In this document: one piece after another, positions 1 through 64,000 of the stretch | Layout of the letters: each line of letters starts with the position of its first letter | Numbering within the stretch: the first letter of the stretch is position 1 | IMG/VR virus record: IMGVR_UViG_3300045988_153198 | Origin: a virus | DNA length: 64,000 nt | Reading direction: 5' to 3' (one strand) | Notes under the pieces: generated by a model | The model's database searches: none | What the model saw: only the letters and a program-made list of their open reading frames with translations | What the model was told of the DNA's origin: nothing | Program-made: the position numbers and the translations under genes

Positions 1-19
1 ACTATAACAGACACGCTAC

Positions 20-53
20 AAAAAGAAAAGACTACTCTAGTGCAAGTAGAGTA
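20..53 (-). terminator. intrinsic terminator after small ORF 76..255
   Basis: Stem TACTCTA/TAGAGTA (33-39 and 47-53) with a 7-nt loop. A T-rich tract follows on the minus strand (plus aaaagaaaag, 21-30). Confidence 0.55.
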
Positions 54-75
54 ACCCCTTCAAAGATTAAAAACA

Positions 76-255
76 TTACAGAGAAACAGCACGTTTCTCA
101 ATAAGCTTTAACAATTTTGGATTATCTTTTACAAGTAAATAATTTGCAAAGGATACACCAGTAATCTTAGAAACATGACCATTAGAAGATGCAACTTCTA
201 AGGTATTATCAGGCTTCCAAGTAATGTTGGTAGACTTATTGAAATTAATATCCAT
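76..255 (-). CDS. hypothetical small protein (59 aa from ATG 255); stand-alone promoter-leader-ORF-terminator unit
   Basis: The track ORF 76..264 starts at GTG. The in-frame ATG at 255 sits 8 nt after GGGAGG (plus cctccc, 264-269). No family recognised. Confidence 0.5.
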   Translation of the reverse strand: MDINFNKSTNITWKPDNTLEVASSNGHVSKITGVSFANYLLVKDNPKLLKLIEKRAVSL

Positions 256-407
256 AACGAACACCTCCCTTCTGTATAGGGTTGTATAGTAAAGCTCTGG
301 TGGGAGAGCTGAACTAACTTAAACAGAACTAACCTAGACAGAACTTTCTGTAAGCAACTCTTAGGCAGAGGAAATTTGATGGTAGGACATCAAAAAATCC
401 TCCACTT

Positions 408-445
408 ATTATTATACGAGAAATCGTATGAAAGTAGGAAGTAAT
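408..445 (-). promoter_or_regulatory. conserved bipartite promoter-like element (copy A) reading leftward
   Basis: Minus-sense ATTACTTCCTA-N13-TCTCGTATAATAAT with a perfect TATAAT. The same two boxes recur with identical 13-nt spacing at 61520-61557. Confidence 0.5.
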
Positions 446-594
446 TAGCCTAATAGGAACTGCTTACAGGTTGAGAATACCTAAGACTGGACTAGGGGAG
501 GGTGGTGGGAGAGGTAAGTAGTGTTAGCGTAAATCTGAAAGCGAACAGCTTTAAGAAATCAATCTGAAAGCGTAAATCGGTAGACAGTCATATT

Positions 595-698
595 ATCAAG
601 TTATCAGAGGAGTAGGTTATCAGAGGTGTAACTTATCAGAGGGATACTGATGTAATTCATCAGAGGTGCAACTTGTCAGAAGTGCAACTTATCAGAGG
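595..698 (+). repeat. six tandem 16-bp units, consensus TG(T/C)AACTTATCAGAGG
   Basis: Units at 595-610, 611-626, 627-642, then an 8-nt gap, then 651-666, 667-682, 683-698. All are direct, and they lie about 350 bp upstream of tnsA. Confidence 0.9.
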
Positions 699-843
699 TA
701 AGGATATAGAGAATTATCTCCAAAATTCAAAAGTGGATACGACAGTTGATAGGGTAAGGTCTAAAAGTAAAGAGGATAGAACTTTTGCCTTAAAACTGAA
801 TAATCACTTTTGCCCTATGACATAGAGTATTTGCTATTATCCA

Positions 844-1028
844 TTTTTGGGAAACTCATAAATCAAGACAAAACCTCTGAAAACCCAGTAAAATCAATAC
901 TTTTAAGCAATTCCCCATTTTCCCAGAAATAATGTTTTTGGGAAGAAAAATCCCCAAAAATACGTTTTTGGGAGATTCAATCTGTTTTTGGGAACAATTT
1001 TGGGAAGTGTTACCCCATTCTGGGAATT
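844..1028. repeat. cluster of TTTTGGGAA-type motifs directly upstream of tnsA; candidate transposase-binding or operator sites
   Basis: Direct copies start near 844, 935, 965, 985 and 998, with a degenerate one at 1018. Inverted copies lie at 917-926 (degenerate) and 951-960. Three copies read (T/C)GTTTTTGGGA(A/G). Confidence 0.8.
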
Positions 1029-1051
1029 GCCAAATATCAGGAGGTGCTGCT

Positions 1052-1396
1052 ATGCGTAAGAAAGGTTACAAGGGAAGATGTGAAAAGAAGAATTTAAGTA
1101 AAAGTCAGGAAGTATGCAGAACATACGATGCAATACAATCCAACTATGCAGATATTCTTCAGAATGACAACAACATACAGGAAATCAGATGCAATGTGTT
1201 GTTAGACGGTTTATCAGAAGGAGCTTATACCTCAGACTTTGTTTGTGTCAAATCAGATGGAGATTTGATGGTCAGGGAATGTGTTTTTAGAAAGTTTCTC
1301 ACAAAGCCTATGACAGTAAAGCTTCTGGATGCTTCAAGAGATTACTGGTTAAATCATGGTGTATCAGATTGGGGGATGGTCATTGATGAAGAATAG
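1052..1396 (+). CDS. tnsA: short TnsA-like endonuclease (114 aa)
   Basis: YTSDFVCVKSDGDLMVRECVFRK...DYWLNHGVSDWGMVIDEE follows the TnsA N-domain PD-(D/E)xK pattern (YTPDF..vEvK..yW..g..f.ivte). AGGAGG precedes ATG 1052. The track start at 932 runs through the repeat array. Confidence 0.6.
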   Translation: MRKKGYKGRCEKKNLSKSQEVCRTYDAIQSNYADILQNDNNIQEIRCNVLLDGLSEGAYTSDFVCVKSDGDLMVRECVFRKFLTKPMTVKLLDASRDYWLNHGVSDWGMVIDEE

Positions 1397-3233
1397 ATTA
1401 CAAAAGAAAATTACAAAGAATCAGCTATTACAGAATGATACTCAGCTTATAAGGGTTTTGGATATAGAAGCCTACAGAGTATTTGTCATTGACTGTATCA
1501 AAAAAACTATGCCAGTCTGGACAGATGCAGAATCATTAAAAGATTATCTTCCATGTTCTGAAGATACATTACAGGAAATCACAGATACTATTCTGATTGA
1601 CCTTGATAATTTAGATTCAGAAGGAAGAAAGACAGCATATGAAAGATATACAATGATTGCCCCTTTGCTGCCTTTTGTATCAGACCAGAAAAAACGAAAA
1701 GAACTGATAAACAGCCTTGCAAATATAAACTCAGTCAGCAAACAGACAATCAGATACTACCTCTGCTTATATCTGGTTTATCAGAATATATCTATACTTA
1801 TACGCAAGCAGAGTGTGAAAGAAAGCGTTTTATCTCAGGATGAGAAGAATATGAGGTGGGCTTTAAACAAGTTCTTTTATACCAAGCACAAGAACAGTTT
1901 GCCTGTGGCATATACGCTATTACTGAAAGAAAAATATTGTGATTCACTAGGAAATCTGCTGCCTGAATATCCTTCATTTTATCAGTTCCGATACTTCTAC
2001 AGAAGAACAAAAAAGATGCAGACCTATTATATTTCAAGAGATGGGTTGAAGGACTACCAAAAAAATAACAGACCGCTGCTAGGGGATGGAATACAAGAAT
2101 ATGCTTCGTCTGTAGGTATGGGAATGTTAGATGCGACTGTGTGTGATATTTACCTTATCAATGAAGCTGGTAATTTGGTAGGCAGACCGATATTGACAGC
2201 TTGCATAGATGCCTATAGTTCTTTATGTTGTGGTTATTCTCTGTCATGGGAAGGCGGTGTGTATTCTCTCAGAGGATTGATGTTAAATATCATTTCAGAT
2301 AAACAGAAGTGGTGTAGTCAATACGGTATCAGTATTAAGAAATCACAGTGGGATGCAGACAAGCTCCCAGCAATCTTTGTAACTGATATGGGTTCTGAAT
2401 ATAAATCTGAGAACTTTGAACAGATAACAGAACTAGGAGTAACTGTGGTAAATCTTCCATCTTACAGACCCGAACTGAAAGGAGCTGTGGAGAAATTTTT
2501 TGATTTAGTACAGAATACCTACAAGCCATATTTGAAGGGAAAAGGTGTAATAGAGCCAGATTATCAAGAGAGAGGTTCGCATGATTACAGGAAGGATGCT
2601 TGCCTTACTATGGTAGATTTTGAAAAGGTCATTCTCCGATGTATCATTTATTATAACTCACAGAGGATTATAGAAAATTTCCCATATACTGAAGGAATGA
2701 TACAGAATCAGATTCAGCCATTTGCAAGCAATATCTGGGAATGGGGAAAGACACAGATAGGGGCTAATTTGATTACAGTTGATAAAGAACAGATTGTATT
2801 GACCCTTCTTCCAAGGATTACAGGTAAGTTCTCCAGATTTGGACTCAGAGTAAACAAAATGCGGTATAAGCATGAGAATTTCACAGAAAAATATCTTGCT
2901 GGTGGAGAGGTAACAGTTGCCTACAATCCAGATGATGTATCAGCGGTATGGTTGATTGACAATGGTTCTTATATTCGATTTGACTTAATAGAAAGCCGAT
3001 ATAAGGGCAAGGAATTATCAGATGTAGAAATAATGCAGAAAGGTCAGAAAGAGCTTGTAAAGGCTGCTACAGCAGATAATATACAGGCACAGATTAACCT
3101 TGCACAGTCTATAGAAATCATTGCTGCATCTGTAAATAATCCTGATAAGGTCAATATAAAATCTATCAGGAATACCAGACAGAGAGAACAGACAAAGAAT
3201 CATATTGATTATATTAGGGGGATTGAAGCATGA
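1386..3233 (+). CDS. tnsB: TnsB-like DDE transposase (Mu/rve type)
   Basis: DDE candidates are LDATVCDIY, FVTDMGSEYKS and KGAVEKFF. A Mu-transposase-C-like stretch is present (FGLRVNKMRYKHE...VTVAYNPDDVSAVWL). The start could be 1356 or 1386, and it overlaps the tnsA stop. Confidence 0.8.
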   Translation: MKNRLQKKITKNQLLQNDTQLIRVLDIEAYRVFVIDCIKKTMPVWTDAESLKDYLPCSEDTLQEITDTILIDLDNLDSEGRKTAYERYTMIAPLLPFVSDQKKRKELINSLANINSVSKQTIRYYLCLYLVYQNISILIRKQSVKESVLSQDEKNMRWALNKFFYTKHKNSLPVAYTLLLKEKYCDSLGNLLPEYPSFYQFRYFYRRTKKMQTYYISRDGLKDYQKNNRPLLGDGIQEYASSVGMGMLDATVCDIYLINEAGNLVGRPILTACIDAYSSLCCGYSLSWEGGVYSLRGLMLNIISDKQKWCSQYGISIKKSQWDADKLPAIFVTDMGSEYKSENFEQITELGVTVVNLPSYRPELKGAVEKFFDLVQNTYKPYLKGKGVIEPDYQERGSHDYRKDACLTMVDFEKVILRCIIYYNSQRIIENFPYTEGMIQNQIQPFASNIWEWGKTQIGANLITVDKEQIVLTLLPRITGKFSRFGLRVNKMRYKHENFTEKYLAGGEVTVAYNPDDVSAVWLIDNGSYIRFDLIESRYKGKELSDVEIMQKGQKELVKAATADNIQAQINLAQSIEIIAASVNNPDKVNIKSIRNTRQREQTKNHIDYIRGIEA

Positions 3234-4474
3234 TTGATTTTACAACGAAACTTCCAGAAATGAAATCAGGGAATGAACTTATATGTGCATTATCTATCAT
3301 TCCTGAATATGATGAAACCATATGCCAGCAGAACCAAGCAGTTAGATTAATGGCATTATCAGACCTGTACCAGATATATGTACCATCTCAGATGAGTATT
3401 GAAATCTATAATAAATTGTATCTTGCCTTGCTTCGTTCTATGCAAAAGAAAGGCTCTCAGATGGCTATAAAACAAAGATATGAGAACTATAAGGCAATGC
3501 AGCAGCAATCTTATAGCGGTATTCTGGGCGGTTCTGATTCATTCACAATTATCGGTACTTCAGGAATAGGTAAATCCTCTGCCATCAGCAGAGCTATATC
3601 CTTGATTACTGAAAATCGTATCATAGAAACAGACAAGCCATATACAAAGATTATCCCATGCCTGATTGTACAGTGTCCGTTTGATTCTTCAGTAAAAGGC
3701 TTGCTATTGGAAATCCTCAGAAAAGTAGATGAAGAACTGGGAACAGACCATTATATTCATGCAGTAAAATCCAGAGCTTCTACAACAGATATGCTTATAG
3801 GTGCGGTCAGCTCTATTGCATTAAATAATATTGGTATGCTGGTAGTAGATGAGATACAGAATGTTGTCAACTCCAAGAATGGAAAGAGCCTGATAGGTGC
3901 ATTGACTCAACTTATCAATAATTCGGGTATCTCTATTTGCATGGTGGGTACTCCTGAAAGTACAGTGTTTTTTGAACAGGCTATGCAGCTTGCAAGGCGG
4001 TCTGTAGGACTACAATATACAACTATGAAATATGATGAGTATTTCCAGAGCTTCTGCAAAGTGATTTTTAAATATCAATTTTTAAAAAATCATACAGAGA
4101 TAACCGCTGCTATTACAGAATGGCTATATGAACATTCTGCTGGTGTGGTTTCTGTTGTGGTATCTCTGATTCATGATGCACAGGAAATAGCAATTCTTAC
4201 AGGGAAAGAGGTTTTAAATCTGGATACTCTGAATGAAGCATACCAACAGAGATTAACATTGCTTCATGGATATATACAGCCCTCTGTGATTCAGAATAAA
4301 CCGACAACCAAAAAGAAAAAGACTGCTGCCAGTGTCAAAAAGAATCAGATACAGAGCCAGCCCAAACAGGAAAGATATTCTATCACTGAAATTGCAGAAA
4401 GAGCCAAAGCTGAGAATTTGGATGTAGTAGAATTGTTGAAAGAAGTTTATACCGTTATTGAGGTGGCAATATGA
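3230..4474 (+). CDS. tnsC: TnsC/TniB-like AAA+ ATPase
   Basis: Walker A is GTSGIGKSS and Walker B is MLVVDEIQN. There is a 4-nt overlap with tnsB and with tniQ. Confidence 0.8.
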   Translation: MIDFTTKLPEMKSGNELICALSIIPEYDETICQQNQAVRLMALSDLYQIYVPSQMSIEIYNKLYLALLRSMQKKGSQMAIKQRYENYKAMQQQSYSGILGGSDSFTIIGTSGIGKSSAISRAISLITENRIIETDKPYTKIIPCLIVQCPFDSSVKGLLLEILRKVDEELGTDHYIHAVKSRASTTDMLIGAVSSIALNNIGMLVVDEIQNVVNSKNGKSLIGALTQLINNSGISICMVGTPESTVFFEQAMQLARRSVGLQYTTMKYDEYFQSFCKVIFKYQFLKNHTEITAAITEWLYEHSAGVVSVVVSLIHDAQEIAILTGKEVLNLDTLNEAYQQRLTLLHGYIQPSVIQNKPTTKKKKTAASVKKNQIQSQPKQERYSITEIAERAKAENLDVVELLKEVYTVIEVAI

Positions 4475-5823
4475 TAACATACCTTCCTGAAATATATCCA
4501 GATGAGCTTGTATATAGTTGGTTTTGTCGGTATGCAATCCATTCAGGATATACGTCACATAAACGAGTATTACAGGAGTTGTACTGTAAAAAATCAGATA
4601 CACCGATTAAAGAATTTATTGGTAATCTCAATCCTGAAGCAAGAGAATGTATTGATAAAATGTATCCGTTGAGGGATTTAGTATTAAATCACACCATGTA
4701 TCCTCAGTATGCCAGATTCATTCCATTGGAACAAAAGAAGGATGCTTTATATAAATTGTGTTATGAGAATTGTGATGCACACCATTTATTTGCAGTTCTT
4801 CCAAGGTGTGAGAAAGAACGCTACTTGAAATATTGTCCTGTATGTGCAAGTGAGGACAGACAGAGATATGGGGAAACATATTGGCACAGAAAACACCAAA
4901 TAAGGAATATGGGGATTTGTCCAAAACATAAGTGTAAGCTTCAGGACTCCAGCGTTTCAGCTAAAAGTATGAATATATATAATTTCTCTGCTGCTGAGAT
5001 TGCTATTCCTGATTCGGAAGAATATATACCTGTTGATAATCCTTTACAGATAAGATTTGCAGAGTACACAGAACAGGTTTTTGATACTCCTGTAGATTTT
5101 GAAAAGGATGTTCCACTCAGCACTATGTTGTATTATGCCATGAAGAATACAAAATATATGAAATCAACAGGAAGATGTCGATACATGACAAAGTTTGTTT
5201 CTGACATGACACGCTTTTATGAACAAATCGAACTGAATGAGATTGCCAGTATCGGAAGGATTCAAAGGACTTTGTTATCTGGGGAAAGATACGATTTTTC
5301 TCTTACCTGTCAGATTGGTTTCTTTCTGAATATGACATCTGAAGATTTGACTGCTCCTCAGTTATCGGAAGAACAGATAAAGATAGAAGAGGAAAGCCAT
5401 TATATCAAGGGAAAGACTACACCAGATTGGGAAGAATATGACAACAAAATGTCTCTTATCTTGGAACAGGTTGCAGAAGATATTTATAGCGGTGCTGCTG
5501 ATAGCATGGGAAAGCCTGAAAAGGTAACTGAGAAATTTATATGTAGGATACTGGGAATAAAGCAGCACCAACTTGAGAATATGCCTAAAAGCAGAGCTGT
5601 ATTAGAGAGATATTCAGAATCATATCCTGAATCATGGGCTAGAAAATTGGTATGGGCTTATGAGTGGCTTGAGAACAATGAGGAAGATGTATTTTACTGG
5701 AAACATCTCAGGAAACTCACAGGAGTTAAGAAAGAGCATTTTGATGAGATTATTCCATACCTTAAAAAGTATGCAGATGAGTATGAAGTGAAAAATATCA
5801 TAAAAATAGTTATGGGAGAGTAA
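4471..5823 (+). CDS. tniQ: TniQ/TnsD-family target-selector protein
   Basis: The N-terminus LPEIYPDELVYSWFCRYAIHSGY is a TniQ-type opening. A zinc ribbon CPVC...CPKHKC follows. Confidence 0.7.
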   Translation: MITYLPEIYPDELVYSWFCRYAIHSGYTSHKRVLQELYCKKSDTPIKEFIGNLNPEARECIDKMYPLRDLVLNHTMYPQYARFIPLEQKKDALYKLCYENCDAHHLFAVLPRCEKERYLKYCPVCASEDRQRYGETYWHRKHQIRNMGICPKHKCKLQDSSVSAKSMNIYNFSAAEIAIPDSEEYIPVDNPLQIRFAEYTEQVFDTPVDFEKDVPLSTMLYYAMKNTKYMKSTGRCRYMTKFVSDMTRFYEQIELNEIASIGRIQRTLLSGERYDFSLTCQIGFFLNMTSEDLTAPQLSEEQIKIEEESHYIKGKTTPDWEEYDNKMSLILEQVAEDIYSGAADSMGKPEKVTEKFICRILGIKQHQLENMPKSRAVLERYSESYPESWARKLVWAYEWLENNEEDVFYWKHLRKLTGVKKEHFDEIIPYLKKYADEYEVKNIIKIVMGE

Positions 5824-5895
5824 TCTTAATTCTTCTTGTTTTAATAAAGCTATGATATACTTATAAGCATACGAATTAAAACAAAGGAGAGTACC

Positions 5896-6597
5896 ATGAG
5901 TTTAAAAAATAAAGAAAAGATTTCGATAATAGTTCCTATTATTGTATGTATATTGTGTTTATGTTCATGTTCTAAGAAAACACCTGATGAAAAATTGACT
6001 GATAGTTTCTTAGAGTACAGTTTGGGGAAAACTGATGGTAAATTTAATAGAGTATTTACAACATCCAACGGAACAGAAATGGTAGTGTCTGAATTACAAA
6101 AAGAAGATGCAACTTCTCCAAAAGTGATTTTATCTGTTGATATTGGAAACACCGATTTTAAAAATCAAATATATCAGTGGATAACATCTCCTGTCAATGT
6201 GCGTATGGATGATTACAGAGAATGTGCGGAAATGGTCATAAAATATGCCAAAAATGAAAACTGGGATAATGACTATTATTTATATGTCAATACCAGAAAT
6301 ATTTATGGAAGTTGTGATATTGTCTATGACTATGAGAAAGATATGATTTATATACCAAATGCAGAAAATACCTATAAAGAAATGTATGAGCAGTTTGGTA
6401 CATTCTATACGAAAGATATTACTGAAGCAGACAACGGTTCTGATTTCATAATTAACAATAATTTAGGATATTGGCAACATAACGAATTGGAAACAAAAGA
6501 TGCAACCTCATATAGCATATTTCTTCATGATGGGAAATTTTCAGAATATGAAAAAGATAAGTCTACTGTATATAGTAGAGATGATGTAAGCGAATAA
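5896..6597 (+). CDS. putative secreted lipoprotein (233 aa)
   Basis: AAGGAGAG RBS. Signal peptide IIVPIIVCILCLCSCSKK with lipobox-like cysteines. It is the only other plus-strand gene beside the tns operon. Confidence 0.6.
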   Translation: MSLKNKEKISIIVPIIVCILCLCSCSKKTPDEKLTDSFLEYSLGKTDGKFNRVFTTSNGTEMVVSELQKEDATSPKVILSVDIGNTDFKNQIYQWITSPVNVRMDDYRECAEMVIKYAKNENWDNDYYLYVNTRNIYGSCDIVYDYEKDMIYIPNAENTYKEMYEQFGTFYTKDITEADNGSDFIINNNLGYWQHNELETKDATSYSIFLHDGKFSEYEKDKSTVYSRDDVSE

Positions 6598-6612
6598 AAA
6601 ATCGTAAAAAAT

Positions 6613-6639
6613 AAGGGTGTAGCTTAATGCTACACCCTT
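6613..6639. terminator. hairpin terminator between convergent lipoprotein and ssb genes
   Basis: Stem AAGGGTGTAGC/GCTACACCCTT with a 5-nt loop. A clear T-run exists only in the minus sense (plus aaaaaat, 6605-6612). Confidence 0.65.
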
Positions 6640-6642
6640 AAA

Positions 6643-6948
6643 TTATTCTTTCTTGCTTTCACAAAATTTATGATGGTCAATTACCAAATCTATAGCATAC
6701 ACCTTCTTATTGGTGTTTTTATCCACATATGAACTTTTCTTGATTTTACCATTTACGAGTATTTTCATACCTTTATGCAAATATTTTCTTGCAAATTCAG
6801 CTTCTTTTCCAAAAGCAACACAATCAAGGAAATCAACTTTAGATTCCTTACCAAAAGGATTATCTACAGCCAAACAATATCTAACTACATTTTCACTTTT
6901 TGATTCTGGTTCATCTGTTAATCTCCCAGCTAATACAAACATATTCAT
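6643..6948 (-). CDS. ssb: single-stranded DNA-binding protein, short form (101 aa)
   Basis: OB-fold SSB pattern: MFVLAGRLTDEPE...VRYCLAV...DFLDCVAFGKEAEFARKYLHKGMKILVNGKI. There is no acidic C-terminal tip. Confidence 0.7.
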   Translation of the reverse strand: MNMFVLAGRLTDEPESKSENVVRYCLAVDNPFGKESKVDFLDCVAFGKEAEFARKYLHKGMKILVNGKIKKSSYVDKNTNKKVYAIDLVIDHHKFCESKKE

Positions 6949-6970
6949 CCAATCTGTTCCTCACATTTCT

Positions 6971-7002
6971 AAATAATAAAAAGGGGAAGATTACTCTTCC
7001 CC
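6971..7002 (-). terminator. intrinsic terminator ending the fibre/DGR/XkdX transcription unit
   Basis: Stem GGGGAAGA/TCTTCCCC (6983-7002) followed by a minus-sense T-run (plus aaataataaaaa, 6971-6982). Confidence 0.7.
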
Positions 7003-7026
7003 TAAACAGTGATAATCGAATACAAA

Positions 7027-7146
7027 TTAATATTCGTATCCAATCTCTTTCAGGTATGCTTCTACCTTCGGTTTCAGTTTCTTCGGAACATCATCAATAG
7101 TAATTTTCTCCATAATGATTTCACTAGCATACAGTCTTACTAACAT
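7027..7146 (-). CDS. XkdX-like micro-protein (39 aa)
   Basis: AAAGGAGG RBS then ATG 7146. MLVRLYASEIIMEKITIDDVPKKLKPKVEAYLKEIGYEY resembles the small XkdX/CD1375-type proteins that follow fibre genes in Firmicutes phages. Confidence 0.55.
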   Translation of the reverse strand: MLVRLYASEIIMEKITIDDVPKKLKPKVEAYLKEIGYEY

Positions 7147-7222
7147 AGCAATTTCCTCCTTTAAATGAAAAATTAATAGTATATAAATAAAAAGAGAAGC
7201 AAACATATTGTTCACCTCTCTT

Positions 7223-7357
7223 TTATTTATCTGAATTTTCAGTATTCTGTTTATCAAGTTCTGCCTGAACTTCTTTCTGTAATTTTGTTGGAACATCATC
7301 AATAGTGATTTCACCAGCAATAATTTCGTTTAAGTATAATTTCACAAGCATTTTCAT
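7223..7357 (-). CDS. XkdX-like micro-protein paralogue (44 aa), absent from the ORF track
   Basis: AAGGAGG RBS then ATG 7357. My translation is MKMLVKLYLNEIIAGEITIDDVPTKLQKEVQAELDKQNTENSDK. It shares the (K/R)LY..EII...ITIDDVP.KL core with 7027..7146. Confidence 0.55.
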   Translation of the reverse strand: MKMLVKLYLNEIIAGEITIDDVPTKLQKEVQAELDKQNTENSDK

Positions 7358-7369
7358 AATGATACCTCC

Positions 7370-7750
7370 TTATGCAAATACCACATCTGCAATTTCCATA
7401 ATGCAACCTTTAAGCATCTCATTATCACTTGATAAGGAACGATTTTCATTTAAAAGATATTCAATCTTTTCCTTGTCACTTAATTCTACTGGGAGTTCTG
7501 CATCTTTTTTTGCATACTCAATCCAAGTATCGAGATTGCTTTTAATTTCTTCGAGTAAACCAGTACGATATTTTAACTCAAAACGATATGAGTCATATTC
7601 GTAATATTCGGTTGTAGTTTCTTCATCACCCATAGACATTGTTTTTGTTAATGTATCTGAGATATTTGTATTGATAATAACGTCACACAGTCCAGCACTT
7701 GTTCTTTCAATAATGACTGATTCTGGTCTTTGATTGCTTTCTGCTCTCAT
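7370..7750 (-). CDS. hypothetical acidic protein (126 aa), translationally coupled to the RT
   Basis: AAGGAGG lies 9 nt upstream of ATG 7750. The ORF overlaps the RT 3' end by 44 nt. No family recognised. Confidence 0.55.
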   Translation of the reverse strand: MRAESNQRPESVIIERTSAGLCDVIINTNISDTLTKTMSMGDEETTTEYYEYDSYRFELKYRTGLLEEIKSNLDTWIEYAKKDAELPVELSDKEKIEYLLNENRSLSSDNEMLKGCIMEIADVVFA

Positions 7751-8849
7751 TTGCTACGACCTCCTTTAAAATTTTTATATTCACATTCTTTAGATATTTC
7801 ATATAAAAGAAATGTGAATCTGTATATTTAATAGTTCCTACATAAGAAAGACATCCAGCACATAAAGAAAAAGATAGCTTTTGGTGATTGGCTATCTTTT
7901 TGGATGCTTTATTATATTTTCTTCTAATTCGTAAAGAGGTTGCTCTACGAATTTCAATGTGGTCACGATAAAATTTATACCCCATAAAGTCAAGAAATCT
8001 TCCACGATGGATAGGTTTACCAACTTTTTGACTAGCCTTTTTATCAATATAGTCTAATCTAAATACTTGCCAGTTACTTTTGATTTCCAAACCAAGAGTA
8101 GCACAATATTTATCTAACTCACGTTTTACACGATGCAGTTCCTTTTTGTTTTTACCAAAAATACAACCATCATCCATATAAAAAATACAATACTTCACAC
8201 GAAGTTCTTCTTTTAAATAGTGACACACATAACTAATAACAAAATTACATAGCCATTGAGATGTAACACTACCAATAGGAAGCCCATCATCATAACTGTA
8301 AAGAATTGTTTCTGCTAACCATAATACCTTTTTGTTACGAATTTTTCTTTTCAATAAATCCATAACAATATCAGGCTTGATATGTTGATAGCATTTCTTA
8401 AAATCTATTTTCAGACAATACTTAGTATTTTTATGGTCAGTTTCCATCCATCTCTTTACAAATTTCCTTCCGTATGTACCACCACGATTAGGAATACTTG
8501 CACATTGATGAACATAAAATTGCTTCATAAAAATATCTTCGCAAGCCAATACAAAAATCCAATGATATATCTGAGATAACATACTTGTTGAAGCAATATC
8601 CCTTATCTTATGAGTAGATGTATCATATACTTGTGATACATGGTATTCATCAGGCTTTCGTTTTTCTAAAATTAAACTTCTTTGAATACGCTCTGCTAGA
8701 TAAGCAATTTTTATTTCAATAGTATCTCCCTTACACCAGTTTATTAAATTCTTTGTTTCTGCCCTATGCCACTTGCCTTCCAGAGCTTTATAAATAGCAG
8801 CAATTATGAAATTAATATCTGTAATATCTTTAGTCACATAAGATTTCAT
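7707..8849 (-). CDS. DGR reverse transcriptase
   Basis: LPIGSVTSQ (the IGxxxSQ variant) and YMDDG (8166-8180). I place the start at Met80 of the track ORF (ATG 8849) because the upstream 79 codons run through the TR. Confidence 0.85.
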   Translation of the reverse strand: MKSYVTKDITDINFIIAAIYKALEGKWHRAETKNLINWCKGDTIEIKIAYLAERIQRSLILEKRKPDEYHVSQVYDTSTHKIRDIASTSMLSQIYHWIFVLACEDIFMKQFYVHQCASIPNRGGTYGRKFVKRWMETDHKNTKYCLKIDFKKCYQHIKPDIVMDLLKRKIRNKKVLWLAETILYSYDDGLPIGSVTSQWLCNFVISYVCHYLKEELRVKYCIFYMDDGCIFGKNKKELHRVKRELDKYCATLGLEIKSNWQVFRLDYIDKKASQKVGKPIHRGRFLDFMGYKFYRDHIEIRRATSLRIRRKYNKASKKIANHQKLSFSLCAGCLSYVGTIKYTDSHFFYMKYLKNVNIKILKEVVANESRKQSKTRISHY

Positions 8850-9013
8850 TAAGTTCTTTCTTAATCTCAAAGATGTTTGAATAAAATAATATTCTACTAA
8901 CCTCTGCTGCACCGATGAATTTTTACCAAGCGGTATGGCAAGCCTACTCAATTTGAACTCCAAACTGGTAGGTAGATTGTGTATTAAGATTTTATGAAAA
9001 TTATTAAGAAGTG

Positions 9014-9126
9014 CGAGCAGCAATATTCCACCACGCATTACCGACATCGTTGTTGCAATTCCAATAGACAAGCCCATCGTTAGCACCGTTATTCAAATTA
9101 CCGCCAACGTACACGACACGCAGCCA
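9014..9126 (-). repeat. DGR template repeat (TR)
   Basis: 113-nt match to 9493-9605. In frame it reads LRVVYVGGNLNNGANDGLVYWNCNNDVGNAWWNIAAR, with AAY codons at the variable sites. Confidence 0.9.
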
Positions 9127-9230
9127 CCGCAATACACAAAATCCCGACAAATAAATTACCATCAATCATGTTTTTATAATTGAATCTAGTGCAATAATCA
9201 AGTTACTTTTTAATGTGTTCAAAAATAATA

Positions 9231-9290
9231 GGAGAGATGTTCGTCTTAGTACCGCCAACACTTTACTAATCCGTTTCACAACATCTCTCC
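9231..9290. other. 11-bp inverted repeat with 38-nt loop in the VR-TR gap
   Basis: Arms GGAGAGATGTT (9231-9241) and AACATCTCTCC (9280-9290). The loop contains TACCGCCAAC, which also occurs in TR and VR. Confidence 0.7.
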
Positions 9291-9445
9291 TAAATCTTCT
9301 AATCACCAAATTCAAAAACTTAAAATCCTTATTTTATCCTAGAGATTAATTTTCTCCTTTTCTATATTTTTTTGTAATTCAACTTCTTAATAAATTAACA
9401 TTGAATCTGCTATTTAGTATGATATTGTATCTGCTTTTAATAATA

Positions 9446-9466
9446 CTGGGGGTTGGTCACCCCCAG
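9446..9466 (-). promoter_or_regulatory. GC-rich hairpin just 3' of VR (candidate DGR target-recognition hairpin)
   Basis: CTGGGGG-ttggtca-CCCCCAG, 27 nt downstream of the VR end and 9 nt after the stop codon. No clean T-run follows. Confidence 0.5.
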
Positions 9467-9474
9467 ACCCCCAC

Positions 9475-11328
9475 CTACGCAGTATAGGAAAGGCGAGCAG
9501 CAATAATCCACCCCGCACTACCGACAGCGCTGCTGCAATTCCAAAAGACAAACCCAGCGAGAGCACCGTTAGGCAAACCACCGCCAACGTACACGACACG
9601 CAGCCCTGTGTTCTTCCAGTAATAATCGCAGAAATACTGGTTGGACGCACCACCGACAACAATCGGCAAACGCACGTATGGATGCTCCGCATCCCATCCG
9701 AGTTCCTTCGTCCATCCTTCGGATGAACAATTGACATAGCCAATCTGTTCATAATCTGAAGTAATAGAATTTGCAAACTTAGTTGGGTCTTTGCACACAT
9801 ATGTCTGATAATCCTGAATTAACACATCAGCCATAATAGACCACTGATTACCCCACAAATCCTCAATGTATCTATAACGCATCTGATATTTACCAGAAGT
9901 ATTTGACACCGCACTACCAGAAGGAGTAATAACAGAATCAGACCCACCAGAGAACCAACAACGAGAAGAAATATAATTTCCAACTGCTACATTAACAGCA
10001 GCTCCATCAAATACAATTGCTTTATTAGAAGCATCATATGTTTCAATAGAGGTAATTCTTCTATTGTTTGCAATCTCAGAACCATTCTTTGTTGAACCAA
10101 TAACAATTGTTTGACCAACAACATAGTTAGCTGCAATATCATTAGCACAAATAAATTTGTTTCCATTTGTTGTAGCAACAGTAACGACATCATTTGCATT
10201 ATCATATCTCATATAAGCTGCACCATACATAACATCCTGAGAGTTACGTGTTGCAAATTCTACATAGAATAACAACTCATTAATCTGTCTATCTTTTGTT
10301 GTTTCGATATGATAATTCGTACCAAGCTTACTTCTAAGTAATGACTTATAACCATCATAAGAACGACTAAGCATAGTATTAATACCACTATATGATACTG
10401 GATTACCAGAAGCATCCAGACCAATTTTATAACATGGATAATAATAAGTATCCATTACAGAACCATCCAGATTAACAAATCTTTCAGGAATTTCATAACC
10501 ATCAAGGTGCTGGTCAGAAATCCAAATTTCATAGTATGTATCAGTAAATACATATTTGTAATAGAATAAATGTCTTTCTGCATATACATTTCCATTAGAA
10601 CCATCGACTGCAAAATTTGGCTCACCTTCTACAGCAGTAACAACAAAATTTTTTCCATCCCAATGTCCATTTACTCTACGAGATTTCCAAGGCATAAGAT
10701 AATCAAAATCATTATATGCATCTACTGTATCTGTACCTACATTTGCCACTAATCCAATAGCATCACCTAAACGCTCACCTTTTGGATTAGAACCAGCGGT
10801 ATAAAGTGGAAAACGTACACCCCATTCTTTTGGACGATTAGTGGACAACACTTTTAACATAGCTTCGATTTTATTTGAACTATATGTTGTGCCAGCACCA
10901 GCCTTACTATCATTAATTCCAATTTTTTCTGCCACAATAGCTTCCGCAGCAGCAGCAGCGTTATTTGCTCTCTCTGTAGCAGTAGTGGCATTACCACTTA
11001 AAATTTCTATTTTATTGGTAAAACCATCGACAATTCCTTTAGCTTTTTCATATTCTGCAATACATTTTGCTACTTCAGCTTTCGCCAAAGTTACCTGTTC
11101 TGTAGCAGTATTGATATTTGTCTGTGAACTTGTATTTAATTCTTCAATCTTCTTCAACTGAAATACATAGCCAAGATTCTTCCAAGGGGTAGAACCATCA
11201 CCTAATTTCATATTGATATAGCCATCTGTAGTACGCTCTAAAGCTGGTTCATTTAAAGCTAAGATTCTATTTGAAGATTCCCAGTTGGCAGTTGTATCAG
11301 TTTTCAACGTAATAGTTGATGTTGCCAT
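9475..11328 (-). CDS. DGR target: tail-fibre/receptor-binding protein (617 aa)
   Basis: The N-terminus TLKTDTTANWESSNRILALNEPALE...KLGDGSTPWKNLGY is a fibre anchor motif shared with 11861..12451 and 12519..20174. The C-terminus carries the VR. Confidence 0.8.
   Translation of the reverse strand: MATSTITLKTDTTANWESSNRILALNEPALERTTDGYINMKLGDGSTPWKNLGYVFQLKKIEELNTSSQTNINTATEQVTLAKAEVAKCIAEYEKAKGIVDGFTNKIEILSGNATTATERANNAAAAAEAIVAEKIGINDSKAGAGTTYSSNKIEAMLKVLSTNRPKEWGVRFPLYTAGSNPKGERLGDAIGLVANVGTDTVDAYNDFDYLMPWKSRRVNGHWDGKNFVVTAVEGEPNFAVDGSNGNVYAERHLFYYKYVFTDTYYEIWISDQHLDGYEIPERFVNLDGSVMDTYYYPCYKIGLDASGNPVSYSGINTMLSRSYDGYKSLLRSKLGTNYHIETTKDRQINELLFYVEFATRNSQDVMYGAAYMRYDNANDVVTVATTNGNKFICANDIAANYVVGQTIVIGSTKNGSEIANNRRITSIETYDASNKAIVFDGAAVNVAVGNYISSRCWFSGGSDSVITPSGSAVSNTSGKYQMRYRYIEDLWGNQWSIMADVLIQDYQTYVCKDPTKFANSITSDYEQIGYVNCSSEGWTKELGWDAEHPYVRLPIVVGGASNQYFCDYYWKNTGLRVVYVGGGLPNGALAGFVFWNCSSAVGSAGWIIAARLSYTA
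9493..9605 (-). repeat. DGR variable repeat (VR)
   Basis: 15 mismatches to TR, 13 of them at TR coding-strand adenines. It encodes LRVVYVGGGLPNGALAGFVFWNCSSAVGSAGWIIAAR at the C-terminus of ORF 9475..11328. Confidence 0.9.
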
Positions 11329-11348
11329 AAAATCACTCCTCTCTATAA

Positions 11349-11549
11349 TTAATCAATTGCAGTACCGCCATTGATTTTTTGCTTATCAATAGAGATAGCA
11401 TCTCCAGCATCAATATAGATTCCTGTATCAATGGAAAACGCATCTCCAGCTAACAAATTGAAATAAGTTTCAGGTGAAATAGAAGAGAGGATTGCATTTC
11501 CAAACATTCCACCCGAAAACATATTACAGTCATTTGAAAATAAACCCAT
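11349..11549 (-). CDS. hypothetical 66-aa protein with (I/L)xxG(D/N)A repeats
   Basis: GAGAGGA-type RBS. Repeats LLAGDA, IDAGDA and INGGTA. Confidence 0.45.
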   Translation of the reverse strand: MGLFSNDCNMFSGGMFGNAILSSISPETYFNLLAGDAFSIDTGIYIDAGDAISIDKQKINGGTAID

Positions 11550-11563
11550 AACTTATTCCTCTC

Positions 11564-11848
11564 TTAATACATATAAATGATATTTACATCTGAATCTGTC
11601 TCAAATACAAGATTAGTAATCTGAACATAATCGAGTCCAAATTCCAACATTCCAGTAGAAGGCATAGTGATGTCAACATCATTTACAGTTACCTTTGTTT
11701 TGGCTGGTGCTTCAATAGCGATTTTTCTTACAGTGTTAAAATCAAACTGTGGATGTTTAACCTTTTCTGCTTCTTTGAATACATCAACCATATTTACATT
11801 TGCTGTAGCAGTTCCATAAAAAGAACCAAAATGTACTTTTGAAACCAT
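11564..11848 (-). CDS. hypothetical 94-aa protein in the fibre module
   Basis: GGAGGAAA RBS, tightly packed between fibre genes. Confidence 0.5.
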   Translation of the reverse strand: MVSKVHFGSFYGTATANVNMVDVFKEAEKVKHPQFDFNTVRKIAIEAPAKTKVTVNDVDITMPSTGMLEFGLDYVQITNLVFETDSDVNIIYMY

Positions 11849-11860
11849 ATATTTTCCTCC

Positions 11861-12451
11861 TTAATTCAATATACTTAGAGCATTTCCAGCATCTAATTTA
11901 TAAGGGTCAACAGTAGTAGCGTTACCACCATCAATATTTTGCACATCAAAACTTGTGGCATTACCAGCAGCTATATTTAAAACCAATCCTTCTTTTGCAG
12001 AATTAATTTCATCCAAATAACTCTGAATTTCTTTTAGCATTTGTTGTGTTGCCTGAATTAAAGAGTTGTTTACTAACTCATCAATCTCTTCACGAATTTG
12101 AACTACATGAGCTTCAGATGCAGAAATTGTAATTTCTGCTTCCTGTATATTTTTTAGTGAATCCGCAAATGATTGAGATGTTTGCTTCCATGTTGAAGAA
12201 AAAGAATCATAGAGATTCTTGGTATTTAGATAAGCATTATAAGTATTGATATATGTTTGATTAACTAAATCATAATCAAAGCTATAACCCAAATCATTCC
12301 AAGGTGTTTTTCCATCACCGATTTTTAATTTCCAAGGAGAAGCAGATTGTTGAGCTACCTCAACCGCAATCTCTCTTTCTTCTAATATAGGATTTGATTT
12401 TTTCCAGTTTTCTGCTGTATCTCCACGAATACGAATTTTAATATAAGCCAT
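11861..12451 (-). CDS. short tail-fibre-like protein (196 aa)
   Basis: GGAGG RBS before ATG 12451. The N-terminus IKIRIRGDTAENWKKSNPILEEREIAVE...KIGDGKTPWNDLGY is followed by a coiled-coil middle. The C-terminus has IAAGNA, IDGGNA and LDAGNA. Confidence 0.65.
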   Translation of the reverse strand: MAYIKIRIRGDTAENWKKSNPILEEREIAVEVAQQSASPWKLKIGDGKTPWNDLGYSFDYDLVNQTYINTYNAYLNTKNLYDSFSSTWKQTSQSFADSLKNIQEAEITISASEAHVVQIREEIDELVNNSLIQATQQMLKEIQSYLDEINSAKEGLVLNIAAGNATSFDVQNIDGGNATTVDPYKLDAGNALSILN

Positions 12452-12518
12452 AATTACCTCCATCTTATATAAAAAGAGAGTTGCCATAATAATGACAACC
12501 CTCTAGTTTTAATGAAAA

Positions 12519-15500
12519 TTATCTTGCATAAATGTCCAAATTCTTAGTCCAGTTTGTAGACACAGCATTGGCAGCAGCATAGTTGCTTAATTTTGAACAA
12601 TTGTACAATGCACCAAAATAACCAGTTGTATCAGATACAATGGCACTAAATGTGTTACCATCCCAGAAAAATGGAACAGTACCAGAGATGTTAGAACATC
12701 TATAAAATAATGCACCAATGTATTTCAACTTGGTATTCTTCAGCTCTCCATGTAAGAATCCTGAAGAAACAGATGAGATATTTGTAAATGCGAACATACC
12801 ATATGCATTAACAAGAGTATTAATACAGTTAATCATAAATGTATTAGTAATTGCTCCTGTTAAATTATCAATACCATAGAACGCTTCATTAGCATATTGT
12901 AATGCGGTCTGTTTTGCAAATAAATTCTGTGGAATACTACAAGCTGGTAATTTAAAACATTCTCTAAATATAGCAGCAATAGTAGTAAGAGCCACACATT
13001 TTGCAAACATATCAGATGCACAAATATAATCTACATCTAATGATTCATCATGATAGGCTGCATTTAATCCACGACACTTTCTAAACATACCAGAAATATC
13101 TTTCAATTCAGTATATTTATCAGTGATACTTGAAGTATAGAATATATCGTCAGGAATACCGCCTGTAAGTCCTTCACAATCATAAAATAGATAGGAAGCA
13201 CTTTTTAATTTAAGACAATCTGCCAAAAATCCTTTCTGTGTAATATTTCCTGACTCATCTTTACTTCCTGTTGGCAATTCTCCACTAAGTTCTAAGCATC
13301 CCCAGAACATATAAGAAACATCTTCCAATGTCTCTCTACATGAATTAAATAAGGATACAGGAATAGAACCCTGAAGTAATGCACAATTATAAAACAGATA
13401 TGAAGTATCTTTTAAAGAAATACATCCATCAAATAATCCTGTAGGAATAGTAAATGAATGATTACTATTAGAACCAAAGAATTGTTTTACTGTTTGTAAT
13501 TTTATACAATCTTTAAACAATTCTTTTTTAATTCCAACCATAACAGAATTATCTAAATCCGTACCACTTAACAAAGTACAGTTATCGAACATATAAGAAG
13601 CATCAATAATGTTATTCTTACATGGTTCGAAAATAGATATTATTTTTCCATTGACTTCTTTATATGGAATACAACCTTTCAATCCTTTACAATAACGGAA
13701 AGCATTAGATACATTCTGAAGTAATGGATTTCCATTAAACATATTAATTGATAAGCTGTTAGTATATTCTTTTTCTACACCGTTCTCTCTATAATAGCAA
13801 TATTTTAATGCTTCATTATTTGTACCAGAACTATGATAGAACAAATAACTTGCATCCAATAAGTTAGGAAGAGTGGCGAGAAAATCTTCAAAATATCCCT
13901 CTATTTTAGTATTACCAAAGAATCCATATAAAGTATAACGATAAGAACTCATTGGCAGATTATCTGTAATAGCTTGTCCAATTTGTTTTAAATTACTTGC
14001 ACCAATAAAGAAATCACTTTGTACATCGCCAGTTAAAGCTGTGCAATCATAGAACATTGATTTTGCAGCAGTAAGATAAGGTAATTCATTATCGTCTGAT
14101 TCTTTCACTCTAAATAACCGACTTGGCAATCCAGTTATCTTTGAACAACCAGCAAATACACCATTTGCAGTAGTCAACAATACATTTTTTGCAAAGAAAC
14201 CATTAGGTACATTTCCAGTAAGAGCTGCACAACCATAAAACATATAAGAAGCATCTTTTAAATTTACTAATGGGTCTAACATACCAGATAATCCATTTGT
14301 ATTAATCAATTTTATACAATTATGAAACATTGCATAAGTTGATGTAATGTTTGGAGTATTAGCAAAGATATTACAATTAGAATGAATAAAATTAACCAGA
14401 TTTGTACATTCACCAAACATTCTTGAAACATCAACCAAACTAACTGCTTTTTCAAATACATTCTGGTCAATAGAAACTAAATCTCTACAAACATAGAACA
14501 TATAAGAAGCATTTTGAAGTTTTGTCAGATTATCAAATAATGCTTTAGGAATCTTGGTTAATTTATTACTAATAAATGCACATGAAGCAGTAGTAATATT
14601 TGGCGTGTGTGCAAACAAATCACTAGGTATTGTCTGCTCAGTTTTACATCCCCACATAAGGTCATTAATATTCTTCAGACTTTCATCACAAGCATATAAA
14701 ACCTTTCTTGCCATAGCATATGTAGGTGTTCCACCATTACCACCATTTACATAGAACAAATAAGATATATCTGTAACACCAGCAAAATCAAATGTTAGAT
14801 TGTTAATATCTGTCAAGACATAACAATATCTAAATAAATATCTTGCCAATGATGTACATTTTAAATATCCTGTTACTCTCTGTAAAGAGTTACAACCATC
14901 AAATAATGCATCCATATTTGAAGTTACATAATTAATATTTTCAATTGCTTTGATGCTTGTACAGTTCTGAAATGAAATAGATGAAAGTTTAGATAATTGT
15001 TTCATATCACACTTTCTATCTGATTCAGCAATTTCCGCAGAACCATACTGAATAGAAATAATACTTGAACTTCGAATGTTAAGGGTTTCCAGTACATTCC
15101 AAAGTTGAGCATTACATTCTTCATCTGTTAAATTAGGATTATTGGCTTTCAAAGCAGCAACTCTATTTGCTTCATCCTGAGAAATATATTTTGGCAAACG
15201 AATATTTTTCAAAGAAGTTGAATTGCTTACATCCAATTTTTTCAATTTATACAGAGTATATAAATGCAAATCATTCATCATAGAACCATTATTGTTTGAC
15301 ATTAATAACTGATAAATATTAGGACAATTTGTTAATTCAAATGTTTCCAATACTTTACAATTACTTACATCAACACTTTGTAAATTCTTACAATTGATTG
15401 CATTAAAGATAACCACAGGTGAACCAGATAAAGACACATTTTTAATTGCAGAACAAGAATCAATAATATATTCTGTAATACTATTGCATCCATCAATATT

Positions 15501-18500
15501 CACTTCGGTTAAAAATTCAAGTGATTTAAAATATAAATTCTTAATACTTGATTTTGATAAAATAGCGGTTTGTAAATTGCTACCTTCTGCAAAGTTGACA
15601 GTTACTATTTTAGTATTTGTAATATCCAATTTTTGAATATTTTTACATCCTGTCAAATCCAAGACCTGACCACCATTAGCAGTACCAAGTTGAACAGAAC
15701 CACTACAATTCAATTCTCTAAGATATTTATTGTTACCTAAGATTAATCTACTCATACGAGATGAACCAGACAAATCAAGTTTTAAAATCTTTGTAGCATT
15801 TGCAATCGTCAAATCACGAATATTCAAATCTTCAAGTTTATTAAGTAATTGAATACCTCCAGCAGCACTAATAGTAATTTCCTTATCGGTTGCTTTTACA
15901 GGGAACGTAAATAATGTACCTTGCACTTCTCGTTTTGTATCAGGGTCAATATAAGTTGAGTTCTGTGATACATATGCAGTAATAATAGCATCACGACCAG
16001 AACCAACACTAATAGTTACATACTGAGGAGTATAGGTTAATATACCAATATAAGCTTTTAATGTACTAGCTTCATCTTTGGATTCTTCTGTATTACCTGT
16101 TAATAAATAAGCATCGGTACGTAATGAAATTTCTCCATTGATAGAATTAGTGTTATCTTCAGAATATCTATAATCAAAAATAGTATCGCAAAAATCAAGA
16201 CGTTGAGAAATCCATTGTTTAAATCTTTGCAATCTATTTCCATGTAACATTTTTAAATATTCTGTATTCGTTGCAGATGTTTGAGTAAGATATTTTGCAG
16301 CCATATCTTTATTATAGAAAATCTCACCGATTAAATCAGTTGTGTGAGCTTTATAGTATTTCATAATATAATCTACATCATAAACCGATTTCCTTAAATT
16401 TTGATAAAGCTTTTTCAACTCTTCACTATATTCTTTAGCAAAAGTATTCCAGAATTTTGAGGTTTTGGTATTGTAAGAAGCATATCTCAATTCTGTTAAA
16501 CTATTTGTTGAATAATCAGCAAATGTACCTGTAGCAACAGTAGGAGAAAGGGCTGGAATCATTTCTGCATCAACACCAATACTTTCAGTACCAGTATTTG
16601 CCAAGCCAGCTTGTGTATCCATATCATAAGGACGCACATACCATTTCTTACCATCCCATGTATCCCACATTGAGTTTTTACCAGCATTATCTACTTGACC
16701 AAACACTACCATTTGTAAATAATAAGCAGCAGCATATGTAAAGTCAAAATGCTCTGTGAAATATTCTTTAAAGGTATTATTATTTACTGCATCAGAAACA
16801 CCATTAATCATATCTCTTAATGCACCATAAGCCAGTTCTAAATCATGTTCTGTTGGATTTTCTTTATCTTCCAACTCTGAATAATCATATCTTGCTTCAA
16901 AATCGGCACTAACATAATCATATTCACTATAACTTGCCTGAAATTCGTCAAATGTTTTATAAGTGACAGCCTTTCCTTCAGGAGTTGCTTTAAAATCTTC
17001 CATAGAAAATGCATTTGCAGAAAGTCCATGTGATTTTAAATATGCTACATACGCTTCTTCATAACAATCTTCTACATAATAATTATATACGTTTCTAATT
17101 GATTCACTCAGTTTATAAAAACAACCAGCAGTATCAGAAGCGTTTGCTGTTCCTTCAAAGCTTTGACATTTGTTCTTAATTGGATTACCTTCTTCGTCAG
17201 TAAATTGTTGTCCATTTGAATCTGTTACTTTTACATCAAATCCCAATGTCTTTCCCTTTTTATCAATATTGAACATATATGAACCGACAAGAGTTAATTT
17301 TGATGTATCTTTTTCATCATCTGTATAATAAACAATAACTGGAAATCCATCAATCGCATCTTTATAACCATTTGCTTTTGCTGGACTCTGACCACCTAAA
17401 ATAGTAATTAAATCATTATAGAATTTTGCTGTAGGTGTATTATTAAGATGAGAGCTTTCCATATAATCACATTTAAGAGTAAATGTATTTTCCTTTTCCC
17501 AATCATCTTTCATTTGTACTTTAAGTTTAGAAGTATGTGCTTCGTCAGCATACAATTTTAACTTATAATTCTTTACAGGATATTGCAAAGAAGAAGTACC
17601 CTGAAGAAATACAGAAACATTCTCCCATACAGTAATTGTTCCATCTGGATTCTGAATTTCAACTACACATTCAACATATGTTTTGTTGGATGTTGCTTTA
17701 TCAGTAATAGAGTTAAGAACTTCAAAATTACTGTTATTTTCGATATTTTTTCTTTTGAATGTAATAACTGGAAGCTTATTGGTTGTTATATCATTTTTCT
17801 CTTTTAATGCATTTTGTTCTGTTAAATCATAGATAGATGAAATATAGTTCTGAAGAACCTGACTAGAATCCAAATAATGATTGTAAAGTCTAATCATTTT
17901 AATTTCACATTCACCAAAATATGATGGGATGTTTTGAACCAATGATGCATTTAACATCAGTGGATAAGCATTTCCTAAAGAATCCAAGAACTTATCATTT
18001 GTTAATGCAGTAACAGAACATAAAACACCATTGATATAAATTCTCATAGTAGGAATTGGATTCATATTTTCAATATTTGTCAAACCAACCTTTTCAAGAC
18101 TACGAATATTTCTATCAATAACAAATGTAGCGTGTACCCACTCATCTTCAGCAAAACCAAGATTTGTATTCTGAGAAGATGAACCAATATATAAATCTTC
18201 ATGTGTTACTGAAAAACCAGCGGTGTTTGTATCAACACCTTTCTGACAAGTGACAACTCTTGCTTTCATTTCTCCTACACATCTTGTTCTAAAAACAAGC
18301 TCAAGAGAATATCCTTCAGTACCATCATTAAATCCAGCTAAAGGGCAATATCTTTCGCCAGTATTCTTATTTATCATTTCACCATAAGAATTACCAGTAA
18401 ACTTCAACATCATTTCGCCAGATTCAGAATCACTCAATGATTCATCTACGTGTTTCCAACCATTTGTATTATAGTTTAAATCATGCAGTTTGATTTGATA

Positions 18501-20174
18501 CTGTGAATATTCCGAAACTTTGTTATTCCACTGGTCTGGATTTTCGACATTATTTCTCATATCATTTGCATCAAACCACGCAATCAGATTCTCCATAACA
18601 GGAGTAACACCGTCATAACTAGCTGCTTCAACTGTAAAATATCCCTCGGCAGTATCTACAGATGATTTCTGACTATCCAAAGTATATGACTTCATAGAAT
18701 ATTTATATGTACCAGCAGCAAGCTTACCAACAAACCAGTATGATGTAACACCAACTGTAGATTGCACACCAGCGTCAGGTGTTTTTGCATATTCAGTCAA
18801 AGTTTCATTAGAAGCACCATAGTTTGAAACCTTGTATAATGTACCTTTCATTAATAATAATGAAGTATTTTTACCACTTACACGATAAGGAATACTAAGA
18901 TACATATTTGTATTGATTCCATTCGGGTCTAACTCTGATACAATAGAAATTTCTCCATTTGACAAAACATTGATAGAATATGATAATGCTGAAGAAACCA
19001 ATGTATTTCCAGAAGCATCATCAATACTTGTTCCTGTATATGCCTGTAAAGTAATTGTATATGTTCCACGTTTCTTTAATCCAACATACCAAGTTCCTGT
19101 TTTTGCATAACTACCTGTATTGATAATTTCTTGAGAAGAAGTGCCATCATCCTTCATAATACGGCATAGGATTTTTACAACCTGAGAAGTATCACTACAC
19201 TTTACAGAGTATGGCACATTAATAGCAGTTGTTTCCTCAAAAACTGTATTATTAATAATAGAACCAAAGGTACTTGTTAATGTCAGACCTCCGCATACTA
19301 CTGTAAATAACAAATCTTCTGGAGCAGCAATTCCAAGATAGTCTGCACCACTAATTCTATATGTAGAAGTTCCTTCTGTAGTCAGAGTTCCTAAATCAAT
19401 GGCAATCGTACCTTTAGGAGAAGTAATTGTTTTAAGTAAAACATTGTCTTTATAAACTCTCAGTGTACAATCACCATAGGTTGTAGATGTAAAACGAACA
19501 AAAATAATTGCATTATCGCCAACACTATAATAAATTTTCTTTCCTTGTGGGAAATCAGAAGTATATGAAAGCTCTGGAACATTACCTCCACCACCGCCTG
19601 AACCACTAGAGAAAATTTCCCATCCAGTATTATCAATAGTACCAATTAACTGATATGTTTTATTGTTATTTGAATCCTCATCGTCTGTAACAACAACTAA
19701 CATACCAATTCTTCTATCGGACTCTAAAATAGCATCACGTTCTTCGATAGTGTCAACAATCTTTAAATACCCACTATCCTTTTTTAATCGTTCAAATACT
19801 CTTTCAAGATAAGCAGAAGAGTAAGTAGTGCTTGCACTTGACTCCACATCATTAATACCAATTTTGTCTGCAATAATACCATTTACCGCAGCAATAGCAT
19901 CCTGAATCTGTTGCAACTGAGTATTTGTTGTAGATTCGACATATTCAACTAATTCTGTCAATTGTTTTATATTCAAATCATATTTTTCAATTGTTGTCTG
20001 TAGAGCATTAATATCAATAACACAAGTTAAATCTTTCCATTTGGTTTTTCCATCACCAAATTTAATCATAAACTTGTCTGTACAAAATGACATTTCGCCT
20101 TCTTTAAGAACAGGATTTACCTTTTCCCAATTAGCTTTTGTGTCTCTACGGATTCTAATACTAACACAAGCCAT
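12519..20174 (-). CDS. giant tail fibre/adhesin (2551 aa): anchor - beta-rich - LamG-like - CotH-like - BspA-type LRR
   Basis: N-terminal anchor motif VSIRIRRDTKANWEKVNPVLKEGEMSF...KFGDGKTKWKDL. LamG-like region: LELVFRTRC...WVHATFVIDRN...MRIYINGVL. CotH-like region: KNYKLKL...FTLKCDYMESSH...VDNAGKNSMWDTWDGKKWYVRPYDMDTQAG. C-terminal ~1150 aa of repeats of the type DASYMF.gC..LtG.iP..lF. Confidence 0.8.
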   Translation of the reverse strand: MACVSIRIRRDTKANWEKVNPVLKEGEMSFCTDKFMIKFGDGKTKWKDLTCVIDINALQTTIEKYDLNIKQLTELVEYVESTTNTQLQQIQDAIAAVNGIIADKIGINDVESSASTTYSSAYLERVFERLKKDSGYLKIVDTIEERDAILESDRRIGMLVVVTDDEDSNNNKTYQLIGTIDNTGWEIFSSGSGGGGGNVPELSYTSDFPQGKKIYYSVGDNAIIFVRFTSTTYGDCTLRVYKDNVLLKTITSPKGTIAIDLGTLTTEGTSTYRISGADYLGIAAPEDLLFTVVCGGLTLTSTFGSIINNTVFEETTAINVPYSVKCSDTSQVVKILCRIMKDDGTSSQEIINTGSYAKTGTWYVGLKKRGTYTITLQAYTGTSIDDASGNTLVSSALSYSINVLSNGEISIVSELDPNGINTNMYLSIPYRVSGKNTSLLLMKGTLYKVSNYGASNETLTEYAKTPDAGVQSTVGVTSYWFVGKLAAGTYKYSMKSYTLDSQKSSVDTAEGYFTVEAASYDGVTPVMENLIAWFDANDMRNNVENPDQWNNKVSEYSQYQIKLHDLNYNTNGWKHVDESLSDSESGEMMLKFTGNSYGEMINKNTGERYCPLAGFNDGTEGYSLELVFRTRCVGEMKARVVTCQKGVDTNTAGFSVTHEDLYIGSSSQNTNLGFAEDEWVHATFVIDRNIRSLEKVGLTNIENMNPIPTMRIYINGVLCSVTALTNDKFLDSLGNAYPLMLNASLVQNIPSYFGECEIKMIRLYNHYLDSSQVLQNYISSIYDLTEQNALKEKNDITTNKLPVITFKRKNIENNSNFEVLNSITDKATSNKTYVECVVEIQNPDGTITVWENVSVFLQGTSSLQYPVKNYKLKLYADEAHTSKLKVQMKDDWEKENTFTLKCDYMESSHLNNTPTAKFYNDLITILGGQSPAKANGYKDAIDGFPVIVYYTDDEKDTSKLTLVGSYMFNIDKKGKTLGFDVKVTDSNGQQFTDEEGNPIKNKCQSFEGTANASDTAGCFYKLSESIRNVYNYYVEDCYEEAYVAYLKSHGLSANAFSMEDFKATPEGKAVTYKTFDEFQASYSEYDYVSADFEARYDYSELEDKENPTEHDLELAYGALRDMINGVSDAVNNNTFKEYFTEHFDFTYAAAYYLQMVVFGQVDNAGKNSMWDTWDGKKWYVRPYDMDTQAGLANTGTESIGVDAEMIPALSPTVATGTFADYSTNSLTELRYASYNTKTSKFWNTFAKEYSEELKKLYQNLRKSVYDVDYIMKYYKAHTTDLIGEIFYNKDMAAKYLTQTSATNTEYLKMLHGNRLQRFKQWISQRLDFCDTIFDYRYSEDNTNSINGEISLRTDAYLLTGNTEESKDEASTLKAYIGILTYTPQYVTISVGSGRDAIITAYVSQNSTYIDPDTKREVQGTLFTFPVKATDKEITISAAGGIQLLNKLEDLNIRDLTIANATKILKLDLSGSSRMSRLILGNNKYLRELNCSGSVQLGTANGGQVLDLTGCKNIQKLDITNTKIVTVNFAEGSNLQTAILSKSSIKNLYFKSLEFLTEVNIDGCNSITEYIIDSCSAIKNVSLSGSPVVIFNAINCKNLQSVDVSNCKVLETFELTNCPNIYQLLMSNNNGSMMNDLHLYTLYKLKKLDVSNSTSLKNIRLPKYISQDEANRVAALKANNPNLTDEECNAQLWNVLETLNIRSSSIISIQYGSAEIAESDRKCDMKQLSKLSSISFQNCTSIKAIENINYVTSNMDALFDGCNSLQRVTGYLKCTSLARYLFRYCYVLTDINNLTFDFAGVTDISYLFYVNGGNGGTPTYAMARKVLYACDESLKNINDLMWGCKTEQTIPSDLFAHTPNITTASCAFISNKLTKIPKALFDNLTKLQNASYMFYVCRDLVSIDQNVFEKAVSLVDVSRMFGECTNLVNFIHSNCNIFANTPNITSTYAMFHNCIKLINTNGLSGMLDPLVNLKDASYMFYGCAALTGNVPNGFFAKNVLLTTANGVFAGCSKITGLPSRLFRVKESDDNELPYLTAAKSMFYDCTALTGDVQSDFFIGASNLKQIGQAITDNLPMSSYRYTLYGFFGNTKIEGYFEDFLATLPNLLDASYLFYHSSGTNNEALKYCYYRENGVEKEYTNSLSINMFNGNPLLQNVSNAFRYCKGLKGCIPYKEVNGKIISIFEPCKNNIIDASYMFDNCTLLSGTDLDNSVMVGIKKELFKDCIKLQTVKQFFGSNSNHSFTIPTGLFDGCISLKDTSYLFYNCALLQGSIPVSLFNSCRETLEDVSYMFWGCLELSGELPTGSKDESGNITQKGFLADCLKLKSASYLFYDCEGLTGGIPDDIFYTSSITDKYTELKDISGMFRKCRGLNAAYHDESLDVDYICASDMFAKCVALTTIAAIFRECFKLPACSIPQNLFAKQTALQYANEAFYGIDNLTGAITNTFMINCINTLVNAYGMFAFTNISSVSSGFLHGELKNTKLKYIGALFYRCSNISGTVPFFWDGNTFSAIVSDTTGYFGALYNCSKLSNYAAANAVSTNWTKNLDIYAR

Positions 20175-20188
20175 ATTTTCACCTTCCT

Positions 20189-20881
20189 TTATCCATTATT
20201 ATTTTCACAATTTCCACCATCAATCTGGAACATATAATCAGGATTTGTATAAGCATTGCCACCATCAATGTCATATAGCAAACCATCGACAGTTTCTTTT
20301 GCTTTTAATGTTTCAGAGGTAGCCTTTTCACATTCCTGTGTTTGGTCTTTGCAAGCCTGAATAGCAGCAGCAGTAGATACCTGTCTATTTGTTTCGTTCT
20401 CTATTCTTTGATTTTCATTTGAAATACGTGTATTCTCATTTGATACACGTATTGCTTCAGCATTTTTTACTTCTTCATGGAATTGATGTACTTCTGCAAT
20501 CAAATCCTCAATGTACACAACATTTAGATTATCTACATACTCAAAATCTGTAGGTTGTGGTTTAGGTCTTACAGGTATTCTAATTACATCAACTGTTTTT
20601 CCACTTTTTTCTTTTTCATTATTTGTTCCTTTATATAAATAAACGTAAGCAGTAATAGTGTATGGTTCTCTCAATAGAGTATTTGGAACATCAACCGTAA
20701 TCACTCCATCTTTTAATACAGACTTTACTCCTAATGCACGTTCACTATTCTTGTTACAAAAATGAAAAATTGGTGCTATATCAAAATCAGAATCCTCAAT
20801 TATAAGTGATTGGTTAGTATCCCATTGAGTTAAACTTGTTACAATATCACCATTTGAATCCAAACAAGTTACTTCGTACAT
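20189..20881 (-). CDS. BppU-like baseplate/fibre protein (230 aa)
   Basis: N-terminal Ig-like segment, then SNENTRISNENQRIENETNR heptad-type repeats. C-terminal IDGGNA and IDGGNC. Confidence 0.5.
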   Translation of the reverse strand: MYEVTCLDSNGDIVTSLTQWDTNQSLIIEDSDFDIAPIFHFCNKNSERALGVKSVLKDGVITVDVPNTLLREPYTITAYVYLYKGTNNEKEKSGKTVDVIRIPVRPKPQPTDFEYVDNLNVVYIEDLIAEVHQFHEEVKNAEAIRVSNENTRISNENQRIENETNRQVSTAAAIQACKDQTQECEKATSETLKAKETVDGLLYDIDGGNAYTNPDYMFQIDGGNCENNNG

Positions 20882-20910
20882 ACACTTTTCCTCCTTTTTT
20901 CGTTCTTTTC

Positions 20911-20942
20911 GTATTTAAAATCACCCCTCATATAGAGGGGTG
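20911..20942 (-). terminator. intrinsic terminator/attenuator after 20949..21275
   Basis: Stem CACCCCTC/GAGGGGTG with a 5-nt loop and a minus-sense TTTTAAA tract. Confidence 0.5.
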
Positions 20943-20948
20943 TGCCAA

Positions 20949-21275
20949 TTAATTTTCATTTCTTTTATCAGGTCTTTTTGTTGGTAAACTCATGAATTTC
21001 TCATGAATATCATCCATAACACCATTCGCACCAAGCCCATGATATTGCTTCCAACAGTTTTCAAAATTTTCTCTTGCATAAATTGGAGCATATTCTTTTT
21101 CGCTCCATCGGTTATAATCGTTAATCATTTGACTTCTAAGCAGTGCTTGAAGTCCATATTTGACAGCTTTCGTTTCTTCGTCATTCTTTTTTAACTTCTT
21201 ATAAATCCAACCGCATACAGTAAATAATGAAGGCACTCCCAAAAGACATAGAATTTGATAAAATGTCAATGTCAT
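20949..21275 (-). CDS. small membrane protein, holin candidate (108 aa)
   Basis: N-terminal TM segment ILCLLGVPSLFTVCGWIY. Lies immediately downstream of the endolysin gene. Confidence 0.4.
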   Translation of the reverse strand: MTLTFYQILCLLGVPSLFTVCGWIYKKLKKNDEETKAVKYGLQALLRSQMINDYNRWSEKEYAPIYARENFENCWKQYHGLGANGVMDDIHEKFMSLPTKRPDKRNEN

Positions 21276-21290
21276 ATAGACTTCCTCCTA

Positions 21291-21324
21291 ATATAAAAAT
21301 TAGAGGGTGAATATATTCACCCTC
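21291..21324 (-). terminator. intrinsic terminator after the endolysin gene
   Basis: 22-nt palindrome GAGGGTGAATA/TATTCACCCTC (21303-21324) followed by minus-sense TTTTTAT. Confidence 0.6.
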
Positions 21325-21330
21325 CGATAA

Positions 21331-21347
21331 GAGTATAACCTTAACAG
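21331..21347 (-). promoter_or_regulatory. conserved 17-nt motif, copy c (CTGTTAAGGTTATACTC)
   Basis: Abuts the endolysin stop codon. Sense orientation matches the local genes. Confidence 0.6.
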
Positions 21348-23084
21348 TTACGCTCGTTTAAGATATTTGCTTGATACGAAACCTGTAATTGTTCCATACT
21401 GTACTAAATACCAGTTTGTTCCATTTACAGCAGTATAATATCCATAGCAATGTACAGTTCCACCACAAGGAATAGTAGTGATAACTTTAAAGCTTGTGCC
21501 AGCACCAGTTCTGAGATTTAATGCATCAGTTGTTTTATATGTACCAGCATAAGCAGATTTTTTAGATTCTGCATAAGATAATTTGTTTGATGAAGATGCA
21601 TTAGAGGAATTAGATGTAGATTCCTTTTTTACATATCCAGAATGAACAAATCCATACTTACCGTTATATTTAATATAATACCAAACAGAACCATCAGAAG
21701 CTTTCTGAGAAGCACATACACCAATTCTAGTTCCTTTCTTTAAAGGACTAAATGAACAAGTTTTGTTTTTTGTTCCAGCCCATGTTCTCACATTTAACTC
21801 ATCTGTTGTAATGCCATACCACTGTACAGTTTTACTTAATGTACCACTGGTTTGAGTATTATTAGATGGAGTAGAAGGAGCTGCTGGAGTAGAAGTATTT
21901 CCAGAAGAGCTGCTACTTGTTGCTTTACTTGAATATTTCGGTAAACAGAATCCTCTAATATATCTACCATTTACCGCAATTTCACGATATGCAACACGAT
22001 TATTTCTATTTCCTTCAATAACAGTAATTGTATTTCCACTAACAGAAACTACAATACCTACATGGTCTGGATAACCTGTACAATCTCCAGCACCATTATC
22101 ATTCCAGTAATACATAATAATATCGCCAACTTTAGGTACATAAGCATCGTTTTCTTCCCAACGACCAAGTTTACGATATAACTCAATCATTGCTCCACAA
22201 CCACACTCAGTTGGCATAATATCAGTTAATCCGCACTGAATTGAAATAAAGCTGACAAATGTTGCACACCAAGCATCGGTATAAGTTACTTTATAACTTC
22301 TTGCCAATGGTTTATGTGCATTATATCCATCAATAATTTTTCTGTGAGAACCATCTGCTTCATTACAACCTAAATACTTCTTAGCTGTTTCGACAACTTT
22401 CTGTCTCAATTCATTTTCCGTCATAGTCTTACCTCCTGTAGTATTTGATGTTGAAGAAGTATGTAAATACTTCTTCAGTGAGTTGTAAACCATTTTCTGC
22501 CTTGATTTATATGCACCCACCTGATTACCTGTATCGGTTTGGCAAGCTGCATACAAATTGTCTAATGTATAAGGTTTCCTTGTTTTTGCGACAACTCTCT
22601 TCATTGCGGATAAACCACCTTGATGTCTAAAATTAGCACACATCATTTGTGCTGCCACATCGGTAACACCTAATGTTGCTGCTTCATCAATGTATTTCTG
22701 CATCTGAGAATCAATTAAAGAATCCTGACATTTAATGCCTACATTAGAACTGATAATTTTCTGAATACATTTAGCTTTTGCAGACCTTTTTGATAGCTTA
22801 TAAGTAGACCAATCTTTTGAATCCAAATCACTTCCAATACCAGCAGTATCTAATTTCTTAAACAAAGCTGAATCAGTAGTGCGAATAAGTTTCAAAAGTC
22901 TTTGGGCTTCAGTTGCATACCAAGCACCGCCACCAATTGTAATTGCGTGTTCTGAAGAAGAATTAGTATATGCTTCTGTGAAATCGTCATAACGAACACC
23001 GCCATATACCTGTCCTCCAGTTTCTACCGCATAAATGATTTTTCTAATTACTTCTTTTTGTGCATTTGTAAGATTTACAGACAT
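21348..23084 (-). CDS. endolysin: N-terminal lysozyme-like region + CHAP/NlpC-type amidase + two SH3b repeats (578 aa)
   Basis: CHAP-type DAWCATFVSF...YPDHVGIVVSVSGNTITVIEGN. Two SH3b-like repeats (LNVRTWAGT...WYYIKYNGKYGFVHSGYV and LNLRTGAGT...WYLVQYGTITGFVSSKYL) separated by Ser-rich linkers. Confidence 0.75.
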   Translation of the reverse strand: MSVNLTNAQKEVIRKIIYAVETGGQVYGGVRYDDFTEAYTNSSSEHAITIGGGAWYATEAQRLLKLIRTTDSALFKKLDTAGIGSDLDSKDWSTYKLSKRSAKAKCIQKIISSNVGIKCQDSLIDSQMQKYIDEAATLGVTDVAAQMMCANFRHQGGLSAMKRVVAKTRKPYTLDNLYAACQTDTGNQVGAYKSRQKMVYNSLKKYLHTSSTSNTTGGKTMTENELRQKVVETAKKYLGCNEADGSHRKIIDGYNAHKPLARSYKVTYTDAWCATFVSFISIQCGLTDIMPTECGCGAMIELYRKLGRWEENDAYVPKVGDIIMYYWNDNGAGDCTGYPDHVGIVVSVSGNTITVIEGNRNNRVAYREIAVNGRYIRGFCLPKYSSKATSSSSSGNTSTPAAPSTPSNNTQTSGTLSKTVQWYGITTDELNVRTWAGTKNKTCSFSPLKKGTRIGVCASQKASDGSVWYYIKYNGKYGFVHSGYVKKESTSNSSNASSSNKLSYAESKKSAYAGTYKTTDALNLRTGAGTSFKVITTIPCGGTVHCYGYYTAVNGTNWYLVQYGTITGFVSSKYLKRA

Positions 23085-23158
23085 AACAATCCTCCTTTAA
23101 CACAATAAAAAAGGACGATGCTTTATCAGCACCATCCTCTTAAAACTGTTATTTTATG

Positions 23159-23551
23159 TTACTTACCAGAAGCTTTGTTGCTATCAATTACTTTTCTGAG
23201 TTCAACCAAAGCATCATCAATTGCATCATCAATGTATTTTGTCAATTCTGTCTGGTCAACAACTTTTGACAAAATAGGATATTCTTTATAAATTTCTGCA
23301 ATTACCTGAGAACGCTTAATACTTCCAGCTTTATTCCATTCTTCATAATCAACTTCTGCATCAGAAATCTTTTTAAGAATAACCTGTTTAATCTGAGCTT
23401 TAGCAATTTTAATTTTTTCATCATCACTTTTACTCAAATAGTCCTGTGTTTTCTTTACAATACCAACAATCAAACCAGCACACACCAGAATAGTAGTCCA
23501 GTTATCATTGATAATATTAAGAAAATTTTGTAATCCTGTAAGAAAATTCAT
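23159..23551 (-). CDS. membrane protein, holin candidate (130 aa)
   Basis: One TM segment (WTTILVCAGLIVGIV) followed by a charged tail. Lies upstream of the endolysin. Confidence 0.4.
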   Translation of the reverse strand: MNFLTGLQNFLNIINDNWTTILVCAGLIVGIVKKTQDYLSKSDDEKIKIAKAQIKQVILKKISDAEVDYEEWNKAGSIKRSQVIAEIYKEYPILSKVVDQTELTKYIDDAIDDALVELRKVIDSNKASGK

Positions 23552-23563
23552 ATATAAATCCTC

Positions 23564-23983
23564 CTATCCTTGAGCATCAGAAGAACTTGATTCTTCTGAA
23601 TTATTTTGACTATTCTCAATATCCAATTGAGCCATAGCGGTTTCATACACAATTCCACCAGATGTATTTTCAGCTTTAGATTTACTGTAGTACCCCCAAA
23701 TAATAGGAGCTAAAGCTACAGGAATACCAATTAATACATACATAGAACTTGTATCCATAAGTTTTAACATTGCGTATTCACAGAATATTACAATTTCAAC
23801 ACATAATAGAATAATTCCCAAGAGAACAATTTTACTCATAGAAAAAGTTTTCTTCTTAGGCTTACCCTTTTTTCGTTCTTCTTTTAATTCTGCTTTTCGC
23901 TTTTTGGTTAAATTTGCTGCCCTGATTCTTTTCATCTGAGCATTAAATTCTTTTTCTGAAAGATATTTCATTGGAATCACCAC
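23564..23983 (-). CDS. two-TM membrane protein in the lysis cassette (139 aa)
   Basis: Basic N-terminus, TM segments IVLLGIILLCVEIVIFC and VLIGIPVALAPIIWGYY. Confidence 0.4.
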   Translation of the reverse strand: MVIPMKYLSEKEFNAQMKRIRAANLTKKRKAELKEERKKGKPKKKTFSMSKIVLLGIILLCVEIVIFCEYAMLKLMDTSSMYVLIGIPVALAPIIWGYYSKSKAENTSGGIVYETAMAQLDIENSQNNSEESSSSDAQG

Positions 23984-23985
23984 CT

Positions 23986-24222
23986 TTAACTTTCAGACTT
24001 GTCCTTTTCAATATCCTTATCTAAATCTTCCTGTTCTTTTGCAATAGCCTGTTCATACTGAAGTTTATCAATTTCATACTGCCTTTTTGAAGCAGCATGA
24101 GCTTCCTGTAAAAATGTACTTAAAATAGGCTCTATTACAAAAGGTGGAAGTCCAGATGTATTAATAATTTCTGCCAACTTTGTTTTGGTTTCTTCTATAA
24201 CCAATGTAACAGGTTTTTTCAT
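23986..24222 (-). CDS. hypothetical 78-aa protein
   Basis: Tightly packed ORF with an RBS. No family recognised. Confidence 0.45.
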   Translation of the reverse strand: MKKPVTLVIEETKTKLAEIINTSGLPPFVIEPILSTFLQEAHAASKRQYEIDKLQYEQAIAKEQEDLDKDIEKDKSES

Positions 24223-24239
24223 ATTGTCACCTCGCCTTA

Positions 24240-27200
24240 TTATTTGCCTTCTAATTTTTTGATTCTATTTTCTAAATCATCCAATTTATCTTCAACGTCT
24301 ATTTTATTTCGTCCAATAACTAATCGACTAGGTATTTTTACTCGACCAAATCTTAAAGAACCAAATTCAGATGCGGATGATTCTGTTAATAGTGTATTTG
24401 ATTCTTTGCCTATTACTAATTCAAAATAATGTGAACCAACTGCACCATCATACAGATTAAGATACATAAGCTTACTATATGAATCAATTCCATAACTATT
24501 AACATAAAAATAAATACTATCCTGTACTTTAAAATCCGTTGCGGTTATTTCTCCCATAACAACCGCACCATTGGAATATAACTTACCATCATGACCAACT
24601 CTGAACTTTGCATCAGAACCATCAGCTAAACTACCTCCAGCATAAAAAGCCATTGCAATACCAGATGAACCGATTCCTGAATATAAATTATTTTTATCTT
24701 TATATCTCAAATATCCGTTTCCAATATCCCAATTAGCAATTTTACCCTTTGATGAATATAACTCTCCATAGATAATTGCATTACTAGCTTGTAACAATCC
24801 TATTGAAGAAACCGAAAATCCTGTTGCACCATCTGAAGGTGTTTTACCAATTGTTCCATCAGTTTTTATATAAGCATCTAAACTTGGTGTTCCTTCCAAA
24901 TCAGAATATTTTCCGCTAAAAGCAACATCTGATAATCCACTGATATGTTCTGCATTAATTTCTGTATCATCCAAAAGAGTTAATTTTGTAGCAGTTATTT
25001 CACCAACAACTACTAAATTTCCAGATTTATCAAATGATAATACATTTCCATCTTTATTTTTTATATTAAAAATGGAACTTGCATTTGGGTTAATAGATAC
25101 AGTATCAACACCATTCGTCACCTGAAATCCGTTATTATCAAAAGTAAGATTTCCACTTTCATTATAAATTCCCAATTCTTTTCCAAGCAATAATCGTCCA
25201 ATAACCACTTCAGCATTAATACCATAAGCATTTTTTAATTCGCCTGTAATTGGGTCATTATAATAAAAATTACCGATTGCTGTCTTGGTAGTTTCCCAAT
25301 CATCATCAGTAATAGCAAGAGTAGAATTAATGATTTTTAACTGAGTCTTATCATAAGAATCGGTTATATCATTATACCTTCTGAATAGCATACCATGTTC
25401 ATCCCAAGTTTGAGTTTGATTATCTGCACCGCCAACAATCTTTGTATTTGTTGCATCTAATCCATTTTCAAACCATGATTTAAGTACATTATTACTATTT
25501 TCTCCTTGTGCTGCTTGCCTTTTGACTGAATCATAAGAAGTAGCCATAGAAGATGCTTTTGATAAAACATCTTGTATATCGGTTATACCAGAAGGAATTT
25601 TGGTTACATCCGAAAACTGAACAGAAGATAATTTTTCAAAATCATCAAAATCTATTTCATATTCTAATAAGCGTAATTTATAAACAGTATCATCTACTTG
25701 TACTCTAATCCAGTTTCCAACCTCAAAATGTTTTCTTAGAGGTTTAAATTTCTCTATTGTCAAAATATTTTTTAACGAAGCAGAAATTGAATGTTGTAGT
25801 TCTGCTGATTTATAAATTTCTTTATTTGCAACCTCAATAAATTCTAATGCCTTTTTAAATAACTCTACATTGCTCAATCCATCAGAAACATAATTGTCAT
25901 TTGAATATTTATCATCTCTTCTAAAAGAACAAAATTCTAACCATAAATTTTCTCCTAAATATTTTTGAAAATTAAGAGTATCTTGAATTTTATTTTTTTC
26001 TTTTAAAAGTAAAGTTTGAAATCCATCGGTTTTTAAAACACTATTCTCATCATATACTCCCAAAACAGAATCAATTTCTTTCTGTCTAACTGACATTTCA
26101 GCTTCAATTGCTTTTAGCTTATTAAAATATGGAGTATATAAATCACTGTACAAATTTGGTGTTTTTCCTGACCAAGTTTTTGAATCTGCAACACCTTGTT
26201 CAATCAAAATATCAATACAAGATTGACAAGCATCATGAAAACTATTCAAGGTATCGAGACAATATTTTTTTAATTCAGAACAAAAATCATTGTATTCTTT
26301 TTTGAATACTCCAGAAATACTCACATCTTCTGTATTCCCCTTATTAAGAGATTTTTCGATTTTTTGTTGTACATAAGTTTTATAATCATCATTCACAACA
26401 ATAGATACGGTATCACTTATTGCTGTATCTTCTTCATCAGAATAATTTGTGACTACAAAATTACCAGTCCAAACCTGATTCCATCTTTCAGAAGATAAGC
26501 TTGAAGTATTTACTTTTACTCTATATCTTGAATCAACGACTATTTTTGCCATTGCTAATACTACGTTATCAGCAGTAGCAACAGAAATATTACTTATATC
26601 CGAAACCGCAACAGGAGATATATTAGCTACTGTAAGTAATTTTGCTTGTTCGGCAGCAGTAGTATCACCCATTTTTGAATCAGGCATAAGCATTGACTTT
26701 AAATAACCACCCATATCAACTGTGTCATAATAGGCGGTCATAAGAGCAGAATATCCCTTAATAGGAATAGAAACTTCTTGTAAATCAGAATTGTATTTCT
26801 GATATTTTTTAACCAATGTATTGTATTGAGAAATATATGAACTATCAATTGATGCAACATAATCTGATTGATATGTCTGATATAAAGTATTATAAGATTC
26901 AATCTTTTCTAATAATTCATCTGACATATCTTCTTTTACATCATCTGAAAAATACCATATATAATCAGTTCCATTTGGATTGCAGTTTCTTATAGTGGCG
27001 GTCATTAAATCGTCACCAGCTTCAAGCTTAAAACAGTTTTTTACAGAATCAGTATCCGTTGTAAACTGAATATCTGCTCCACATTCATCTGAAGAAATAA
27101 AAATAGATGTATCTATACCATATCCTTCATTAATGTTTGTACTTTTACATTTAGGACAACTACCTGTAAATTCACCCCTATATCCACACTGATTACAATT

Positions 27201-27851
27201 TGATTCCAAATCATAAACAGCAATAGTTCTTAATATATTTCCATTTTCATCTGAAGCAGAATCAAATACAAACAAACAACCAATTTCTTCAGCAATTTGT
27301 TGTAATGCATCATAAATAGAAACACCATCAAAAGAAAATGTTCTTTGTATATTTGCGATTGTAGAATCTACATGAGTTATTTTATAATGCGGTGCTTTCT
27401 CTAATATACGATGTAAAAGAGAAGCTTCGGGATTTTTCTCTCTATATAATACTGTAGGAATTTTATAATCATCTCTAGCAATATCATCTTCTGTATTGAT
27501 TTCAATTGTATATAGTTGTATTTGAGACAATTCTGCTTGTCCAAGTCGAGTGCAATATACGGTTTTTACTGTTTCATTCGATTCATCCAACTCAACTCTT
27601 AATTGAAACCATATATCTTGTTCTTGCCACCAAGCTAATCGGAAATCTTTTATCTTATTCCATAAATGATTCTTTTTCCCATTAAGATATTTATTTACAT
27701 TAAAAGTAATTTCTGCTGCGTCTTTCATAGAATCTTTAATAGAAATTCCAGATGCAACAATTAATCCTAATTTCTTTCCTGTTTTTGTTGCCAGAATAAG
27801 AGTTGGATTTTCAGGACGATTAGTGGTATCAAAACGTATTTTCATTCCCAT
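24240..27851 (-). CDS. tail-associated protein (Tal-like minor structural protein, 1203 aa)
   Basis: Lies directly after the Dit-like gene and downstream of the TMP. Contains a central zinc ribbon (CNQCGYRGEFTGSCPKCKS) and a long beta-rich C-terminus. Confidence 0.5.
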   Translation of the reverse strand: MGMKIRFDTTNRPENPTLILATKTGKKLGLIVASGISIKDSMKDAAEITFNVNKYLNGKKNHLWNKIKDFRLAWWQEQDIWFQLRVELDESNETVKTVYCTRLGQAELSQIQLYTIEINTEDDIARDDYKIPTVLYREKNPEASLLHRILEKAPHYKITHVDSTIANIQRTFSFDGVSIYDALQQIAEEIGCLFVFDSASDENGNILRTIAVYDLESNCNQCGYRGEFTGSCPKCKSTNINEGYGIDTSIFISSDECGADIQFTTDTDSVKNCFKLEAGDDLMTATIRNCNPNGTDYIWYFSDDVKEDMSDELLEKIESYNTLYQTYQSDYVASIDSSYISQYNTLVKKYQKYNSDLQEVSIPIKGYSALMTAYYDTVDMGGYLKSMLMPDSKMGDTTAAEQAKLLTVANISPVAVSDISNISVATADNVVLAMAKIVVDSRYRVKVNTSSLSSERWNQVWTGNFVVTNYSDEEDTAISDTVSIVVNDDYKTYVQQKIEKSLNKGNTEDVSISGVFKKEYNDFCSELKKYCLDTLNSFHDACQSCIDILIEQGVADSKTWSGKTPNLYSDLYTPYFNKLKAIEAEMSVRQKEIDSVLGVYDENSVLKTDGFQTLLLKEKNKIQDTLNFQKYLGENLWLEFCSFRRDDKYSNDNYVSDGLSNVELFKKALEFIEVANKEIYKSAELQHSISASLKNILTIEKFKPLRKHFEVGNWIRVQVDDTVYKLRLLEYEIDFDDFEKLSSVQFSDVTKIPSGITDIQDVLSKASSMATSYDSVKRQAAQGENSNNVLKSWFENGLDATNTKIVGGADNQTQTWDEHGMLFRRYNDITDSYDKTQLKIINSTLAITDDDWETTKTAIGNFYYNDPITGELKNAYGINAEVVIGRLLLGKELGIYNESGNLTFDNNGFQVTNGVDTVSINPNASSIFNIKNKDGNVLSFDKSGNLVVVGEITATKLTLLDDTEINAEHISGLSDVAFSGKYSDLEGTPSLDAYIKTDGTIGKTPSDGATGFSVSSIGLLQASNAIIYGELYSSKGKIANWDIGNGYLRYKDKNNLYSGIGSSGIAMAFYAGGSLADGSDAKFRVGHDGKLYSNGAVVMGEITATDFKVQDSIYFYVNSYGIDSYSKLMYLNLYDGAVGSHYFELVIGKESNTLLTESSASEFGSLRFGRVKIPSRLVIGRNKIDVEDKLDDLENRIKKLEGK

Positions 27852-27863
27852 AACTAATCCTCC

Positions 27864-28673
27864 TTAAAAACTCATTTTAACAACAGGCGAATATTTCAAC
27901 TTAATAGTACATGGAAGTGAGATAGTTAAATCATTTTTCTTATACTTGAATGTATTTGCAATACGAAAAAACACCCAGTTAAAATCATTCTCTAAATGAT
28001 GAGATGAGATAGAAGATGAGATTACTGGATAATCTAATTTGATAACCTCTCCAACAATGCAATTTTTAATTACCATTGTTCTATCCTCAATGGCATTATA
28101 AATACTCAACGTGCCAGCTTCATTTATTGTAATTTCTGTTTCTGGATAAATAAAACCTTCTTCATCTGATATATCATGAATAGTTTTCTTGCCATTTTTA
28201 ATCAGGTTTTTTACAATAATCTGTCTTGGTTCACGCAAAGCAAAAGGTCTATTGGTTGTTACTGCAAGTTCAAGTCCATATACTTTTCCATTTAGTTCAA
28301 TACGACTTACATTAAAACTTGCTTCAAAATATAAATCCAAATAATCACCATCAAGAAATTTGAGTTTATGAAATTCTTTTCTATTCAACCAACTCATTAA
28401 ATCTCTCAATTCTTTAAAAGGTATTTCCATATCATCTCCTAAACATGGATTTTTACAAATTTGAATAGTGGTTTCTAAACATTCGCCATATTCACTACTT
28501 GTTTGTTCATATTTAGAACCATTCAATGTAGAAGTTGTATTGAAGGTTATTTGTGAACCATTGGATACAGTTTGTGAACTTTCAGCATCAAACTGACAGA
28601 TTATATAACCCATATCACTTAAACACAAACCATCATATTCAAAATCATACGATTTCACACATATCACCTCCAA
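27864..28673 (-). CDS. distal tail protein (Dit-like, 269 aa)
   Basis: Synteny TMP - small ORF - this gene - Tal, with a size typical of siphovirus Dit. Confidence 0.45.
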   Translation of the reverse strand: MEVICVKSYDFEYDGLCLSDMGYIICQFDAESSQTVSNGSQITFNTTSTLNGSKYEQTSSEYGECLETTIQICKNPCLGDDMEIPFKELRDLMSWLNRKEFHKLKFLDGDYLDLYFEASFNVSRIELNGKVYGLELAVTTNRPFALREPRQIIVKNLIKNGKKTIHDISDEEGFIYPETEITINEAGTLSIYNAIEDRTMVIKNCIVGEVIKLDYPVISSSISSHHLENDFNWVFFRIANTFKYKKNDLTISLPCTIKLKYSPVVKMSF

Positions 28674-28681
28674 TTTAATTT

Positions 28682-28999
28682 TTATCTTAATAACAACCTA
28701 ATCAATCTCCACTTACCTTTAAAAACAGTTTGATTCATAACCATTTTCATTTGTCTCAAATCTTCGATTAAACGAGTGTATTCTTCTCGTCTTTCACTTA
28801 AATCATCAATTACCTCATATAATTCAGTTCGAATATCTGTAATAGAATCAATAAGTTCAGTACGTTTTTCACTGTCAATCTCCAATTCAGAAATAGAAGA
28901 TTTCAATTTCTCAATTTCATCAAGTTGTCGCAATACAATCTTTTTTTGTGTTTCATATTTTTTTTCATACCTGTTTGTTTTTCTTCGATTCTTCTTCAT
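28682..28999 (-). CDS. basic N-terminus/coiled-coil protein (105 aa)
   Basis: AAGGTGG RBS before ATG 28999 (MKKNRRKTNRY...). Confidence 0.45.
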   Translation of the reverse strand: MKKNRRKTNRYEKKYETQKKIVLRQLDEIEKLKSSISELEIDSEKRTELIDSITDIRTELYEVIDDLSERREEYTRLIEDLRQMKMVMNQTVFKGKWRLIRLLLR

Positions 29000-29069
29000 A
29001 TAAACCACCTTACAAAAATAGGGTTGCACACAATATAGTGGCAACCCATTTACAAAATACTATATATTG

Positions 29070-32000
29070 CTATCTTATTGCATTTCGTTTAGATAAAGAA
29101 CTTTTTCCAGCAACTCTATCAATAGTCATAGATAAAATCAGCTTTTCAAAATTCTTATCCTTTTGCATTTCACGTAAAAGTTGTTCGTAATTTTTGATAT
29201 TAGGGAAACTAAATACAACACTTTCCAAATTCTGATTATATACATTCTGAGAAGAACCATTGTTAGGTATATTTTGTGTAGCACCTAAATCAAGATTATC
29301 ACGAATAAAATCAGAAGGATTATTAGCCATATTCCAAATATTTCCACTTGCTTCATGATTCAAAACACTTCCCTTTTTGGCAATAGGAGTAAGAATAGCA
29401 CCATCAGACTTTCTAATAATGTATTCTTCCTTATTACCTTCCTGAGTCCATGCAAGTTCACTATTCGGCAAGTTTTTAACACCAGTTGCATATCCACTAA
29501 TCTGACTCAATTTCAACCAACCCAAGTCACCAGAGCCAAGTCTTTTACCTGTACTAATATGATATGGATATGGAGAACCCTTGTGTATTTTTGTAATGTA
29601 AACACTTCCTCCTCGATTGTGAGAACCATGTCTACCTCCACCATAAGAATCTTCATAATAGATACCACTATTGTACTTAACCTTATCACCAACTTCAGCT
29701 TTACCATTTCCAGAACCAGTTTTAGGTGTGGATGGCTTAGAAGGAGTAGATGGCTTAGAAGGAGTAGTGGATGGTTTAGATTGTGGTGAATTTGCAGCAG
29801 ATAAAGAAGCTGCTGATTGAGCTTTAGTATTAGCAAGTGTATTCAATTGTCCAATCATAGTAGCCAAATTGGTATTTATCATTCCAATCGCACTATTAAC
29901 AGTGGTTGCAGCAGATGAAATACCATTTTGAATATTTTGACCATAAGTTGTCAACACAGTTGTTATTTTAGTAGAATTTGTATCCCAAATGGTAGTCATA
30001 GACTCCGACAGGGTATAACCAACAGAATCAGCTTTCTCAGACAAAGTGGTACTAATTGTACCAGCATTAGTATTAATTTGTCCTATCATATCTGTGATTA
30101 ACGCATCCAGATTATCCAATCTTTGATTAAGAATAGTCTCATATTCATTATATAAATCATCCAATAATTGTTTCTGGTCAGAAATATATTTATCATACTG
30201 AGTATCTTCCAAATCACTCTTGGCATCCTCAAGAGAAACTTTTAATTTCTGAATTTTGGCTTTTGTTTCCTCGGAATCATCACCTTCATAAGCAGACATT
30301 TGTTTCTCAATAGAAGCTATTTCTTTTGTTTGTTCTGCAACCTTTTTCTGATAATCATACAAATCTTTTTGTCTATCCAAAGCATCTGTATATTTATCAA
30401 TCAATTCCTGTAAGGCATCTAATTCTAATTCAATACCTTCTTTTACCATATCTCGGATAGCTTCTTTTTCATCTTCAGCAGCAAGAATCATTTCCTGTTG
30501 CAATTCAAGAAGCTCCTGTCTACGTTGAGCGAGGTCTTGATTATATGGGTCTTTTGCAAGGTCTTTATCTATTTTCGCTATTTCTTGAGCATACTTATCA
30601 GCTTGAGCCATATACACATTGTAATTTACACCATGTAAACCCATAGTTGATTTCCCTTCATTCGTCAATTGTCCTTTATCATCATAAAGTTTATCATTCT
30701 CCATCAAATTGATTAAGAAATCTGCTTCGGTTGTGATATAGGAAATACGTTCTTGAAGAAGGTCAAATACTTGCCAATCAACTTCTCTGATAGATTTATT
30801 CAATTCAAGAACAGTTGTATTTGCCTGTTCAATAGATAAAGTAACTTCATCAATTTGATTTACCATTTCATACCATGCTTCAGAACCCTGTTTAATAGTT
30901 CCACTATTCACACCATTCTGAAGGGCGGTAAGTAAGTTGGCTTTTTCATTTTGAAGTTCTTTGATATTTTTCTTTTCCGCACTAATCTGTGCTTTATAAT
31001 AATTAGCACTTGTAATATATCCTTTTGCTTCTGATTGACTTATATACTCATCTAACATACTCTTTTCATGGTCAATAACACCAAGTATGCCTTCATATTT
31101 GGTTGCTACATTATCAAAAGCAGTTTTGTATAATTCTGCTTGTGTCTCTTTTAATTCCTCAATGGCATCTTTACAATCCAAAGCCTTTTCATACCATTCC
31201 TGATATTCCTTAATTTTATCTTGTAAGTTTTTATCTGAAATAGTATCAATATCAACTTTGCCTTCACGTACTTTTTTAGCCCAATCCGCAGATAATCCAA
31301 CAGATTTTGCCTGTTGAATATATCTATTGTAACCTTTTGACTGCAAATCTATTTCATTACCAATTTCAGAAATCTGACTTTTCAATGCAGAATTACGAGT
31401 ACCCCAAGATTTATATACGCTACTTGCCTTTAAATCTAAACGTGAAATAGCACGTTCCAATCTATCAATAGCAGTCTCAATCCAATCAAATGTTTCTTTA
31501 TCATCTTTTGAAGATGAAGAAGATGAACTACTTGATTTTCCACCCGAAGAACCACCGCCAGATTTGGAACTACCTCTACCACCACCACCAGATGTAGTAT
31601 GTTTAGTCTTTCCACCACTGGTAAATCTACCAGAACCACTTGAGAAAGCAGTACCTTCAGCTAAAGCTTTTCCTCTACCCGTACCATGAGTTATTTTTCC
31701 TTTTTCGAAAATTTCTTTTGTTTGGGCTGCATTAAAAATAATGTCACCTTTTTGATATTTAAAAAACTCAGCAGATTTATCACCAATTGTAAAGAATTTA
31801 CCATTCCTTACAACTAATTCCTGACCAAGTTCACCACCTAAAGCAACACCATTTTCTTTTGTACCCCAGTCACCTTGAGCAAAAGCAGTACCATTTGCAT
31901 GAGCTGTTCCATCTACACCAGCCACCTTTTTTGTGACAGTAGTAGCGGTAACAGTTTTGCTATATAATGAATCAATGGCAGACTTTAATGAACGAACCGC

Positions 32001-35000
32001 AGCAGTACCAAAAACATTTGCACCAACAGAAACCGTTTTGTTATATAAATTGTCAATTGCAGTTTTTAATGCTACAACTAAATTTGTGCCAACTACTTTT
32101 GCAGTAGAAGTAACAGTTTTATTATATAAACTATCTATAGATTTTTTCAGTGCATCTACACCATCTTTGCCGACAGGAGTAGCGGTGGCAGTTACATTTT
32201 TATTTGTTAAATTTGTTGTTGCTGTTTTTAAACCTTTGATAGAATCTTTGCCGACAGCAGTAGCGGTAATAGTCACATTCTTATCTTTGATACCATCAAT
32301 AGCTGATTTCAAATTATCAATAGCTTCGTTTCCAGAAGTTGTAACATTTACTTTTACATCTTGTCCGTTAATAGATGAAATTTCTGTCTCTGCCTGAGAA
32401 GTATCAGCAGATACAGGGATTTTTACATCTCCACTAGATATTTTTGATTTTATATCCTCAACACTATCATCTGCTTCAAGACCAATTTTTGTTTTTGTTT
32501 CTGCTGGCAAATCTTTAATTTTACCAGCAAGCTCATCAACCTTACCTTTAGCAGCTTCAATTTCAGATGTGTCAGCACCTTTAATTTGTAAAGCATTAAG
32601 ATTATTTACAGCATTTTGATATTCCTGTAATGTACCAAGAGAACCTTGTAATTCAGAATCTACTTGAGATACATCAATTGTCATAAATGCTGGTTGATTG
32701 ACCTTTGCCACCAAAACATCAATCTTTGCATAAGCATCATCCAACTGAGCAGTCTTTACCTCTACACTGGCATCACTGTCGTTGATTTCCTGAATTTTAC
32801 CTTTTGCCTTTTCAAGCTCTGCTTCTGCATCAGTAGCATTAACATCAATATCAACAGGTTCTTGTCCTAACTCTTTTAATTTACCTTCCGTTTCTTCGAT
32901 TTTGGATTTTAATTCATCTACAGATGTATACGCAGAATCAAGTTTAATATCAAAACCATAATCAGAAAGTTTTCGCATCAGAATTTGAACTTCTTCTGTT
33001 GACATTTGCAATCCTGTCATATCAGAAATTGCCTTCGCTATTTCTTCATCGTTACCAATGCCAAAATTAATATCCCATGAACCATCTGAGTTCATATGTG
33101 CCCATTCAGAATTTAAACTCTCAACATCCTTTAAGAAATTGATACATCCATCAGAACTATCTTGGAAATATTTCTGCATAGTAGGATAACCAGATTCATA
33201 TACAGAAATAAGTTTATCAATATTGGCAGTTGATAAATCTTCATTAGTCATCATCTGTACAGCACTTCTAAATGCATTTGTACCTACAAGACCATCATCA
33301 TACAGCTTTTTAATATCTTCCAAAGAACCAGTGATATTATCATACATATCACCCTCTTCACCAGCAGACTGAGCCATAACCCATTTATTATAAGCAGAAG
33401 TTAATCCTTCATATTGTGCTGCAAGTGTCTGAACATTCTCAATGTCAGCAAGAATATCATCTGTACTTCTTAATCCCTTATCAGACAAAGCTTTATTATA
33501 AGCTTCTGTACCCTTTGTAAGACCCTCAACAGCTTTTGCACTGTCATTATATTCTTGTTTTAAATCCTGTAATCTTTCCTGTATTCCTAATTTAGTAGTA
33601 GACTCATACTGTGACTGCAAAGCACGAAGGGCAGTAGTATTCAAATGAATACCATGCTCTGTACGTTCAAACAATACAGAAGGGTCATACCCTTTTAAAC
33701 CAGAAAACATTGCTTCAACATTTTTAATACCTTCTGTACTCAAACCTGTTCCAGAAACAGATTCTTTCATAGCATCGTATAAATTATTGAATTTTTCAAT
33801 TTCAGCATCTATATCAAAATTCCAACCGCTTGTATTACCAATTGCATTTAGCATCTCTCTGAGACTTTCTAATGCACTGGCAGCAGCAGTACCATCACCA
33901 CCAAGAGCCTTTATTTGACTATCAATTTCCTCATTTATACCCTGATTAGAAGTGTCAATCAAGGAAGCGATAGCAGCTCTTAATGAATCTATATCCCCTG
34001 TATGTCCAGCCAATTCAGGAAAATCTAAAGCAAGACTTACCTTTTCCGTATCAGTAAGTTCACCTGTATCTATTTTAGTCAGGGCATCCTTTAAAGATTG
34101 AACTTTATCCAAATAGTCATTTACTTTATCTGAAAAATTACCATCTTCAGTATTATTCATCACATCATAGAATGACTGTAATGATTCTTCTGAAGTTTTT
34201 CCAGCAGCAGACATATCTGAAAGTTCTTGTTTCCATTTAGATAATGTCCATAAAGTTGTATCGTCAGATTTTACACTTATTTCATATATTAATTGTTTAT
34301 CATCATCTGAAAGAGAATCAAACCAATCAGATATATCATTACTCTGAAATGTATTTTTTAAAGACTCTAATTGTTCTTTTGTAGCTTTCGTGGCATTTTC
34401 AGCACTATCTCCAACATCGTTAAAAAATTGAGATAATTCTGGAATGTCAGAAAGAGTATTGGTTATAGCATCATTGATTTGGTCTTGAGAACCAACAAAG
34501 TTTTGATTCTCTTTGGCAGCATCGACCATAGATTGTTTTAAAGCGTCAAATTGCTCTTTACTTTGAGGAACACCATCTGTCTTAACAATATCCATATATT
34601 GAAGTTGAGCTGCAACGTCATTGATTTTATCAACATAATCCAAAACATTTTTGTATTCATCTTCAAAATCACCAATCTTACCATTGATTGATTTATATAA
34701 ATCATTTTGTGCTAACTCTTCACGACTATAATCATCTCCGATACCTTCCTCAAGAGCTGTTCGCATATCTTTTAATTTTTCATATGCTTTCATAATTCCT
34801 TCAAGAGTAGAAGTATCGCCTATATCAATAGTTGTTCCTTGATAACCACCAAAATATGAAAAATTATCAGATGCTTTAAATCCAGCCTTTTCCAAAGCTT
34901 TAACATATGCATCTTCTTTGTAAGCACCATTTTGTTTGCTGAAGTCTATTGTACCAAAATCTTTTAAAATACCATCTTTTGTTTTATCTTTCAGCTCATC

Positions 35001-38000
35001 AATAGCTGCTTCATAACCAGAAGTAAGCTCGGACAATTTATCTTTTAAAGAATCCATAGTAACCTGATTAATTGCTTCATCAAGCCCACCATATTCTTCT
35101 TTAAGCTTTTGTATCTGAGACTCCTCAATACCTAAAGCAGAAAGTAATGAATCTGTGGCAGCTTCAAGACTCTCTTTTGAACCTGTATTTGATTCATAGG
35201 CAGCATTGGCAGAAGAGTATGCGTTATATAATTCAATAATATTAGAAGCAGAATCTTTAGCAGCATTTCCTGTTTCAAGAGCAGCATCTCTGGCTTCTTT
35301 TTCTGCATTAACCCATTTACTTATCATTGAAATAAGTCCAGAAATAGCCATAGAAATTCCCATTGTAATAGCCACATTTAATGCCATCGTTGCTGCCTGT
35401 AAAGCGATAGAAGCTGCCTTTGCACCAACTAATGATGTTACATAACCAGCAAGAGAACCCTTCGCACCATTCAAACCAGAAAGATATTTTGCCAAACCAG
35501 AATTTGACTGACCAACTGCTTTTAAGAAATCAGTTTGAGCTAAACCAGAATTTCTACACTGATTATTATAATCATTGATTAAAGCTTTCGCAGTAACCAA
35601 CGATTTAGACTGTGCTTTTGCAGTTACCGCAGCCATTTTCTGCTTTGTAGCAAATTCATCTGTTGATAACGAACTTGCTTCCATACTTGTAACATATTCA
35701 ACCGCAGATTGACTTGCGGTTAAAAGGCAATTCTTTAAAGCTTCTACAGGTGGAGTTCCACTTGCAACCGCAGCTTTAAAATTATTAATACAAGCAATAT
35801 CATTTTGTAACTGAGCATTAAACTCTGTTCCAAAAGAAAATGTAGAATTAGTTTTTAATGCAGCAAAAGCCTGTGAGAAAATATTAGTAATACGTAATCC
35901 AGAAGCAGAAGCTTCATCTTCAATTGTCTTAAAGATGCCGACATTTTTTACAGAAAGAGCAGCAGTAATCCCACCAATTAATGTAGGTAATACTTCAACT
36001 TTATTAATAACTGCATCAAGTCCACTCAGAAAAGAAGTTAATCCTTCCAAAGCACCAGACAGAAAATCGGATGATAAGAAACTATTTGATAACGCTTGCC
36101 AAGCAGCAGTTAAAGTATCCAGATGTCCTTTTAAACTCTGCATGTACTTTTCGTTCTCAGCAGAAGCAGTTCCTTCTGCATCTGTGGCAGCTTGCATAGC
36201 AGAACGTACCTGTTCCCAGTTATTTAACAAGGCAGCAACTTCAGAAGCTCTATTTTTACCAGCAATAGTTTCAAGCAAAGAAGCCTTGTCTGTATCACGC
36301 ATTTCTTTCCATTCTTCATAAATACCATCCATGATTTCATATGTAGATTTAAAATCACCATTGTCAGTCATAATATCTACATTTGATAAATCTTGGATAG
36401 TATCACGAAGTTTACCTGTGTTTGAAATCAAACCATCAGTATCTTCGCCTAATTCTTCAAGGTCTTTTGCTTCTGTACCTCTTAATCTCATGGATAAGAT
36501 TTTTAATGCACTACCAGCTTTGTCTGCATTTTGCGTTACTTCGGTAATACCTGTTGCCATAGCAGAAGTTTCCTGAATAGAGTTTCCAGCAACTTCCATA
36601 GCAGAAGCACATTTGGTTAATGCACTACCAACATCAGCAGCAGTAACAGCGTACTCATTACCAAGTTTGTCGAAAATATCTGCAACATATTCAATAGCTT
36701 TTGTAGAATCGCCATTAAACATATTCATTAATTGGTCTTGATAACCCTTATATGCAGTTACTAAGTTTTCTACAGCAGTAGCGTTATCCAAATCGGTAAC
36801 GTGTTGATACATAGCTGTAATTTCAGAAAGTCTTTCCGCATCACCAGCATTAAAACCAAGTCTTACCCAATCGGCAGTAGAAGTAATAATATCTGATAAT
36901 GTCGCACCGTATTCTTTTGCAGATGAAATCATCTGGTCATATAAAGCACTATATTGATTTGCACTTAAATCAGTAACACGATATAAACCAGTCATAGCGG
37001 TATCGACATCTACAACATTATCATACATAGAACGTAATCCTCGGATTGTCTGTGTAATCATCATTGTTGCAGAGAAATACGTTCCTAATTTAGATAACTG
37101 ATTTTTTAATCTATCACCAAATGTTAATGTAGCTTTTCCAGCCAATTCAGCTTGTCTAGTTATTTCTTGAAATTCAGCTTTAATACTACCAAAAGATGTA
37201 GCATCACAAGATTGTAACCGTACTTTCAATTGGTCAATTTGAGTACCAAATTGACTAGCAGCAGCAGAATTTTCTCTTAACCAAACATCCATTTGTGAAG
37301 AAAGAGCAGTCTTAGCAGATGCTAATTTCTCAGAATTTGCCAATTCTCTTTCTTTCTGAATCATAATATCCACTTGGTTAGTAGTAGATTTTAATGCAGT
37401 TTGATATTGTTGATATGAAGTTATTAAACCTTGCATATCCCCACTGGCTACAGCAGATTTCATATTACTCAAAGCCTGTCTTACTGCATCTATATCTGTA
37501 ATAACACTTTTTCCAGATGTACTTAACTTATTAAAATTAGTTTCAAGCGTAGTCAACTGTTTATCAAAAGAACCAGTGTTTACTTTTACCTGAATATCAC
37601 TAGCCAATTTTGCTTTTGTATCAGCTACTTTAGCATCTAATTGAGCAAGCTTGTCTCTGGTATCGTATATAATATTTCCAAGATTAGTTAATTGGGTAGG
37701 AGATAACTGACCTTGAAAAGAAGTGGCTAAATTCTGATAAGTTGATTGAAGAAGCTGTAATTGACTTTCCAATTCGGCAATTTCATTACTATGTCCTCCA
37801 ATACTTTTCAATCCACCAATTTTTAGTTCTATATTGCTGATTTGCTTTGAAACTGCAAGCAACTCTTTATAAGCAGCTTCTTGCGATTTAATAGCAGAAG
37901 TATCTGCCATTTTTGCATCTAAAGCAGTAATTTTATTATTGGTTGTTTCAAAAGCCCGATTCAAATTATCAAGTTGGTCAGTAGAAAAGCTTCTATTAAA

Positions 38001-38402
38001 TGTTTGATATAAATTATTATAATCTGCCATCAAACGATTTAATTGACCACTTAATTCTGTAATCTGACGAGTATTTTTTGTTCCATCTAACCCACCCATT
38101 TGAATACGGATAGAACTAATTCTTTTTTGCAAATTCATTAAATCACTGTAAGCTCTATTTACTTCAGCAACAGTTCTTTGAATACCTCCAGCATTACCGC
38201 CCGAACCACCATTTAAAGTGATTTTGATATTACTCAAACTTTGAATCTGCTTTTTTATACCATTAATCTGAGATTGTACATTTTGTGTATCAATCTTTAA
38301 TTTAATAGGATTTGTCTGTAAATTATTTATTTGGCTTTTTATGGCATCAAGTTCTCCAGACTTGAGTTCAGCACCAAGTAAGACTTTAAATTCTTCAGCC
38401 AT
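29070..38402 (-). CDS. tail tape measure protein (3110 aa)
   Basis: Long coiled-coil sequence with a TP901-type TMP core (AIEYVADIFDKLGNEYAVTAADVGSALTKCASAMEVAGNSIQETSAMATGITEV...AGSALKILSMRLRG). Five ~22-aa tandem repeats, a Gly/Ser-rich tract and a PSKPST linker. Confidence 0.85.
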   Translation of the reverse strand: MAEEFKVLLGAELKSGELDAIKSQINNLQTNPIKLKIDTQNVQSQINGIKKQIQSLSNIKITLNGGSGGNAGGIQRTVAEVNRAYSDLMNLQKRISSIRIQMGGLDGTKNTRQITELSGQLNRLMADYNNLYQTFNRSFSTDQLDNLNRAFETTNNKITALDAKMADTSAIKSQEAAYKELLAVSKQISNIELKIGGLKSIGGHSNEIAELESQLQLLQSTYQNLATSFQGQLSPTQLTNLGNIIYDTRDKLAQLDAKVADTKAKLASDIQVKVNTGSFDKQLTTLETNFNKLSTSGKSVITDIDAVRQALSNMKSAVASGDMQGLITSYQQYQTALKSTTNQVDIMIQKERELANSEKLASAKTALSSQMDVWLRENSAAASQFGTQIDQLKVRLQSCDATSFGSIKAEFQEITRQAELAGKATLTFGDRLKNQLSKLGTYFSATMMITQTIRGLRSMYDNVVDVDTAMTGLYRVTDLSANQYSALYDQMISSAKEYGATLSDIITSTADWVRLGFNAGDAERLSEITAMYQHVTDLDNATAVENLVTAYKGYQDQLMNMFNGDSTKAIEYVADIFDKLGNEYAVTAADVGSALTKCASAMEVAGNSIQETSAMATGITEVTQNADKAGSALKILSMRLRGTEAKDLEELGEDTDGLISNTGKLRDTIQDLSNVDIMTDNGDFKSTYEIMDGIYEEWKEMRDTDKASLLETIAGKNRASEVAALLNNWEQVRSAMQAATDAEGTASAENEKYMQSLKGHLDTLTAAWQALSNSFLSSDFLSGALEGLTSFLSGLDAVINKVEVLPTLIGGITAALSVKNVGIFKTIEDEASASGLRITNIFSQAFAALKTNSTFSFGTEFNAQLQNDIACINNFKAAVASGTPPVEALKNCLLTASQSAVEYVTSMEASSLSTDEFATKQKMAAVTAKAQSKSLVTAKALINDYNNQCRNSGLAQTDFLKAVGQSNSGLAKYLSGLNGAKGSLAGYVTSLVGAKAASIALQAATMALNVAITMGISMAISGLISMISKWVNAEKEARDAALETGNAAKDSASNIIELYNAYSSANAAYESNTGSKESLEAATDSLLSALGIEESQIQKLKEEYGGLDEAINQVTMDSLKDKLSELTSGYEAAIDELKDKTKDGILKDFGTIDFSKQNGAYKEDAYVKALEKAGFKASDNFSYFGGYQGTTIDIGDTSTLEGIMKAYEKLKDMRTALEEGIGDDYSREELAQNDLYKSINGKIGDFEDEYKNVLDYVDKINDVAAQLQYMDIVKTDGVPQSKEQFDALKQSMVDAAKENQNFVGSQDQINDAITNTLSDIPELSQFFNDVGDSAENATKATKEQLESLKNTFQSNDISDWFDSLSDDDKQLIYEISVKSDDTTLWTLSKWKQELSDMSAAGKTSEESLQSFYDVMNNTEDGNFSDKVNDYLDKVQSLKDALTKIDTGELTDTEKVSLALDFPELAGHTGDIDSLRAAIASLIDTSNQGINEEIDSQIKALGGDGTAAASALESLREMLNAIGNTSGWNFDIDAEIEKFNNLYDAMKESVSGTGLSTEGIKNVEAMFSGLKGYDPSVLFERTEHGIHLNTTALRALQSQYESTTKLGIQERLQDLKQEYNDSAKAVEGLTKGTEAYNKALSDKGLRSTDDILADIENVQTLAAQYEGLTSAYNKWVMAQSAGEEGDMYDNITGSLEDIKKLYDDGLVGTNAFRSAVQMMTNEDLSTANIDKLISVYESGYPTMQKYFQDSSDGCINFLKDVESLNSEWAHMNSDGSWDINFGIGNDEEIAKAISDMTGLQMSTEEVQILMRKLSDYGFDIKLDSAYTSVDELKSKIEETEGKLKELGQEPVDIDVNATDAEAELEKAKGKIQEINDSDASVEVKTAQLDDAYAKIDVLVAKVNQPAFMTIDVSQVDSELQGSLGTLQEYQNAVNNLNALQIKGADTSEIEAAKGKVDELAGKIKDLPAETKTKIGLEADDSVEDIKSKISSGDVKIPVSADTSQAETEISSINGQDVKVNVTTSGNEAIDNLKSAIDGIKDKNVTITATAVGKDSIKGLKTATTNLTNKNVTATATPVGKDGVDALKKSIDSLYNKTVTSTAKVVGTNLVVALKTAIDNLYNKTVSVGANVFGTAAVRSLKSAIDSLYSKTVTATTVTKKVAGVDGTAHANGTAFAQGDWGTKENGVALGGELGQELVVRNGKFFTIGDKSAEFFKYQKGDIIFNAAQTKEIFEKGKITHGTGRGKALAEGTAFSSGSGRFTSGGKTKHTTSGGGGRGSSKSGGGSSGGKSSSSSSSSSKDDKETFDWIETAIDRLERAISRLDLKASSVYKSWGTRNSALKSQISEIGNEIDLQSKGYNRYIQQAKSVGLSADWAKKVREGKVDIDTISDKNLQDKIKEYQEWYEKALDCKDAIEELKETQAELYKTAFDNVATKYEGILGVIDHEKSMLDEYISQSEAKGYITSANYYKAQISAEKKNIKELQNEKANLLTALQNGVNSGTIKQGSEAWYEMVNQIDEVTLSIEQANTTVLELNKSIREVDWQVFDLLQERISYITTEADFLINLMENDKLYDDKGQLTNEGKSTMGLHGVNYNVYMAQADKYAQEIAKIDKDLAKDPYNQDLAQRRQELLELQQEMILAAEDEKEAIRDMVKEGIELELDALQELIDKYTDALDRQKDLYDYQKKVAEQTKEIASIEKQMSAYEGDDSEETKAKIQKLKVSLEDAKSDLEDTQYDKYISDQKQLLDDLYNEYETILNQRLDNLDALITDMIGQINTNAGTISTTLSEKADSVGYTLSESMTTIWDTNSTKITTVLTTYGQNIQNGISSAATTVNSAIGMINTNLATMIGQLNTLANTKAQSAASLSAANSPQSKPSTTPSKPSTPSKPSTPKTGSGNGKAEVGDKVKYNSGIYYEDSYGGGRHGSHNRGGSVYITKIHKGSPYPYHISTGKRLGSGDLGWLKLSQISGYATGVKNLPNSELAWTQEGNKEEYIIRKSDGAILTPIAKKGSVLNHEASGNIWNMANNPSDFIRDNLDLGATQNIPNNGSSQNVYNQNLESVVFSFPNIKNYEQLLREMQKDKNFEKLILSMTIDRVAGKSSLSKRNAIR

Positions 38403-38427
38403 CTATGTAATCACTCCTTTCTGGTGC

Positions 38428-38452
38428 ATTAAAAAACGCACCACCAAAGGTG
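38428..38452 (-). terminator. second intrinsic terminator between integrase and TMP genes
   Basis: Stem CGCACC/GGTGCG with a 6-nt loop, then minus-sense TTTTTT. Confidence 0.6.
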
Positions 38453-38463
38453 CGATAATGTTC

Positions 38464-38498
38464 AAAATAAAAAGCGATATGGATTTACTCCATATCGC
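38464..38498 (-). terminator. intrinsic terminator overlapping the integrase stop codon
   Basis: 10-bp stem GCGATATGGA/TCCATATCGC with a 5-nt loop, then minus-sense TTTTTATTTT. Confidence 0.65.
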
Positions 38499-39555
38499 CA
38501 TTTTCAATCTCATCAAGTTCAGCTTTAAAAGATTCTTCTTCTAAAGCTGCTTTCAACTTATCAAGATTTTTCCATTTTCTATCTTTGGCAGTTGCATCAT
38601 TATAAATGTCAACCAAAGCATCACTTGACCATTTCTGTAATTCCTGAATAAGTTCTTTTTCAAGACCAATACTCAGAAGATATGTAGTCCAGAAATGTCT
38701 ACCAGCATGAGGATACCAATGTTTATCAAGAACATCATCCCATTTTTCCATCCAACTACGAATAGTTGAAATCAATGCTGGTTCTCCGTCAGGACGAATA
38801 AATATAAAATTATGGTCTTTTCCAGTTTCTTTCATAATCTGTTCTCTAACTGGAAGCCACTGTTTATAATAAGGAAGAAAAATATCCTTAATTAAGTATC
38901 GAGGAATATACTTTCCGTTTACTCCACGACCTTTAACACGAACATCCTCTGTAGTTTCCAGAAACAATCCTTCAAAAGCAGTATGATTTTCGTCAATCAT
39001 ATCTGTAGTGAATCGTAATAATTCACTTGCTCTTGAACCAGAGGACATAATTAAAGCCAACAAACATTGTTCGTTGACTTTACCCTGTTCGCCAAGCCAA
39101 TCCATTAGCTTGTCCAATTCTTCTTTTTTAAATACAGATTTCTTTCGAACTGCTTCTTTTGGCAGTTTTTCAATCTTAGGAAGTAAATTCCTAAATGTTG
39201 GATATTTTTCATCGTAAATATTTTCAATCCATGTACTAAAGCTTGATAAACAACTATGCATTTGAGCATAACGATTTGAACCCCATTTCAGCTCAGTAAC
39301 ACAAAAATCAAAGAAATCCATTAATTCATATTTCTTTATATCTACAAAAAACTTATTCTCATTCCAAAGAATGTTCCAACACATAAAGATATTTAAGTTT
39401 GAACGATAACTAATTACAGAATTAGGAGAGCGTTTGGTGGCAAAATTTTTCAAAAATCTATCAGCCAACTGTTGATTTTTTGGATTTATTTGAGCAATCA
39501 GTTCTGGTGAAGTAATCACTTTTCTGAATGTCTCTCGACCTTTTCTTCTTGCCAT
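38485..39555 (-). CDS. int: tyrosine recombinase/integrase (356 aa)
   Basis: Catalytic-domain signatures SGSRASELLRF (Arg), HAGRHFWTTYL (HxxR) and LVDIYND (Tyr). An N-terminal SAM-like domain is present. Confidence 0.8.
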   Translation of the reverse strand: MARRKGRETFRKVITSPELIAQINPKNQQLADRFLKNFATKRSPNSVISYRSNLNIFMCWNILWNENKFFVDIKKYELMDFFDFCVTELKWGSNRYAQMHSCLSSFSTWIENIYDEKYPTFRNLLPKIEKLPKEAVRKKSVFKKEELDKLMDWLGEQGKVNEQCLLALIMSSGSRASELLRFTTDMIDENHTAFEGLFLETTEDVRVKGRGVNGKYIPRYLIKDIFLPYYKQWLPVREQIMKETGKDHNFIFIRPDGEPALISTIRSWMEKWDDVLDKHWYPHAGRHFWTTYLLSIGLEKELIQELQKWSSDALVDIYNDATAKDRKWKNLDKLKAALEEESFKAELDEIENGDME

Positions 39556-39579
39556 TGAATCATCTCCCTTCTATAGAAT

Positions 39580-40029
39580 TTACGCTAAAGGAATACCAGC
39601 ATCAATAAGCATACGTTTTAAAATATTGTATGCTTCAGAACTAAGAATACCAATCGGTTCATCCCAAATGGCAGTACCACTTGCATATCCTCCATGAGAA
39701 CCATGAGCAGCAGCAGTAAGTGTTTTTTCTTCTGACCAACCTTTGTTTGGTACAGTAACACTACCAATAGTTTTCATAGCATAATCCAAAGCACCAATAT
39801 CAAAATAAACACAAGCTTCATATCCATTACCTGTAGATTTAATATCTGATTTTACCAAAGACCTATACAATTGATATGTTCTTTCGTAAACTTCAGGAGA
39901 AAATTCTGCATAGTATTCTTTAACAAATCTATCAATAACCTGATAAACCTGTTCTTGTGCTTTTTGAACTGCTGGTTGCATACGTGATAAAATGTAACTT
40001 TTAAGTGCATCAACTGAATCAAAAGTCAT
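39580..40029 (-). CDS. hypothetical protein (149 aa)
   Basis: Packed ORF in the tail region. No family recognised. Confidence 0.45.
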   Translation of the reverse strand: MTFDSVDALKSYILSRMQPAVQKAQEQVYQVIDRFVKEYYAEFSPEVYERTYQLYRSLVKSDIKSTGNGYEACVYFDIGALDYAMKTIGSVTVPNKGWSEEKTLTAAAHGSHGGYASGTAIWDEPIGILSSEAYNILKRMLIDAGIPLA

Positions 40030-40041
40030 TTATATCACTCC

Positions 40042-40650
40042 TTATTTTGTGGCAGCCTTTTTAATTGCTGCATCATGATTCTGTCTTTTCTGTTCTTTTT
40101 CATAAATTCTATTCTTAAACATATCTGTTTCTGAATAAGCTTGTAATATTCTCTCAGGAGTAAGCTCATCAGAAATACTATTTAATTTCATTGCCATTTC
40201 CATCATACCTTCAGTATCAACATCGTTAATTTTCTGTTCTACCGTATGAAGTAATGATGTTAAAGCATCTTCCAGAGTATTCTTGTGAATACCTGTACGA
40301 TACTCAATATTTTCATCAACTGCCTTCTCTAATTCAGCAATTAGCTTTTTATCAACATTTGCTTTGACAATTTCTACAATATTTGTATCATCCAGAAATT
40401 CCTCAATAATACTAATTGGACTTGGTGAATCCTGAAGTTCAGGAACAACAACATCTGTAAAGACATTGACAATCTGAAAATCAAACACCAAATCACGAAT
40501 AACTGAATAATAATTTGTATCAATCAAAGTATCACAAACTGCATTGATAAATTTAATCTTATCTACCGCACGAAGTTCGGTGTAAAAATTAAAAGGAATA
40601 CTTTCGTTTTTATAAGTGTATGCACCTGTTTTAACATTCTTTGTAATCAT
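40042..40650 (-). CDS. hypothetical protein (202 aa)
   Basis: Packed ORF with a GGAGG RBS. No family recognised. Confidence 0.45.
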   Translation of the reverse strand: MITKNVKTGAYTYKNESIPFNFYTELRAVDKIKFINAVCDTLIDTNYYSVIRDLVFDFQIVNVFTDVVVPELQDSPSPISIIEEFLDDTNIVEIVKANVDKKLIAELEKAVDENIEYRTGIHKNTLEDALTSLLHTVEQKINDVDTEGMMEMAMKLNSISDELTPERILQAYSETDMFKNRIYEKEQKRQNHDAAIKKAATK

Positions 40651-40661
40651 AGAATTACCTC

Positions 40662-41186
40662 CTACATATGAATCTCTGACATAAATTTCTCTACATCATA
40701 TTTATAATTACTTCTCATTAATTGTTGGTCAATTCTGACCCCTTTATTTTTAAATACATCGGCTTCATTAAAACTTTTTTTTGTGGAATCTTTTGTCATT
40801 TCGAGAAAATCTGAAATAGACTGAAAATATGTATGATTGGTATATCTGAAATTATATATAAATCCAGACACTATCGAAAAACGATTAATTTTTTGCAATC
40901 CTTGAATCTGATTTTTTCTAATCATAAAAGTTTGCTTTTTACTTTTATCCTCAAAATCTTCTCTCCAATAAGAGATAGAAGTATTCTGTGTACTTTTTAA
41001 TTCCAATGCATACATAGTTTTGGTATCTGGATTATAAAGAAAAATATCACAAGGATTTTGTATTGTGAATCTCAATCCAGTTTTAATAGAAGAGAAGCTT
41101 TCTGCTGGGTCTGGTATCCTAAAGTAATATACATTTTCAGGAACAGAATTTTTAAAAGCTAACTCAAATTTTTTACCTTCGTTCAT
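40662..41186 (-). CDS. RecU-like PD-(D/E)xK Holliday-junction resolvase (174 aa)
   Basis: GKKFELAFKN...CDIFLYNPDTKTMYALELKST...IRKNQIQGLQKI...SGFIYNF follows the RecU pattern G..fE / D / ElK / Q...L. Confidence 0.55.
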   Translation of the reverse strand: MNEGKKFELAFKNSVPENVYYFRIPDPAESFSSIKTGLRFTIQNPCDIFLYNPDTKTMYALELKSTQNTSISYWREDFEDKSKKQTFMIRKNQIQGLQKINRFSIVSGFIYNFRYTNHTYFQSISDFLEMTKDSTKKSFNEADVFKNKGVRIDQQLMRSNYKYDVEKFMSEIHM

Positions 41187-41403
41187 TATCTTCTTTCTGA
41201 ATCTGGCTATTTTTCCACAAAAGTTTTAATCGTTCATGGTCTGCTTTAGTGAATACAAAAACAAAATGCATTTTATCATCTACAAAAATATCAACTAAAG
41301 TAGCCCCATGAAAACAGTAAAATGCCGATTGTAAAGTATTTCTGAAGAATACATGGTTTTCATCTTCATAATACTTTCCAGTAATAGCACTTTTTGATTT
41401 CAT
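41173..41403 (-). CDS. hypothetical 76-aa protein
   Basis: ORF overlapping the next gene by 14 nt. Confidence 0.4.
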   Translation of the reverse strand: MKSKSAITGKYYEDENHVFFRNTLQSAFYCFHGATLVDIFVDDKMHFVFVFTKADHERLKLLWKNSQIQKEDNERR

Positions 41404-41499
41404 ATATTCACCTTTCCGTAAAAAAAAAGGAAAACACTAAAACACAAAATGTGAATAATATTTTCCTTTTATTATTTTTCAACTAAACACTATTCACAC

Positions 41500-41892
41500 T
41501 TAATCATTTAAAGTGGGAACAGTATCTTTTTCTGTTTCCACTACGTTAGCAGACTTTTTCTTTCGAACTGCTTTTTTAGGCTTTTCTTCGTCAACCGTAT
41601 TTTCTTCTAAAATAGATTGTTCAACATAATCCATAATTTTATGGATTGCAGCCTTCACCTCTGGTCTAAAGGTATCAACATCAGATAAATCAACTAACTG
41701 TAGTTTTTCTTTTGCTTCTTTATCACTATATACACCTGTAGTATGTCCATGCAAAATCTGGTAAATTTTGTAATGCTCAGATGTATCTGTATGAAGTTGC
41801 CAAGGTCTTAATCTCACCATATCTTTGCAAGAAAGACACATATGATAACCCTTTCCGCATATCATACAATTTGCATTAATATTTTCTGCCAT
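41500..41892 (-). CDS. zinc-finger protein with Lys-rich tail (130 aa)
   Basis: CMICGKGYHMCLSCK near the N-terminus and KPKKAVRKKKS near the C-terminus. Confidence 0.45.
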   Translation of the reverse strand: MAENINANCMICGKGYHMCLSCKDMVRLRPWQLHTDTSEHYKIYQILHGHTTGVYSDKEAKEKLQLVDLSDVDTFRPEVKAAIHKIMDYVEQSILEENTVDEEKPKKAVRKKKSANVVETEKDTVPTLND

Positions 41893-41959
41893 TACAATTA
41901 CCTCCAGTTAAAATAGGGCATAGGAGCAAAAGTCACTACACCCTATCTTTTATGAAAAA

Positions 41960-42772
41960 TTAGTCCTGTGCAACAATGATTGTAAAGAGCTTATCTTCAC
42001 CTTCATCTGAACAGTAATCTTTCATCATAGTAAACTCAAATGCGTGTTTACCTGTTGAGGTAAGAGCAAGTTCAACCTGTTCTGGATTAAGCTTTGCTCT
42101 AGGACAAATAATCTTTCCAGAATATACAGTGTTTTCATCACACTTATCTCTAAAGTAAGCGTAAATAACAAGACTACAAGCTTTCGGAAACTCAGAAGCT
42201 TTGTTGACAATTTCAATTGCCTTTTCTGTTTCATACTGATACTCTACATACACCTTACTTCCGTTTAATCCAGATGGAAGTGTAATTTCTTTACCACTAA
42301 TGCTAAATGTAACATCATTTTCTTTTGTTGGTGCTGTAGCAGCAGCAGTATATGCAGTTCCAATTTCACCGCCTACAACACTATAAACATATTTTAATGT
42401 TGAAGTATCGTTTTCTTTGACAGGTTCATTGTTTAAAGTAACTTTTCCTCCTGAAACTGTAAGAATCTCATAAGTCCAATCAACAATCTTAGAAGTTGAT
42501 GAAGCAACCTTCTTTTCAGCACCATACTGATGAGCAGCAAGGTCAAGAGAAATCAGAGAGTTTGTAGCAGAGAAAGTAGCTTTCTTTGCACGATATAAAG
42601 TTGTAATTACTGCACCAATAGCATCAGTAACCTCTTCTCCTTCAGCTGTACACTGAAGAGAAGGCTCTTCAAGAGAAGTTAATCTGAAAAGTAATTTTCC
42701 AGTTGCAATATCATGTGTAACTAAAGAACGAACTCTGTCCAGAATCAACTCATTTTTATTAAAATCAGCCAT
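41960..42772 (-). CDS. major tail protein candidate (270 aa)
   Basis: GGAGG lies 8 nt before ATG 42772 (MADFNKNEL...). Beta-rich sequence preceded and followed by hairpin terminators, consistent with a highly expressed unit. Confidence 0.45.
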   Translation of the reverse strand: MADFNKNELILDRVRSLVTHDIATGKLLFRLTSLEEPSLQCTAEGEEVTDAIGAVITTLYRAKKATFSATNSLISLDLAAHQYGAEKKVASSTSKIVDWTYEILTVSGGKVTLNNEPVKENDTSTLKYVYSVVGGEIGTAYTAAATAPTKENDVTFSISGKEITLPSGLNGSKVYVEYQYETEKAIEIVNKASEFPKACSLVIYAYFRDKCDENTVYSGKIICPRAKLNPEQVELALTSTGKHAFEFTMMKDYCSDEGEDKLFTIIVAQD

Positions 42773-42801
42773 TTTGTTTTCCTCCATTTTTCTAAATTTT
42801 T

Positions 42802-42828
42802 GCAAAAAAATAGAACCTACTTAGGTTC
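42802..42828 (-). terminator. hairpin plus T-run upstream of the major tail gene
   Basis: Stem GAACC/GGTTC, extendable to 7 bp, overlapping the upstream stop codon, then minus-sense TATTTTTTTGC. Confidence 0.45.
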
Positions 42829-43651
42829 AAATATCTCCAGTCCAATCTAATCGAGATTTGTCGATTCCTTTTAGACTGGCAAATCCAGAATATGCACCTT
42901 GCAAAAGTAACTCTGCATCCTGAATTTTATTAACTCTTTTTATGTTGTCAAAAAACATATTTATCTTCATGTTCCAAATTCTATCATCACCACATTGATT
43001 GCACTTGACAGTCAAAGAAGATACTAAAGGCTTTAAAACACTTTTATAAGGTCTTTGCATAGCTGCGAAAGCTTCATCTCTTGCATCTTCAATCAAATCC
43101 ATTTTCGTACGTTCATTTGCTGGCTTTTGATTATTTCTTTTGAATCCATGAATTTTTCGAACAACATCAACAATTTGAGAATAAATACATCTGTCAATTG
43201 TGATGTCATTATTACTATCATATAAAATTCTTTCTTCACTATCCTTTAATTTACACAATGAAAAATTTGCTAAGTCAACATCCTTTAAAACCAATTCTAA
43301 AGGATTAATCAACATTTCTTGCAAATCTTCTTCTGAAATAGAAGAAAGTTCATTCTGATATTTTTCAGGATGTTCAGTCAGTTCTTTATATATAGTTTTT
43401 TTACTTGCCACCATTTGCCAAAGCAGAGTAGTAAACAAATCATAATCATTAATTTTAGTATAATCTTTCCCCATATCCCACAACTGCCATTTCATATCAG
43501 CACCAACACTGACAAGTGTATGTACCGCACTGAAATATCGTCTTTCACCAAATTTTTCAATTTGGTCAAGTGTAGGTTGAGTCACAATTATTTTGGGAGT
43601 AATTTGAATATCGCTCCCACGATATATTTTTAATTCATCAAATTCAACCAT
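42827..43651 (-). CDS. hypothetical protein (274 aa)
   Basis: GAGAGGTG RBS before ATG 43651. The track start at 43666 is a TTG. Confidence 0.45.
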   Translation of the reverse strand: MVEFDELKIYRGSDIQITPKIIVTQPTLDQIEKFGERRYFSAVHTLVSVGADMKWQLWDMGKDYTKINDYDLFTTLLWQMVASKKTIYKELTEHPEKYQNELSSISEEDLQEMLINPLELVLKDVDLANFSLCKLKDSEERILYDSNNDITIDRCIYSQIVDVVRKIHGFKRNNQKPANERTKMDLIEDARDEAFAAMQRPYKSVLKPLVSSLTVKCNQCGDDRIWNMKINMFFDNIKRVNKIQDAELLLQGAYSGFASLKGIDKSRLDWTGDI

Positions 43652-43662
43652 ATTCACACCTC

Positions 43663-44151
43663 TCAATCATCTTTGTCACACAAAGAATCATTCACATCTT
43701 TTGTAGTGAATACCATTTTTCTGTAAACATAATCCTGTTGATATGAACCTTCCACATTTGATGCTAATTGCAATTCTCCAATACCAAAATCAGAACGACC
43801 ATTTAACTTTGCATCAATAAGCTCAGATAAATAATCATTCCTATTTTCAGTAATCTTTGGAATATTATCTACAATCATATGTTTTTCATGTGAAATAATC
43901 CAGATTTCAATAGTAGGATATATATATACTTTTTCAGTATAAGATTGTGGAATATGTACTTGAACAGTAATAAAAGTTTGAACAGTATTAATTGTATTTG
44001 GATTTTGGTGATAATCAAATATATGTGTTCCCTTTAGCTTCTCAGGGGATGTGATTTCAGAACTGTTAATGGCTTGCACAATATTTTTATCCTTAATAAA
44101 TTCCTTAATGATTTTATTTTTTGCTCTTTTGATAATTGAACTATTTGCCAT
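43663..44151 (-). CDS. hypothetical head-tail region protein (162 aa)
   Basis: Start overlaps the upstream stop codon. Confidence 0.45.
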   Translation of the reverse strand: MANSSIIKRAKNKIIKEFIKDKNIVQAINSSEITSPEKLKGTHIFDYHQNPNTINTVQTFITVQVHIPQSYTEKVYIYPTIEIWIISHEKHMIVDNIPKITENRNDYLSELIDAKLNGRSDFGIGELQLASNVEGSYQQDYVYRKMVFTTKDVNDSLCDKDD

Positions 44152-45212
44152 TACAACAATGATTCAATTCTAACAATCAAAGTAGAAGAGTAGTTTCCAT
44201 CTTCGTCAGACAAAACTAACTTAATATCTTCATCAACATATTGGTCATTATCAATACCAATAATTATCTGATTGTCAGACTTACTTACCTCCAAAACATC
44301 TTTAAAGCCACAGACAATATCCCATTTGCATGAAATGTCTGTAATTTCATTTCCTTTATCATCGTAGAATTTACCTATAAATGTTTGTGCATCACCGCCA
44401 GATTTAATAACCGTAGTGTCATATATAATGACGGATTTAGAAATAAGCAAATTATCTGAATTATCTGACTTTATATCAGATTTATCAATATAATCACAAA
44501 TACCTAAATCAATCCTATCAGTTTTAGAATTACTGGCATATTCCATAACAGTCAGTTTTACCAATCCCTTTTTACCATAGTTATAACTGGTTGAGTCATT
44601 TTGAGTAATGATAAATGATGTAGGACTTTCTTTATTTTTATCCAAAAAGAATCTTTGAGGACTGCTTAGACCTACCGTATTCTCATCACAGGGTAATGTC
44701 AACATATGTTGAGATGAACCAACCGTGAACTGTTTATTTGATTGTTCTCCAGAGTTGTATTGAGTAGCATTTATATCTGTACATGGATATTCCAAAATAT
44801 CCCCAGATTTATTTTGCCATCTCAAAATCCAATTACAAAATGTAAATCTTCCTTGCCAATGAATTGTATCAATATTGAAAGATTCCGTACAAATCCAATA
44901 TTCATCAGATACAGAATCATACACAATATCTCCAACAATTACAGGAGTATCAATCAAAGTCTGAAACTTCATTGTAATACCATTAGCATTAGAAAATTTC
45001 CTATCATAAAATCTTACCTTTATCTGTTCTTTTTCTTCGTAAGATTTTAGTCCTAATTCCCAAAAATAAATTCCAACAGCACAAGCAGCATCATCAGCAA
45101 ATGTAGCTTCCAATAACTGTTTGCTATTGTTGATATTTTCGTTCCTTAACGAACCGCCATTACGTTCCATTTTGGCTACAAATCTATCCAAACATTTCAA
45201 CGATGCCACCAC
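44151..45212 (-). CDS. hypothetical structural protein (353 aa)
   Basis: Long ORF with a GTG start. Start position uncertain. Confidence 0.4.
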   Translation of the reverse strand: MVASLKCLDRFVAKMERNGGSLRNENINNSKQLLEATFADDAACAVGIYFWELGLKSYEEKEQIKVRFYDRKFSNANGITMKFQTLIDTPVIVGDIVYDSVSDEYWICTESFNIDTIHWQGRFTFCNWILRWQNKSGDILEYPCTDINATQYNSGEQSNKQFTVGSSQHMLTLPCDENTVGLSSPQRFFLDKNKESPTSFIITQNDSTSYNYGKKGLVKLTVMEYASNSKTDRIDLGICDYIDKSDIKSDNSDNLLISKSVIIYDTTVIKSGGDAQTFIGKFYDDKGNEITDISCKWDIVCGFKDVLEVSKSDNQIIIGIDNDQYVDEDIKLVLSDEDGNYSSTLIVRIESLL

Positions 45213-45224
45213 CTTTCAAATTTA

Positions 45225-45689
45225 TTATGGTTTTAATTTATCTTTCTTATATCCACCAAACGAAACACCATTTTCTTTTGCACTCATCCAAGCATAGCGA
45301 GAGAGTAGTGTTTCGTTTTCAGCCAAATAAGTTTTGTGCATTGCCATCAATTTATCCAACATATTTGCTGGTGAAAAAGCGTTGAAATCGCTTGAGCTTA
45401 AATTGACTTTTAACAAAGTTGGGGTACGAACATAAGTAGAATCAATATATTCCAAGAGTACATAATTACTAAGAATCTCAATTTCTGTGTCAGATAATTC
45501 TGAATTAAATTGCTCTTTAGTATCATCTCTATCGTTTAAATCTTTCCGACAAATATGAAATCTTGAAATCGCTGGAATAAAATAATCATGCAAATATTCC
45601 TTAACCTCTTCTTCGGTCATAAGAGGGATTTCATAACTCTTGAACTTAGGTAAAAGATTCTCATATATTTTTTCATATGGAGTAGGCAT
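45225..45689 (-). CDS. hypothetical head-tail connector region protein (154 aa)
   Basis: Position downstream of the capsid gene. Confidence 0.4.
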   Translation of the reverse strand: MPTPYEKIYENLLPKFKSYEIPLMTEEEVKEYLHDYFIPAISRFHICRKDLNDRDDTKEQFNSELSDTEIEILSNYVLLEYIDSTYVRTPTLLKVNLSSSDFNAFSPANMLDKLMAMHKTYLAENETLLSRYAWMSAKENGVSFGGYKKDKLKP

Positions 45690-45712
45690 GATTATTCACC
45701 CCCTTTTCTTAC

Positions 45713-46273
45713 TTAAATAAAAGAAATCAGGTCAATATCCAGATGCTTTTCAATTGCTTTAATTACAGACACATCAGAAACATCTCCGTTGATAACCAAA
45801 TCTTTAATCTTATTACAGATTGCAAATTTAAGTCCGTTAGGAGTAGCATCAATAGAAGCAATTATTTCATCAATTTTGTCTCTGGTGTAATTGGATTCAT
45901 CCATCAAATACTCATATTTTTCGTAAGTTCTTGTTAAACCAAACTGATTAATAATTCTATCATCCATTGGTTTTAACCAAAGATTTCTGAAATAACCTTT
46001 ATGATTTCTCCACATATTTTTGATTGTTTCAACAGTCATTAATTCTGAATGACCAACTTCATCCCATTCGTACATATCATTTGTACGATTATCTTTATAT
46101 GAAACATTTGAAATAAGAGACACAACTTCAATTTCATCTGAATCACGTAAAGGTTCTACCTTTTTTGTTTCTTTTGTGGTTGTTTTAACTTCATCTACTG
46201 AAGAATTGTCAGATGCCACCTTTGTAGCATCTGACTCAACAGTAGACTTAGTTGCAGCTTTAGTTCTTGGCAT
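45713..46273 (-). CDS. hypothetical protein (186 aa)
   Basis: AAAGGAG RBS. Preceded by 17-nt motif copy b. Confidence 0.45.
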   Translation of the reverse strand: MPRTKAATKSTVESDATKVASDNSSVDEVKTTTKETKKVEPLRDSDEIEVVSLISNVSYKDNRTNDMYEWDEVGHSELMTVETIKNMWRNHKGYFRNLWLKPMDDRIINQFGLTRTYEKYEYLMDESNYTRDKIDEIIASIDATPNGLKFAICNKIKDLVINGDVSDVSVIKAIEKHLDIDLISFI

Positions 46274-46300
46274 ACTAAATCTCCTTTCTTCTTACATATA

Positions 46301-46317
46301 GCGTATAACTTTAATAG
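46301..46317 (-). promoter_or_regulatory. conserved 17-nt motif, copy b (CTATTAAAGTTATACGC)
   Basis: Starts 3 nt after the capsid gene stop codon and 27 nt before the next start codon. Confidence 0.6.
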
Positions 46318-46320
46318 CTT

Positions 46321-47355
46321 TTAAGCAAATGTAAATACTCCAAAATACTGAGGAAGCATCAGACCAATACCCATAAGGGTCTGTAACTGAATATCAACAG
46401 TCATATCGTTGTATTTCTTTCCTGTGGTATCCATATCAGTACGAGTATCACCGATAAACTCTAATTTAATAGGTTTAACATCTCCACCCATAATAAACAG
46501 TTTACTATCATCAAGAGCAAGCTCAAATGTACCAGATTTAAGTGTCTGAGGGATAATCATTAACTTATTACCTTCCCAATCACCAATAGAACCTGTATTT
46601 GCTTTTGCTTCTTTCTGACTATCAGCAAACATTTTATCAGGAATAATACCAGCAAGCTTTCTTAATGCTCCTTTAGTACCAGCGATAGTTAATGAATCAT
46701 AACCACCAGCAGCCTGTACTAAATCACAAAGACTACCAACTGCTTCCTCACTGTTACCATTTTTAGAAAACTCAGTAGGAACTGCATTTGCTACATTCTG
46801 GAACTGTACATACAGTCTATCCTGAATATATTTATTGATAGATTTATAAATCTTATCTGTAAGCTTCTCAAGAGTAGTAATACCCAGTAAGAATCTCTCA
46901 AGCTCTTCGTAAACATGAATAAAAATCCACTCTTTTGGAAGTGTAATTTCTTCTCCAAGGTCTACAGCCTGTCTATTTGTATCCCAGTGATTTCCAGCAA
47001 AAGAAGCCACTGAAAGTAATCCACCTTCAGAATAAAATGCTGTTCTATCTCCAAGATAACGGTTTTTCATTTCAACGAAAGCATCAATAAAAGGAGAACT
47101 AAGTACATTCTCACTGATGGTTACGTTTGTAATTTCTTCAACAATTTCAAACATAACAATATTGTTACGTCTATAAGCCTGATAAAGTGATGCACCTTTC
47201 AGAATGTCATTGTTGATTTTATTTCTTAAATAATCCTCAAGGTCTTTACGACCAACCTTTTCTTTATCAACATGAAGAGCAAACTCACCTCTTGCTAAAT
47301 CAAGAGCAAGGTCATATACTTTTGTCTCTTCAGCACTAAAATTAGTTCTAGGCAT
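46321..47355 (-). CDS. major capsid protein candidate (344 aa)
   Basis: Size and position after the portal, protease/scaffold and small head genes. No motif-level identification. Confidence 0.5.
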   Translation of the reverse strand: MPRTNFSAEETKVYDLALDLARGEFALHVDKEKVGRKDLEDYLRNKINNDILKGASLYQAYRRNNIVMFEIVEEITNVTISENVLSSPFIDAFVEMKNRYLGDRTAFYSEGGLLSVASFAGNHWDTNRQAVDLGEEITLPKEWIFIHVYEELERFLLGITTLEKLTDKIYKSINKYIQDRLYVQFQNVANAVPTEFSKNGNSEEAVGSLCDLVQAAGGYDSLTIAGTKGALRKLAGIIPDKMFADSQKEAKANTGSIGDWEGNKLMIIPQTLKSGTFELALDDSKLFIMGGDVKPIKLEFIGDTRTDMDTTGKKYNDMTVDIQLQTLMGIGLMLPQYFGVFTFA

Positions 47356-47379
47356 ATTATTGTTCCTCCTTCATCAAAA

Positions 47380-47922
47380 TTAAGCTAATGTTTTTACTTT
47401 AGCTTCGTAAATTGTTCTGGAATATCCATAGTTATGAGCAGCAGTAGCAATAGTACCACCTGTGATACGTTTTCTCTCTACAGTTGCTTCCATGATTGCA
47501 GATGCAGTTGTAGTTTCAGAAGCTACTAACTTACCTGTCGTATCAATTGTTAAGAAAGCTTTTTCTTTAAGCTTCTCTCTAGTTTCAGCAGTAATTCCCT
47601 CTGCTGTAATACCAAACTCATCGTTCTTCTTAACAACACGTACTCTGAAAGGAACACCAGCTTCATTAATAAACTTATCCTTTCTCTGATTTGTAATACG
47701 ACAAGTATCAGCATCCCATGCTGGCTGGTCTACAACAACAACAGGTTCGCCCTCTTTAGTACCAGCTACAAATTTGTAAATATTACTTTCACCATCTGCG
47801 AGTCCATCCAAATAACCAAAAGTACCATTCTCTACATCAGTTGTTGCAACTGCATCAAAAATTCTTTCTGCGTAGTGAGTAGAACCCATATTTGTTGACT
47901 CAAATACTGTATAAATAGCCAT
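47380..47922 (-). CDS. head protein in the scaffold/decoration position (180 aa)
   Basis: AAGGAGGT lies 8 nt before ATG 47922. The track start at 47928 is a TTG. Confidence 0.35.
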   Translation of the reverse strand: MAIYTVFESTNMGSTHYAERIFDAVATTDVENGTFGYLDGLADGESNIYKFVAGTKEGEPVVVVDQPAWDADTCRITNQRKDKFINEAGVPFRVRVVKKNDEFGITAEGITAETREKLKEKAFLTIDTTGKLVASETTTASAIMEATVERKRITGGTIATAAHNYGYSRTIYEAKVKTLA

Positions 47923-47942
47923 ATTCAATTACCTCCTTGATT

Positions 47943-49433
47943 TTATCGTCTACTTACAGGGATATTTCCATATTTTGTAGAAACATATCCTTCGTCACCA
48001 GTTGTATCATCCATAACACCAACAGTTAAGCCCTGTGAGTTAGACTTTGTGTAATTTGTCTGTGCAAGATTTTTTCTTGCATATAAGATTGCACATTTTC
48101 CTTCAATATCCTCTAAAGACATATCTGCCTTTGAGGTTTTCAGAGATTCAAATTCTGTATCTCCAGAAAGAGCTGCTTCATAACGTGCAAATTCCGCATC
48201 TTTCTTTTTGTCAATTTCATCGTCAATTCTAGCCTGTTCTGCACGAACAAATTCATCATACTTAGGCTTTAATTCATCATAATCAGCTTTTACCTGACTA
48301 TAATTTGTCTCTGCTTCAGCTTTTGCTGTCTCAGCAGTTGTTACCTTTGCTTCCGCATCTGTAACTTTTGAGTATGCAACATTCTCAATTTCAGAAATGT
48401 GTGTTCCAAAATCAAAGCTTCCTTCTGGAGCAACTTCTCCTTCTTCGTAGTTGACATACTGTGTTTTCTTTCTATTTCCTTTGGTAAAGTCAATTGTTGC
48501 CTTATCACCACTCATAGTGAATGGAAAACCATAAAACTGATAATTATTTACTCTATCAACAACAATTACTTCGTTATCCTGAATATCTCTGAGGTAATAG
48601 CGAGGTACTTCATCCCCCCATCTATCCTTCATAGTCTCAGCCTGACGAACCATAGTGGAAATATCTGCAAACTGTTCCATAACAGTCTGTGTGAAGTCTG
48701 TATTTGGCATAGTTCCAATACCTCCTTTAGTATTTTTCTCATTCACCAATTTGGTGAAAGTTGTAAATTTATCGTTTAATTCACTCTGGATATTCTTAAC
48801 AAAATCACTAATAGTGAATTGAACTTCAACAGTTGAATTAATCATTGCTGGCTCATAATCTTTTCCTAAAATACAAGCAGCTCTGAATGAAAATTTGGTA
48901 AAATGAAAAATTCCATTTTCGTCCTCATAGCCCTCTACAGATGAACCATCATCCCACAATTCCATTGATTGTGATTTAATCAAATCTCTATTGATAATGT
49001 TTGAGCTATCTTCGAACATATTCCAAACTAATCCATCAACAACTAAAAATGTTCGTGTTTCTCCATCATCACAAAGCCTTTCTTCATAATGAGCGTTGTT
49101 ATCCGCACCAGAAGTAATTACACCATATGCAACACCCTGATATTTTCTACGAACACCTTTTTCATCTTTTGTGATAATATATCTATGGTCAGAACAGTCC
49201 TGTTCTCCAGAACGATTGTTTTCAATAAACGCTACAATAGGAATATATCCCAATGTAGGTAACGCATCATCAACAACTGATTTTTCAAAAACACTTCCGT
49301 TATAATTCTGACCAAGATGCATTAACCAAATTTTTACTTTTGTAAATCGACAATCTGAATTTTCAATTTCCTCAGTTTTTTGAAACATGACAGGAAAGGA
49401 TAATACAGATTTTTTAATTTTTGAATCAGCCAT
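47943..49433 (-). CDS. prohead protease/scaffold-like protein (496 aa)
   Basis: N-terminal region resembles XkdF-type phage proteases (FPVMFQK...KIWLMHLGQNYNGSVF...LGYIPIV). C-terminal Ala/Glu/Lys coiled coil. Lies immediately after the portal gene. Confidence 0.4.
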   Translation of the reverse strand: MADSKIKKSVLSFPVMFQKTEEIENSDCRFTKVKIWLMHLGQNYNGSVFEKSVVDDALPTLGYIPIVAFIENNRSGEQDCSDHRYIITKDEKGVRRKYQGVAYGVITSGADNNAHYEERLCDDGETRTFLVVDGLVWNMFEDSSNIINRDLIKSQSMELWDDGSSVEGYEDENGIFHFTKFSFRAACILGKDYEPAMINSTVEVQFTISDFVKNIQSELNDKFTTFTKLVNEKNTKGGIGTMPNTDFTQTVMEQFADISTMVRQAETMKDRWGDEVPRYYLRDIQDNEVIVVDRVNNYQFYGFPFTMSGDKATIDFTKGNRKKTQYVNYEEGEVAPEGSFDFGTHISEIENVAYSKVTDAEAKVTTAETAKAEAETNYSQVKADYDELKPKYDEFVRAEQARIDDEIDKKKDAEFARYEAALSGDTEFESLKTSKADMSLEDIEGKCAILYARKNLAQTNYTKSNSQGLTVGVMDDTTGDEGYVSTKYGNIPVSRR

Positions 49434-49441
49434 ATATCCTC

Positions 49442-50995
49442 CTACCTATCTTTATTGCTATCACGATTTTTAGTTACTTCTCCGCTAACATCCAAAGTTT
49501 TCCCTTGAGATTCATTAGTAGGTCTACCAGCTTCTCCACCATTATATGAAGAGGAGAGAGGGATAAAATTATTGTAAAAATCAAAAATATCTTGGTGAAT
49601 AATTTTTGCCCCCAAAGTTCTTGAAGGAGTCATATCTAAAGTAGCAAGCCATTTATCAATGACATTCGCACCAAGAGTACAAGCTTCTTTATATCTTTTT
49701 GATACATTATCACGATTAAATATCGTTATATCTAAAAGATAAAAATAGAACTTAAATGTTGACTTATTATATTTTCTCAGTTTGATATATCTGTTCATCC
49801 ATCGTTCAAACTGACGATATAATCCATAAATGAATCCAGAATCATTTTCCACAGAAAATGTAACCGCTGTACCAGAAGAAGAACCATTAAATAGTTCTTT
49901 TGTTTCTCCAGATGCATTGTATATTTCATCAATAGCATCTGAAACATTGTTTCTGGTATTGCTTGAGTCTTTAAAACTAATTGCTTCCCCATCAGAACCA
50001 AGGGTATGAATTAAACCAATATCATCACTCATACTTTCTCTGTTGATTTCCGCAAAAATTCCAAGAGTGTCTGGGGTTAATAATGGTTTGTCAACCGTTG
50101 TTTCATCAATTGGAACTTTAACCATAATTGCCTTATAGTTATCAGTTCTTGCAGATTGCAATTTGAGTTTTTTATAAACATCTAAATCTAAAATATCCCT
50201 AACCAATCCAATAAGAAGAGGGTAGGGATATGTCCACTGACTATTCAATTTTACACAAATCTGCCTGTCTGCTGGTGGATAATACCAATTGCTACTCAAC
50301 TTTCCATCCTGAAAATCAAGATAAGCCTTTTGAACGTAATCAGGATAAGCTGACAACTTCTGAGGTTGAATAGCAGAAAGATTAATAATAAAATTATATA
50401 ATCCATCTTGAACCTCATATAATCGACATATTTTATAATTTATTTGTTGAATAAAAAAATCAGTTTGATTTTCAACAAGTAAACCACAATATATATCTTG
50501 ATAAGGAATTACCTTCATAATTTTAGCAAATTCATGTTTTAGATTCATTGTTTCAAGCTTTGCAGCCAAATTTCCATATAGTTTTTTTATAGTAGTGATA
50601 TTGGCATTTTCCTTGACATCATATAAATCAATCCACCAACAAAATAATGCCATATTACTATAAAGACTATTTAAACGAAAATAATGTGGAGAAATATGCA
50701 TAAGTTCTTCAGAAATAGCCAATAAGATTCTCCAACCCTGTTTAGGGTATTTTAGAGCCAATTCAGCATCTTCCAATTTTACTTCACCAATATAGCCTGT
50801 TTCTATAATATGTGAATTTGTACACAAATCTCTTAACATCAAACGCTGAAAAGCACTCCAATTTATCTTTCCATTTTTCTCGCTTTTAGAAAACTCACGT
50901 TCATCTTTTTCATAGTCTGCTTTTGAATACACAGGAACATAAGCATATTTTTTCTGAGAATTTTGAGACTTGTTTCTGTTTCGTTTTCTACTCAT
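49442..50995 (-). CDS. portal protein candidate (517 aa)
   Basis: Directly downstream of the large terminase, with an appropriate size. Confidence 0.55.
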   Translation of the reverse strand: MSRKRNRNKSQNSQKKYAYVPVYSKADYEKDEREFSKSEKNGKINWSAFQRLMLRDLCTNSHIIETGYIGEVKLEDAELALKYPKQGWRILLAISEELMHISPHYFRLNSLYSNMALFCWWIDLYDVKENANITTIKKLYGNLAAKLETMNLKHEFAKIMKVIPYQDIYCGLLVENQTDFFIQQINYKICRLYEVQDGLYNFIINLSAIQPQKLSAYPDYVQKAYLDFQDGKLSSNWYYPPADRQICVKLNSQWTYPYPLLIGLVRDILDLDVYKKLKLQSARTDNYKAIMVKVPIDETTVDKPLLTPDTLGIFAEINRESMSDDIGLIHTLGSDGEAISFKDSSNTRNNVSDAIDEIYNASGETKELFNGSSSGTAVTFSVENDSGFIYGLYRQFERWMNRYIKLRKYNKSTFKFYFYLLDITIFNRDNVSKRYKEACTLGANVIDKWLATLDMTPSRTLGAKIIHQDIFDFYNNFIPLSSSYNGGEAGRPTNESQGKTLDVSGEVTKNRDSNKDR

Positions 50996-51011
50996 GCATA
51001 TCTCACCTCCT

Positions 51012-52793
51012 TTAATAAGCTCTAGGCTTTTTATTTAATTTCCGTAATTTACTAGCATATTCTTCGGCATTAAATCCACTCTTAGGTTTCCTCAACATCT
51101 CTCTTTCAAGTTGACATTGAACCCAATAGTTATATGCCAAAGAACTATATCTATCCTTACGCATACCGCTTTTTTCTGTGATTTTAATATTTGTTCCCTT
51201 GATTTCATGTTCCAGATTGATTAACTCATATACAAGAAGAGTAGTCTGAACATAAGGCATTTTATATTGCATTTGTTCATAAGGAAGCATTTTATTAAAT
51301 CCTTTAATTCTATCTTTCAAAATCTCTTCAGATTCAAATTCAGAAACCAAAAGATTTATTTTTCCTAATTGGAAACCACTTCTTAATAAAATACAAGCTT
51401 CATTATTAAAGTTGGCATTAGCTTTTATAGACCAAATAACTTTTGGAGCATTTTCAACTTTACATCTTTCTGCCATGAGCTTGTCGTTACAACAAGATAA
51501 TGCTGGATACAGCTCACCTGTTTCATGGTCTAACATATCTTGAACAAGAGCATCGTATACACCAAGACCAACACCGTTTGTATCAATAACTAAATCAGTA
51601 CATTTATATTGATGATATAATCTTCGAACTATCAACGCTAATTCATCAGTTGTTAAACCTTCATGATTTTCAAGGAATACAATATTTGACAAATAATTAT
51701 TGTTACTTGTTGGAATGGCACTATTGATAATAATAGAGCTGGCATCATTTTTGTTTTTCTTTGATGCCATTAACGCAACGTCAACTGATAATATTCGTCT
51801 TTCATTTGGAAGTAATTCAGGAATTTTTAACAATCTACTATTACCAGTTATACTTGGTGGGTATATAGCAGTTTGTAATTTCCTACGTTGAGTAATATCA
51901 TCAAATGTAAAGAAAGCACCATCTGTATCTCCATACCATAAACATTCCATTTCCATAGAAAACTTTGTCTCATCAAAATCGCTTTCGGACATTTCATCTT
52001 CAATCTGTTCTCTTGAGAGCAAACCTTCCATAATAGAAATTTGGTATGGTAGTCCACAAATAAAATATTTTTTCTTATCATCTAATGTATTAACTACATA
52101 TGCTTTTGCTTTTTCGAAACTCCAATGACTTTTATACCATGCAGAACTCATATAGATTTCTTTGTTTCGCTCAAGCAAATGAGCATACTTAGGATTGTTT
52201 AAATAATTTGGCTGTCTAGGTGCAGTTAAGAATCTTTTTAAAACTGTATTAATAGTATCCAAATCAACCATTCGGAACTCATCAATAATCAGAATATTTG
52301 CACGATTACCACGACCACTATCAGCAGCAGTAACAACCTTTATCCAAGAACCATTCTTAAACTCAATAACAGCTTTATTGTTACCAACAACACTGTACGA
52401 AATTTCGTTCTTTAAATTTTCAGACCCCCATCCATAGTTTTTCATAAAATCATCTGTGATTTTAGACAAAACTTCATTTGCCTGTGGTCTGGTTGCAGAA
52501 GCTATACATATTTTAGTCTTAGGGAATAAAATACATCGGACGATACAAAATAGGGCGGTAAGCCACGTTTTTCCTTGTCCTCTGGCAGCTACATACATAA
52601 AATAGTTGTTACGCATCATTTCAAAAAGCAATATCTTTTGAAATAATTTTAAATTTATATTCAAATAATCCTTTACAAATCTTTGAGGATTACACCTGTA
52701 AAATGAAGCCCAAATTGCAATTCCTTCCATTAAACGCTGGGCTTTTTCTTTTATAATCTGTTTTTCAGATTTTTTTCGGGATGTTTCTGCCAT
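51012..52793 (-). CDS. terL: terminase large subunit (593 aa)
   Basis: Walker A-like AARGQGKTW, Walker B NILIIDEF, and a C-terminal nuclease-type SVDVALMASKKNKNDAS. Confidence 0.75.
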   Translation of the reverse strand: MAETSRKKSEKQIIKEKAQRLMEGIAIWASFYRCNPQRFVKDYLNINLKLFQKILLFEMMRNNYFMYVAARGQGKTWLTALFCIVRCILFPKTKICIASATRPQANEVLSKITDDFMKNYGWGSENLKNEISYSVVGNNKAVIEFKNGSWIKVVTAADSGRGNRANILIIDEFRMVDLDTINTVLKRFLTAPRQPNYLNNPKYAHLLERNKEIYMSSAWYKSHWSFEKAKAYVVNTLDDKKKYFICGLPYQISIMEGLLSREQIEDEMSESDFDETKFSMEMECLWYGDTDGAFFTFDDITQRRKLQTAIYPPSITGNSRLLKIPELLPNERRILSVDVALMASKKNKNDASSIIINSAIPTSNNNYLSNIVFLENHEGLTTDELALIVRRLYHQYKCTDLVIDTNGVGLGVYDALVQDMLDHETGELYPALSCCNDKLMAERCKVENAPKVIWSIKANANFNNEACILLRSGFQLGKINLLVSEFESEEILKDRIKGFNKMLPYEQMQYKMPYVQTTLLVYELINLEHEIKGTNIKITEKSGMRKDRYSSLAYNYWVQCQLEREMLRKPKSGFNAEEYASKLRKLNKKPRAY

Positions 52794-52807
52794 ATAAGCA
52801 ACACCCC

Positions 52808-53800
52808 CTATTCAGAATCATGATTGCCAAAAATTGCATCAAAAATAACTTCTGAACTATCATCACTATCATATTCGGGTTTATTAACCGTATATTTTTT
52901 GATGAATTTTGTATATAAATTGGAAAATGCATTTTTAATTCCCATCATCTTAGAAAGATGCCCTCTAAAAAATACATCCATATAGAGTCCGATTTTATCA
53001 ACATCTTGTAGTTGTTCATCTATCTCTGGAAGAGGACGAGTATTTTCCCATTTATCAATCAAAGTACCAAATGTTTGAGCGTCAGACATTGTATCTGAAG
53101 AATTTTGTTTTGGTTGCAATTTTGCTGTATCCAACAGTTTTCTAAATGTCTCTGTCAAATCCTTGGTATCCTGTTTTGCTTTAGTTGCTTTTAAAAGTTC
53201 AAGCTGAGTAAAACATATTTGTTTAAAAACCTCTTCTTGAGCTTTTGTATTACACTCATGTCGAGTAGTCCAATCATCATATTGCTCTTGAAGAAATTCA
53301 TAATCTTCATCTGGAAATCCTTCTCCCCAAAATCTTCGGGTTTTCTTATTGATTCTTGAACCAGTCTTTTTATACGAACTATCATCATCTGCATTACTCT
53401 TTTCGTAATCAAATAGAGTAGTATCATAATTCTTTTTTCGATATTGTCGTAAATTTACCAACTGAAAATAGGAAGAAACCAATGATTGATTAGGCTGATT
53501 CTGAGAATTTCTATTTGCAGTATCAAAAATAGCATCACTATAATAAATGTTTAATCCCATGCATAAACGCTTGATGGCTTTCTGCTCTGGGAAATCACAA
53601 CCTTCTGAAGCATATTTCTCAACATAATGCGTATAAATTTCATTTATACAATTTTTACAATATGGTATTTTTCCAGAACCCTGAAAAAACACACTATTAG
53701 AATCATAAAATTCAGTTTCTTCATAATCTGTTTTACAATTACAACATTGAAGTGTCGTAACCGTAGGTTTTTTGCTCATTGCTTTTGAAGGTCTACCCAT
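52808..53800 (-). CDS. possible terminase small subunit / zinc-ribbon DNA-binding protein (330 aa)
   Basis: AAGGTGG lies 7 nt before ATG 53800 (MGRPSKAMSKK...). Contains CCNCK...CKNC. Position is upstream of terL. Confidence 0.35.
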   Translation of the reverse strand: MGRPSKAMSKKPTVTTLQCCNCKTDYEETEFYDSNSVFFQGSGKIPYCKNCINEIYTHYVEKYASEGCDFPEQKAIKRLCMGLNIYYSDAIFDTANRNSQNQPNQSLVSSYFQLVNLRQYRKKNYDTTLFDYEKSNADDDSSYKKTGSRINKKTRRFWGEGFPDEDYEFLQEQYDDWTTRHECNTKAQEEVFKQICFTQLELLKATKAKQDTKDLTETFRKLLDTAKLQPKQNSSDTMSDAQTFGTLIDKWENTRPLPEIDEQLQDVDKIGLYMDVFFRGHLSKMMGIKNAFSNLYTKFIKKYTVNKPEYDSDDSSEVIFDAIFGNHDSE

Positions 53801-53849
53801 TACGACACCACCTTTCCATAAAAATAAGAGTGAATATAAAAATTCACTC

Positions 53850-55193
53850 TTACTCAAAATTTGTCATTATAATATTTTTTAGACCTTTATTTTTATCCCA
53901 AATAAAACACTGACACTTTTTAACTGCACCAACATAACCACTATTATGATGCCAAGCATCTGTTCCTGTAAAAGAAGATAAATTTCTAATAATGATTCCA
54001 TTTACCTCTCTTACGTGTTCACTATGTAAATGCCCCATATGTATTTCATGAAACTTAGTCCTTCCCCAAGCTTCTCTGGCTTCAATCTGCATTAATCCTT
54101 CAATACGTTTCTTTTCTTTATCACCATGAGTAAATCCAATAAGATTATTTCCGTATTCAATATACTTTCTAGGCGATGTATCTGTATTAACAATTACATT
54201 TCCATTATTATGGAAGAAACATTGTAAAGAACAGATTGCATGATACGAAGAAAGAAAATCATGGTTTCCATTTATACAAAACACTTCAACTGGAGCAAGT
54301 TGAGATAATTTAAGAATATTTTCAATTAAACATTCCAACCCATATTTGAAAATTAATTGTGGACTTAAATCTGTATCCTGTCTTGTGCCAGCAGTAGTAG
54401 TACAATTTACATTATCTACATGAAAGAAATCAGAACCAACAGGAAAAATAATTTTTTCAAATTTCATTCCTGAAACATTTGATATAATATTATCAACAAC
54501 AGAATTTACACATTCTTTTGCCAAATTATAATTATATGGTTCTGCAACATCTTCAGACATACTTAATTTTCCAAAATGCACATCTTCTATAGGTACTTCT
54601 AGCATTAATTCACTCTGAGAAGGTTTTAAAGCCTTAACAATAGGAGAGGTGTATTTATTCACCAACTCACTATAAAATGCATCTATCTGCTCCAGAGTTA
54701 AATCTACTATAGGTTTCACCGTAATAAAACTTGCATACAAAGTAACAATACCATCTTGTTTGCTAATTACTTGGCGAATATTATTTCTTGCACTAACAAT
54801 TTTCCAACAAGCAGTATCAAAACCATGTGCCTTTAAAATGAATGAAGGGTCTTTTGAATCTTCCTCATTCATAATCAAAAGCTTGTTAGATGAATATGTA
54901 CCATCTTTATTAATAGATGTTTCAGAATTAAAATTCTTTTGCATTTTTGCAATAGCATCATCATCTGATGTATCTTCTTTTTGATTGAAATATTCTGCAA
55001 CAAAAGCACCACCGAAAATTGTTCCATTTGCTTTTCGAAGCGTATCTGCTGAAATCTGCAAGTTATACTTATTACAAATTTCTTGCCAATCAATATCATT
55101 GATATTGTTTTTTTTATCAATAATTAACTGGACACACTCTTCATACTGCTCAGAGGTTAATCCAAGTTTAGATATTTCATCTGTTAGATTCAT
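53850..55193 (-). CDS. calcineurin-like metallophosphoesterase (447 aa)
   Basis: Motifs VGSDFFHVDN, INGNHDF, GFTHGDKE and HMGHLHSEH. Confidence 0.6.
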   Translation of the reverse strand: MNLTDEISKLGLTSEQYEECVQLIIDKKNNINDIDWQEICNKYNLQISADTLRKANGTIFGGAFVAEYFNQKEDTSDDDAIAKMQKNFNSETSINKDGTYSSNKLLIMNEEDSKDPSFILKAHGFDTACWKIVSARNNIRQVISKQDGIVTLYASFITVKPIVDLTLEQIDAFYSELVNKYTSPIVKALKPSQSELMLEVPIEDVHFGKLSMSEDVAEPYNYNLAKECVNSVVDNIISNVSGMKFEKIIFPVGSDFFHVDNVNCTTTAGTRQDTDLSPQLIFKYGLECLIENILKLSQLAPVEVFCINGNHDFLSSYHAICSLQCFFHNNGNVIVNTDTSPRKYIEYGNNLIGFTHGDKEKKRIEGLMQIEAREAWGRTKFHEIHMGHLHSEHVREVNGIIIRNLSSFTGTDAWHHNSGYVGAVKKCQCFIWDKNKGLKNIIMTNFE

Positions 55194-55226
55194 TTTCTCA
55201 GTCCTTTCATTGCATAATTTTAATAG

Positions 55227-55316
55227 CGGAAGCGAAGGGATTCGAACCCCTATGCCGATTCACACCGACCTATCTGTTTTCAGGACAGACCTCTTCACCA
55301 GTTTGAGTACACTTCC
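55227..55316 (-). tRNA. tRNA-Ser: tRNA-Ser(UGA), class II
   Basis: Acceptor GGAAGTG/CGCTTCC, anticodon stem TCTGT/ACAGA, loop CCUGAAA (C rather than U at position 33), long variable arm, T-loop GGTTCGAATCC. Confidence 0.7.
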
Positions 55317-55321
55317 ATAAA

Positions 55322-55396
55322 CATCCGTATTCGGATTCGAACCGAAAACAACCGCTTTAGAAGAGCGATGCTCTAATTCCATTGAGCTATACGGAT
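55322..55396 (-). tRNA. tRNA-Arg: tRNA-Arg(UCU)
   Basis: Acceptor ATCCGTA/TACGGAT, D arm GCTC..GAGC, anticodon loop CUUCUAA. Confidence 0.8.
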
Positions 55397-55399
55397 ACA

Positions 55400-55471
55400 A
55401 GCATTATATGGGAATCGAACCCATATCGTCTGATTGGAAATCAGAAATCATAGCCTTTAGACCAATAATGC
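55400..55471 (-). tRNA. tRNA-Gly: tRNA-Gly(UCC)
   Basis: Acceptor GCATTAT/ATAATGC, anticodon stem TCTGA/TCAGA, loop UUUCCAA. Confidence 0.8.
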
Positions 55472-55474
55472 ATA

Positions 55475-55546
55475 AGCTCCCACACAGATTCGAACTGTGA
55501 CTAATTGATTACAAGTCAAACGTGCTACCATTATCACTATAGGAGC
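55475..55546 (-). tRNA. tRNA-Thr: tRNA-Thr(UGU)
   Basis: Acceptor GCTCCTA/TGGGAGC, anticodon loop CUUGUAA, T arm CACAG-TTCGAAT-CTGTG. Confidence 0.75.
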
Positions 55547-55551
55547 AATAG

Positions 55552-55623
55552 TGGATGTGAAAGGACTTGAACCTTCGATATACTGGTTAAAAGCCAGTTG
55601 CCATACCGCTTGGCTACACATCC
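55552..55623 (-). tRNA. tRNA-Lys: tRNA-Lys(UUU)
   Basis: Acceptor GGATGTG/CACATCC, anticodon stem ACTGG/CCAGT, loop CUUUUAA. Confidence 0.8.
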
Positions 55624-55627
55624 AAAA

Positions 55628-55700
55628 TGGAACTGGTGGGATTTGAACCCACAACCTTCTGCTTGCAAAGCAGTTATTCTCCCATTAGAACTACAATCCC
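55628..55700 (-). tRNA. tRNA-Ala: tRNA-Ala(UGC)
   Basis: Acceptor GGGATTG/CAGTTCC with a G3:U70 wobble (the Ala identity pair). Anticodon loop UUUGCAA. Confidence 0.8.
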
Positions 55701-55703
55701 ATA

Positions 55704-55786
55704 CGGAAAGCATTAGAATCGAACTAAATACCTTTCGGTACGCACTGTTTAGCAGACAGGCTCTATACCATATAGATTTACTCTCC
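55704..55786 (-). tRNA. tRNA-Ser: tRNA-Ser(GCU), class II
   Basis: Acceptor GGAGAGT/GCTTTCC, anticodon loop CUGCUAA, long variable arm GTGCGTACCGAAAGGTAT. Confidence 0.7.
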
Positions 55787-55790
55787 AAAA

Positions 55791-55862
55791 GGTGTATTGA
55801 AGGAATTGAACCCTCAACCATAGAATCACAATCTAGCGTTTTACCATTAAACTAAATACACC
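55791..55862 (-). tRNA. tRNA-His: tRNA-His(GUG) with encoded G-1
   Basis: An extra 5' G pairs with C73. Acceptor GTGTATT/AATACAC, D stem GTTT/AAAC, anticodon loop UUGUGAU. Confidence 0.8.
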
Positions 55863-55866
55863 ATAA

Positions 55867-55939
55867 TGACTTCGGAGGGAATCGAACCCATCAATCCCAC
55901 CTTGAAAGAGTGGTGTCTTAACCATTTGACCACGAAGCC
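55867..55939 (-). tRNA. tRNA-Glu: tRNA-Glu(UUC)
   Basis: Acceptor GGCTTCG/CGAAGTC, anticodon loop CUUUCAA. Confidence 0.8.
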
Positions 55940-56014
55940 ATAATTAAGGTCATTGCCTACCTTAATGCAGTAGGTTTTCATCTGCTATAACTCCGCAAAG
56001 TTATACCATTATTA

Positions 56015-56087
56015 ATGCGGAAGTGAGATTCGAACTCACGACACCCAGCTTATGAGACTGGTAAGCTAACCGCTGCTTTATTCCGCA
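56015..56087 (-). tRNA. tRNA-Met: tRNA with CAU anticodon (Met, or Ile if lysidine-modified)
   Basis: Acceptor TGCGGAA/TTCCGCA, D arm AAGC..GCTT, anticodon stem CCAGT/GCTGG, loop CUCAUAA. Confidence 0.75.
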
Positions 56088-56095
56088 ATAGAAAT

Positions 56096-56164
56096 AGAAT
56101 GTGTCAGATTTGAACTGCTCCCCATGACCCCAAATCACGTATGCTACCATTACACCACACACTC
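56096..56164 (-). tRNA. tRNA-Pro: tRNA-Pro(UGG)-like, short with a weak T stem
   Basis: Acceptor GAGTGTG/CACATTC, anticodon stem CGTGA/TCATG, loop UUUGGGG (G37). Only 69 nt, and I can pair just 3 bp of the T stem. Confidence 0.5.
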
Positions 56165-56199
56165 TAAAATAAAGGTTCTCATTATGTAGAGAAGCACAA

Positions 56200-56282
56200 T
56201 GCTGGTGACGAGATTTGAACTCGTACTGCTATATGCAATTGGGGCTTAAACCCAATGTGTCTGCCAATTCCACCACACCAGC
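56200..56282 (-). tRNA. tRNA-Leu: tRNA-Leu(UAA), class II
   Basis: Acceptor GCTGGTG/CACCAGC, anticodon stem TTGGG/CCCAA, loop UUUAAGC, long variable arm, T arm ACGAG-TTCAAAT-CTCGT. Confidence 0.8.
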
Positions 56283-56287
56283 AAATT

Positions 56288-56367
56288 AGTGAAAGAGAGG
56301 ATTTGAACCTCTACCTTCCGTTGTCTTATTCATAAATTCGGATATTCTACTTTTAAAATACTTTCAC
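56288..56367 (-). ncRNA. tRNA-like element with non-canonical core (possible pseudo-tRNA)
   Basis: Perfect acceptor GTGAAAG/CTTTCAC and T arm AGAGG-TTCAAAT-CCTCT. The 48 nt between them gave me no 5-7-5 anticodon arm or normal D arm. Confidence 0.35.
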
Positions 56368-56373
56368 TATAAG

Positions 56374-56454
56374 TGGGAGAGGTAGGACTTGAACCTACAA
56401 TGCCGAAGCCACGATTTTACAGACCGCTGCAATACCAATTCTGCTCACTCGCCC
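56374..56454 (-). tRNA. tRNA-Tyr: tRNA-Tyr(GUA), class II
   Basis: Acceptor GGGCGAG/CTCTCCC (one C:U mismatch), anticodon loop CUGUAAA, variable arm GGCTTCGGCATT. Confidence 0.75.
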
Positions 56455-56459
56455 ATAAA

Positions 56460-56531
56460 CAGGAAGTTAAGGATTCGAACCCTAATCTTACAGTTTTGGA
56501 GACTGTTGTGTTTCCATTACACCAACTTCCT
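56460..56531 (-). tRNA. tRNA-Trp: tRNA-Trp(CCA)
   Basis: Acceptor AGGAAGT/ACTTCCT, D arm GTGT..ACAC, anticodon stem ACAGT/ACTGT, loop CUCCAAA. Confidence 0.8.
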
Positions 56532-56536
56532 ATAAG

Positions 56537-56609
56537 CTCCCCCAACAGGACTTGAACCTGTGACATTCTGATTAACAGTCAGACGCTCTACCAACTGAGC
56601 TATAAGGGA
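56537..56609 (-). tRNA. tRNA-Asn: tRNA-Asn(GUU)
   Basis: D arm GCTC-AGTTGGTA-GAGC, anticodon stem TCTGA/TCAGA, loop CUGUUAA. Confidence 0.8.
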
Positions 56610-56658
56610 ATAATTAGAATGAAAACATCCAACTTTTATTGAACTACATTCTAATAAG

Positions 56659-56730
56659 CGACTCTATTGGGAATCGAACCCAAATCTTCCGAGAGACAGT
56701 CGGATATAATTGCCTTTATACCATAGAGCC
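56659..56730 (-). tRNA. tRNA-Asp: tRNA-Asp(GUC)
   Basis: Acceptor GGCTCTA/TAGAGTC, anticodon stem TCCGA/TCGGA, loop CUGUCUC, T arm TTGGG-TTCGATT-CCCAA. Confidence 0.75.
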
Positions 56731-56841
56731 AAAGTCGGGTGTATGTACACCCTCATTAAGAAAGGTTAAATATGAATGTAAGAAGTAACCACAAGAATCA
56801 ACAGGTGGTTTTATATAAACAGTTTAACTGCTTATAACAAA

Positions 56842-57156
56842 TTAAGAATTAATCTTTTCCTGATAATTGCGTGTAATATTAGCTTTCACTTTAATATGTT
56901 CCGCAACAGTAATGTTCTTTCCAGTAAGGTTATTTTTCTTAACCTTCTCAGGAACATGAGAACTTTCAAGAGTAATTCCTTCAAATAATTTTACTGAAAC
57001 ATCTGTCTCAGGTGTAGCATAAGCAAGTGCTTCAACTACAGTATCTTCTAAAGAGTTATATATAGAACGTACAAGAGCAATATCTTTATGCTCTGCATCC
57101 GCAATACGCTTAATAAGACGTTCTTTTGTGAACTTTTCTTTATTAACTGTACCCAT
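56842..57156 (-). CDS. HU/IHF-family DNA-binding protein (104 aa)
   Basis: FTKERLIKRIA...VKLFEGITLESSHVPEKVKKNNLTGKNITVAEHIKVKANITRNYQEKI follows the HU fold pattern (helical N-terminus, beta-arm, C-terminal strand). GGAGG RBS. Confidence 0.65.
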   Translation of the reverse strand: MGTVNKEKFTKERLIKRIADAEHKDIALVRSIYNSLEDTVVEALAYATPETDVSVKLFEGITLESSHVPEKVKKNNLTGKNITVAEHIKVKANITRNYQEKINS

Positions 57157-57250
57157 TGGTATAACCTCCTTCTTACTTAAATTTCATGGGAATTTTTTAA
57201 AACTACACAAATTAGCTTGTTTTCCCCCTAATGAACATTTCAAAAAATTT

Positions 57251-57275
57251 AAAAGCCCTTAAAACAAGGGCTTTT
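57251..57275. terminator. hairpin terminator after the RNA polymerase gene
   Basis: Stem AAAAGCCCTT/AAGGGCTTTT with a 5-nt loop. A/T runs on both sides make it potentially bidirectional. Confidence 0.7.
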
Positions 57276-57292
57276 AAAAATTCTTAATTTTG

Positions 57293-57309
57293 GCATATAA
57301 CCTTAATTG
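57293..57309 (-). promoter_or_regulatory. conserved 17-nt motif, copy d (CAATTAAGGTTATATGC)
   Basis: Lies 8 nt after the RNAP stop codon and upstream of the 57251-57275 hairpin. Confidence 0.6.
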
Positions 57310-57317
57310 TAAGAGTT

Positions 57318-60167
57318 TTATAAAATTTTTTGACCCGACTTCATTTTGTTTCTTCTTGCTCTTTGAGTCTCTAATTTACGATTTTTTCTATATTCTTCAT
57401 AACAATCTGGACATCTGCAAGTATTATTATTTTTTGTCAACACATCAAACCATTCTCCGCAATCTACACACTGAATACTTTTATGATTATTTTTACATCC
57501 ATTTTCTTTTATATTTTCATAAATGATATTTCCATAACATAACCATAATGCAACTTTGTGTTTACTTTTCTTAATTCCGTATAAATATTTTACAAGTATA
57601 TCGGCTATTTCTGATTCACTATATCCAAATTCAGACAAAGCTGTTTTTATTTCATTTGAAATATTTTTATATAATAAATCCTGTACTATTTGAGAATGTT
57701 TCATTAAATCAGGAGAAAGATTTTCTTTATAATTTAGATTGATTTGAAAATGATGTTTGCTACTCAACTCACAATATTTTACAATCAAGGGGTCAGTCTT
57801 TTCCTTTATTAATTTTCCTCTATCAGTAAAATCAACACGACATTCAATATCGGGATTGTGCATAAGCAACTTATAATCTATAGCTCCTAATTTTAATGAC
57901 CTACAATTAATTCTCGGATTGGGGATAATGCTATTTAGCTTGTTTACAAAACTTGCATTTATATTTGAAACCTGTACTTCATCCTTATCTTTTGCATATT
58001 TGAAAAAATGAGGAACATTCTCTTTGGTGTGAGCAATGATTTTTTCATGAACATCTTTTGGACGTTGCGGTTTATATAAAGTTTTCGCATAATCAATGAC
58101 AAAGTTATTTTCCATACAAAGTAGTTTAACAAGGTCAATAGCTTCTTGTTTTTCCTCTGGTGTTCCTGAAATAAATACTTCACTGTTCCAAATTTTAGAA
58201 ATATTATTACTATACAATCCAATATTTCCACCTGTAAAAGCAGCCACCAATCCATTATAAATATTCTCAGATGTTAGAAGAGTGGGGGATGCTTTTCGCA
58301 TATTGTAATACAAAGGAACAATCCCTTTCATATTTCTTTCTGCGACTTCAATAAATTTCCTGTCAGACACCACAAGAGACTTATCTCCATCTACATCAAA
58401 CTGAAGAATTTTACTAATTAAGTCATGGCAACTGGTATAAATGGCATCAGTATCAAACCATTCTCTTATAAGTTTTTGACGTTCATTTTTACAATACGCA
58501 ATATTTTTTCTTATTGCGTGTTCTTTGTAAAGATGAGGAGAACGTAAACAATCCAACTTATCCGATTTTCTAAACAACCAACAAAATACTTCTTGGTCAG
58601 CCAATAATCCTTCAGGGTCTTTTATTCCCTGAAACCAATATTGACAAGCTGCATAAAAATCAGGAAGTAAAAAAGTATATTTTCCATAAATCTGTAATTT
58701 TCCAGACTTATACTGTTTTATCATGCTATCTTTAGTATTCCTCAGTTGTGTTTTTACATATTCGTCATTCAATAGGTCAGGATATAACTCTACAGACTTT
58801 TGAAACGAATTTTTATGTAAATTATAAGGGGTAATACCAAATGCATCTTTAATGTTCTCAACAGAAGAACAAAGATTTTGCAATTTATTGATAGATGGTT
58901 TTGCAATTTCCAATATCTCCTCATCAGTAATATCAGTTAATGTCTGAAGCATTTGATAATTGATTTTTGCATTTCTTATTCTATCCTCTTCAAGATTAGT
59001 ATATCCAGCAGTACAATGATATTTTTTATAATACTCTTTGTATTGCTCCCATGAATCATAATACTTCCACATCTTAAATTGTGATTTTGTAAATATGATT
59101 TCAATGCCTTCTGTGATAATATCATGTTCTTTTCCATAAATGTCCTTGATGATAGAAGAACAACCATTAACTTCTATAAAATGAACATAATCAAATTTTC
59201 CAAGTAGTCCTTTTACCCAAGGTAGGCGAACCATTCTGTTTTTACCCATATGAGGTAACATCATTCCAGCTCCATCGGTATGAGTAATTGGCACATAATC
59301 TGATACACGCTTGATAGAATAGTCTGCATCATCTACCAAGTCATATGTTCCAAACACATTTGTCTCAAAATCATCAATAACAATCGTCTTGTCAATATCA
59401 AATTCTTCCCATGCATCTGTAGCAGAGTTAGTTAATGCGGTGTATGCCAAATGCTTATTAGGATTATTACCACCTTTTGAATTAATGACATCTATTGTTA
59501 GTCCACACATAATTGTTTTTTCATATTTTTTCCATGTTGATTCTTTAATGAATACAGTTTTCTTTGTTCGAATTTGACCAGCAGAAGAAGTAAAGTAAAT
59601 ATACTTTTCTCCTTTATATGTAAATCCGTAATATATTAAATCTTTGATTATATCAAAATAATATACCTGAACAACCATAAAATCTTCTGACAGTTCATTA
59701 GGTTGTGCGTGTATCATTCTTGTAAAAGAAGAATCAAACACAGAAATTATTTTTTTATCAGAAACATCATTTTCCTTTAATTCACGAATATGATGCTTTC
59801 CATCAGAAACAATATTTGCATTGACTTTATTTTCCAGAAGTTGCAAAAGAGTATCTTTGCTGTACTTGATTTTTCTGTTTTTCATGGCAATTAATTCTTT
59901 AAGGTTGACATATTCATTTCCAAGAGATTGAATACGTTCTGTATCTTCGCCCCAACTTGAATAATCATATTCAGATTTTAACATTGTATCCAAATCACTT
60001 TGCTCAATTCCGTATTTAAAAAGTTCACTGGCTATATCTTTTGATTTTTGCACCAAAGCATTTCTTTCGGAACGCAATTTGTGATTTAACCAGTGTAGAT
60101 GAGCTTCGTGATTACTATAAAAGTTACCTGTATCCACACTATATATATTGATTTGAGTATCTAACAT
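57318..60167 (-). CDS. single-chain two-barrel RNA polymerase of the YonO / cellular-RdRP family (949 aa)
   Basis: Ordered motifs YFTSSAGQIRTKK, THTDGAGMM, RLPWVKGLLG, CLRSPHLYKEH and FDVDGDKSLVV (DxDGD encoded at 58383-58397). C-terminal CVDC...CPDC zinc ribbon and basic tail. Confidence 0.7.
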   Translation of the reverse strand: MLDTQINIYSVDTGNFYSNHEAHLHWLNHKLRSERNALVQKSKDIASELFKYGIEQSDLDTMLKSEYDYSSWGEDTERIQSLGNEYVNLKELIAMKNRKIKYSKDTLLQLLENKVNANIVSDGKHHIRELKENDVSDKKIISVFDSSFTRMIHAQPNELSEDFMVVQVYYFDIIKDLIYYGFTYKGEKYIYFTSSAGQIRTKKTVFIKESTWKKYEKTIMCGLTIDVINSKGGNNPNKHLAYTALTNSATDAWEEFDIDKTIVIDDFETNVFGTYDLVDDADYSIKRVSDYVPITHTDGAGMMLPHMGKNRMVRLPWVKGLLGKFDYVHFIEVNGCSSIIKDIYGKEHDIITEGIEIIFTKSQFKMWKYYDSWEQYKEYYKKYHCTAGYTNLEEDRIRNAKINYQMLQTLTDITDEEILEIAKPSINKLQNLCSSVENIKDAFGITPYNLHKNSFQKSVELYPDLLNDEYVKTQLRNTKDSMIKQYKSGKLQIYGKYTFLLPDFYAACQYWFQGIKDPEGLLADQEVFCWLFRKSDKLDCLRSPHLYKEHAIRKNIAYCKNERQKLIREWFDTDAIYTSCHDLISKILQFDVDGDKSLVVSDRKFIEVAERNMKGIVPLYYNMRKASPTLLTSENIYNGLVAAFTGGNIGLYSNNISKIWNSEVFISGTPEEKQEAIDLVKLLCMENNFVIDYAKTLYKPQRPKDVHEKIIAHTKENVPHFFKYAKDKDEVQVSNINASFVNKLNSIIPNPRINCRSLKLGAIDYKLLMHNPDIECRVDFTDRGKLIKEKTDPLIVKYCELSSKHHFQINLNYKENLSPDLMKHSQIVQDLLYKNISNEIKTALSEFGYSESEIADILVKYLYGIKKSKHKVALWLCYGNIIYENIKENGCKNNHKSIQCVDCGEWFDVLTKNNNTCRCPDCYEEYRKNRKLETQRARRNKMKSGQKIL

Positions 60168-60190
60168 AATTTCACCTTTCTTGCTATTAA

Positions 60191-60207
60191 GCGTATAACC
60201 TTAATAG
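60191..60207 (-). promoter_or_regulatory. conserved 17-nt motif, copy a (CTATTAAGGTTATACGC)
   Basis: Lies between the stop of 60212..60394 and the RNAP start. Here it forms an 8-bp hairpin CTATTAAG-gttatacg-CTTAATAG. Confidence 0.6.
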
Positions 60208-60211
60208 TTAA

Positions 60212-60394
60212 TTATAATTCATACATTTCTTCCTCTTCACACATATCATTATAATCTTGTGCAAATTCTTCATAACTATCTCCATCAGTATTCAACACAC
60301 CAGAACGAAAAGTGCGTTTATCTTCTGGAGGGTAAAAATCTCGTTCTGATAATTCATAATAACTATCAGAAATTTTATTTGCTAAAGTATCCAC
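60212..60394 (-). CDS. small acidic protein (60 aa)
   Basis: GTG start 8 nt after AAAGGAG, and 3 nt after the upstream stop codon. Confidence 0.45.
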   Translation of the reverse strand: MDTLANKISDSYYELSERDFYPPEDKRTFRSGVLNTDGDSYEEFAQDYNDMCEEEEMYEL

Positions 60395-60397
60395 ATT

Positions 60398-61282
60398 CTA
60401 ATCTCCTTTGATTCCAATTTTTTGTTTTTTATTTGCTATTTCAGTAATCCAGTATGATTCTGAATCAGTGAGTAGATAATCACGCTCTCGTTTATAGGAA
60501 TTACAAAATATAGTATGATTGGTTTTCCATTTTACTTTTCCATCGTCAGTTATATATTTTGTTCTTCCAATTTCCTCAAACTGAATCAAATGTAATTCAT
60601 CCCTGAGACAATTTACAATTTTTCCAAATGTGCGTACAGACACTCCCAATTCTTCAGCCATATCTTTATAATAATCATTATAAGCTTCAGGAAATTGTAT
60701 TTGCTTTTCCAGAATATCTTCATCTAATCTATACTGATTAGACCTTCGCATAATCGACATTCGTAAATAAGCAAATACCAACAATAACGAAAAACTGTTT
60801 AAATACACATCTTTAGGATTACCCTGATAATTCATAATAGCTTTTATCTCGTCAAGATAAATAATAGCAAATCTATTATGATTATTTTCTTGTGCAGCAC
60901 TAACTGTGTCAAAAGAAGCTTCTACAAATTGTTCCCAAATAGGAGCAGTACCTTTACTTGTTTTCGTAAACACATCTTCTGGATATGTTAAATACCCCAA
61001 GTCTTTCAAGTCACTAATTACACCAAGTAATTTATCATTGATACGTCCTTTATTCCTGTTGGGCTTTTTATTGAACCAATGTATCATTGCATTGATTGAA
61101 AAATATAAACAACTGTCTAATCCTCTTCGAAACATAAAAAATGAATAAGCTGCAACACGCATGACATCCATATCCTTGTTTAAGATAATAGAAGATGGGA
61201 TAGTAATATACTTCCCAGCATCCCCTGTTAATTGCACAGGTATGTATTCACTTTTTGTTTCAGCAATGTTAATCACCTCCAA
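60398..61282 (-). CDS. hypothetical protein, possible replication initiator/DNA-binding protein (294 aa)
   Basis: First gene downstream of the operator/iteron region. The start codon is uncertain (TTG 61282 or GTG 61276). No motif-level identification. Confidence 0.35.
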   Translation of the reverse strand: MEVINIAETKSEYIPVQLTGDAGKYITIPSSIILNKDMDVMRVAAYSFFMFRRGLDSCLYFSINAMIHWFNKKPNRNKGRINDKLLGVISDLKDLGYLTYPEDVFTKTSKGTAPIWEQFVEASFDTVSAAQENNHNRFAIIYLDEIKAIMNYQGNPKDVYLNSFSLLLVFAYLRMSIMRRSNQYRLDEDILEKQIQFPEAYNDYYKDMAEELGVSVRTFGKIVNCLRDELHLIQFEEIGRTKYITDDGKVKWKTNHTIFCNSYKRERDYLLTDSESYWITEIANKKQKIGIKGD

Positions 61283-61345
61283 TCGCCAAGAAAGATAATA
61301 TATTTCACTATCAAATAATCACATTGTAGGTAAAACGCAATAGCT

Positions 61346-61362
61346 GGTACAAATCTTGTACC
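61346..61362. promoter_or_regulatory. operator-like palindrome O1 (GGTACAA-ATC-TTGTACC)
   Basis: Perfect 7-3-7 inverted repeat. The 18-mer AGCTGGTACAAATCTTGT recurs at 61385-61402. Confidence 0.65.
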
Positions 61363-61388
61363 TGCTTTTTCTCAAGGTATGAAAAGCT

Positions 61389-61405
61389 GGTACAAATCTT
61401 GTCAC
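61389..61405. promoter_or_regulatory. operator-like site O2 (GGTACAAATCTTGTCAC)
   Basis: Second copy, with two changes in the right arm. A looser third copy, GGTCAAAAATCTTGTTGCC, lies at 61475-61493. Confidence 0.55.
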
Positions 61406-61519
61406 GTTTTTGCAGTTCTAAACATATAAGATACCTATTACAATAAGAATAGTTATCTCTCTGGCGAGAGATGAGGTCAAAAATCTTGTTGCCATGTGAC
61501 ATTAAAAGTGATGCCTAAA

Positions 61520-61557
61520 ATTATTATACGAGATTTTTCTCAAATTTAGGAAGTAAT
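61520..61557 (-). promoter_or_regulatory. conserved bipartite promoter-like element (copy B) reading leftward into the early operon
   Basis: Minus-sense ATTACTTCCTA-N13-TCTCGTATAATAAT. The three operator-like sites lie between it and the first gene. Confidence 0.55.
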
Positions 61558-61581
61558 CAATGTAAAGTAATCAAAGTATTT

Positions 61582-61774
61582 GATGAATAGTTAAGAATGA
61601 ATAGATACTTAACGAATAGATACTTATTGGATACTTTATGAATAACTTCGAAAATGATTGAAAATAACGGTAAAAATCATATTGCTTTATTTTGTGCAAA
61701 ATCGAATTAGACGGTAAAAATTTAGAAAGTATTAAAATTAAAGTAAAATATAAATTAACGGAAAGAATTAACGG
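61582..61774. repeat. iteron-like short direct repeats in AT-rich DNA (candidate origin)
   Basis: GAATAGATACTTA occurs twice (61599-61611 and 61614-61626). AACGGTAAAAAT / ACGGTAAAAAT occur at 61667 and 61711. ATTAACGG occurs at 61754 and 61767. Confidence 0.5.
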
Positions 61775-61860
61775 TAGAAGCAAAAATAAAGCTTTATTTT
61801 AAATACTTTTTAATAAGGATTCTGTTAAATAAAATTCTCTGGCAGAGGATTAAAATATAC

Positions 61861-62400
61861 TTGTAGTTAGAATGTAGTTGATATTGGATTGTTTCATATG
61901 ATTAATTTGAGCTATTTGAATTGGTTCTGGTAAGAGAGATAGAGGAAGAATAAAAGAGGGATAATAATATTCTGGATATTAAGTTTGGATATTTGGAACT
62001 ATTTAAGAGTGTTGAAATGGGATTAAATTAGTATTATAAATTAGGCATTTTAGATAGGATAAGATAAGAGGATATTTGTTAGGCTTGAAATAGAATGAGA
62101 TTAGATTGGTATATTGATTGTAGTGTAAATAGGTTAAATTGAATTGTAATTTGGAATATGATTCAGGAAAAACAGATGGTTTCTGATAGATAATTTGGTA
62201 AATAAGAGAGTAAGAGATGAGTTTGTACCGTTGATTGTACCGTTGTGCATAAAGATATATGTTGATATGGTAAAGGGAGAATGTTGGATTGTATGTTGAG
62301 ATAATGTTAGGTTATATGTTGATGATTTTTAGTAATTTGGGATGATTTAGAATGATTTAGAATGAAAGATAAGTGTAAAAATTTTTTTGGTTGGGAAGAG
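61861..62400. other. C-depleted, G/A/T-only block
   Basis: My manual count is about 15 C in 540 nt, against abundant G. No credible ORF. Confidence 0.85.
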
Positions 62401-62580
62401 TTTTATCAGACAGTCGGCTGCTGGTCGGCTCAAATCGAAAAATATTTGTAAAATAGCCCCCTACCCCCTTATTTTAAGGATTTAATTTTTTCAATGTGAA
62501 AGACTGTAATTTTTTCACATTCATTTTATATAAATACCCCCTCCAATAGTATAGTAAAATGTTTCATGTAGTATTCATAA

Positions 62581-63240
62581 CTATATGTATAACAAATATA
62601 GAAGTTTTCAGAAAATAATAACGATTATTATTTTATTCTTTCCAGCTCAAAAAATTTATATAGATACTTCCATAACCCCACAAATTAAACCCCTTTACAC
62701 CCTCCACCCCCTTCCAAACTTTCCAGAACTCCACCCACTCCCACATAAAAAAGCAGCTAAAACCCACAAAAAACTCCTATTTTTCCATACTTTCCCCCAC
62801 TTTTATATAAATATAATCCCATATAATACCATACAACCCCACAAATACACCCAAACAAGCCCACAAACAACTCTATAAACTCCACTTTATACCCTTATAC
62901 AGTCCACCACTCCACCCCATACCATACCCCATAAACCCAAACAATAAAGCAATTATATTTTCTTTTCTTCTTTTCTCTTTTCCTTCTTTCCAGCTCCACC
63001 CTTGAAGCCCTTTTATATCCCTTGTATGCTGCCTTATATCCCTTTTATATCATTGTACAACCTTATACACCTATACAACCCTTATTATATACCCTTATAC
63101 CCCTTTAAAAGCCTTTAAAGCCCTATACAGTCAATACAACCCCATAACCCTATATAATATACATTAAAGCAATAAAAGCCCTTTAAAGCTCAAATAAACC
63201 CCATAGAAAAGAAAAGCAGAAACAAACTATATATAATAAT
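62581..63240. other. G-depleted, C/A/T-only block (mirror of 61861-62400)
   Basis: My manual count is about 30 G in 660 nt, against abundant C. Many CC(C)TT(T)TATA(C/T) short repeats. The only ORF there is low-complexity. Confidence 0.85.
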
Positions 63241-63303
63241 CTGGAAAGAATAAAAGCAGAAAAGCAGCTCTAAAAATAAATTGAAAAAAATATAAATTTG
63301 TAG

Positions 63304-63332
63304 TTGACAACTACATAAAAGCATGATAATAT
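63304..63332 (+). promoter_or_regulatory. sigma-A-type promoter P1
   Basis: TTGACA (63304-63309), 17-nt spacer, TAATAT (63327-63332). Confidence 0.65.
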
Positions 63333-63454
63333 AAAGCTACAAACAAACAAGACAACGCAAGAAAACAAAGCGAAGTTTTGAAGCACCTTGAAAATATCAT
63401 ATAAAAGCAGTTGAAAAGTACAAAAAACTTTTTCAAAAAAGTTAAAATAACTAC

Positions 63455-63483
63455 TTGACAACTACATAAAGATATGATAGTAT
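63455..63483 (+). promoter_or_regulatory. sigma-A-type promoter P2 (duplicate of P1)
   Basis: TTGACA (63455-63460), 17-nt spacer, TAGTAT (63478-63483). The flanks TTGACAACTACATAAA..ATGATA.TATAAAG.TACAAA are shared with P1. Confidence 0.65.
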
Positions 63484-63658
63484 AAAGGTACAAAGAACAA
63501 AGCGAAGCAATCAAGCGAAGCGAAGTTGTTTGTAAAACCTTTGAACCTTGATAATTTAATAAGTGCCTGAAGTAGTCCGTATAAAGTGTGACTTGTCCAC
63601 TTTAGAAAGTAACGCTTCGGGAAAGTGAATATTCCTTTTCCTTTTATCTTTTTACTAA

Positions 63659-63675
63659 CTGATAAGGTTATACAC
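63659..63675 (+). promoter_or_regulatory. conserved 17-nt motif, copy e (CTGATAAGGTTATACAC), plus strand
   Basis: In sense orientation for the plus-strand gene at 63845. Its first 8 nt are complementary to CTTATCAG about 85 nt downstream. Confidence 0.55.
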
Positions 63676-63844
63676 TAAAATAGTTGAGTGCTACCCATGT
63701 GGTTATAAGTTGCGTATATACTATTTGCAATACGTGTAAAATCTTATCAGGGTTAAACATACCGAAGGCGGTCACAAGTCCGATTGTAAAAATGTGAGTG
63801 GCTACAAAGTAAAAAGAGATTATAAAAAAGGAAGGTATAAAATT

Positions 63845-64000
63845 ATGATGAAAGTTGAAAACATGACAAGCTCAAGAAGTGGTAGAGAAGTAGCAAATCA
63901 GTTTATTATCAGAGATGATACTAGAATTGTATTCCAGTCTTATGACAGCACTATTGCAATCATTGACAACTCAAAAAAGGGAGCTGCAAGGCTCACACTG
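63845..64000 (+). CDS. 5' part of a plus-strand gene running off the window
   Basis: AAGGAAGG RBS then ATG 63845. My translation is MMKVENMTSSRSGREVANQFIIRDDTRIVFQSYDSTIAIIDNSKKGAARLTL, open to the window end. Confidence 0.5.
   Translation, partial: MMKVENMTSSRSGREVANQFIIRDDTRIVFQSYDSTIAIIDNSKKGAARLTL

Follow-up and report, generated by a model that had tools for sequence, protein, structure and literature searches.

Results

Two non-coding arms, one nearly devoid of C and the other nearly devoid of G, enclose a short stretch of mixed composition in the phage DNA analysed here (64,000 nt, hereafter the window). We consider it probable (roughly 60%) that this mixed centre is the packaging terminus at which terminase opens the concatemer; it would probably be a direct repeat of ~250 bp (~62417 to ~62665) flanked by the conserved arms. 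The arms themselves are best read as selected, dyad-symmetric flanks of the predicted terminus. The analysis establishes their architecture, their conservation in the family, their fixed polarity and their coincidence with the mapped termini of relatives.

Judged from its sequence, the window derives from a YonO-encoding siphophage of the SPβ-like family, from gut Clostridia or Lachnospiraceae. Homology to YonO and synteny with SPβ place it in this family. Its 949-aa product matches the Pfam RdRP family PF05183 and is 43% identical to SPβ YonO and 52% identical to a protein of Clostridium phage D-1873. Assignment to the crAss-like phages proved wrong, since the giant ORF encodes a tape measure protein and the RNA polymerase is of the YonO type. 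A megablast search returned no record of a near-identical phage. The features discussed below are collected in Table 1.

Table 1. Positions of the arms, the predicted terminus and neighbouring features in the window
Feature	Position	Strand	Description
yonO homologue, 949 aa	57318–60167	-	Single-subunit two-barrel RNA polymerase; family marker and synteny anchor
294-aa protein gene	60398–61282	-	Two winged-helix domains, RepE-like fold; first gene left of the non-coding region
Left flank	61283–61860		Regulatory, AT-rich; direct repeats resembling operators or iterons; C depletion fades
Left arm	61861–62416	+	Almost C-free (3% C, 25% G)
GTCGGCT, two copies	62413–62430	+	Copies at 62413 and 62424; straddles the predicted genome terminus
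Predicted terminus, first repeat base	~62417 (±3 nt)		Boundary between CAGACAGTCG and GCTGCTGGTC
Predicted short terminal repeat or pac core	62417–62665		~250 bp, mixed composition
Centre-element copy TTTGTAAAATAGCCCCCTACCCCC	62445–62468	+	Putative copy of the family element (A)TGTAAA-N-ATACCCCC
8-bp inverted repeat ATGTGAAA / TTTCACAT	62494–62520		Arms at 62494 and 62513; inside the core
Right arm	62666 (approx.)–63240	+	Almost G-free (1–7% G, 27–41% C)
Right flank	63241–63845	+	Tandem repeats of 102 nt (two copies), a strong sigma-A-type promoter in each; leader, then ORF from 63846
Promoter P1	63304–63332	+	TTGACA-17-TAATAT, TG extension
Promoter P2	63455–63483	+	TTGACA-17-TAGTAT, TG extension

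Base composition of the arms

An earlier note on this DNA, made by eye, had counted about 15 C in 540 nt to the left and about 30 G in 660 nt to the right of a mixed centre. The computed counts agree exactly: A188 C15 G137 T200 at 61861–62400 and A244 C194 G30 T192 at 62581–63240, with C33 G23 in the mixed segment between them (62401–62580). Stretches of 500 nt contain on average 94 C (sd 15) in the window, and the left block has 14, more than 5 SD below the mean, the next-lowest value being 53. The corresponding figures for G are 70 (sd 15.5) on average, 16 in the right block and 39 as the next-lowest. Base depletion in both blocks is thus far beyond chance, and GC skew reaches extremes of +0.83 on the left and -0.90 on the right. 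We find that the functional boundaries are better drawn at 61861–62416 (left arm), 62417–~62665 (core) and ~62666–63240 (right arm). The two blocks contain no tRNA and no match to an Rfam family, and their ORFs do not exceed 97 aa.

In the left arm, the G-rich strand is directed 5'→3' at the predicted terminus; in the right arm the G-rich strand is the complement, and this is directed 5'→3' at the core. The arms are dyad-symmetric in composition only. The depletion forms a plateau of ~500 nt with fairly sharp edges and, outward of each arm, dwindles across ~400 nt more, while the coding DNA beside the arms has no skew gradient.

This profile bears on the view that the arms are a functionless by-product of mutation, in which the 3'-ended strand near a fixed end is repeatedly single-stranded and loses C by deamination. 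Weakening of the depletion with distance from the core would be expected, as would an unskewed core, which would be exposed on both strands, and the arms are indeed non-coding and fast-evolving. However, G in the arms is raised to 25–40% and arm G+C is at least the genome average (the left arm of the relative PMBT24 has 40% G in a genome of 32% GC). In the left arm of the window A is not depleted relative to T and AT skew is ~0, and neither the plateau with its edges nor the lack of a gradient in adjacent coding DNA fits decay. Enrichment of G well above the genome G+C share, together with weak AT skew, points to selection rather than deamination, and we give the by-product view very little credence.

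The word content of the two arms differs. TATA-centred repeats had been described as filling both blocks; this holds for the right block alone, with 28 copies of TATA (7.6 expected) and 10 of CC(C)TT(T)TATA(C/T) (0.2 expected). The left block has fewer TATA copies than expected (4 compared with 9.1) and just three of GGATAT. Shared k-mers between the arms are fewer than in composition-matched shuffles (z = -9.6 for k = 5 and -6.6 for k = 6), a deficit that contradicts mirror arrays of one motif and with them the suggestion of a single-motif array for protein coating. Two further candidates were set aside. The B. subtilis Chi sequence (AGCGG/CCGCT) is absent from the SPβ arms, and a C-free strand is incapable of bearing known Firmicute Chi sites. 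G-quadruplex motifs are absent from the arms of the window and of Psychrobacillus phage Perkons and are present in PMBT24 only.

Turnover and folding of the arms

Four related assemblies (L003, L004, L005 and L185) span the region independently, which removes the concern that it might be an assembly artefact. The three that were aligned (L003–L005) are 88–95% identical and have the same block composition; as described below, the layout also recurs across the family. The left arm is the fastest-evolving segment, with 17% variable columns. Its substitutions include 63 A↔G exchanges and only seven that create C. In the right arm, C↔T (47) and A↔C (16) exchanges are found and only five substitutions create G. 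The excluded base therefore stays excluded despite fast sequence turnover, and no word is conserved.

As single strands, the arms are the least foldable DNA of the 64 kb. Predicted folding energies are -1.7 to -5.4 kcal/mol per 200 nt for the left arm and -1 to -6 kcal/mol for the right arm, compared with a window mean of -15. The core, at -19 kcal/mol per 200 nt, folds more stably than average. The right arm also shows a 10–10.75-bp phasing of G/C-rich versus A/T-rich clusters, with a power of 11–18 (background: mean 2.1, maximum 7.4). Helical phasing was rejected as a family trait; it is lineage-specific and absent from most relatives' arms.

Mapped termini in relatives

Genome ends have been located in several members of the family. 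Perkons has a 264-bp direct terminal repeat mapped with PhageTerm. A G-rich arm (skew +0.81) abuts its left boundary and a C-rich arm (-0.80) lies on the other side. The record of PMBT24, a strictly lytic phage, begins at a PhageTerm pac site. The arm whose inner edge coincides with this site has 72 G and no C in 150 nt; ~330 nt beyond lies an arm with 49 C and no G. For BUCT083, the record start coincides exactly with the predicted boundary. In all three phages the genome end or record start thus coincides exactly with the inner edge of the G-rich arm. In SPβ, the genome opening point and a precise ~250-bp block of high coverage lie between yonR and yonP, and this gap is the syntenic counterpart of the intergenic region of the window. 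Among the roles that had been proposed for the window region, that of a packaging landmark is the one supported, as the centre matches the Perkons, PMBT24, BUCT083 and SPβ termini in position and in template.

The authors of the SPβ and PMBT24 studies interpret packaging as headful (pac). If this is right, most virion ends lie elsewhere, which weakens a role for the arms at mature ends and favours one in packaging initiation. Replication and packaging of SPβ are acknowledged blind spots. Skewed arms at SPβ-family termini appear to be undescribed, the published accounts of SPβ, Perkons and PMBT24 reporting the position of the end only.

The core and the predicted boundary

Relatives share a template at the boundary (marked here by a slash) that runs /GCTNNNGG, then ~30–40 nt, then TGTAAA-N-ATACCCCC. 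Upstream of the boundary the window shares GTGGA with SPβ and Perkons, giving ...GTGGA.../GCTNNNGG...TGTAAA-ATACCCCC. The window itself reads CAGACAGTCG/GCTGCTGGTC...TTTGTAAAATAGCCCCC and aligns with Perkons, BUCT083, SPβ and four further family loci (L141, L079, L116 and L121). Its predicted boundary aligns with the known boundary of the Perkons direct terminal repeat, with the BUCT083 record start and with the SPβ sequence. The conserved template places the window terminus at ~62417 and suggests a repeat of ~250 bp, which would sit within the core that is conserved among four relatives (62367–62684). The length is probably close to this value by analogy with the 264 bp of Perkons and the ~250-bp block of SPβ, and the far boundary is approximate. 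An attempt to place that boundary by the homology word ACTT directly after it was dropped, as so short a word is not diagnostic.

The earlier note had pointed to two copies of GTCGGCT and to an 8-bp hairpin in the centre. Both are present where Table 1 places them; the window has no further copy of GTCGGCT, and the inverted repeat ATGTGAAA / TTTCACAT is kept in L003, L004 and L005. The centre element of the family reads GGGGGTAT-N2-TTTACAT in yonO orientation and lies 53 nt from the mapped end in Perkons. The strict pattern has no match in the window, which makes the window copy a degenerate variant, and a further ATACCCCC copy is found at 62534–62541. GGGGGTA occurs in 12 of 25 centres and in none of 23 controls. 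The possibility that the centre motif is a MrpR/SPBRE operator was ruled out by its single copy in 20 kb of SPβ that includes three SPBRE-bearing promoter regions.

Contigs of this lineage were also inspected for ends. Three collection scans found none at the core, every public core-bearing contig spanning it. A terminal-repeat probe was found once per metagenomic contig, a result that is uninformative on a direct terminal repeat.

Recurrence in the SPβ-like family

A survey of 75 de-replicated yonO loci was carried out, counting as strong cases those with a strong bipolar switch upstream of yonO. The strong layout (G-rich/C-poor arm, mixed centre, C-rich/G-poor arm) was found at 12 loci. Opposite polarity was found at none of the 75, nor was a switch downstream of yonO. 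Only about one-quarter of family loci reach the strong threshold, and the feature is therefore common and not universal. Contig ends in the family cluster at the switch; two contigs (L056 and L062) begin 1 nt apart at a homologous site, and the repeat implied in L062 is ~362 bp. The arms vary in strength. Those of SPβ are weaker (skew +0.36 and -0.64), those of the window are longer and more extreme, and those of PMBT24 are as extreme as the window's.

Promoters and transcription around the arms

The arms lie in a large non-coding gap (61283–63845) that precedes the yonO operon and separates gene blocks of divergent orientation, with rightward genes from 63846; SPβ and Perkons are laid out alike. 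The gap had been described as separating divergent early operons. The divergence is correct, but the left operon is not simply early, as it carries yonO, followed on that strand by tRNA and structural genes. In the tandem repeats of the right flank a palindrome covers each -35 element. The strong promoters (P1 and P2 here, and the yonP promoter in SPβ) lie outside the arms and are directed away. The core has one sigma-70-like match (10/12, - strand, 62500→62471), which points into the left arm and is weak and poorly conserved in L004. Promoter-like matches in the region are fewer than expected from shuffles, and no operon is directed into the centre. A late promoter for YonO was considered here and rejected; in SPβ this promoter maps downstream of yonO/yonN and upstream of yonK.

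These data weigh on the proposal that the arms are Rho-loading (rut-like) leaders or an insulator, with Rho stopping diverging C-rich, untranslated RNAs before they reach the flanking operons. The geometry on which it was built holds: RNAs that leave the centre would be rich in C and poor in G, and RNAs that run toward it would be rich in G. The diverging RNAs would have 25–32% C and 3–4% G over more than 500 nt and be unstructured, which fits the definition of a rut site (at least ~80 nt), and the lone promoter match in the core is directed into the left arm. Against this, the strong promoters are outside the arms, the core match is poorly conserved in L004 in a region where such matches fall below shuffle expectation, and the arms are equally extreme in the strictly lytic PMBT24. 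With no operon directed at the centre, an insulator would have nothing to shield, and neither Rho loading nor insulation is supported by the context. Typical rut sites are also much shorter and much less depleted than the arms. We regard the Rho reading as improbable, and the Rho and R-loop ideas of the earlier note as weakly supported.

The neighbouring 294-aa protein and the left flank

The model of the 294-aa protein (AlphaFold2, pLDDT 90) retrieved RepE/Rep initiators as its top 31 matches in a Foldseek search of the PDB (probability ~1, E about 4e-4), with TM-scores of only 0.33–0.48. Sequence searches gave generic wHTH Pfam matches only, with no Rep_3 or PDB sequence match. A demonstrable Rep was therefore rejected, the resemblance being at the level of the fold. 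In the clade defined by at least 55% YonO identity, the gene is without exception the immediate upstream neighbour of yonO. No homologue is detectable in 15 of 24 arm-bearing loci, SPβ among these, and Perkons and PMBT24 have no gene of this type beside their arms. The left flank contains the direct repeats AGCTGGTACAAATCTTGT (two copies), GAATAGATACTTA (two to three) and ACGGTAAAAAT (two to three), and with 5.2% variable columns is the best-conserved part of the intergenic region. Its GC content is 22–24% at 61500–61860.

A replication origin could be drawn from these elements, with a RepE-like protein binding the left-flank repeats and melting the AT-rich stretch, and with the arms as helicase-loading or R-loop priming zones. 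The fold matches to RepE and to Rep–DUE complexes, the iteron-like repeats in DNA of such low GC content and the G-rich, R-loop-prone character of converging transcripts would suit it. The skew, however, runs from + to - (+0.8 to -0.9), the opposite of origin polarity, the 294-aa protein belongs to no Rep family at the sequence level, arms occur without the gene in the 15 of 24 loci and in Perkons and PMBT24, and the centre aligns to mapped packaging ends rather than to origins. The earlier suggestion of a replication landmark is favoured by the RepE-like fold encoded next door and weakened by the skew polarity and by the relatives that have arms without the gene. We consider an origin quite improbable.

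Discussion

Returning to the preferred reading, that the arms flank a packaging terminus, the arms would begin at or right beside the repeat boundaries. How they might serve the terminus is a matter on which we are tentative. We propose, at well below even odds, that they act while the DNA beside the cut is single-stranded. The single-stranded stage could arise from strand-specific nicking, with fill-in synthesis that makes the second copy of the repeat, or from 5'→3' resection that starts at a free end. As a strand of three letters has no G–C hairpins to form, the exposed 3'-ended G/T-rich strand would remain open to polymerase, SSB, RecA or an annealing protein, and dyad symmetry would make both repeat boundaries, or both DNA ends, look alike to the machinery. 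At similar odds, a previously unrecognised, telomere-like module of "three-letter DNA" may be a standard component of the terminus in the large family of YonO-encoding Firmicute phages, its two dyad-symmetric arms each dropping one base from one strand and being selected to keep the cut-adjacent strand free of hairpins. It would then direct strand-specific end processing, by terminal-repeat duplication or by end invasion mediated by RecA or an annealase. Such a module would be a cis-acting element of a new class, one that composition and polarity define and sequence does not.

The arms could instead be double-stranded binding or wrapping platforms for small terminase or an HU-like protein, on which a packaging-initiation complex assembles on both sides of the cut, as on pacL and pacR of SPP1. 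Base exclusion would then follow incidentally from binding words that are degenerate and oriented. In favour of this, the arms lie directly against mapped cut sites, the phasing of the right arm exceeds all else in the window, the word sets differ between arms as they do between pacL and pacR of SPP1, and platforms would fit relatives reported as headful packagers. Yet every position obeys the exclusion and not the repeated words alone, turnover is fast without a conserved word, and most relatives' arms lack phasing. Each arm, at 0.5 kb, is several-fold longer than any characterised pac site, and the absence of one base is left unexplained. Taken by itself we hold this proposal to be unlikely; as a sub-alternative to the single-strand mechanism, in the form of low-specificity platforms for small terminase or other architectural proteins, it is nearly equal.

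If the arms mark the terminus, a simple skew scan would locate ends and pac or direct-terminal-repeat sites in SPβ-like gut phages and prophages that are uncultured and have no virion reads. An element at DNA ends that is conserved in composition and polarity and variable in sequence would imply that concatemer processing or end recombination includes a step that acts on single strands or tells the two strands apart, a step so far undescribed for the SPβ-like family. Because SPβ is amenable to genetics in B. subtilis, these proposals could be tested directly.

Comparison with known systems

The T7 junction offers a partial likeness. Like the arrangement predicted for the window, it has a short terminal repeat, a non-coding array of degenerate short repeats and tandem strong host promoters ~0.5–1 kb from the end. 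The class II signal of T7 is required for concatemer processing. The 160-bp terminal repeat is flanked by the SRL and SRR arrays, and SRL is C-rich (-0.64) with the polarity of the right arm of the window. A class II RNA polymerase signal, ATCTGTT, lies at the repeat boundary (10.1101/2021.01.11.426313). Unlike the window, T7 has direct CCTAAAG-type units on both sides and no mirror G-rich arm, and G is not excluded, as these units contain it. The arrays measure ~150–300 nt, and the RNA polymerase and terminase families are unrelated to those of the window. The window arms are compositionally inverted and so lack the direct-orientation repeat common to both sides that defines a T7-type junction.

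In SPP1 the pac cut site lies between distinct recognition regions that share no common motif, one flank being intrinsically bent. SPP1 pac differs from the window in lying inside the small-terminase gene (the record starts within gene 1), in its total length of ~0.27 kb and in the absence of base exclusion. Rut sites are C-rich, G-poor and unstructured, as RNAs diverging from the window centre would be; the arms are 5–7 times longer, far more depleted, and associated with a DNA end, not with an operon.

Eukaryotic telomeres provide an analogy only. Their end-directed 5'→3' strand is G-rich and C-free and the complement C-rich and G-free, as in the arms, whose degenerate units are CCCTAA- or CCCCAA-like, as are telomeric repeats. 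Unlike telomeres, the arms would be sub-terminal, set inside a unique terminal repeat, are neither tandem copies of a single unit nor made by telomerase, and in the window and Perkons have no G-quadruplex motifs. The closest counterparts are the SPβ pac site and the Perkons repeat. Termini are mapped in those phages and predicted from sequence in the lineage of the window, and all share the YonO family, the syntenic position, the boundary template and the arm–core–arm layout.

Base Composition of the Two Blocks

A base count gave 15 C and 137 G in the 540 nt of the left block (61861–62400), and 30 G and 194 C in the 660 nt of the right block (62581–63240); the earlier note's manual figures for C on the left and G on the right were exact. 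Across the 64-kb window C averages 94 per 500 nt (SD 15) with a minimum outside the feature of 53, against 14 in the left block. The corresponding values for G are 70 (SD 15.5) and 39, against 16 in the right block. GC skew runs from +0.83 to −0.90, and windowed composition, named beforehand as the check on the claim, bears out the depletion in both blocks. The feature also lies within four other assemblies, and the same composition is seen in the three that were aligned (88–95% identity), which rules out an assembly artefact. Searches of the blocks yielded no ORF longer than 97 aa and no match to a tRNA or an Rfam family, as the earlier note had held for coding features and tRNAs. The two copies of GTCGGCT and the inverted repeat ATGTGAAA/TTTCACAT that it described were both found in the centre. 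Its TATA-centred repeats were confirmed in the right block (TATA, 28 observed and 7.6 expected; CC(C)TT(T)TATA(C/T), 10 and 0.2) but not in the left, where TATA is depleted (4 and 9.1).

The arms are constrained on composition alone. Among four close relatives they hold the highest proportions of variable columns (17% and 11.7%, versus 5.2% and 7.4% in the flanks). In the left arm 63 substitutions are A↔G and only 7 create C; in the right arm 47 are C↔T and 16 A↔C, and only 5 create G. The arms cannot be aligned once YonO identity is down to 70%. The reverse-complement relation proposed for the composition of the blocks does not extend to their sequence, since k-mers common to both arms in dyad orientation are fewer than in composition-matched shuffles (z = −9.6 to −1.6). 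A mutational by-product is disfavored: G is enriched to 25–40% in the arms, their G+C is at or above the genome average and AT skew is weak, which argues against simple deamination decay.

Nowhere in the window do single strands fold less readily than in the arms (−1 to −5 kcal/mol per 200 nt versus −15 ± 4.5), which contain 10 of the 13 weakest-folding windows, whereas the core, at −19 kcal/mol, is more structured than average. The sole other site that folds almost as weakly (−2 to −6 kcal/mol, again per 200 nt) covers the 3′ end of yonO (57301–57600). The right arm shows strong 10–10.75-bp phasing (power 11–18; background maximum 7.4), which is not family-wide in relatives' arms. No G-quadruplex motifs were found in the arms of the window or of Perkons, a virion-sequenced relative.

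Gene Context

Left of the blocks, a 949-aa gene with a Pfam RdRP match encodes a protein that shares 43% identity with YonO, the two-barrel RNA polymerase of SPβ (a B. subtilis phage), and 52% with a protein of Clostridium phage D-1873. Tape measure, terminase and tRNA genes follow on the same strand. Relatives are viral contigs and prophages of 115–165 kb, mostly from Lachnospiraceae and Clostridia, also from Paenibacillus and Bacillus. In many (loci L037–L041, L060 and L061; phage records H2–H8) yonO is split by 0.3–1.3-kb insertions, so that the match spans 3.2–4.1 kb. This pattern, and the GIY-YIG nuclease annotated in BUCT083, point to introns or homing elements being common in this RNAP gene. 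The Tn7-like module lies inside or beside the phage; it may represent a transposon that the phage carries or that targets phages, or else serve as the integration system of the phage itself. PADLOC gave only generic RT/DRT-like matches for the reverse transcriptase ORF, whose true start codon is probably downstream of the annotated one, leaving the RT-18 RNA as a separate upstream element.

Features of the window
Feature	Coordinates	Strand	Remarks
Tn7-like transposition module	1356–5823	+
Mu-transposase-C/TnsB-like protein	1356–3233	+
TniB/AAA_22	3230–4474	+
TniQ	4471–5823	+
Reverse transcriptase ORF	7707–9086	−
Rfam RT-18 RNA match	8854–8935	−	56 bits, above gathering score; inside annotated 5′ part of RT ORF
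tRNA array, 15–16 genes	55226–56730	−	Directly downstream of yonO, head of structural gene block
yonO homologue	57318–60167	−
294-aa protein gene	60398–61282	−	Confidently predicted RepE-like two-winged-helix fold
Left-flank direct repeats	61339–61790		Three families
Two 102-nt tandem repeats	63250–63502	+	Each with strong extended −10 sigma-A-type promoter

Recurrence and Mapped Ends in Relatives

The arm-core-arm module is conserved and fixed in polarity, and in relatives the mapped ends fall at its core. When 161 loci were oriented on yonO, extreme skew blocks lay almost only upstream of it. After de-replication, 75 loci had 6 kb or more of sequence on either side; of these, 12 had G-rich then C-rich 300-nt arms upstream when both reached a skew of 0.5, and none had the opposite polarity; at 0.4 the counts were 20 and 3. 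Downstream, neither polarity occurred at either threshold. The flanking genes are divergent, and their coding-strand skew runs opposite to that of the arms. SPβ has a weaker form (+0.36 then −0.64).

The genome of SPβ opens, with a precise high-coverage block of ∼250 bp, between yonR and yonP, the gap syntenic with the window's non-coding region. In Psychrobacillus phage Perkons (YonO 42% identical), PhageTerm mapped a 264-bp direct terminal repeat; when the concatemer junction was rebuilt, this repeat, of mixed composition, stood between two skewed arms, one G-rich (up to +0.81) and directly adjoining its left boundary, the other C-rich (−0.80) and on the far side. In Enterocloster phage PMBT24 the database record opens at the PhageTerm pac site, and its first base marks the inner edge of one arm, in which 150 nt hold 72 G and 0 C; a second arm (0 G, 49 C) lies ∼330 nt beyond. 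In Bacillus phage BUCT083 a G-rich (+0.57) and a C-rich (−0.96) arm flank the start of the record. Metagenomic contig ends also cluster at the switch; at the homologous position, the starts of two contigs from different species (L056 and L062) differ by 1 nt.

Assignment of the centre as terminus is further supported by a shared centre-specific element, GGGGGTAT-N2-TTTACAT in yonO orientation; GGGGGTA occurs in 12/25 centres and 0/23 controls. In Perkons 53 nt separate the element start from the mapped boundary, and this spacing carried to SPβ predicts ...GGAAATGGAAGT/GCTATGGGTAC (slash, boundary), the exact BUCT083 record start. The window matches the same template (...CAGACAGTCG/GCTGCTGGTC...TTTGTAAAATAGCCCCC), placing its predicted terminus at about 62417, exactly at the end of the C-free arm. 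From the conserved core (62367–62684) and a step in skew at ∼62666, the repeat is estimated at about 250 bp, its far boundary being approximate. The centre is thus very probably a packaging terminus, and among the functions the earlier note offered, a packaging landmark is the one these ends and the template back. The MrpR operator of SPβ, SPBRE, was rejected as an identity for the element, which is single-copy within 20 kb of SPβ. In a clade at 48–51% identity (L049, L056, L057 and L062) a second GGGGGTA-N4-TTTACAT (GGGGGTACACTTTACAT) lies ∼1.6 kb downstream of the centre, so in some lineages the element is not strictly terminus-specific.

Flanking Elements

The 102-nt repeats, with palindrome GTAGTTGACAACTAC over the −35 element in both, resemble early promoters arranged in tandem and equipped with an operator, ∼0.9–1.05 kb from the predicted terminus in a geometry similar to that of A1–A3 in T7. 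Rho-loading leaders on RNAs leaving the centre would fit the arms' composition, but the strong promoters sit outside the arms, there is no reading toward the centre and lytic PMBT24 also has arms; we regard this explanation as weakly supported. The left flank carries AGCTGGTACAAATCTTGT (twice, 43 nt apart), GAATAGATACTTA (two to three tandem copies) and ACGGTAAAAAT (two to three copies, about 44 nt apart), which may be operators or iterons. Such iteron-like repeats, and the modeled fold of the adjacent 294-aa protein, would suit an origin of replication. We consider an origin improbable: the skew polarity is reversed, no sequence-level family, Rep included, was found for the protein, and its gene is undetectable in most relatives with arms. 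Where YonO identity is at least 55%, that gene lies directly upstream of yonO in every case. The protein could initiate replication, or it could serve YonO as a DNA-binding partner or as a specificity factor.

Discussion

Since each arm is constrained to lack one base on one strand, the most direct physical effect is a single strand free of hairpins. With the arms arranged as a dyad around the repeat, both repeat boundaries (or both DNA ends) would look alike to approaching machinery. These two considerations favor, at a probability of roughly 0.3–0.35, a role for the arms at a stage when the DNA bordering the cut is single-stranded. Staggered, strand-specific nicking followed by fill-in could duplicate the repeat. 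Alternatively, 5′→3′ resection would leave a structure-free G/T-rich 3′ tail for annealing or RecA-type invasion; PMBT24 encodes RecA, RecJ-like and Gam-like functions. Nearly as likely is a platform for terminase or an architectural protein, like SPP1 pacL/pacR; true headful packaging in the relatives would suit this reading better.

The published accounts of SPβ, Perkons and PMBT24 consulted here do not mention the arms, and our literature search found no description of such arms. We rate them as a new form of a known kind of element, the packaging/terminal region; they merit attention because they are conserved, easily detected and testable in SPβ. The nearest described layout is the T7 junction, where SRL is C-rich with the polarity of the window's right arm, whereas SRR is not mirrored. 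The pac site of SPP1 lies inside a gene, unlike the non-coding arms described here.
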